A DNA stretch of 33,334 bases from an uncultured delta proteobacterium (lineage in GTDB: Bacteria; Desulfobacterota; Desulfobacteria; Desulfobacterales; JAFDCJ01), in contig CAVYNY010000029.1 in NCBI GenBank assembly GCA_963769935.1, positions 1 through 33,334 of the forward strand, written 5' to 3'. Below, piece by piece: positions 1-33,334 of this stretch. The notes beneath the pieces are model-generated. The model searched no databases. It was given only the letters and a program-made list of their open reading frames with translations, and was not told where the DNA came from. Each line of letters begins with the position of its first letter. Within the stretch, counting starts at the first letter, position 1. Position numbers and translations under genes: made by a program.

Positions 1-320
1 ACGCGTTCTGCCCGGGAACTTTCCGGCGGCCAGCGCCAGATGCTGGCGCTTAGCCGTATTCTTCTTCTGCGGCCGCAGCTGGTCCTGTTGGATGAACCTT
101 CCCTCGGCCTTTCGCCCATGGTTGTGGACCTTATTTTCGAGGAAATCCGGGAAATGAACAAAGAGGGTACATCCTTTCTGTTGGTCGAGCAAAACGCCCG
201 CAAAGCGCTTTCGGCTCCCACAGGGGGTATGTTCTGGAATTGGGCCGCAACCGGCTGGCGGGGACCGGCCGACAACTATTAGACAACCCGGATGTCCAGC
301 GGCTTTATCTGGGCGGATGA
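1..320 (+). CDS. 3' part of branched-chain amino-acid-type ABC transporter ATP-binding protein (LivF-like), with one frameshift near 210
   Basis: Reads ELSGGQRQMLALSR...LVLLDEPSLGLSP...LLVEQN (ABC signature, Walker B, LivF-type Q motif). It continues in another frame as HRGYVLELGRNRLAGTGRQLLDNPDVQRLYLGG* (TGA 318-320), a typical LivF C-terminus. Truncated by the window edge. Confidence 0.88.
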
Positions 321-468
321 CGTCGGGTTGGGAATTCTGCCGAGGGGAGACCAGAAAAACGGCGGGGAGCCGACTCCGGCTTCCGTCCCGTTGCATATGA
401 TTCGAGCTGGATGAACTTGTGAAACCTTATTCAATTCAGTGGCATTATGAGACCGGGGTCCATGCTTG

Positions 469-541
469 GTGGGAGTGGTTTTTAACCACGATTACAGATC
501 TTGACCCGGCCGAGTATATCGCGGTTAAAAACCGCTCCCAC
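469..541. repeat. REP/REPIN-like inverted repeat pair
   Basis: gtgggagtggtttttaaccacgat (469-492) matches the reverse complement of atcgcggttaaaaaccgctcccac (518-541) at 22 of 24 positions. It lies between convergent genes. Confidence 0.7.
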
Positions 542-692
542 AACACCTTTAGACTCGGTCCGAGTATCTAAAAAAGTCTCTTTGATTGGTCAGACTGGCC
601 GTTTTTCAGGCCAGCGGACGCGCTCATATGCCTCTGCGTTAGCACCAACACCCTGCGGAAGATATTCTTCATTCCGATGGCACCGATTAAAG

Positions 693-1217
693 CTATTCAC
701 GGGGTAATCGCACGACCAAAACCGGAATTGGGGAATGTCTGATCACCCATTTGGCGGTGTTGCCCATCAGGACATCGGCGATGACGCCGTGGCCGTGGGT
801 GCCCATGACGATCAGTTCACAATTCTTTTCCTGAGCAGTCTGCACGATAGTTTCAGCGGGTGCGCCGGATTTGATTAAAATTTCGTCGGTAACAAAGCCC
901 TGATTTTGCGCCTGGGTTTTTACTTTCTCGGAAAATGCCTGGAGAACTTCCTTCAGTGCGATATGATCCCTTTTCATGTCGGCGAGTTTTTCCCGGGCTT
1001 CGGAATAATGCCGCGTCTTGATCTGGTTCCAGGTTTCGTCATCGATCATGTTCAATATAAACTCTTCGCCGGGGGGCTGTGCAAACACATGCAGAATCGT
1101 GATGCTGGCGCCGTATTTGTCGGCCAGGCTTGCTGCATATGCAAAGGCGTGGACAGCGGATTCCGACAAGTCGGTGGCATACAGGATCTTTCTGATTTGG
1201 ACGTTTGTCAGTTCCAT
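693..1217 (-). CDS. Universal stress protein (UspA family)
   Basis: N-terminal KILYATDLS...A...A...LA...GASITILHV and C-terminal CELIVMGTHGHG...VLMGNTAKWVIRHSPIPVLVV are USP motifs. Confidence 0.93.
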   Translation of the reverse strand: MELTNVQIRKILYATDLSESAVHAFAYAASLADKYGASITILHVFAQPPGEEFILNMIDDETWNQIKTRHYSEAREKLADMKRDHIALKEVLQAFSEKVKTQAQNQGFVTDEILIKSGAPAETIVQTAQEKNCELIVMGTHGHGVIADVLMGNTAKWVIRHSPIPVLVVRLPRE

Positions 1218-1751
1218 TTTTTCATCTTTCCTCTATCTGATATGAAATCTGCAAGGATGTCAATTCGCCGGGTTGAAGTCCACTCCCGACACTCCGGGCC
1301 ATGTTTTCGTTCAATTACTTTTTAATATAGTAATCCCGGCCAAATTCGCAAGGAGAAAATTCCGGAGGCAGAATTGATTTGTAAAACCCCAATTGAAATA
1401 AAAAATTCAATGGCGTGTCCTTAGTCAATTGTCCATTATCAGTTGCAAGAAAGCTTGTGACGGCTTTTTGTCTTTTCTGGAAGTGAGCTATGAATTCGCC
1501 AGCTATTCTCGGTAAACCATCAGACAAGAACAAATGCCCGGCAACTTTTAACCGATTCTTTGCTCGGTTAGGGTAAAACTTTACGAATGCAACCGGGTTT
1601 AGCATTTACTTTGGCCCCGGCGCCTGCGAAATTCAAGTATTGCCAATCTTCGGCAATCCGACTATACTGATAATTTTCTCCGAGATAATTTCAGATTTGA
1701 GACATTTTTTACATCGAAGACCATCGATAAAATTTCATTGACCATTTTCGA

Positions 1752-2276
1752 TTGGAACTGGATTTGAAAGGGTATATGAGCTCCCATTATAACATCATCG
1801 AAATCAGGAAGGCCCGCAAAGCGCTGGGGGAAAGCGGGCAAAAGCTCCAGGCCATACGCCTGGAAGAGCTCAACACGGCTCTGGACGTGCTGCTCCGGCA
1901 TCGGGCCAAGGAAATGGCGGAATTTCAAAAAAATATCGCCTCGACCTTAAATCTGGGGGTATTCCCGTACATCGAGCGGCTGAAGGCCATGCTCAAGCAG
2001 GAAAAGCAAAAGAGTTACCTGAAGATGATCGAATTCAACCTCAGAGAGTTGATTTCACCGTTTTCCGCGAGACCGGCGCCGGACCTGATGAATCTGACGC
2101 CCACCGAGCTGGAGATATCCCAGCTGATCAAACAAGGCATGACCAGCAAAGAAATCGCAAATACTATGAATTTGTCCTCTAACACAATCGCATTTCATCG
2201 CAGCAATATCCGCAAAAAATTGGGCTTGATGAATCGAAAGTCCGATCTTCGATCCCACCTGCGGTCTCTCGTTTAA
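1752..2276 (+). CDS. LuxR-type HTH regulator lacking an intact sensor domain (start uncertain, possibly ATG 1776)
   Basis: C-terminal LTPTELEISQLIKQGMTSKEIA...LSSNTIAFHRSNIRKKLGL. The coiled coil LEELNTALDVLL is paralogous to that of 2502-4349. Confidence 0.85.
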   Translation: MELDLKGYMSSHYNIIEIRKARKALGESGQKLQAIRLEELNTALDVLLRHRAKEMAEFQKNIASTLNLGVFPYIERLKAMLKQEKQKSYLKMIEFNLRELISPFSARPAPDLMNLTPTELEISQLIKQGMTSKEIANTMNLSSNTIAFHRSNIRKKLGLMNRKSDLRSHLRSLV

Positions 2277-2284
2277 ATCTCCAT

Positions 2285-2304
2285 ACCAGAGAAACTCTGG
2301 TAAT
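2285..2304. promoter_or_regulatory. Candidate operator ACCAG-N7-CTGGTAAT (copy 1)
   Basis: taccagag-aaa-ctctggta is a perfect palindrome just after the LuxR gene. The same motif recurs at 4389-4408. Confidence 0.55.
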
Positions 2305-2387
2305 AAGCTATTATAAATTTAGTGTTTAAATTCTGCTATATTGCTATTATATTTTTAGGATTCAAAGTGGTTGCAATAAACGGTGAC

Positions 2388-2482
2388 GAATGAACTAATC
2401 CCGCTTTCAGCGGGATGAAAATGACTAATCCACCAAAAAATGGCGGACAAGAATGAACTAATCCCGCCTCGGCGGGATGGAA
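2388..2482. repeat. Three tandem ~31-32 bp hairpin units (AATGA(A)CTA-ATCCCGC...GCGGGAT)
   Basis: gaatgaactaATCCCGCtttcaGCGGGAT (2388), a degenerate aatgactaATCCacc...ggcGGA (2420) and gaatgaactaATCCCGCCtcGGCGGGAT (2451). Confidence 0.75.
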
Positions 2483-2501
2483 TTCTATCATTTAAAAAAT
2501 A

Positions 2502-4349
2502 ATGAACTCTGACTTGCAGACTTCAAACGATGATTTGCTAAAAAGAGAGCGGGAACTGTTCGCGGAACTATTGGTTATTCTTGGAGAGGAAAACAGATTC
2601 CGCGCTTTGATACGCAAAATTACCCAACTGCTCCAGGACGGGTCGGGCTGCCAGGCGGTCGGCATCCGGCTCCGGCAGGGCGATGACTATCCTTACTATG
2701 AAACTCGGGGATTTCCCCATGAATTTGTGCTGGCCGAAACCAAACTGTGTGAACGCGACGCGGAGGGCAAACTGATCCCGGACAAGACCGGCAAGCCCGT
2801 TCTGGCCTGCATGTGCGGCGCCGTGATCGAGGGCCGCATCGACCCGGCTCGGCCTTTTTTCACCGAGTTCGGCAGCTTCTGGACCAACAGCACATCCACG
2901 CTGCTGGCGGCGGACGGACAATCCGGCCTGCTGGGGCCGACCCGCAACCGCTGCAATCGCGAAGGCTATGAATCGGTGGCGCTGGTGCCCCTGCGTGTTC
3001 AAGGCCGCACCTTGGGTCTGATACAGTTTAACGATAAGCAGGCAGGAAAGTTTTCATCCGCCCTGATAGCTCTCTTTGAACGCCTGGCCGTCGGTGCCGC
3101 TTTGGCGTTGGATCATCGCCTGGCTCACAACGCCCTCAGGCAAAGCGCAAAATCCACCCGCAGCCTGTATGAGAAAACCCCGGCCATGCTGCATTCCATC
3201 GACCGCGACGGCTGTCTGGTCGCAGTCAGCGATTACTGGCTGCAAAAGATGGGCTATGCCCGCGAGGAAGTCATCGGCCGCAAAATAACCGACTTTCTCA
3301 CCTCTGCGTCTTGCGAGAAGGCTGAAAAACAAAATCTGCCGCTGTTTTTCAAAACCGGCTCGGCATTCGATGTGGAGTATCAATTCATAACAAAAAGCGG
3401 CGCGATTATGGATGTCCTGCTGTCGGCGGTTTCTGAAAAGGGCCCGGACGGTGAAATGCTGCGCAGCCTTGCGGTTTTAACGGATATATCCGAGCGCAAA
3501 CTGGCCGAGCGCGCCCTGCACCAAAGCGAAGCCAAGTACCGCATGGTCGTGGACAACTCGCTGGCCGGCATTTTTGTTATTCAGGCAGGCCGCTTCGTCT
3601 TTGTCAACCAGCGCATGGCCCATATGCACGGGTATGAGCATCCCGATGAACTTGTCGGCCGGCATTTCTGGGAACTGGTTCATCCGCTGGACCGCGAGAT
3701 GGTCAAGGAAAGAGGGCTGCGTCGCGAGCGGGGCGAAGTTTTGCCCGAGCGTTATGAATGCAGAAGTCTGCGTAAAGACGGCACCTTCATCTGGGTGGAT
3801 GTTCGGGCGCGCTTGCAGCAACTCAACGACAAGAATGCCGTCCTTGGCAATATTATCGATGTCAGCGAAGCCAAGCAGGCCCTGGATGCTTTGAGCCGCA
3901 AAGAGATAGAGCTCCGACAAAAAGCCGATGATTTGGAAGAGTTGAACGTCACGCTGAAGATCCTGCTTGAACGCCGTGAGAAAGAAAAAGCGTCCATCGA
4001 AAAAAATGTGCTGCTGAATGTCCGCAACCTGGTTGTACCGTTGTTGAAGCGACTGGAAGAGGCGCGGAATCTGGACGAAGTCGCGACCCTCAGTAAATTA
4101 TTGAAAGGGCATGTTTCCGAATTGACGCTTGGCTTTTCCAACACCCTTGCCGCAAAAAGCCATGATCTGACTGCCATGGAGATCCAGGTTGCCAAACTGA
4201 TTCAGGAAGGCAAGTCGAGCCGGGAAATCGCCGCCATCTTCCGCATATCCCCCAAGGCGGTCGCCTTTCACCGCAACAACATCCGGCGCAAGCTGAAGTT
4301 GACCCATCGAAAGATTAATCTGCAAGTCTATTTAAACTCTTTGGGCTAG
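2502..4349 (+). CDS. GAF-PAS-PAS-LuxR HTH one-component transcriptional regulator
   Basis: GAF (AVGIRL...GYESVALVPL...LGLIQFND), two PAS domains ending DISERK and IIDVSEAK, a coiled coil, and LTAMEIQVAKLIQEGKSSREIA...VAFHRNNIRRKL. Confidence 0.93.
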   Translation: MNSDLQTSNDDLLKRERELFAELLVILGEENRFRALIRKITQLLQDGSGCQAVGIRLRQGDDYPYYETRGFPHEFVLAETKLCERDAEGKLIPDKTGKPVLACMCGAVIEGRIDPARPFFTEFGSFWTNSTSTLLAADGQSGLLGPTRNRCNREGYESVALVPLRVQGRTLGLIQFNDKQAGKFSSALIALFERLAVGAALALDHRLAHNALRQSAKSTRSLYEKTPAMLHSIDRDGCLVAVSDYWLQKMGYAREEVIGRKITDFLTSASCEKAEKQNLPLFFKTGSAFDVEYQFITKSGAIMDVLLSAVSEKGPDGEMLRSLAVLTDISERKLAERALHQSEAKYRMVVDNSLAGIFVIQAGRFVFVNQRMAHMHGYEHPDELVGRHFWELVHPLDREMVKERGLRRERGEVLPERYECRSLRKDGTFIWVDVRARLQQLNDKNAVLGNIIDVSEAKQALDALSRKEIELRQKADDLEELNVTLKILLERREKEKASIEKNVLLNVRNLVVPLLKRLEEARNLDEVATLSKLLKGHVSELTLGFSNTLAAKSHDLTAMEIQVAKLIQEGKSSREIAAIFRISPKAVAFHRNNIRRKLKLTHRKINLQVYLNSLG

Positions 4350-4388
4350 CGCCGTTCAGCGGCCGTGCCGGCCTATCGCATCTATGTC

Positions 4389-4408
4389 ACCAGTTTTTCG
4401 CTGGTAAT
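4389..4408. promoter_or_regulatory. Candidate operator ACCAG-N7-CTGGTAAT (copy 2)
   Basis: accag-tttttcg-ctggtaat lies about 40 bp after the second LuxR gene and upstream of the kinase gene. Confidence 0.5.
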
Positions 4409-4627
4409 CAACTCCTATTCTATTGGTATATAATTTCCTGCCAACATTGATATGATGAAAATGAGGCCTTCTATTTGCACCGGGCTTCGATAACAAATTG
4501 TCGATATCGCTTCTTTAATTCTTTAAAAGATATCCGCAGATTACCCCGATGAAATAAAAGAAAAGAGATTTCATTTAAAACGCTCCGATGAAAAGCGCCA
4601 AAGTAATTTATTGAGAAGTAAAGTAGC

Positions 4628-7600
4628 ATGAAACTGATCAAAAGTATTCCCACGCTGACCTTTCTGTGTGCCGTGGCGGTGCTGGCCATCATGACCATAG
4701 CCATGTTCGTTGCGTGGGTGCCTTATTATTTTGATTCCTACCGGCAGCAGACAGAGCGTCTGGAGCCGAACTGCGCACCCGCCAGCGGCAGCTGCTCAAA
4801 GATCAGGTGGACAGGGCCGTTGAATACATCGATTACATGCGATCGAAAACCGAAACGCGGCTGCAGGACCAGATCAAGCCAGAGTATATGAAGCCTGTGA
4901 CATCGCGCTGAACATCTACCGCTGAAAATAACGACAAAGTGCCCCGCCAGATGCTCGAAAACATGGTAAAAGACGCCCTGCGTCCGATTCGGTTCAACCA
5001 GGGCCGGGGCTACTACTTTGCCACCCGCCTGGACGGCATTGAAATGCTCTTTGCCGACCGGCCGGAGATGGAGGGCCGGGATATGTCGGCTGTCATGGAC
5101 CTGGAAGGCCGCTACGTTGTGCCCGACATGATCGCAATCGTCAAAACCGCCGGCGAGGGATATTACCGTTACCTGTGGACCAAGCCCGGCCACCCGGACA
5201 AAGGGTTTCCCAAAATCGCCTTCGTCAAGTTGTTTGAACCTTTCAACTGGCTGATCGGCACGGGTGATTACCTGGATGAGGTGGAGGCCGAGATCAAAGC
5301 CGAGGTGGTCGACCGTCTCGAATCCGTCCAGTTCGGCACAGACGGCTATATTTTCGCCGGCGGCTATGACGGAGTATCCGTGATGGGACCGGTCAAGGGC
5401 CGCAGCATGCTCGCGAGTCAGCGATGCCGAGGGTGTCAAAATCGTGCGCGAGCTGATCGCCGCCGCTGAGAAAGGGCGGCGGCTTCGTGCAGTACGTTAT
5501 GCCTGCGCTGGAAGGAATCGCATCCAAACCCAAAATCAGTTTCGTGCGGGGCATTCCCGATTGGCAATGGTACGTAGGGGCCGGCATGTATGCCGAAGAC
5601 CTCCGGGAGCTGATTGAAACCGGACAAGCCGGCCTGCAACGGCAACTGAGACGCAAGATTATTCAACTGCTGCCCATCTTTCTGGGAGCCGGCCTGCTGG
5701 CCCTGGCCGTTTCCTGGCTGGTATATATCCGCATCCGCAAAGAGCGTGACATTTTCGGCCGCTTTTTTCAGCAGGCCGCCGAGAGCTACGAAACCATCGA
5801 TGAGCAGCCGGCTGTATTTTTCCGAATTCCGCTCATTGGCCAAATCGAAGCCAATGCCATGCTGGCTGCCCGTGAAAAAGCCATGCAGGACCTGCAACGG
5901 AGCGAAGAACGCTTTAAGGAACTGGCCGAATCGTTGCCGGAAACCATTTTTGAAATGGACCTTCAGGGCACGCTGACGTTTGTGAATCGCAGGGCTTTTG
6001 AACAGTTCGGATACTCGCAGCAGGATTTTGCACGCGGCCTGAGTTCGCTGGACATGGTCATACCCGCTGACCGTGCCCGGGTTATGGCAAACATTGTAAA
6101 AATCCTGGAGACAAAAACAACCAGCTTTAATGAATATACCGCCCTGCGCAAGGACGGCGGTACCTTTGCCTGTCTGATATTTTCCGCACCGATACCGGAA
6201 CGACGGCCGGTCGGTCGGTTTGCGGGGATTTATCATCGATATCACAGAGCGCAAAAGAGCCGAGGATGAGCTGCAAAGTTCGGCGAACGGTATTACCGTT
6301 CGCTGATCTCCAATTTGCATGAAGACATCCTGGTGGTCGACCGCAACTACACGATCACCGACGTCAACAATTCCTTTCTTATCACCACCGGCCACCGGCG
6401 CGAAGACGTTGTCGGACGGCAGTGCTATGAGATCACCCATGGCCGCGACCGCCCCTGCCGGGAATCCGGCGAGGCCTGCGGACTGGAGGAGGTGTTTGAA
6501 TCCGGCCGGGCCCATAAATTCCATCAAGGAACACCTCAACAAAGACGGCTCCAAGATCGTGGTCGGACATCCTTTATTCCCCGCTGAAGGATGAAAGCGG
6601 CAACGTCACCCATGTCATTCAGGCCGTTCGGGACGTCACCGAGGTGGTGCAGGTCAAAGATGAGCTGCGGAAAAGCGAGGAAAAGTTTCGCATGATCAGC
6701 ACTGCGGCCCGGGATGCCATTATGATTACGGATGAAAACGGTAAAATCACCTACTGGAATCCGGCTGCCGAGCAAATGTTCGGATTTTCGGCGCAAGAGG
6801 CCGTCGAGGCCGATTTGCTCTCGCTGATCCTGCCTGTGCGCGAGCGGGACCATCTTAGACGGAGTATTACCCAATATGATACCGGAGTTACGAGCGTCGA
6901 TGAGCTGATCGAAGTCCTGGCCCTTAAAAAGGACGGCAGCAAGGTGCCGGTGGAGCTGTCGGTTTCAGTCGGCAGTCTTGAAGGCCGCCGGAGCGCCATC
7001 CTGCTCATCCGGGATATCACCAAACCCCGGCAGGCCAGAGAGGCGCTCAGGCAGAGCGAGGAGAGATACCGGTCGCTGTATTCTGCCATGAGCGAGGGCG
7101 TAGCAATCCATGAGATCATTTATGACCAAAGGGGCCAGGCATCGGACTATACTCTCTTGGATGTGAACCCGGCATTTGAATCGATTACCGGTTTGAAAAA
7201 AGAAGCGGTGCAAGGCCAAAACGCATCAAAACTTTACGGTGTGGACCGGGCGCCATACTTAGAAGTCTACGCCGAGGTGGCAGCCACCAGCGTACCGACT
7301 TGCTTTGAAACCTATTTCCCGCCGATGGGAAAACACTTTAACATTTCCGTTTTTTCCCTCGGAGATAGAAGGTTTGCCACCGTATTCGAAGATATTTCCG
7401 GGCGCAAACAGGCTGATGAGGTGCTAAAGGAAAGCGAGGAGCGTTTCAGAGTGCTGTTTGAGCATGCCCCGGATCCTTTTTATATCAGCGACATGGATGG
7501 AACCCTGGTGGACGGCAATCAAGCGGCGGAAAAATTAATTGGCTACCAGAAAAACGAGCTAATTGGGGAAAATATTTTCGAAACCGGGATTATCTCGGAT

Positions 7601-8958
7601 GCCGATCTTCCAAAAGCGCTCAGCCTCTATGAAAAGAGCCGGAACGGCGCGCAGACCGGATCCGATGAATTCATGTTATACCGGAAAGATGGTGAGGCGG
7701 TTTATGCCGAAGTATCGATGCATCCGGTAACCATCAGGGGGGAGAAATTTATGCTGGGCAGTGCCAGGGATATCACCGAACGACGCACAGCCGAACAAGA
7801 AAGAAGAAGCTGGAGGCCCAGCTGCGCCAGGCCCAGAAAATGGAGGCCATCGGTACCTTTGCCGGCGGCATTGCCCATGATTTCAACAACATTTTATCGG
7901 CCATTATAGGCTACGCCGAGCTGGCCATCGATAAGGCTTCCCTGAACACCCCGCTGCATGACGACCTGCAGGAAGTATTTCGTGCCGGCTACGGGCGCGG
8001 GATCTGGTCAAGCAGATATTGACCTTCAGCCGCCAGGCCGAGCAGAAGATGCAGCCGGTGCAGGTGGATTTGATCGTCAAGGAGGCCTTGAAGTTTTTGC
8101 ACGCCTCACTGCCGAGCCAATATCGAGGTCCGCCCCGACATCGCCAGTGATGCCCGGGTGCTGGCCGACCCCACCCAACTGCACCAGGTGCTGATGAACC
8201 TGTGCGCCAATGCCCGGCATGCCATGGGGCAGACCGGCGGAAAGCTGGAAGTCTCCCTGGTCGAGGTGCAACTGGATGCGGATTTTGCGGCGGTCCATCC
8301 GGGGGCCTGAGCCGGTGCATACCTGAAGCTGACGGTGGCCGACAGCGGCGAGGGCATGCCGGCCGAGGTGCGGGAGAAAATTTTCGAGCCGTTTTTTACC
8401 ACCAAGAGCAAAGGGGAGGGGACGGGTCTGGGGCTGGCGGTGGTACACGGCATCGTCAAAAGCAGCAGCGGCTTTATTACGGTTTACAGCGAACCGGGCC
8501 AGGGCACGGCCTTTAATGTGTTTTTGCCGGTGATTGAAGCCCGGGACAAGCCGCCGGCTGAAATCAAAGGCCAGCTGCCGGCCGGCACGGAGCGGGTGCT
8601 GCTGGTGGACGATGAAAAAATATTAATCGACATCGGGGCTCAAATGCTGGAGCGCCACGGATACCGGGTGACCGTCCGCACCAGCTCGGTGGAGGCGCTG
8701 GCGCTCTTTAATGCCAAACCGGACCAATTCGATCTGGTGATCACCGACCTGACCATGCCCAACCTGAGCGGTCTGGAGCTGGCCGCCGAAATCATCGCGC
8801 AGCGGCCGGAGGTGCCCATCATTTTATGCACCGGCTTCAGCGCGAAGATTACCCCGGCCGGTGCTGAATCCGCCGGCATCAAAGCCTTGATAATGAAACC
8901 GATCTCCCGGGACGATCTGATCCGCACCGCCCGCCGGGTGTTGGATGAGCGCAATTGA
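4628..8958 (+). CDS. Membrane hybrid sensor histidine kinase (TM, two sCache_2-like domains, TM, about 5 PAS, HisKA, HATPase, REC), broken by many frameshifts
   Basis: Successive ORF pieces show Cache motifs (GYYF...[12 protein letters not shown]...[24 protein letters not shown]...[21 protein letters not shown]) and PAS repeats. They then show H-box [12 protein letters not shown]-box [12 protein letters not shown]-boxes DSGEGM...FEPFFTTK...GTGLGL and receiver VLLVDDE...[10 protein letters not shown]. Indels may be sequencing errors. Confidence 0.88.
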
Positions 8959-9065
8959 CACGAGAACTGGAATAATGGAATATTGGAATTGATCAATTTA
9001 GTCTTTAATAATTTTGTAGAAATTCCGAGACGCATGACTACCGCTGGATCTCGGGAGAGGGTTAA

Positions 9066-9454
9066 ATGAAAAGCGATTCGGAAATCATAAAAAGACTGAC
9101 GGCAGACTTTATGCAGGCGAGGCAGGAGGCCGAAGAACTTAAAAAAGGCCAGATTGAGTTGGCCGTGATATTAGCCAGAACGCCCTTGTTTATGTCGAAG
9201 ATATTACCGAACGCAAAAGAGTTGAGGCCGAGCGCGAGCAGCTGATTCAAGAACTCGAGAAGGCCCTTTCAGAAATCAAAAAGCTGAGTGGAATGCTGCC
9301 GATTTGCACCTCCTGCAAAAAGATCCGCGATGACGGTGGGTACTGGAACCAATTGGAGTCATTTATTCAAAAGCATTCAGAGGCTGAGTTCAGTCACAGT
9401 CTATGTCCGGACTGTGCCCGGAAGCTATATCCTGATCTAAATATCGCTGACTGA
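9066..9454 (+). pseudogene. Remnant of PAS-type protein with C-terminal CxxC...H...CxxC (putative Zn-binding) domain
   Basis: ATG 9066 gives MKSDSEII...ELAVILARTPL. Another frame from about 9188 gives VYVEDITERKRVEAEREQLIQELEKALSEIKKLSGMLPICTSCKKIRDDGGYWNQLESFIQKHSEAEFSHSLCPDCARKLYPDLNIAD* (TGA 9452-9454). Not in the supplied ORF track. Confidence 0.8.
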
Positions 9455-9689
9455 AGCGGTATCTGCGAGTCCCATAAGCGGTTTTTGGTTGCCTAGACCT
9501 GCGGATTCCGCCGCCTTTGACATGCCTTTTGGCACATAGTTCAAGCACCTTTGAGCGTCAATACTGTCGATCTTTCATTCATTATTTCTTGACGTCTTAA
9601 ATGCCGCCGTCCAATCCGACTGCGCCCAATCCTTTAAATAAATTAAATAATTCAACCGGTTATTACGACGTTCAGCAGCCGGAATCCGG

Positions 9690-9705
9690 CGGCACATAAT
9701 TTGCA
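9690..9705 (+). promoter_or_regulatory. sigma54 (-24/-12) promoter upstream of the NtrC-family gene
   Basis: cGGCACataatTTGCa has GG-N10-GC spacing. An IHF-like attcaaccggtta lies at about 9650-9662. Confidence 0.7.
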
Positions 9706-9864
9706 ATTCATATTTGAACCACAGGCAAAGCCTGGCGCCGGGGCTGACCTTGCATTGAATGGAAGCCTATTTTAATTTATATTCCCAGCCGAAAGCGCTG
9801 CTTTTGGAATGATCGGATACTGCAGGGCGTTTTCTCCGTTAACCTAAAATCGTGAATTTTAAAA

Positions 9865-11283
9865 ATGGCTGAAGTACTCATCATTGACGACGATCGGACT
9901 CTCTGCCGGATGCTGAGCGATTTGGTTGCCGGCATGAATCACCGGGCCGCCTGCGCAGTCACCCTGGCTGAGGGGCTCACCAGGGCCCATTCCGGTGCCT
10001 TTGAGGTTGTCCTGCTGGATGTGGGTCTGCCTGACGGCAGCGGTCTGGAAGGGTTGACGGAAATACGGCAAATTAACCCCTTTCCAGAGGTAATCATCAT
10101 GACAGGCGACGGGGATCAGGATGGGGCGGAAGTCGCCATCAAAAACGGCGCTTGGGATTACATCCAAAAACCGCTGATCCGCAAGGAGGTAATACTGGCG
10201 CTCAAACGGGTCTTGCAGTATCGCAGCGGTTCCCACAAACCGTCTGAAACCGCCGTATCTTTAAGGCTGGACAATATTATCGGCAGCAGCCCGCAAATGA
10301 AAGCATGCTACGATTCCCTGGCCCGGGCCGCGAACTGCGAGGCCAACGTGCTGATTACCGGTGAGACCGGAACTGGCAAGGAATTGTTTGCCCATGCCAT
10401 TCACGTCAATAGCCTTCGTTCCGGCAGCAATTTCGTGGTGGTGGATTGTGCCGTCCTGCCGGAGACACTTGTGGAAAGCACTCTTTTCGGGCATGAAAAG
10501 GGAGCTTTTACCGGGGCCGATAAACACACCGAGGGACTGATCAAACAGGCCGATGGCGGCACGCTGTTTCTCGATGAAGTCGGAGAGTTGTCTCTGTCCG
10601 TCCAACGGACTTTTCTCAGGGTTCTGCAGGAAAAGCGTTTTCGGCCGGTCGGCGGTAGCAAAGAAACCAACAGCGACTTCAGGCTGGTTGCGGCCACCAA
10701 CCGCAGCTTGGACGAAATGGTGAAAGTCGGACAGTTCCGGCAGGACCTGCTGTTTCGTCTGCGTTCAATCACCATCGAACTGCCGCCTCTCAGAGAGCGC
10801 AGCGGTGATATCAAAGAACTTGCCATCTATTACATGAGCCGGCAATGTGACCGCTATGGTATCCCCTCAAAGGGTTTTGCAACTGAATTTTTTTCAACTC
10901 TGGCATCCTACGGTTGGCCGGGAAACGTGCGTGAACTGGCCCATGCCATCGAAAACATCATTGCCACTGCCGGCGATGATCCGGTTCTTTTTCCCCAGCA
11001 TTTACCGAAATCAATTCGCTCGACAATCGCACGCGCTGCCACTCGCAGCAATTCCGGCGCGAATCGGTTTTCGGACCTGAATGAAGAGTGTCCTTCGATG
11101 GATATCACCTTGAAGGATTTTCGCGAAGGCACCGTCCAGAAGGCGGAAAAAGCATATTTGCAGCGCCTGATGTCGATTGCCGGAAACAACATCCAGAAAT
11201 CGTGCCGCCTGGCCGGTCTATCACGCCCGAGGCTATACGCCCTGCTCAAAAAGCATCAGATCTCCCGCTTCGACATTGCCTGA
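9865..11283 (+). CDS. NtrC-family sigma54-dependent response regulator (REC-AAA+-Fis HTH)
   Basis: VLIIDDD...VLLDVGLPD, Walker A GETGTGKE, GAFTGA loop, LFLDEV, FRQDLLFRL, WPGNVREL and C-terminal AGLSRPRLYALLKK. Confidence 0.96.
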   Translation: MAEVLIIDDDRTLCRMLSDLVAGMNHRAACAVTLAEGLTRAHSGAFEVVLLDVGLPDGSGLEGLTEIRQINPFPEVIIMTGDGDQDGAEVAIKNGAWDYIQKPLIRKEVILALKRVLQYRSGSHKPSETAVSLRLDNIIGSSPQMKACYDSLARAANCEANVLITGETGTGKELFAHAIHVNSLRSGSNFVVVDCAVLPETLVESTLFGHEKGAFTGADKHTEGLIKQADGGTLFLDEVGELSLSVQRTFLRVLQEKRFRPVGGSKETNSDFRLVAATNRSLDEMVKVGQFRQDLLFRLRSITIELPPLRERSGDIKELAIYYMSRQCDRYGIPSKGFATEFFSTLASYGWPGNVRELAHAIENIIATAGDDPVLFPQHLPKSIRSTIARAATRSNSGANRFSDLNEECPSMDITLKDFREGTVQKAEKAYLQRLMSIAGNNIQKSCRLAGLSRPRLYALLKKHQISRFDIA

Positions 11284-11406
11284 TGTTCATCCTGACAGTT
11301 TCTTCCTACCCAAAAAACAACTTCGCGCTTATCTGAACCTCCCCCTTTGGAGCGTCAATCCTCATTCGCTCATTTCCCGGCTGCCCAGTCTTGCGATGCA
11401 ATAATC

Positions 11407-11425
11407 TGTCTTCCCCGACAAGACA
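11407..11425. promoter_or_regulatory. Candidate activator-binding palindrome TGTCTT-N7-AAGACA (copy 1)
   Basis: tgtctt-ccccgac-aagaca lies about 90 bp upstream of a sigma54-like promoter, with an IHF-like site between. A second copy is at 18062-18080. Confidence 0.5.
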
Positions 11426-11513
11426 AAATATCGATTTAACTACCACCGATCGAGTTAGCCGGTCGGTGGATAACACTTTGAAATATATTGCTTATTCGCA
11501 AAAGAACCTCTTA

Positions 11514-11529
11514 TGGCATACCTTTTGTA
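11514..11529 (+). promoter_or_regulatory. Probable sigma54 promoter of the chemosensory operon (non-canonical -12)
   Basis: TGGCATaccttTTGTA (GG-N10-GT; the -12 C is replaced by T). An IHF-like taacactttgaaa lies at 11471-11483. Confidence 0.5.
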
Positions 11530-11600
11530 TATGGTCCGCATAATCAACTCTAAGTTATCACCATCAGGATTCTGTCCCAAGCGGAAGGAACCCCCGGTTA

Positions 11601-12026
11601 TTGAAAGCGCTTTTATATAAGGCCATTAACTGCAAAAAGGCGAACATGCTTAAGTCGGTGCTGATGGAAGTGCTGGGCGAAGACAGGTTGGAGGTCTTTT
11701 TTCATTTTCATGACCTCGAACGATACTTTCGCACGCCCCGCCGGCCGGATGATTTAACCATCGGCGTGTTTGCAGCCGCCGATCGTGAAAACCTCCGGCA
11801 GCTGGCCTCCATTCGGGACATCATCGCCGACATGAGCATTATTCTGGTACTGCCCGACCGAAATCACAAAACGATCGCGGAAGGTCACAAATTGCAGCCA
11901 AGGTTTGTCGCTTATATAGACAGCAATTTTAAGGAAATCGGGGCCGTGGTTCGAAAAATGATGAAAGCCGCCAACCCGACCGCCGCAGTCTCAAACACAA
12001 ACAGGAATTCATACAAGGAGAATTGA
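11601..12026 (+). CDS. Hypothetical protein, possibly a degenerate receiver-like alpha/beta fold
   Basis: 141-aa ORF (TTG start, upstream gaagga) ending 2 nt before MCP1. It has alternating beta/alpha segments (IGVFAA, IILVLPD, GHKLQPRFVAY) but no canonical DD/D/K receiver residues. Confidence 0.65.
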   Translation: MKALLYKAINCKKANMLKSVLMEVLGEDRLEVFFHFHDLERYFRTPRRPDDLTIGVFAAADRENLRQLASIRDIIADMSIILVLPDRNHKTIAEGHKLQPRFVAYIDSNFKEIGAVVRKMMKAANPTAAVSNTNRNSYKEN

Positions 12027-12027
12027 A

Positions 12028-14367
12028 ATGAAAAACATGAAACTGGGAATGAAAATCACTTTGGGTTTCGGCATCCTCATCGTCATCGCTGCAATATTGG
12101 GCTCGCTGGCGGTCTGGAACATGAAAAGCGTGGAAACGAAAAGCACGATGTTGGCAAACGAGTATGTTCCCGAGGTGAGTGTGGCCGATGACCTGCACGG
12201 CGCTTCCAACCGCGTGATGTTCGAGATGAGAGGATACGGCTTTACTGGCGATGAACAATATTACCGGAACGCCCGCACGGAGTTGGAAGTTGTCGACAAG
12301 GCCGTGGCCGATGCGCGCGCCCTGGCCCAGAAATCGCCCCACCTGGTCAATCTGAAGGACCAGATCGAGGTGGCCGCGAAAGCGGTTGACGAATACAAGG
12401 CGCTGGCGCAACAGACAGTGGAAATGAACGCCAAGATTGAAGCAAACCGCAAAAGCCTTGAGGCGGCCGCGGCCAAGTATATGCAGAACTGCGCCGACTT
12501 TCTGAAGAGCCAGGACGAAGCCTTTAAGAAAGATCTGGCCGAGCGCCAAAAAAAAATAGCACTTGTGTCCACGCTGGTTGATATCGGCTCTGCCGTGAGA
12601 GTCTCCAATTTCAAATCCCAGGCACTGGACGACCCCAGTCTGATGGAGCAAGCCATCAGCAAACTGAATGATGCCAAGCCGGTTTTCGCAGCGCTCAGGG
12701 AGATTACCCATGACAAGGAGGACGTCCAGCGCATTGACGACACCGAGTCGGCCGCCGCAAATTATCAGAAAGCCATGCGGGAATTTTTGGCGGAACACAA
12801 AAAGGGGTCCCTGGCCGACCAGAGTCTGCTGAATCAATACCGCAAGGAGATGGATCAGGGCGCCGGGATTTACGTCACAAACTGTGACGAGTTCCTGCAA
12901 GGGCAGCAGAAAAGCTGACCAAGGACATGACCGAACGCCACAGTAAGATCAACACTGGTCAACGATATCATCGACATCGGCAATGCCACCCGGATTGCGA
13001 ACTTCAAGTCCCAGGCCTTGCGGGAACCGCAAGTGATCCAGGATGCCCTTGAGAATTTCGCGAAAATGGACAAGCATGTTCGATGAACTTGCCGGCATTA
13101 CCCGGGCGAAAGTCAATATCGATCAGATCAAAAATACCCGGCAAGCGGCCATGGACTACAAGAACCGATGTCCGATTTGCTGAAGAACTGGCTGGCCCTC
13201 CAGGAGCTGGGGGGAAAACGCGAACATGTGGCCGAATCGGTCATCGAAGCGTGCAAGACCACGGCTGAAGCGGGCATGACCCATACGGATGAGATCGCTC
13301 ATAACGCGGCAGCATCGCTTTCCAGCGCTTCTTTTGTCATGATTGTCGGGTTGATGGTTGCGCTTATCGTGGGCGTTCTGGCGGCCCTTTTCATCACACG
13401 GAGCATCACCAGACCCATCAATCGCATCATCGAGGGTCTCAACGAAGGCGCCGAACAGGTGGCCTCGGCCTCCGGGCAGGTATCCCAGTCCAGCCAGCAG
13501 CTGGCCGAAGGCGCCTCGGAGCAGGCGGCCTCCATCGAGGAGACATCTTCTTCCCTGGAAGAAATGTCGTCGATGACCAAACAAAATGCGGACAATGCCG
13601 ACCAGGCCGACGGTCTGATGAAAGAAGCCAACCAGGTGGTGGACAAGGCCAACCAGTCCATGACCGAGCTGACCGGCTCCATGGAAGAGATATCCAAGGC
13701 CAGCGAAGAGACCTCCAAGATCATCAAGACCATCGACGAGATCGCCTTTCAGACCAACCTGCTGGCGCTGAATGCAGCGGTGGAAGCAGCGCGGGCCGGC
13801 GAGGCCGGGGCCGGATTTGCGGTGGTGGCCGACGAGGTCAGAAATCTGGCCATGCGCGCGGCCGAAGCCGCCAAAAACACCGCGGCGCTGATCGAGGGCA
13901 CGGTGAAGAAAATCCATACCGGCTCCGAGCTGGTCTCCGGCACCAATGAGGCTTTCAGCCAGGTGGCCGAAAGCGCCGCGAAGGTGGGCGAGCTGGTGGC
14001 TGAGATCGCGGCAGCTTCCAAAGAGCAAGCCCAGGGCATCGAGCAGGTCAACACGGCGGTGTCTGAAATGGACAAGGTCACCCAGTCCAATGCCGCCAAT
14101 GCCGAAGAATCGGCATCGGCTTCGGAGGAAATGAGCGCCCAGGCGGAGCAGATGAAGGCGATCGTCGATGAGTTGACGGCACTGGTGGGCGGCAGTCAAA
14201 ACGGCGCGGGCTATGGTGCTGCGCGGCCGATGCCTGCTTTGCATGCCGGGACCCATAAGGAAACGGCGGTGGCGTCCAGGAAGATCAAAAAACTCTCGGC
14301 CCATAAAGTACAGGAAGTATCGCCTGAACAAATTATCCCCCTGGAGGATGATTTTAAGGACTTCTAA
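12028..14367 (+). CDS. mcp: Methyl-accepting chemotaxis protein 1, with frameshifts between about 12910 and 13170
   Basis: [17 protein letters not shown]1, a long helical periplasmic domain, TM2 ([21 protein letters not shown]), signalling core [37 protein letters not shown] and C-terminus EDDFKDF. RBS aaggag. Confidence 0.92.
13442..14367 (+). repeat. Near-identical ~930 bp duplication of the MCP signalling region (copy 1; copy 2 at 16495-17423)
   Basis: Long identical DNA stretches through the stop codon, e.g. gtatcgcctgaacaaattatccccctggaggatgattttaaggacttctaa in both copies. Confidence 0.92.
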
Positions 14368-14450
14368 ACGATTGCCGATCAAACCCGAGGATCGACGATT
14401 TGCGGAGCAATCGGCGATCCTCAATCCAGATTATCTAGAGGTCGAATATT

Positions 14451-17423
14451 ATGGAAAAAATTCTCAAAAGTCTAGTCTGGCTGGCGATCCTATGCTGCTT
14501 TATTCCCTCACAAGGGATTCTGGCGGGGCTTAAACCATCCCCGGATGAGGTCCTTAGGATGCTGCAGGAAGGCAACCGGCGTTTTGCCGAAGGAAAGTCA
14601 ATGCATCCAAATACATCCTCGGCGCGACTCCATCAGGCGGGAACCGAAAATCAGGGGGATTACGCCTATGCCACCGTGATTGCCTGCTCGGATTCACGGG
14701 TGCCTGTTGAGCGGATCTTTGATGCCGGAGTGATGGATATATTTGTCATTCGTGTTGCCGGTAACGTCGCAGATACCGATGAAGCCGGTTCGATCGAGTA
14801 TGGCCTGGCGCATGTCCACACCCCAGTGCTGGTTGTTCTTGGTCATACTCAATGCGGAGCGGTGACAGCGGTTACCCATTCAATCCTTGGAAAAGGGCAT
14901 GCCTTGGAACGGAATATCCCTCCATTGGTAGATAATATCATACCAGCCGTAAAACGGGCCATGGCACAAAACCCAGGCGTGCAAGGCGACGAAATTATTC
15001 CGTATGCCGTCAGTGAGAATGTTTGGCAAACTGTGGAAGATCTCTTTATGCAAAGCCCATCCACTCGAGATCTCGTTAGGAGCGGCAAGGCCAAAGTCGT
15101 TGGCGCCATCTATGATGTGGGCACAGGCAAGGTAAATTGGCTGCCTGAATCCAAAGTTGCTCAAATTCTCAAAAATGTTGAGGCAAATCCCCAAAGAGCG
15201 ATGAATGCCATGGCCGGTTCCGGTCACGCCGAAACCGTTTCCTTTGGGACAGGACATGAGACAGCGCAAGCTAAAAGTGTAACACATTCCGAGGTCAAGG
15301 CCGTGCCGGTAACCCTGGCAGACACTGAAACCATGAATATTCTCCAGACCGATTGGCTGAAGGAAGAAAGCGCACAAAAGCTTTCAACCGCCCATGCCAA
15401 ATTGTCAGGCTATTTCTATGCTTTTATAGTCATTTTAGGTGTCCTGGTGATCGGCGGGTTTATGCTTTTAGCCGGCGGCACTTTCAAGCGTTTCGGACTC
15501 AATCTCAAGCTGTATACCAGCTATGGGGGCCTTGTGCTTTTGGCCGCCATGCTGGGCGCGGGAGGATACATTTACCTGAACAACGTCAAGGGGGAAGATC
15601 ACCTGAAGGCGGCATTCCTGGAACTAGACGTCATGGCCCGTGAAATGCAATCGTTACAGGTGGAGTTTCTTTTACATGGGGTGGAAAACCAGGAATATGG
15701 TGAAACACGGGTCGCTAAAATCAAAGACCTCGTCAGCGAATATGCGCAGGGTTTGAAAGCCATTCGGTCGAGCGACTACCTCGTCGCCGAGCAAGCCGGC
15801 CAGCTCGGCGAACTTGAGACGGTCGTCGCTGCCTATGCCGGCGCACTGGAAGAAATGGTAAAAGCATACCGCGAGCTTGGCGAATCCAATGGAAGACTCG
15901 CTGAGCTGGGTGATGAGGCGGAACGGGTCCTGGCAGAGATGGCGACCCACTATGAGGCGGAATTCGCCAATCATGCAGCCGAGGGCAGTGACCCCCAAGG
16001 TCAACCCAATCAAGCCGAAATTATGGACCACCTTGCCAAGGCGAAAATTCAGATTTTAAGGGTATCGCAAGATGAAGTTGTATTTCGTCTGAACAAAGAC
16101 GCAGATCGTGTGGCGAACATGTCAAAGAATTTGGGTCTTCTTAAAGGATATCTGAAGGCAGTCGAAGAAAAGCTTCAGGAGGCCCGAGAAAAGGCAATGC
16201 TTCAAAAGGTTGAAGAAGAGCTGGCAGGTTACACCGCTATGTTAAGTAAGGTGGTCCGGGATGGTGCCGTTATCGAGAAGGACACCTCTGAAATGGTCGG
16301 GCTTTTGCATCAGTTGGAGGCCATCTGCACCGGTTTGGCCCAAGAGGCGGAGATCTCGGCGGATGGCATGGCACGGGAAGCCGACATTGCTTTAGTTCTT
16401 CTTATCGTTATATCTCTGGTAATTGGAACACTTGTTTCAATTTTTGTTGCGAGAGGCATCTCGAGGCCGGTCTACAGGGTTATCCGGAGCCTGGACGAAG
16501 GTGCCGAGCAGGTGGCCTCGGCCTCCGGTCAGGTATCCCCGTCCAGCCAGCAGCTGGCCGAAGGCACTTCGGAGCAGGCGGCCTCCATCGAGGAGACATC
16601 CTCTTCTCTGGAAGAAATGTCGTCGATGACCAAACAAAACGCGGACAACGCCAACCAGGCCGACGGTCTGATGAAGGAAGCCAACCAGGTGGTGGACAAG
16701 GCCAACGAGTCCATGACCGAGCTGACCGGCTCCATGGAAGAGATATCCAAGGCCAGCGAGGAGACCTCCAAAATCATCAAGACCATCGACGAAATCGCCT
16801 TTCAGACCAACCTGCTGGCGCTGAACGCAGCGGTGGAAGCGGCCCGGGCCGGCGAAGCCGGGGCGGGATTTGCGGTGGTGGCCGATGAGGTCAGAAATCT
16901 GGCCATGCGCGCGGCCGAAGCCGCCAAAAACACCGCGGCGCTGATCGAGGGCACGGTGAAAAAGATCGATGACGGTATCGACGTTGGTCACGCAGCACCA
17001 ATGAGGCTTTCAGCCAGGTGGCCGAAAGCGCCGCGAAGGTGGGCGAGCTGGTGGCTGAAATCGCGGCGGCCTCCAAAGAGCAAGCCCAGGGCATCGAGCA
17101 GGTCAACACGGCGGTGTCTGAAATGGACAAGGTCACCCAGTCCAATGCCGCCAATGCCGAAGAATCGGCGTCGGCTTCGGAAGAGATGAGCGCCCAGGCG
17201 GAGCAGATGAAGGCGATCGTTGAGGAGTTGAGGGCCCTGGTGGGCGGCAGTCAAAACGGCGCGGGCCATGGTGCTGCGCGGCCGATGTCTGCTTTGCATG
17301 CCGGGACCCATACGGAAACGGCGGTGACGTCCAGGAAGATCAAAAAAACTCTCGGCCCATAAAGTACAGGAAGTATCGCCTGAACAAATTATCCCCCTGG
17401 AGGATGATTTTAAGGACTTCTAA
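14451..17423 (+). CDS. Beta-carbonic anhydrase-chemoreceptor (MCP) fusion, with frameshifts at about 16980-16995 and 17345
   Basis: One open frame runs from a signal-peptide-like N-terminus through beta-CA motifs (LQEGNRRF, C79-S-D81-S-R83, [15 protein letters not shown]132-TQ-C135, [12 protein letters not shown]). It continues through three TM segments to the MCP core [18 protein letters not shown]. The 3' end is reconstructed by alignment to MCP1 (...EDDFKDF*, TAA 17421-17423). Confidence 0.92.
16495..17423 (+). repeat. Near-identical duplication of the MCP signalling region (copy 2)
   Basis: Matches 13442-14367, apart from a divergent patch at about 16960-16995 and one extra A in the run at 17342-17348. 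Confidence 0.92.
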
Positions 17424-17461
17424 ATTTCAATGAAACGCTCAACTGAATGGAGGCTTTTAAA

Positions 17462-17974
17462 ATGACGGAAATAACAGAAAAAATAGACCAGGCAGTCAAA
17501 CTCATGGCCGATAGGGAAGGCAAATACCTGACCTTCACCCTGGCCGAGGAAGAGTACGGCATCGGGATTTTAAAGATCCGCGAGATCATCGGTATGATGC
17601 CCATTACCTCCGTGCCCCAGACGCCGAAATTTGTCAAAGGCGTGATCAACCTGCGGGGCAAGGTGATCCCGGTGGTGGATCTGCGGCTGCGCTTCGGAAT
17701 GGAGGAGATTGATTATACCGAGCGCACCTGTATTATCGTGGTGGAGGTCGAAAGCGGCAGCGGCCAGGTCATCATCGGGATTGTGGTGGATTCGGTCTCT
17801 GAGGTGTTGAACATCAAGGCCGAAGAAATCGAGGACACGCCCACCTTCGGCACCCGGCTGAACACGGATTACATTCTGGGTATGGCCAAGATGGAAGGCC
17901 GGGTGAAGATCCTGCTGGACATTGATCGGGTGCTGAGCGCGGAAGAAATTGACGTTTTAAAAATGGCGGCCTGA
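17462..17974 (+). CDS. cheW: Chemotaxis coupling protein CheW (copy 1)
   Basis: KYLTFTLAEEEYGI...IREII...VPQTPKFVKGVINLRGKVIPVVDLR...GIVVDSVSEV...ILLDIDRVL. RBS ggagg at 17449 favours ATG 17462. Confidence 0.96.
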   Translation: MTEITEKIDQAVKLMADREGKYLTFTLAEEEYGIGILKIREIIGMMPITSVPQTPKFVKGVINLRGKVIPVVDLRLRFGMEEIDYTERTCIIVVEVESGSGQVIIGIVVDSVSEVLNIKAEEIEDTPTFGTRLNTDYILGMAKMEGRVKILLDIDRVLSAEEIDVLKMAA

Positions 17975-18061
17975 GTTGCGCTGGTGATAAGCAATTTAGC
18001 AAGGCGATATCATTGCTGTTTCCCGGGGCGCCAATCAGTCATATTGAGCATTGCAATAGTT

Positions 18062-18080
18062 TGTCTTGCGAGGCAAGACA
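18062..18080. promoter_or_regulatory. Palindrome TGTCTT-N7-AAGACA (copy 2); binding site or RNA hairpin
   Basis: ttgtcttgc-gag-gcaagacaa is a perfect 9-bp inverted repeat in the cheW/cheX-like intergenic region. Confidence 0.45.
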
Positions 18081-18152
18081 AAGTCAGGCGCTCGTCCGTG
18101 CCGTCCAAAGCTAAAGGATGGAGTCAAATAAAGGATACCAAAGGAAAAGAGC

Positions 18153-18635
18153 ATGCAGGAAATCAATACATTGGACTTTAAAGAATTCCTAATGAATGCC
18201 ATAGGAAACGTCTTTGATCTGATGCTTTCCATGGAAGCCGAATTCATCGATGCGGGCTTTCAGCCGACCCCTGGGGATAGTCAAATTGTAGGGACCGTCA
18301 GTTTCGCAGGCAAAGTGATGGGAAACATCAATATTCAAGTCAATGACGCCTTTGCGCGGGTTATGACCTCCGCCATACTGGACATGGAATTGGATGAAAT
18401 CGAAGGCGAAGAAGAGACCTATGATGTCATCGGAGAGGTGAGTAATATGATCGGCGGTGATTTAAAGTCGCGATTGTGTGACGCCGGCTATCTCTGCCAA
18501 CTTTCAATTCCATCCATCACCAGCGGCCATAATTATAAGATTGAATCAAAGAACTGGGAGCTGCATGAATCGGTGGATTTTCGCTGCCGGCCGCACACCG
18601 GACGGGTGGAAGTTTATATTAAACCAGGCTCATAA
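18153..18635 (+). CDS. cheX: CheX-family phosphatase-like protein
   Basis: VFDLMLSM...IVGTVSFAG...G, DVIGEVSNMIGG (E-x-x-N motif) and LSIPSI. Confidence 0.85.
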   Translation: MQEINTLDFKEFLMNAIGNVFDLMLSMEAEFIDAGFQPTPGDSQIVGTVSFAGKVMGNINIQVNDAFARVMTSAILDMELDEIEGEEETYDVIGEVSNMIGGDLKSRLCDAGYLCQLSIPSITSGHNYKIESKNWELHESVDFRCRPHTGRVEVYIKPGS

Positions 18636-18656
18636 CCTAAATGGTGGAGAATCACC

Positions 18657-18731
18657 ATGGCATTAAAAATTCTTACGGTGGATGACAGCAAAAAGATCCG
18701 ATTGATCGTCAATACAAGAGATTGGGCATGA
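18657..18731 (+). pseudogene. 5' stub of a response regulator
   Basis: RBS ggaga, then MALKILTVDDSKKIRLIV-NTRDWA*. Similar to 25535 MSVKILTVDDNKTIRVGV. The stop overlaps the cheA start (ATGA). Confidence 0.75.
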
Positions 18732-21118
18732 ACATAAAAAAAGAAAAAAGTATCCAGGCAATTCGGAAAATTATAAACGATATTGAAACCGTGGAATTTA
18801 GTGATCAAGAGGCGTGGCAGAGCATTCGTTTTGAGCTGGATGCCGTTGTCCAAAATTTTCCCAAGAAGATTTCCGTGCCGTTAAAAACCATCGGCCTGTG
18901 CCTTAAAGGAGTTCAAGCGTTCAGCGCACAAAGGGGAACGTCATCTTTTGCGCTTATAGAAGCCATATCCAATGGCTTGAATGCTTCGGAACATTATCTT
19001 TTGGATAACCCTGATAAGAAACATGTGATTCAAACGGCTGAGCGGCAGCTAAAACAGGCCCTGGCCAAAGCGCAGGAGGGGACGGAAGAAAAACCGGCAT
19101 CCGAGACCGCGCAACCCAACGATCTGTCGACGGTTTGCCCTGAAGATGCCGCCGCGCTTTTAATTCAGCTTGAAGCGAATGATCCGCCCGGACCGGCGGG
19201 TCTGAAAGAAACGCTGCCGGACAGTCCGGTACCTGAAGATTCTTTTGCAGCGCCGGACGGTCAGCCGGAGGCTGATAATTCAGAGCACGATTACATGCCG
19301 CAAGACGGGGACGCGGAGCTTTTAGGCGAGTTTATAACCGAAAGCAGCGAGTTGATTGCCGGCGCCGAGGAGGCTTTGTTAACGCTTGAAACCGACCCTG
19401 ACGATGTGGAGGCCATCGGAATGGTTTTTCGCGCGTTTCACACCGTCAAGGGAACCGCGGCCTTTATGGATCTGACGCTGATATCTGAATTAGGTCATCA
19501 TGCGGAGTCGCTTTTAAGCCGGGTGCGCGACGGTGAAATCAGATACGGCGGCGGGTATGCCGATTTGTCCCTGCGTGCGCTGGATATGATTAAGGACCTG
19601 ATCTCTGCCGTTAAGGATGCCCTGGGCGGCGGGCGACTGACCAAACCCGATGGTTATGATGATTTGATGGGGATTCTAGCCGATCCTGAAGCAGCCGGCA
19701 TATCAAATGAGTTGGATGAAGTGTCCGCCCCGCGCCTGGGTGATGTGTTGGTCGCGCAGGGCAAGGTTGAACGAAAGCAAGTTGAGCAAACTGCGCAACG
19801 CCATCCGGATGAGAAAATCGGCGCAGCCATGGTCAAAGATAAGGCCGCCTCGGTTACCGATGTCGGCCGGGCCCTTCGCACCCAGAAGCGCCTGCAGGGC
19901 AGCAACCAGATGGTGGAGTCATCGGTGCGGATGAGCACGCAGCGGCTGGATCGTTTAATTGATATGGTCGGAGAATTGGTGATCGCCCATTCCATGGTGG
20001 CTCAGGACGAAGTAGTAGTCAACGGCGAGCACCATGGACTGCTAAAAAAGATTTCCCACACCAGCAAGATCGTCCGCGAATTGCAGGGCCTCAGCATGTC
20101 GATGCGGATGGTGCCGCTCAAAGCGAGCTTTAATAAAATGGCCCGGTTGGTCCGGGATTTGTCGCGCAAGGTGGGTAAACAGATAACTTTTGAGACCGAG
20201 GGCGAAGACACCGAGATCGACCGCAACCTGGTGGATGTCATCAACGATCCCCTGGTGCACATGGTTCGCAATGCCGTGGACCATGGCATTGAGCTGCCTG
20301 AAATAAGAGTAAAAAACGGTAAGCCCGAATACGGCACGGTCAAGCTATCCGCCTACCACTCGGCCGGCAATGTGGTTGTGGAGATAAATGACGACGGCAA
20401 GGGCCTGGATCGCGAGGCGATTCTTGCCAAGGCCAAGCAACGGGGACTGATCGATGAGGGGTCTTCGCCCAGCGATCGGGAAGTATTTAACCTGGTCTTT
20501 GAACCGGGCTTTTCCACGGCCCAGACGGTGACGGATGTCTCGGGGCGCGGGGTGGGGATGGATGTGGTGAGAAAAAACATTGAATCGCTGCGCGGTCAGA
20601 CTGAAATTAAATCCGAACCGGGAAAAGGCAGCGTGTTTAAAATGAGTCTGCCGCTGACCCTGGCCATTATCGATGGCATGGTGGTGAGGGTGGGGTCTGA
20701 AGCCTACATCATTCCAACAGTATCAATTATCCGATCCATCAAGCCGGAGCCGGGTGATATTTCCACCGTACACCATCAAGTTGAGATGTTGTCGCTGCGG
20801 GGAGAACTCATTCCCTTGTTTCGGCTGGCTGATCTTTACCACATTGACGATGCAAAGCAGAGTCAAAACCAGGAGATTGTGGTTGTGGTTGAAGACGAAG
20901 AGCGTCAAGCGGGATTAATCATTGATGACTTGATCGGCAGACAACAGGTGGTGATCAAGACATTGGGTGAGACCATGAATGCTATCCCCGGAATAGCGGG
21001 CGGCGCCATCATGCCCAGTGGCCGGGTAGGGCTAATCGTTGATGTCGGCAGTCTGGTCAGGTTTGCAAACACAGGACATGGCGAAGGGGCAACGGAAGAA
21101 CATGAAATACGTTGCTGA
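18728..21118 (+). CDS. cheA: Chemotaxis histidine kinase CheA
   Basis: Hpt FRAFHTVKG, dimerisation RLDRLIDMVGELVI, HMVRNAVDHGIE, DDGKGLD, FEPGFSTA...SGRGVGMDVV, LPLTLAI and a C-terminal CheW-like domain. It has an extra N-terminal helical region. Confidence 0.97.
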   Translation: MNIKKEKSIQAIRKIINDIETVEFSDQEAWQSIRFELDAVVQNFPKKISVPLKTIGLCLKGVQAFSAQRGTSSFALIEAISNGLNASEHYLLDNPDKKHVIQTAERQLKQALAKAQEGTEEKPASETAQPNDLSTVCPEDAAALLIQLEANDPPGPAGLKETLPDSPVPEDSFAAPDGQPEADNSEHDYMPQDGDAELLGEFITESSELIAGAEEALLTLETDPDDVEAIGMVFRAFHTVKGTAAFMDLTLISELGHHAESLLSRVRDGEIRYGGGYADLSLRALDMIKDLISAVKDALGGGRLTKPDGYDDLMGILADPEAAGISNELDEVSAPRLGDVLVAQGKVERKQVEQTAQRHPDEKIGAAMVKDKAASVTDVGRALRTQKRLQGSNQMVESSVRMSTQRLDRLIDMVGELVIAHSMVAQDEVVVNGEHHGLLKKISHTSKIVRELQGLSMSMRMVPLKASFNKMARLVRDLSRKVGKQITFETEGEDTEIDRNLVDVINDPLVHMVRNAVDHGIELPEIRVKNGKPEYGTVKLSAYHSAGNVVVEINDDGKGLDREAILAKAKQRGLIDEGSSPSDREVFNLVFEPGFSTAQTVTDVSGRGVGMDVVRKNIESLRGQTEIKSEPGKGSVFKMSLPLTLAIIDGMVVRVGSEAYIIPTVSIIRSIKPEPGDISTVHHQVEMLSLRGELIPLFRLADLYHIDDAKQSQNQEIVVVVEDEERQAGLIIDDLIGRQQVVIKTLGETMNAIPGIAGGAIMPSGRVGLIVDVGSLVRFANTGHGEGATEEHEIRC

Positions 21119-21575
21119 GGTGGGAGACATGAAGGTCGGCCGTGGGGCGGATTTGCTGGTAACCCACGCGCTGGGCAGCTGTCTGGGGCTGATGGTCTAT
21201 GACCCCGTAGCGAAGGTCGGCGGACTGTTGCATGCCATGTTGCCGCTTTCCAAAATCAATCAGCAGAAGGCGGCTGCGAATCCCTTTATGTTTGTGGATA
21301 CAGGGGTGCCGGCGTTGTTTAAAACCTTATATGGGCTTGGGGGGCAGAAAAGACAGATGATTGTCAAAGCCGCCGGCTGCGGCAACCCCATCGGGAAAGA
21401 GGAAATGTTTAAAATCGGTGAGCGCAACTATACGATGCTTAAAAAGCTGTTGTGGAAAAATGACGTCCTGCTGGCAGCCGATGATGTCGGTGGAACTAAA
21501 AGCCGTACAGTTCATTTTGACCTTGCAACGGGTCAGATACTTATCAGCAGCAATGGTAAAAAGTGGCAGCTATGA
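21102..21575 (+). CDS. cheD: Chemoreceptor glutamine deamidase CheD
   Basis: THALGSCLG, GGLLHAMLP, KIGERN and DVGG..SRTV. ATG 21102 overlaps the end of cheA. Confidence 0.93.
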   Translation: MKYVAEVGDMKVGRGADLLVTHALGSCLGLMVYDPVAKVGGLLHAMLPLSKINQQKAAANPFMFVDTGVPALFKTLYGLGGQKRQMIVKAAGCGNPIGKEEMFKIGERNYTMLKKLLWKNDVLLAADDVGGTKSRTVHFDLATGQILISSNGKKWQL

Positions 21576-22423
21576 AGCAAACCAAAATACAGCAAATCAT
21601 GGCGACGGTGAAATCTTTTCCCGGCATGCCGTGGACGGCAGCCAAATTGCTTTCACTGCTCGACAAGCCGGATACGACTGTTTCTCAAATTGAAGAAATC
21701 TTACGATACGACCCGGGACTTACCGCCAATGTGTTGAAGCTGACAAACTCCGCCTATTTCGGATTGCCGGCCAGGATCGGTTCCGTGAGGCAGGCCGTTA
21801 TTATGCTGGGCGAAAAAAGAATGGTGCAGTTGGTGCTGGCATCGTGCGTGCGGGCGGCGATGGACAAAGAAGTTGAGGGCTATGATCTGCCGGCCGGCGA
21901 GCTTTGGCGACACTCTATTGCCGTGTCGGTGGCGGCCGAAACTCTGGTCAGGGAACTAGGAATTGCGGCGGTTGACGTCGTGTTTACAGCCGCCCTGCTG
22001 CATGATGTGGGCAAGTTGGCTTTGGGTTGTTTTGTAAAGGATGACCTTGAAAAAATTGAGGACACCGCATCTGAAGAAATTCCTTTTGAAGTTGCGGAAC
22101 AATTTGTTCTGGGAACCAATCACGCTGAACTCGGCGCCATAATTCTGAACAGTTGGTCATTTCCGGCAGATATTGTCAGCGCAGTTCAATGGCACCACGC
22201 CCCGGACGCCGGCGGGCAGACTAGCACCTTAATCGATATTGTCCATGTGGCCGATGTCTTGAGTGTGATGATCGGAATCGGCGGGGGCCGTGAAGGCCTG
22301 CGGCACCAGCCATCGGGCTCTGCTACCAAAAGATTGGGGCTTAAGCCGTTTGTGCTGGAAAAGGTTGCCAGCCAAACATTGCAATGGGTGAGCGAACTAT
22401 CTGATGTTTTCGGATCAAATTAA
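21572..22423 (+). CDS. HDOD domain protein
   Basis: DPGLTANVLKLTNSAYFG...SVRQAVIMLG, LWRHS, ALLHDVGKL, HAELG...W.FP...AVQWHH. ATGA overlap with cheD. Confidence 0.93.
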   Translation: MKQTKIQQIMATVKSFPGMPWTAAKLLSLLDKPDTTVSQIEEILRYDPGLTANVLKLTNSAYFGLPARIGSVRQAVIMLGEKRMVQLVLASCVRAAMDKEVEGYDLPAGELWRHSIAVSVAAETLVRELGIAAVDVVFTAALLHDVGKLALGCFVKDDLEKIEDTASEEIPFEVAEQFVLGTNHAELGAIILNSWSFPADIVSAVQWHHAPDAGGQTSTLIDIVHVADVLSVMIGIGGGREGLRHQPSGSATKRLGLKPFVLEKVASQTLQWVSELSDVFGSN

Positions 22424-22443
22424 GATCCAAAGGGGTTGGAAAA

Positions 22444-22825
22444 ATGGCGCTGAATGTTTTGATCGTGGATGACAGTGGGATCATGCGGGCGATGATCTTA
22501 AAAACCATGCGCATGAGCGGTCTTCCGCTCGGAGAGATCTACCAGGCGGCGGACGGTCGACAAGGGCTTAAAGCACTTAACGAGCATTGGATAGATTTGG
22601 TGCTGCTGGATATCAATATGCCGGTCATGAATGGCGAACAGATGATAGAGTGTATGCGCAAGGATCCTGATTTGAGAGACACGCCGGTTGTCGTTGTTTC
22701 AACTGAAGGCAGCGAGACGCGCATAGAACGTCTTCAAAGCAAAGGGGTGCGGTTTATCCACAAACCGTTTTCCCCGGAAATCATTCGGGACACTGTTCAA
22801 GATATCTTAGGCGTGGGCGCCGGTG

Positions 22826-22833
<8 letters not shown>
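22444..22833 (+). CDS. cheY: CheY-like single-domain response regulator
   Basis: VLIVDDS...DLVLLDINMPVMNG...VVVVSTEG...FIHKPF, inside the che operon. Confidence 0.88.
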
Positions 22834-25252
<2,419 letters not shown>

Positions 25253-25316
25253 TAAAAAATTAACAGGTGCTCATAAAAACTTATTAGAAGTATCGAGGAA
25301 AAAGGAGTTTTGACTC

Positions 25317-25538
25317 ATGCACGGAATTGATAATTTGAAGAATAATTTAGTGATGGGAAAAGCGACTTTTGGAGAGTTGAAGGAAACTCTCATGGCGTTT
25401 CGTAAAAAAGAGACTGAACTCAGGCAGTCTGAGAAGGCGCTGTACGAGAAGGAGCGTTATTTTAGATCATTAATTTCAAATACCTTAATCGAATCAATAG
25501 CGGAAGGTATGGCATTTGATCTTGGAGGATTACAATGA
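25317..25538 (+). pseudogene. Short chimeric remnant (pre-PAS coiled coil fused to an unrelated C-terminus)
   Basis: RBS aaggag. ...LRQSEKALYEKERYFRSLISN resembles the PAS entry at about 6285 ([14 protein letters not shown]), but no PAS follows. The stop overlaps the next ATG. Confidence 0.5.
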
Positions 25539-25921
25539 GTGTAAAAATATTAACCGTTGATGACAATAAAACGATTCGGGTGGGGGTGAAGAAAGCATTT
25601 CAGGCATTTGATTGTGAGATCATTGAAGGGGAAAACGGCGCCGAGGGCATAGCTGCTGCTGTCTTAGAGAAACCGGATTTGATTCTGCTGGATATTACCA
25701 TGCCTGTTATGAATGGGATCGAAATGCTGCAAGAATTAAAGTGCAAGCCCGCCTTAAAGGATATCCCGGTCATCATGCTGACGGCTGGATCGAGCAAAGA
25801 AAACGTGATGAGGGTCGTCATGACGGGTGTTGAAGACTACATCGTCAAACCCTTTAAAGGTGAAGAATTAATTCAGAGGATCAAAAAGATAGTAAAGCTG
25901 GCGCCTAAAAAGGCAGTTTAA
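25535..25921 (+). CDS. Single-domain response regulator
   Basis: KILTVDDN...PDLILLDITMPVMNG...VIMLTA...DYIVKPF; RBS ggagg. Confidence 0.92.
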   Translation: MSVKILTVDDNKTIRVGVKKAFQAFDCEIIEGENGAEGIAAAVLEKPDLILLDITMPVMNGIEMLQELKCKPALKDIPVIMLTAGSSKENVMRVVMTGVEDYIVKPFKGEELIQRIKKIVKLAPKKAV

Positions 25922-26120
25922 GCACCGTAATCAGAGAACGCTGACTCTAAAAAATTTTTTGATTTCTTACGATGTTAATTGTCCGGCTTTGTAGGCAGCG
26001 ACTATCCAGAAGATCTCACAGTCATTCGGACTAAACGGTCGATGTGACGGTTTATTTGAATATCGAAAGTGATCTTGGCAAAACCATTCGTAAAACGTTG
26101 GGTAAAAGAGAGGTTGCCGG

Positions 26121-26882
26121 ATGAACGAGCGCAATATCCTAGTTGTCGATGATGAAGCCCCCATTCGGGATATGATTGAGGCGGCTTTCCTTAGAGTCGG
26201 TTATTCGATTTTTTCGGCGATAAATGGTGAGCAGGCTTTGGAGATTTTAAATCATGAATCGATTCCCCTCATGTTCCTGGATTTAGGATTGGAAACCATA
26301 ACCGGATTTGAACTGTGTGAACGAATTCGAAAAGATCACGCCGAATCGATCATTTACGCCTTAACAGGATATGCTGGCCTCTTTGACCCCAATGAATTCC
26401 TGGTGGCCGGCTTTGACGATTGTCTTTGCAAACCGATAAGTATTCAGGTGCTTTATGAAGTGGCCAGGAATTCGTTTGCGGAGTTGGACCGGCGGGCCGA
26501 GCTGCCGCCTAAAAAAGCCGTCGAGCGAATTCTTATCATTGACGATGACGACCAGTTTCGCAAGATGCTGCGGTGGAATTTGGAACATGCAGGTTATGAG
26601 GTCATGGAAGCGTGCGACGGCCGACAAGGCATCGAACGCTTTTCAGAAATGCCTGCCGATCTGGTCATCACCGACATCGTCATGCCGGTAAAAGAAGGTG
26701 TTGAAACCATTTTAGAAATTAAAGAGGCCCATCCGGAAGTTAAATTTATAGCTGTTTCCGGGGGCGGCTGGCAAGCCTTTGAGATCGACTTTGAGATGGC
26801 CCGAACACTCGGCGCACGCACCTTGAAAAAGCCGTTTCAGCGCGATGAAATTTTGGAGATGATCGAAGATTTTAAAAATTGA
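26121..26882 (+). CDS. Dual-receiver (REC-REC) response regulator (copy 1)
   Basis: ILVVDDE...MFLDLG...ALTGY...KPI and ILIIDDD...DLVITDIVMP...IAVSGG...KKPF. Confidence 0.92.
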   Translation: MNERNILVVDDEAPIRDMIEAAFLRVGYSIFSAINGEQALEILNHESIPLMFLDLGLETITGFELCERIRKDHAESIIYALTGYAGLFDPNEFLVAGFDDCLCKPISIQVLYEVARNSFAELDRRAELPPKKAVERILIIDDDDQFRKMLRWNLEHAGYEVMEACDGRQGIERFSEMPADLVITDIVMPVKEGVETILEIKEAHPEVKFIAVSGGGWQAFEIDFEMARTLGARTLKKPFQRDEILEMIEDFKN

Positions 26883-26990
26883 CTGGCTAATAGGCGAATT
26901 TGAAGGGATTGGAGGAATATGTCATCCAGGCAAGGAAACGAGGTAATTATGACCGATTTTTGGAAATACTTCTGAATGCAGGAGCTGATG

Positions 26991-27479
26991 ATGAGTGAAA
27001 AAATGAAAGCAATTCTAACTCAAACGGCCATAAAGACTTTTGAAGAACTGGTCTTTTTGTTTGCATTTGCCGAGGCTGAAGCTGATACCAGTCAGGCGAA
27101 AGGCGTGGCGGTTGCCAGGGTTGGGTTTTCAGGCGACTTTTCAGGCACCCTTGACATAAAGCTATCGGCTGAAGTTTTACCGGAACTCACCGCCAACATG
27201 CTCGGCGTGGATGACGATGAGGAAACGACTTTGGACCAACAATATGATGCGCTCAAGGAGACTTTAAACGTAATCTGCGGCAATTTGTTGCCTGCGATTG
27301 CCGGCAAGCAGAAAATTTTTAACATCGATCCGCCGGAGATTATTTCAACAGAGGAGGCCATAAAAACCAACATCGGGCAAAAGGCCGCCTGCAATGTGAC
27401 CCTGTCACTTGACGGAGAAAAATGCACCCTTGTTTTGTTCACGGATGACCGATTTTCCATAGATGCCCCGATATCGTAG
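26991..27479 (+). CDS. CheX-like protein
   Basis: TFEELVFLF...VGFSGDFSGTL...ELTANMLG...DALKETLNVICGNLLP (E-x-x-N motif). Start is 26988 or 26991 after ggag. Confidence 0.8.
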   Translation: MSEKMKAILTQTAIKTFEELVFLFAFAEAEADTSQAKGVAVARVGFSGDFSGTLDIKLSAEVLPELTANMLGVDDDEETTLDQQYDALKETLNVICGNLLPAIAGKQKIFNIDPPEIISTEEAIKTNIGQKAACNVTLSLDGEKCTLVLFTDDRFSIDAPIS

Positions 27480-27669
27480 CGAGATATATTAAATAGGGAT
27501 CACCGATGAGGCCGAATTTGGAGGCAACGTATAAATAATAATAGGAACCGATAGGAGGGGTTTATCAGCAACAGGCCCTGCTGGAGAAGGTGCGCGGCAG
27601 CATGCTGAACGGCAGCGATTGCCCTGATGATCAGCCCCACCACCAGCACCAGATTCACAGAGAGTTTCG

Positions 27670-30318
27670 ATGCATAGACAACCATCTGCGTCGGGAAAGC
27701 GAATTGTCTTCAGGCGGTACAGCATTCTTTTGATGATAGCATGGACTGCTGTGATTGCCGGTTCAATGGGATGGACAATTTACCAGGAAAAAAATGCGGC
27801 TAAACAAATGGCAAGGCACGAGGCGGGGGCGATGTTTCAAAAGGATCCTATTTATCGGCTCTGGAATGCTGATCATGGAGGTGTGTATGCACCGATAACA
27901 CCTCAGACTCAACCCAATCCTTACCTTTCCCACATAACCGAACGAGATATACAAACGCCTTCGGGTCACCCACTGACCCTCATCAACCCGGCTTACATGA
28001 CCCGCCAGGTATATAAGCTAGGCCTGGAAAAATACGGCTCCCGGGGCCACATTACCAGCCTGAAACCGATCCGCCCGGAAAACGCCCCCGATCAGTGGGA
28101 AAAAAGCGCCCTGCGATCATTTGAACAAGGCAGCCAGGAGGCAATTGCGTTGGCCAACCTCGAAGACGGACCCTACTTGAGGTTTATGCGCCCTCTCGTC
28201 ACCAAGAAAGGGTGCCTCAAATGCCATGCGCAGCAAGGATACAAAGCCGGCGACATCCGCGGCGGGATCAGTTTATCCGTGCCGGAGACACCCTATCTAA
28301 CCTTGGAGCATCGGCCACGGCGTCTTTTGGCTTTTGGGGCTGGTGGGAATCACCCTGGGGAATCGGAGGCTCGGCCGGCACGAAAGAAAGCTAATTGATA
28401 ATCAAAACCGGCTCGCGGTGATTTTCGACGCCATCCAAAGCGGCGTGCTTTTGATCGCCAGGGAGACCCATACCATTTTGGACGTGAATCCGGCCGCGTG
28501 CAAGATCATCGGTGCTTCTAAAGAAGAAATCGTCGGCAAGGTTTGCCATCGCTTCATCTGTCAGGCTCAGAAGGGCGCCTGTCCGATTACGGATTTGGGC
28601 AAGACGGTGCATAACGGAGAAACAGAGCTTTTAAAAGCCGATGGAACCTGTGCCCATGTACTCAAAACGGTCGTTCCCATAACAGTCAAAGACTGCGATT
28701 GTCTGTTGGACTGCTTCGTGGATATCACCGAGCGTCGGCAAATGGAGCAGGGGATGAAAAATCTCCTCGCAGCCCGGGAAAGGCAGGCTGTTCAACTACA
28801 AAGGAATAACGAAGCGTTGCTGGCCAGCGAGAAAGAATTTCGCAGCATATTCGAATCATTTCAGGACCTGTATTTCAGATCTGATATCAAAGGGATTTTG
28901 GAAATGATCAGCCCGTCCGTGAAGCCCCTTGCCGGACATAGAGCTGATGAGCTTATCGGCAAACCCGTTTTGGAGACATTTGTTGCGGTTTCCGACCGCG
29001 ACGAATTGATGTCAGCCTTGCTGGAGTCCGGTAAAGTCAACAACTACGAGCTGGAACTGAAGAAGAAAAGTGGAGAGGTCGCGGTTGTAAGCCTGAACGC
29101 TCAAATTGTAAAGGACAGCCAGGGCAAACCCTCTGCTGTTGAAGGCGTGATGAGAGATGACACCACACTCAAGCAGCAAGAAGAGGACCTCAAGTCCCTC
29201 AATCAGGAGCTCGAGCAAGCCATCGTGCGCGCTAATGCAATGGCCGCGGAGGCGGAGATAGCCAATGCGGTAAAAAGTGAATTTCTTGCGAATATGAGCC
29301 ACGAGATCAGAACGCCGATGAATGGTGTCATCGGGATGACCGGATTGCTGCTGGACACTAACCTTACGGATGAACAAAATATGCCGGTATCGTTCGAACC
29401 AGCGGCGAGTCCTTATTAGCCTTGATCAATGACATCCTGGATTTTTCGAAAATCGAAGCCGGGAAACTTGAATTGGAGATCCTTAATTTCGATCTGCGCA
29501 CCACACTCGAAGACATTTCTGAAGTGCTGGCGGTGAAAGCTCATGAAAAATACCTGGAGCTGACCTTTTTTATCGACCCGGAAGCGCCGTCACTTTTAAA
29601 AGGCGACCCGGGGCGGCTGAGGCAAATCATTGTCAACCTGGTAGGCAACGCCGTCAAATTCACCCACGCAGGTGAGGTGGCTGTAGAGGTCAATATTGAA
29701 AAAGAGGAACCACAAACCATATGTCTTCGGTTCACCGTGACGGATATCGGCATCGGTATCCCATCCAACCGGCTGAAGGTATTGTTCTCACCGTTTACCC
29801 AACTTGACGGCTCCACGACCCGCAAATTCGGGGGCACCGGTTTGGGGCTATCCATCTCCAAGCAATTGACCGAGTTAATGGGCGGCAAAATAGGCATCGA
29901 AAGCCGGGAAGGTGAAGGGACTACTTTCTGGTTCACTGCCCGGTTCGGCAAACAATCCGAGCAAGACCTGTCCTGTGTTGTTACGGCCACTGAGATTCGC
30001 GATGTGCATATGTTGATAGTGGATGACCACAAAACCAACCGGTTGCTGGTAACCACGCTACTGCACTCATGGGGGTGCCGGTGCGAGGAAGCTATGGATT
30101 GCCAGATGCCGGAGATGGACGGGTACGAAGCGGCCCGTAAGATCCGCCAGGGAGATGGCGGCAGGATCAACTGCCAAGTACCGGTGATTGCCATGACGGC
30201 CCACGCAATGAAAGGCGACCGTGAAAGATGCATTGAAGCCGGCATGAACGATTACATCCCCAAACCAGTCAATCCCAAGGTTATCGCCGAAACACTGGAG
30301 CGATGGATTTTCAAGTAG
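27670..30318 (+). CDS. Hybrid histidine kinase with periplasmic heme-c-binding (DUF3365/Tll0287-like) domain, two PAS, HisKA, HATPase and a partly deleted REC; frameshifts at about 28305 and 29378
   Basis: [53 protein letters not shown] and TM ([13 protein letters not shown]). Then [62 protein letters not shown] and [10 protein letters not shown]. Confidence 0.9.
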
Positions 30319-30360
30319 AATGATGCACATAATTCCAAATCAGAGTCCCCGGCAAACGAA

Positions 30361-30723
30361 ATGAACACCGGTGCTTCAGAAGGCGTCTTTTCGGATTCCG
30401 ACCTTTTCAATCGGCAGATATTGATCGACCGACTGATGGGAGACGAAGAGTTGGCTGACAGCGTCATCAGCGGGTTTTTAGACGATATTCCCAAACAAAT
30501 CGCTGCCCTTAAAAAATTCGTCGAGCATGGGCATGCAAAGCGGGCCGGCGCGCAGGGGCACAGAATAAAAGGGGCTGCCGGGAACATTGGAAGCCAGGCT
30601 CTCCAAGAGGTCGCTTACGCCCTGGAAAATGCCGGGAGAGCAAAAGATTCTGCACAGCTTAACGATTTGATGCTGCAGTTGGAAAGTCGGTTTAAGGAAC
30701 TGAAAACGTTCATGGAGGCATGA
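30361..30723 (+). CDS. Hpt (histidine phosphotransfer) domain, in frame with the upstream kinase
   Basis: DRLMGDEEL...FLDD...[16 protein letters not shown]...LE. Separated from the kinase only by TAG 30316-30318 and a stop-free 14-codon linker. Confidence 0.9.
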
Positions 30724-31181
30724 CATTAATGCAGGTTCTTGTACTGACCGCCAGAGGTGAAAGCCGGGATATTGTCCATGGGCTCGAAGCAGGCGCAGAC
30801 GAATATGTCGCCAAACCTTTCGATAATGAGGAGTTGCGAGCTCGCGTCAATGCAGGGCGCAGGATGATAGATTTGCAAAACAAGCTTCGGCAGCGGGAGA
30901 AACTCGAAGGCATACTGGAAATGGCCGGTGCGGTGTGCCATGAAATCAATCAGCCGCTGCAGGCGGTCAGCGGTTGGTCGGAATTGTTGCTTTTTGATTT
31001 GGAGGAAAGCAACCCGCACTATGAAACCTTGAAGAAAATCAAGGAAGGTGTGGATCGTATCGGGGAACTGACACGGAAGGTCATGAAAATATCCAAATAC
31101 CGATCAAAAGGCTATATGGGCGGTAGAGGAATGATTATCGACATTGATCAGGCATCAGAACCGAAAAATCAATTTCACTGA
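30720..31181 (+). pseudogene. REC-HisKA protein missing the N-terminal half of the receiver
   Basis: [34 protein letters not shown] is only the beta4-beta5 half of a REC (no DD, no phospho-Asp). H-box [12 protein letters not shown] follows; there is no HATPase. Confidence 0.75.
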
Positions 31182-31204
31182 ATTGACGAAAGGAGTATAG
31201 CACA

Positions 31205-31588
31205 TTGGAGAGAAAAATTTTAGTGGTAGATGATGAAAAACAGATTCGCGATATTTATTCACAAGCATTTTCAAGGGCCGGCTATGAGGTGACTACTGCG
31301 GAAAGTGCTGAAGAAGCACTGGAGATCGTCCGAAAAACGCCCTTCTGGGTCCTTTTTTTAGATCTGAATTTGCCCGGCAGGAATGGGGTCGAGCTATGCC
31401 GGAAAATAAAAAATAAATATCCCATGGCAGTTCCTGTTGCAGTCACCGGTTATGCCTCGCTTTTCGAACTCACTGATTGTCGCGATGCAGGCTTTGAAGA
31501 CTACTTCACCAAACCGGCCAATCTTTCCGAGTTGCTTGAGGCGGCTGATTATGCCTTCAAAAAACTCGAACGCTGGAAAAAACGATAA
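31205..31588 (+). CDS. Single-domain response regulator
   Basis: RBS aaggag with TTG start; KILVVDDE...LFLDLNLPG...AVTGY...DYFTKP. Same subfamily as REC1 of the dual-receiver proteins. Confidence 0.9.
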   Translation: MERKILVVDDEKQIRDIYSQAFSRAGYEVTTAESAEEALEIVRKTPFWVLFLDLNLPGRNGVELCRKIKNKYPMAVPVAVTGYASLFELTDCRDAGFEDYFTKPANLSELLEAADYAFKKLERWKKR

Positions 31589-31607
31589 CGGCAATGGGGA
31601 CTTTGCA

Positions 31608-31724
31608 ATGCGGCAACACCATGACAAAGGCAGCTCTCCGACCGCAGTCTTGGTCACTGACGACCTGACTCAGCTCAACGTCATTGCATTATCTCATTAT
31701 TTCCCAAAGGAAACGCTCAACTGA
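31608..31724 (+). pseudogene. Possible 5' stub of a receiver protein, ending inside the cheW duplication
   Basis: MRQHHDKGSSPTAVLVTDDLTQLNVIAL... looks like REC beta1-DD-alpha1. Its last codons lie in the duplicated cheW leader (31710 onward). Confidence 0.45.
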
Positions 31725-31739
31725 GTGGAGGCTTTTAAA

Positions 31740-32252
31740 ATGACGGAAATAACAGAAAAAATAGACCAGGCAGTCAAACTCATGGCCGATAGGGAAGGCA
31801 AATACCTGACCTTCACCCTGGCCGAGGAAGAGTACGGCATCGGAATTTTAAAGATCCGCGAGATCATCGGTATGATGCCCATTACCAGCGTGCCCCGCAC
31901 GCCGAAATTTGTCAAAGGCGTGATCAACCTGCGGGGCAAGGTGATCCCGGTGGTGGATCTGCGGCTGCGCTTCGGAATGGAGGAGATTGATTATACGGAG
32001 CGCACCTGTATTATCGTGGTGGAGGTCGAAAGCGGCAGCGGCCAGGTCATCATCGGGATTGTGGTGGATTCGGTCTCTGAGGTGTTGAACATCAAGGCCG
32101 AAGAAATCGAGGACACGCCCACCTTCGGCACCCGGCTGAACACGGATTACATTCTGGGTATGGCCAAGATGGAAGGCCGGGTGAAGATCCTGCTGGACAT
32201 CGATCGGGTGCTGAGCGCGGAAGAAGTTGCCGTCTTACAAAAGGCGGCTTGA
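31740..32252 (+). CDS. cheW: Chemotaxis coupling protein CheW (copy 2, near-identical to copy 1)
   Basis: Protein identical to 17462-17974 except VPRT versus VPQT and the last few residues. The leader gaaacgctcaactga..ggaggcttttaaaatg is also shared. Confidence 0.96.
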   Translation: MTEITEKIDQAVKLMADREGKYLTFTLAEEEYGIGILKIREIIGMMPITSVPRTPKFVKGVINLRGKVIPVVDLRLRFGMEEIDYTERTCIIVVEVESGSGQVIIGIVVDSVSEVLNIKAEEIEDTPTFGTRLNTDYILGMAKMEGRVKILLDIDRVLSAEEVAVLQKAA

Positions 32253-32377
32253 AGCACTTCCAAAACCCACCCATGGCTGCCGGGAAAAGCCCCCTGAGCG
32301 GTTCGGCCATTCGGCAAAGCGTTTCCTTGTGCATGTGATGCTCGCGGGCGTCGGCCAGTCGGGAAGGAGAAAGGCAG

Positions 32378-33139
32378 ATGATTGAGCGTAAAATCTTAAT
32401 CGTTGATGATGAAGCCCCCATACGGGATATGCTTGTAACGGCCTTTGATAGAGCCGGATATACAACCTTTGCGACAGTCACCGGTGAGCATGCCCTGGAG
32501 ATTTTAAAGCAGCAGGCGATTCCGCTCATGTTCCTCGATTTGGGGTTGCCGACCATGACCGGTTTTGAACTGTGCGAACGCATACGGCAGGACGACCGCG
32601 ATGCGATTATATATGCTTTGACCGGCTATGGCGGCATCTTCGGGCGACAGGAATTCCTGGAGGCAGGTTTTGACGACTATTTCAGCAAACCAATAGGGAT
32701 TAAAGCGCTTTATGAAGCGGCAGAAAATGCTTTTGGGCAGCTGGACAGGCTGTCCGAACTGCCCGTCGAAAAAGTTATCGATCGCATTCTCATCATCGAT
32801 GACGACGAGCAATTCCGGCAGATGCTGCGGCGGATTTTAGAACATGAAGGGTATGAAGTCATAGAGGCGTGCGACGGCCGGCAAGGCATCGAACGCTTTT
32901 CAGAAATGCCTGCCGATCTGGTCATCACCGACATCGTCATGCCGGTTAAAGAAGGTGTTGAAACCATTTTAGAAATTAAAGAGGCCCATCCGGAAGTTAA
33001 ATTTATTGCTGTTTCCGGGGGAGGCTGGCACGCTTTTGAGATTGACTTTGATATGGCCCGAACGCTGGGCGCCCGAACGCTAAAAAAACCGTTTCGGCAA
33101 AAAGAACTTCTGAAGGTCATTGAAGAATTTAAACATTAG
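32378..33139 (+). CDS. Dual-receiver (REC-REC) response regulator (copy 2)
   Basis: 253 aa and colinear with 26121-26882; RBS aaggag. Confidence 0.92.
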   Translation: MIERKILIVDDEAPIRDMLVTAFDRAGYTTFATVTGEHALEILKQQAIPLMFLDLGLPTMTGFELCERIRQDDRDAIIYALTGYGGIFGRQEFLEAGFDDYFSKPIGIKALYEAAENAFGQLDRLSELPVEKVIDRILIIDDDEQFRQMLRRILEHEGYEVIEACDGRQGIERFSEMPADLVITDIVMPVKEGVETILEIKEAHPEVKFIAVSGGGWHAFEIDFDMARTLGARTLKKPFRQKELLKVIEEFKH

Positions 33140-33334
33140 CCCTTCATTTGGCCACTATTTAATTATTCCCTATGCTATCTGACGGCAAACACAACATTTC
33201 CCGTGTGACTCCAGGATCCGGGCCTCCGGGCCGGGATTCTTCACCGTAGGGTGTTTCGTATTATCGGCGCTGATTTTATAGCCACCGATGCGCTGAAGCC
33301 TGTTTTGCCCCCCCGCTTCTTCTGCCTGTCATTT

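Follow-up and report, generated by a model that had tools for sequence, protein, structure and literature searches.

The window analysed here (a stretch of 33,334 nucleotides, positions 1 to 33,334 of contig CAVYNY010000029.1, from an uncultured delta proteobacterium) contains a genuine single gene in which a beta-carbonic anhydrase (CA) is fused to a chemoreceptor (MCP). The gene is tentatively assigned to a so far undescribed family of chemoreceptors that are enzyme-coupled and have a purpose-built socket, in which a docking helix and an extra transmembrane (TM) helix would hold an interchangeable CA (one to three beta domains, or an alpha domain) at the distal module of the sensor. Sediment bacteria would thereby have true CO2 taxis, proceeding by local release of protons or bicarbonate; a lineage that gains the enzyme would sense CO2, and one that deletes it would sense plain pH/bicarbonate. 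We consider this full reading possible, though somewhat short of an even chance. A single frame encodes a signal peptide, the beta-CA, a His-containing linker and the three TM helices, McpS-like helical bimodular (HBM) sensor and Tsr-length signalling domain of the receptor. The features are:

12028–14367, + strand: upstream tandem MCP (Pfam), interrupted by assembly indels that are not in the short-read contigs
14438–14442, + strand: GAGGT, Shine-Dalgarno-like, 8 nt upstream of the ATG (from sequence)
14451–17189, + strand: CA–MCP fusion gene, 912 aa as assembled
14451–14525, + strand: predicted signal peptide or signal anchor, aa 1–25, two Lys followed by a hydrophobic core
14532–15215, + strand: beta-CA, aa 28–232, with C-terminal helices to aa 255 (Pfam, fold, conservation)
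15216–15290, + strand: His/Gly/Ser/Ala linker, aa 256–280, predicted disordered
15291–15359, + strand: docking motif, aa 281–303, with the membrane-distal HBM module (aa 527–613) as predicted partner
15414–15470, + strand: TM0, the extra transmembrane helix, aa 322–340, hydropathy 2.7
15519–15578, + strand: TM1, aa 357–376, after the basic loop
15579–16385, + strand: HBM-fold periplasmic sensor, aa 377–645, model pLDDT 94
16392–16448, + strand: TM2, aa 648–666, hydropathy 3.1
16452–17362, + strand: MCP signalling domain, Tsr-length, without HAMP (Pfam)
16977–16994, + strand: two extra bases (+2 frameshift), absent in 4/4 crossing contigs, possibly paralogue-derived
17342–17423, + strand: region with a 7-A run (17342–17348), giving an early protein end and leaving the pentapeptide-bearing tail untranslated
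17447–23946, + strand: cheW, cheX-like, cheA, cheD, HDOD, receiver and cheB genes, directly downstream (Pfam)

Gene continuity, frameshifts and neighbourhood

The uninterrupted frame proposed in the first-pass annotation was recovered as an ORF from 14451, matched by both Pfam Pro_CA and Pfam MCPsignal. Short-read contigs agreed with the assembly (0 differences, 0 gaps) over 14339–14938, 15109–15313, 15200–15708, 15508–15742 and 15740–16279; these are separate pieces, none of them gene-long, and 14939–15108 lies outside them. The second and third pieces bear on 15100–15500, where a check of read continuity had been advised. Homologous fusions, on whose occurrence in other genomes the annotation had made its proposal depend, were retrieved in number (125 other CA–MCP fusions). 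A misjoin or chance read-through as the origin of the fusion was ruled out by the contig tiling together with these 125 proteins.

The frameshifts sit downstream of the fusion junction, as annotated, with breaks at 16977/16994 and 17342–17348. The +2 shift is absent from all four crossing contigs (runs X2, X3 and X8), which are possibly paralogue-derived, and five paralogues are in frame at this point; it is probably an assembly error. The 7-A run was seen in two contigs anchored in unique sequence (0 differences, 0 gaps), and the paralogue has a 6-A run. This slip is probably real and removes only the tail pentapeptide, which occurs in only 35/126 fusions. The end of the gene, first placed at 17423, had to be moved: that position is a vestigial stop, and the read-through product of 969 aa stops at 17362.

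Contigs from RNA run X8 cover parts of the fusion gene, with DNA carry-over as a possible source. Promoter and terminator scans gave results near shuffle level, with no + strand terminators within 11200–18800. GC3 was 0.48–0.57 in the sensor half vs. 0.81 in the signalling half of the gene, and a close CA match was found in 0/22 same-genus genomes (77–97% complete); both fit, but do not show, an acquisition of the sensor half. A linked cheW/cheA/cheB system lies directly 3′ of the fusion gene, CheR matches were found on other contigs, and flagellin and FliG matches occur in the genome. The same genome encodes a second, free beta-CA with a twin-arginine leader (predicted exported), so that bulk periplasmic activity needs no tether.

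The description of the receptor part as a normal MCP held only in part: TM1, sensor and TM2 are followed by MCPsignal (aa 741–844, E = 6.2e-37), but no HAMP domain was found by Pfam or in the Tsr alignment. The signalling domain and that of the upstream MCP share 94% DNA identity (277/305 aa identical). This paralogue, 91% identical, aligns to Tsr gap-free over ~250 aa; judged on it, the present domain would fall in the Tsr-length signalling class, named 36H.

Enzyme, tether and sensor

Pfam Pro_CA matched aa 74–228 (E = 3.8e-36; 125.2 bits vs. a curated cut-off of 25.7; model positions 1–156). The Zn ligands C79, H132 and C135 and the D81/R83 dyad are present at the positions first named, within CxDxR and HxxC motifs; both motifs are kept in 147/148 full-length fused CA domains, and the present copy keeps 97% of the conserved positions of the beta-CA. 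The upstream Gln of the annotation required correction: Q68 is conserved, but the canonical column is two residues further on and holds D70. Because Q68 is invariant in 56/56 aligned fusions, and a Gln occurs at −11 or −9 in all 147 motif instances of fused CAs, it probably fills the role of the substrate-positioning Gln. The active-site sequence is intact, and a CO2-hydrating role is predicted from it.

The closest solved structure is Rv3588c of Mycobacterium tuberculosis (PDB 2A5V, 1YM3), by sequence (E = 4e-27) as well as by fold (TM 0.85); bit scores were 98.7 to Rv3588c, 26.1 to the COS hydrolase 3vqj and 24.8 to Rv1284. Fold, Cys/His/Cys ligands and the Asp-Arg site are common to Rv3588c and the present CA, which differs in being receptor-fused and predicted exported and in having two short insertions that characterise a subfamily rich in Desulfobacterota.

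Hydrophobic segments are centred on aa 8–26, 322–340, 358–376 and 648–666, and a signal plus at least three TM segments was found in 83/89 fusions. The 341–356 loop contains three K/R and no acidic residues, and the 15 aa after TM2 contain four K/R, in agreement with the annotated layout of an extra TM and a short basic loop. Since both stretches point that way, the CA and the sensor are predicted to be periplasmic, side by side as had been suggested.

The linker was modelled with pLDDT <50 at aa 254–279. It exists, but its description as His/Ser/Ala-rich was too strong, as its 89 aa contain 4 His and many relatives have more. The His columns at 259, 265, 273 and 279 are filled in 82, 76, 75 and 61 of 87 fusions, respectively, and positions 265 and 273 are changed in the present copy. 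The following stretch, aa 281–303, is a putative docking motif for the distal HBM module. In structure prediction the complex of motif and module scored 0.66, a mark reached by 116/157 solved complexes and 2/215 mismatched pairs, and the best of three controls scored 0.01. At least 76% of contacts agreed between docking runs, partner pLDDT was at least 62, and the predicted interface includes G562, conserved in 53/56. The docking motif is kept in CA-less and alpha-CA relatives, as is TM0 in 18/18 CA-less relatives. In a 680-aa model the position of the CA relative to the sensor was not fixed (pTM 0.52).

The ~270-aa helical periplasmic domain that had been annotated corresponds to aa 377–645 and was modelled as an HBM fold of six helices in a bimodular arrangement, with McpS as the top match in both structure searches (Z 20.5, rmsd 2.9, 236 aligned; Foldseek TM 0.72/0.81). 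Pfam HBM (PF16591) gave no match in this protein and weak matches in some relatives, one of them above the cut-off (P0392, 30.4 vs. 29.8); the ESM Atlas returned only generic MCP, 4HB and HBM clusters, and no NCBIfam model was over its cut-off. McpS and McpQ of Pseudomonas putida (PF16591; PDB 2YFA) likewise have a bimodular six-helix periplasmic fold, two flanking TMs and then an MCP signalling domain. The present protein differs from them in its low identity (15%), the missing Pfam HBM match and its His/Glu-rich conserved residues; it adds a signal peptide, the CA, the predicted docking linker and a third TM, and is without HAMP.

Most conserved residues of the sensor are His, Glu or Asp, and 14 of the 19 conserved polar ones lie in the distal module, which can be described as His/Glu/Lys-rich, or at its junction. 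The present copy retains 8/19; the median over 55 fusions is 17, and 26 added relatives keep 10–19. Its distal sensor residues are largely replaced, so that its response may have become weaker or differently tuned, with the enzyme still in place. Three points were absent from the first-pass annotation, namely this erosion, the docking motif and the HBM fold.

Family distribution and known systems

A search for the spread of the Pro_CA plus MCP architecture, advised with the annotation, showed that it recurs: CA–MCP fusions made up 126/254 CA relatives retrieved, with the CA always first. Tandem CAs of two to three domains were present in 21/126 fusions, and in 50/126 the CA preceded other, shorter sensor domains. 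Because it is found on these shorter sensors and also fused to porins and single TM anchors, the CA is, on sequence comparison, a promiscuous tethered module; in a scan of 77 long relatives, histidine-kinase or GGDEF partners numbered 0. At 63/80 genome loci this CA clade is represented by a free protein, and the fused/free state changes at least 15 times on the tree (224/239 rows kept; 15 near-identical rows dropped, as were domains <230 bits). With little support for its deep branches and a sampling tilted to long proteins, the tree gives no direction of fusion. The nearest named relatives are of sulfate-reducer lineages, and named species with a family member are Desulfopila aestuarii DSM 18488 (WP_073611760.1) and Desulfogranum mediterraneum (WP_084457029.1).

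An alpha-CA with an intact His triad, unrelated to the beta-CA, occupies the same slot in two receptors of this sensor family as judged by their sequences (P0383 and L144, which share 52% identity with each other over the alpha-CA). A CA-less member (L149) is followed after 76 bp by a separate alpha-CA gene, predicted exported, and a fourth receptor carries an alpha-CA N-terminal remnant, with a score reached by 0/1000 shuffles. The alpha-CA fusions were found through sensor-first searches only; an alpha-CA profile applied to longer proteins gave none among the best 120 of 5045 matches, and none occurred among 16 alpha-CA-bearing genomes of 301. Those best 120 matches were crowded by tandem-repeat CAs.

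Of the 35 sensor-first matches, 18 are CA-less and keep the sensor's conserved residues. An intact CA was also absent from 5/7 full-length metagenome members and 7/9 sampled genomes; the three sets overlap in part. Neither an alpha- nor a beta-CA match was obtained in four of the CA-lacking sampled genomes (93–100% complete). Because about half of the sensor family is without CA (four of these with CA remnants), the enzyme is, in this comparison, accessory to the receptor family and not required.

Tar with maltose-binding protein is a receptor working through a periplasmic partner, and in fungal CA with adenylyl cyclase and in SulP-CA fusions the CA product is read or moved by a neighbour. TorS-TorT (PDB 3O1H, Z 17.9) has a periplasmic partner at a helical sensor domain, as here. 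In contrast to both TorS-TorT and Tar, the present partner is a covalently tethered enzyme, which would give a product instead of acting as a ligand-loaded protein. The PDB title of 2W3N names Can2 as CO2-sensing; eukaryotic CA-coupled CO2 sensing has in common that the CA makes a species that a neighbour reads, whereas the present case is a bacterial chemoreceptor. For H. pylori TlpA, excerpts of PMC8406319 describe a bicarbonate and acid response through a dCache domain.

The annotation knew of no characterised CA–MCP fusion. None was found discussed, but the architecture was already in a 2021 supplementary table, where Pro_CA is given as ‘Putative LBD’ (4 of 72,480 LBDs, one cluster; Sanchis-Lopez et al., 2021, PMC8547431, Tables S1, S2); ‘anhydr’ and ‘Pro_CA’ are absent from the main text of that paper. 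The entry is a table line only, silent on mechanism and on any tether, second sensor or alpha-CA form. In the excerpts of PMC3543383, CA and MCPs appear separately and not as a fusion, and ‘chemota’, ‘fusion’ and ‘fused’ are absent from a 2026 CA survey (PMC13098186). Our literature search, in which few subscription journals were covered, found no bacterial chemoreceptor sensing via a covalent enzyme, or CO2 via CA. New are the predicted docking motif, the alpha-CA in the same slot, the CA-less half of the family and the eroded sensor in the present copy.

Candidate mechanism and alternatives

Without a catalyst, the hydration of CO2 needs tens of seconds, whereas comparisons in chemotaxis are made within seconds. 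We propose, at about even odds of being right, that a pH/bicarbonate receptor is made CO2-responsive by the tethered CA. The enzyme would be exported and held at the tip of the HBM sensor by the dock at aa 281–303, and would convert CO2 to H+ and bicarbonate at a rate that allows the sensor to signal CO2 to CheA. The His/Glu/Lys-rich distal module would read the protons or bicarbonate, with the CA as an accessory kinetic coupler, and receptors that lost it would read pH or bicarbonate directly. The annotated idea that CO2-hydration products feed the neighbouring domain is favoured by the unrelated alpha-CA in the same slot. Counting against this reading are the CA-less members, the promiscuous CA fusions, the 8/19 residues, the lost pentapeptide and the pTM of 0.52. 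Characterised HBM receptors, moreover, bind organic acids over wide pH ranges according to excerpts of PMC9600550, which also counts against it.

The CA could instead be a passenger enzyme, serving pH buffering or inorganic-carbon supply and using the receptor as a membrane or polar anchor, with the sensor binding something unrelated, for example an organic acid. The CA-less half of the family, the free, TM-anchored and porin-fused forms of the same CA clade, the repeated fused/free changes and the binding of malate or succinate by McpS, the nearest fold, would all suit a passenger. We nevertheless consider this unlikely, given two unrelated CA classes in the same slot, a CA-less member adjoining an alpha-CA gene, a dedicated docking motif predicted on the distal module, the existence of simple TM-anchored forms and the free exported CA already in this genome. 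Rather improbable, and compatible with the proposed family mechanism, is a family of CO2/pH sensors in which the present copy lost sensing and persists as a membrane-anchored CA and array-filling receptor. The low residue count, the well-kept CA, the two changed linker His and the lost pentapeptide speak for such a loss, as do the four differences listed for a related set of RNA-run contigs, all non-synonymous and one restoring consensus D434. However, these four come from 15, in low-depth contigs; few fusions carry the pentapeptide anyway, the sensor fold is still confidently predicted, the docking residues are intact and the signalling domain probably is too, and the residue changes could be a new specificity.

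The CA might itself be the sensor, as had also been suggested, if substrate, bicarbonate or pH shifted its dimer/tetramer state and pulled the docked tether. Rv3588c, the closest structure, is a type II beta-CA, a group with such shifts, and has a tetramer among its solved forms, and the tether is predicted to contact the distal module; yet ~25 aa of disordered linker separate CA and dock, an alpha-CA substitutes, tandem CAs recur and CA-less members keep their sensor residues, which leaves this a slim prospect. The alpha-CA substitution, the tandem CAs and the disordered CA-sensor stretch also weaken the earlier idea that the dimers of beta-CA and MCP provide the coupling. Detection of a metal ion (Zn, Ni) or metal-carbonate by the His-rich linker together with the His/Glu sensor, the CA being incidental or setting carbonate levels, would agree with the periodic His columns that persist after CA loss and with the predominance of His, Glu and Asp among the conserved residues, but leaves the repeated recruitment of two CA classes unexplained and seems very unlikely. 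Least credible is the annotated suggestion of COS or CS2 hydrolysis, with the receptor sensing the resulting sulfide. Beta-CA-fold hydrolases of both compounds exist, these being of clade D (excerpts of PMC12035519), and the nearest named relatives are sulfate reducers, but by bit scores only the closest similarity is to Rv3588c and not to the clade D enzymes, and an alpha-CA fills the same slot.

The beta-fused, alpha-fused, CA-deleted and sensor-eroded copies provide natural controls within the family. If the preferred mechanism, a pH/bicarbonate receptor made CO2-responsive by its tethered CA, is true, it would explain steering by a gas without a good binding pocket, and sulfate reducers and planctomycetes could use it in sediments to locate pH fronts and partners that respire or ferment.

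The fusion gene and its assembly

The carbonic anhydrase (CA)–chemoreceptor (MCP) fusion comprises the following features:

14451–17189, + strand: CA-MCP fusion ORF, 912 aa as assembled
aa 74–228 of the fusion: Pro_CA domain (Pfam)
aa 741–844 of the fusion: MCPsignal domain (Pfam)

The active-site residues C79, D81, R83, H132, and C135 were found, which agrees with the zinc ligands and D81–R83 dyad recognized in the first-pass annotation. Hydrophobic stretches occurred at aa 8–26, 322–340 (TM0), 358–376 (TM1), and 648–666 (TM2). Because the TM0–TM1 loop and the stretch following TM2 are basic, a periplasmic location is predicted for the CA as well as for the 269-aa helical domain, the same placement of the enzyme beside a second domain as had been proposed from sequence.

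The gene order was tandem MCP, CA-MCP fusion, cheW, cheX-like, cheA, cheD, HDOD, receiver, and cheB; matches to flagellin, FliG, and CheR were present on other contigs, and the nearest named relatives were Desulfobacterota, which probably makes the host one as well. An ISL3 transposase ORF (23703–25169, − strand) lies directly behind cheB and shares ~240 bp with its 3′ end. The window ORFs scanned included no cheR; contig C21 of the same genome carries a closely related cheW/cheD/cheB set with cheR, together with flagellar genes. Upstream, positions 9865–12026 hold an NtrC-type regulator and a 141-aa ORF (no match in Pfam or NCBIfam), followed by the tandem MCPs, with a sigma-54-like site (2 mismatches) at 11514. 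The upstream MCP (12028–14367) has a helical sensor with weak CHASE3, 4HB, and HBM matches and a pentapeptide-type tail. Its frame is interrupted in the assembly at 12911, 12954, 13072, and 13165 by indels missing from the short-read contigs.

Independent short-read contigs matched with 0 differences and 0 gaps over 14339–14938, 15109–15313, 15200–15708, 15508–15742, and 15740–16279, taking in the CA end and linker as well as both helices and the sensor, with the whole gene spanned by no single listed piece. The second and third provided continuity across 15109–15500, within the 15100–15500 stretch that the first-pass annotation had wanted checked, and its single uninterrupted CA-to-MCP frame was borne out by these exact matches and by recurrence of the architecture. 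The +2 frameshift at 16977/16994 was missing in 4/4 crossing contigs, and the upstream-MCP indels were likewise absent from the same sequencing runs, indicating that the assembly carries indel errors in this region. The frameshift is therefore likely an assembly error, and only likely, since the four crossing contigs differed from the window at 10–22 places and are possibly paralogue-derived. Read-through would yield 969 aa, with a signalling domain identical to that of the neighbouring MCP at 277/305 residues; as the latter aligned gap-free to Tsr, starting straight behind TM2, there is no HAMP. Two contigs with anchors in unique sequence contain the 7-A run at 17342–17348, which is probably genuine and costs the protein nothing but its pentapeptide-bearing tail; a C-terminal pentapeptide was present in 35 of 126 CA-MCP fusions. 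Several Cache/PAS histidine-kinase genes at 4939–8958 and 27670–31181, one beside a Tll0287-like domain, are in pieces, likely through further assembly indels.

Distribution of the architecture

The best 120 of 747 significant matches (501–1596 aa) in the first relative search included 89 proteins with both domains, the studied protein among them, and an exhaustive search added 37/134. The Pro_CA plus MCPsignal combination sought by the first-pass annotation is thus recurrent, with 126 fusions across several phyla, including Desulfopila aestuarii, Desulfogranum mediterraneum, Desulfobacula, Phycisphaerales, Pirellulales, Zixibacteria, Ignavibacteria, Eisenbacteria, and Hydrogenedentota. The CA preceded the MCP in all 126, as one (n = 105), two (n = 19), or three (n = 2) copies, and both catalytic motifs were kept in 147 of 148 full-length fused CA domains; a signal segment and at least three membrane helices were found in 83/89 fusions. 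The family is rare, occurring in at least 3/400 phylum and at least 6/400 order genomes (lower bounds, with six candidates scored per genome).

At 80 genome loci the same CA subfamily was free in 63 (~260–350 aa), fused in 13, and cut or split in 4. It was also joined to porins or a single anchor, with no kinase or GGDEF partner among 77 proteins scanned. The studied CA fell within a fused clade (tree support 0.966). In proteins P0111, P0117, P0122, and P0124 a tandem beta-CA pair is joined to a phosphate-selective porin O/P-like domain; in P0216 the partner of a beta-CA from this subfamily is a response-regulator receiver domain. The free tandem CAs P0016 and P0021 have lost the zinc ligands in the first domain and retain an intact second, and loci L011, L020, L023, L028, L049, L053, and L065 have a divergent second CA-like gene ~4–5 kb beyond the free beta-CA, on the opposite strand.

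Several members were auto-named 'methyl-accepting chemotaxis protein/carbonic anhydrase' by JGI. Tables S1 and S2 of PMC8547431 list Pro_CA as a 'Putative LBD' in 4/72,480 sequences, an entry not discussed in the accessible text of that paper. No dedicated paper on a CA-chemoreceptor fusion was found in the accessible literature (bioRxiv supplements and subscription papers may bear on novelty), so the earlier statement that no characterized fusion was known stood, with the qualification that the domain had already been catalogued. The receptor design is real, catalogued, and uncharacterized.

Sensor fold, predicted docking motif, and occupants of the enzyme slot

The sensor (aa 377–645) was modelled as a six-helix bundle (pLDDT 94) with McpS as best structural match (Z 20.5, rmsd 2.9, 236 aligned), sharing its fold at 15% identity; TorS, McpZ, and PilJ followed. 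A 680-aa model showed aa 254–279 disordered and aa 281–300 ordered, leaving the position of the CA relative to the sensor unfixed (pTM 0.52). Folded as a complex with the sensor, which belongs to the same chain, aa 276–315 scored 0.66 vs. 0.01 for the best control, a mark reached by 116/157 solved complexes and 2/215 mismatched pairs; docking runs shared at least 76% of contacts, with partner pLDDT of at least 62. In the predicted dock, residues 281–303 run along distal-module aa 549–570 and 595–613, with V287 facing conserved G562. On a reading of helix order, the motif end closest to the CA would be directed towards the sensor tip, and the 18 residues leading to TM0 would suffice to span 32 helical residues to the membrane. 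The linker profile, derived from the fusions with McpS-like sensor, matched 68/76 of that group and 1/50 with other sensors.

A sensor-first search gave 35 matches: 16 with beta-CA, 1 with alpha-CA, and 18 without CA. The CA-less matches had the linker motif and extra helix in 18/18 and a scored signal segment in 15/18, and three retained beta-CA remnants (P0377, P0385, P0386). Among the 119 of ~310 stretches listed in a metagenome motif scan, nine belonged to the sensor family. Seven of these were full length: one was fused to beta-CA, one to alpha-CA, and five were empty. A gene for an exported alpha-CA lies 76 bp downstream of one empty member (L149). The His triad was intact in all three alpha-CAs (two fused, one adjacent gene). 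Of nine sampled genomes, one held a complete beta fusion and a second one truncated by the contig end; a beta remnant and an alpha remnant (the latter's score reached by 0/1000 shuffles) were found in one genome each, four had empty receptors, and one lacked the tether. These sets overlap in part, as the same protein was recovered from two samples (L141 = P0384, G108 = P0389, G259 = P0386).

Candidate function

A pH/bicarbonate receptor with the CA as kinetic coupler for CO2 has, in our estimation, about an even chance of being correct. Uncatalysed CO2 hydration proceeds too slowly to serve chemotactic comparison, and a CA tethered at the distal module would let local protons and bicarbonate track CO2. 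The conserved His/Glu/Lys residues would be more in keeping with proton or bicarbonate sensing than with an Arg-lined carboxylate pocket; that the receptor senses a metal instead is highly improbable. The first-pass annotation had also suggested that the CA itself could act as sensor. Allosteric sensing by the enzyme appears very unlikely, as the CA was often deleted in the sensor family; four genomes with a CA-less receptor, searched for alpha and beta classes, gave no CA match at all. The enzyme is an accessory rather than the core sensor. A passenger enzyme carried on the receptor is unlikely. The suggestion of COS/CS2 hydrolysis in the first-pass annotation is scarcely credible, since the known hydrolases belong to clade D (PMC12035519) and the studied domain lies far from them.

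As a rival account of the function, decay of the studied copy is unlikely. Conserved positions were kept at 97% in the CA and 61% in the sensor, with just 1/55 relatives below the latter value. Only 8/19 conserved polar sensor residues remained, compared to a median of 17 both in the 55 sequences used to define the set and in 26 added later (range 10–19 in the latter), and ten of the eleven lost mapped to the distal module or its junction. For a close relative, contigs from an RNA run gave 4 listed differences, all non-synonymous, one restoring consensus D434 (4/15, low depth). The studied copy could be in decay or have been retuned. Further CAs in the genome are a free twin-arginine-leader beta-CA (L081:1486–2202, − strand; on contig C16, at ~13 kb from a different chemosensory cluster) and a truncated third CA (L083, 135 aa, contig C22).

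Across the family, two unrelated enzymes for one reaction have occupied the same receptor slot, which points to the CA reaction itself as the property selected. We tentatively propose, at somewhat less than even probability, that the receptor offers a socket for interchangeable CAs, which would give CO2 taxis.
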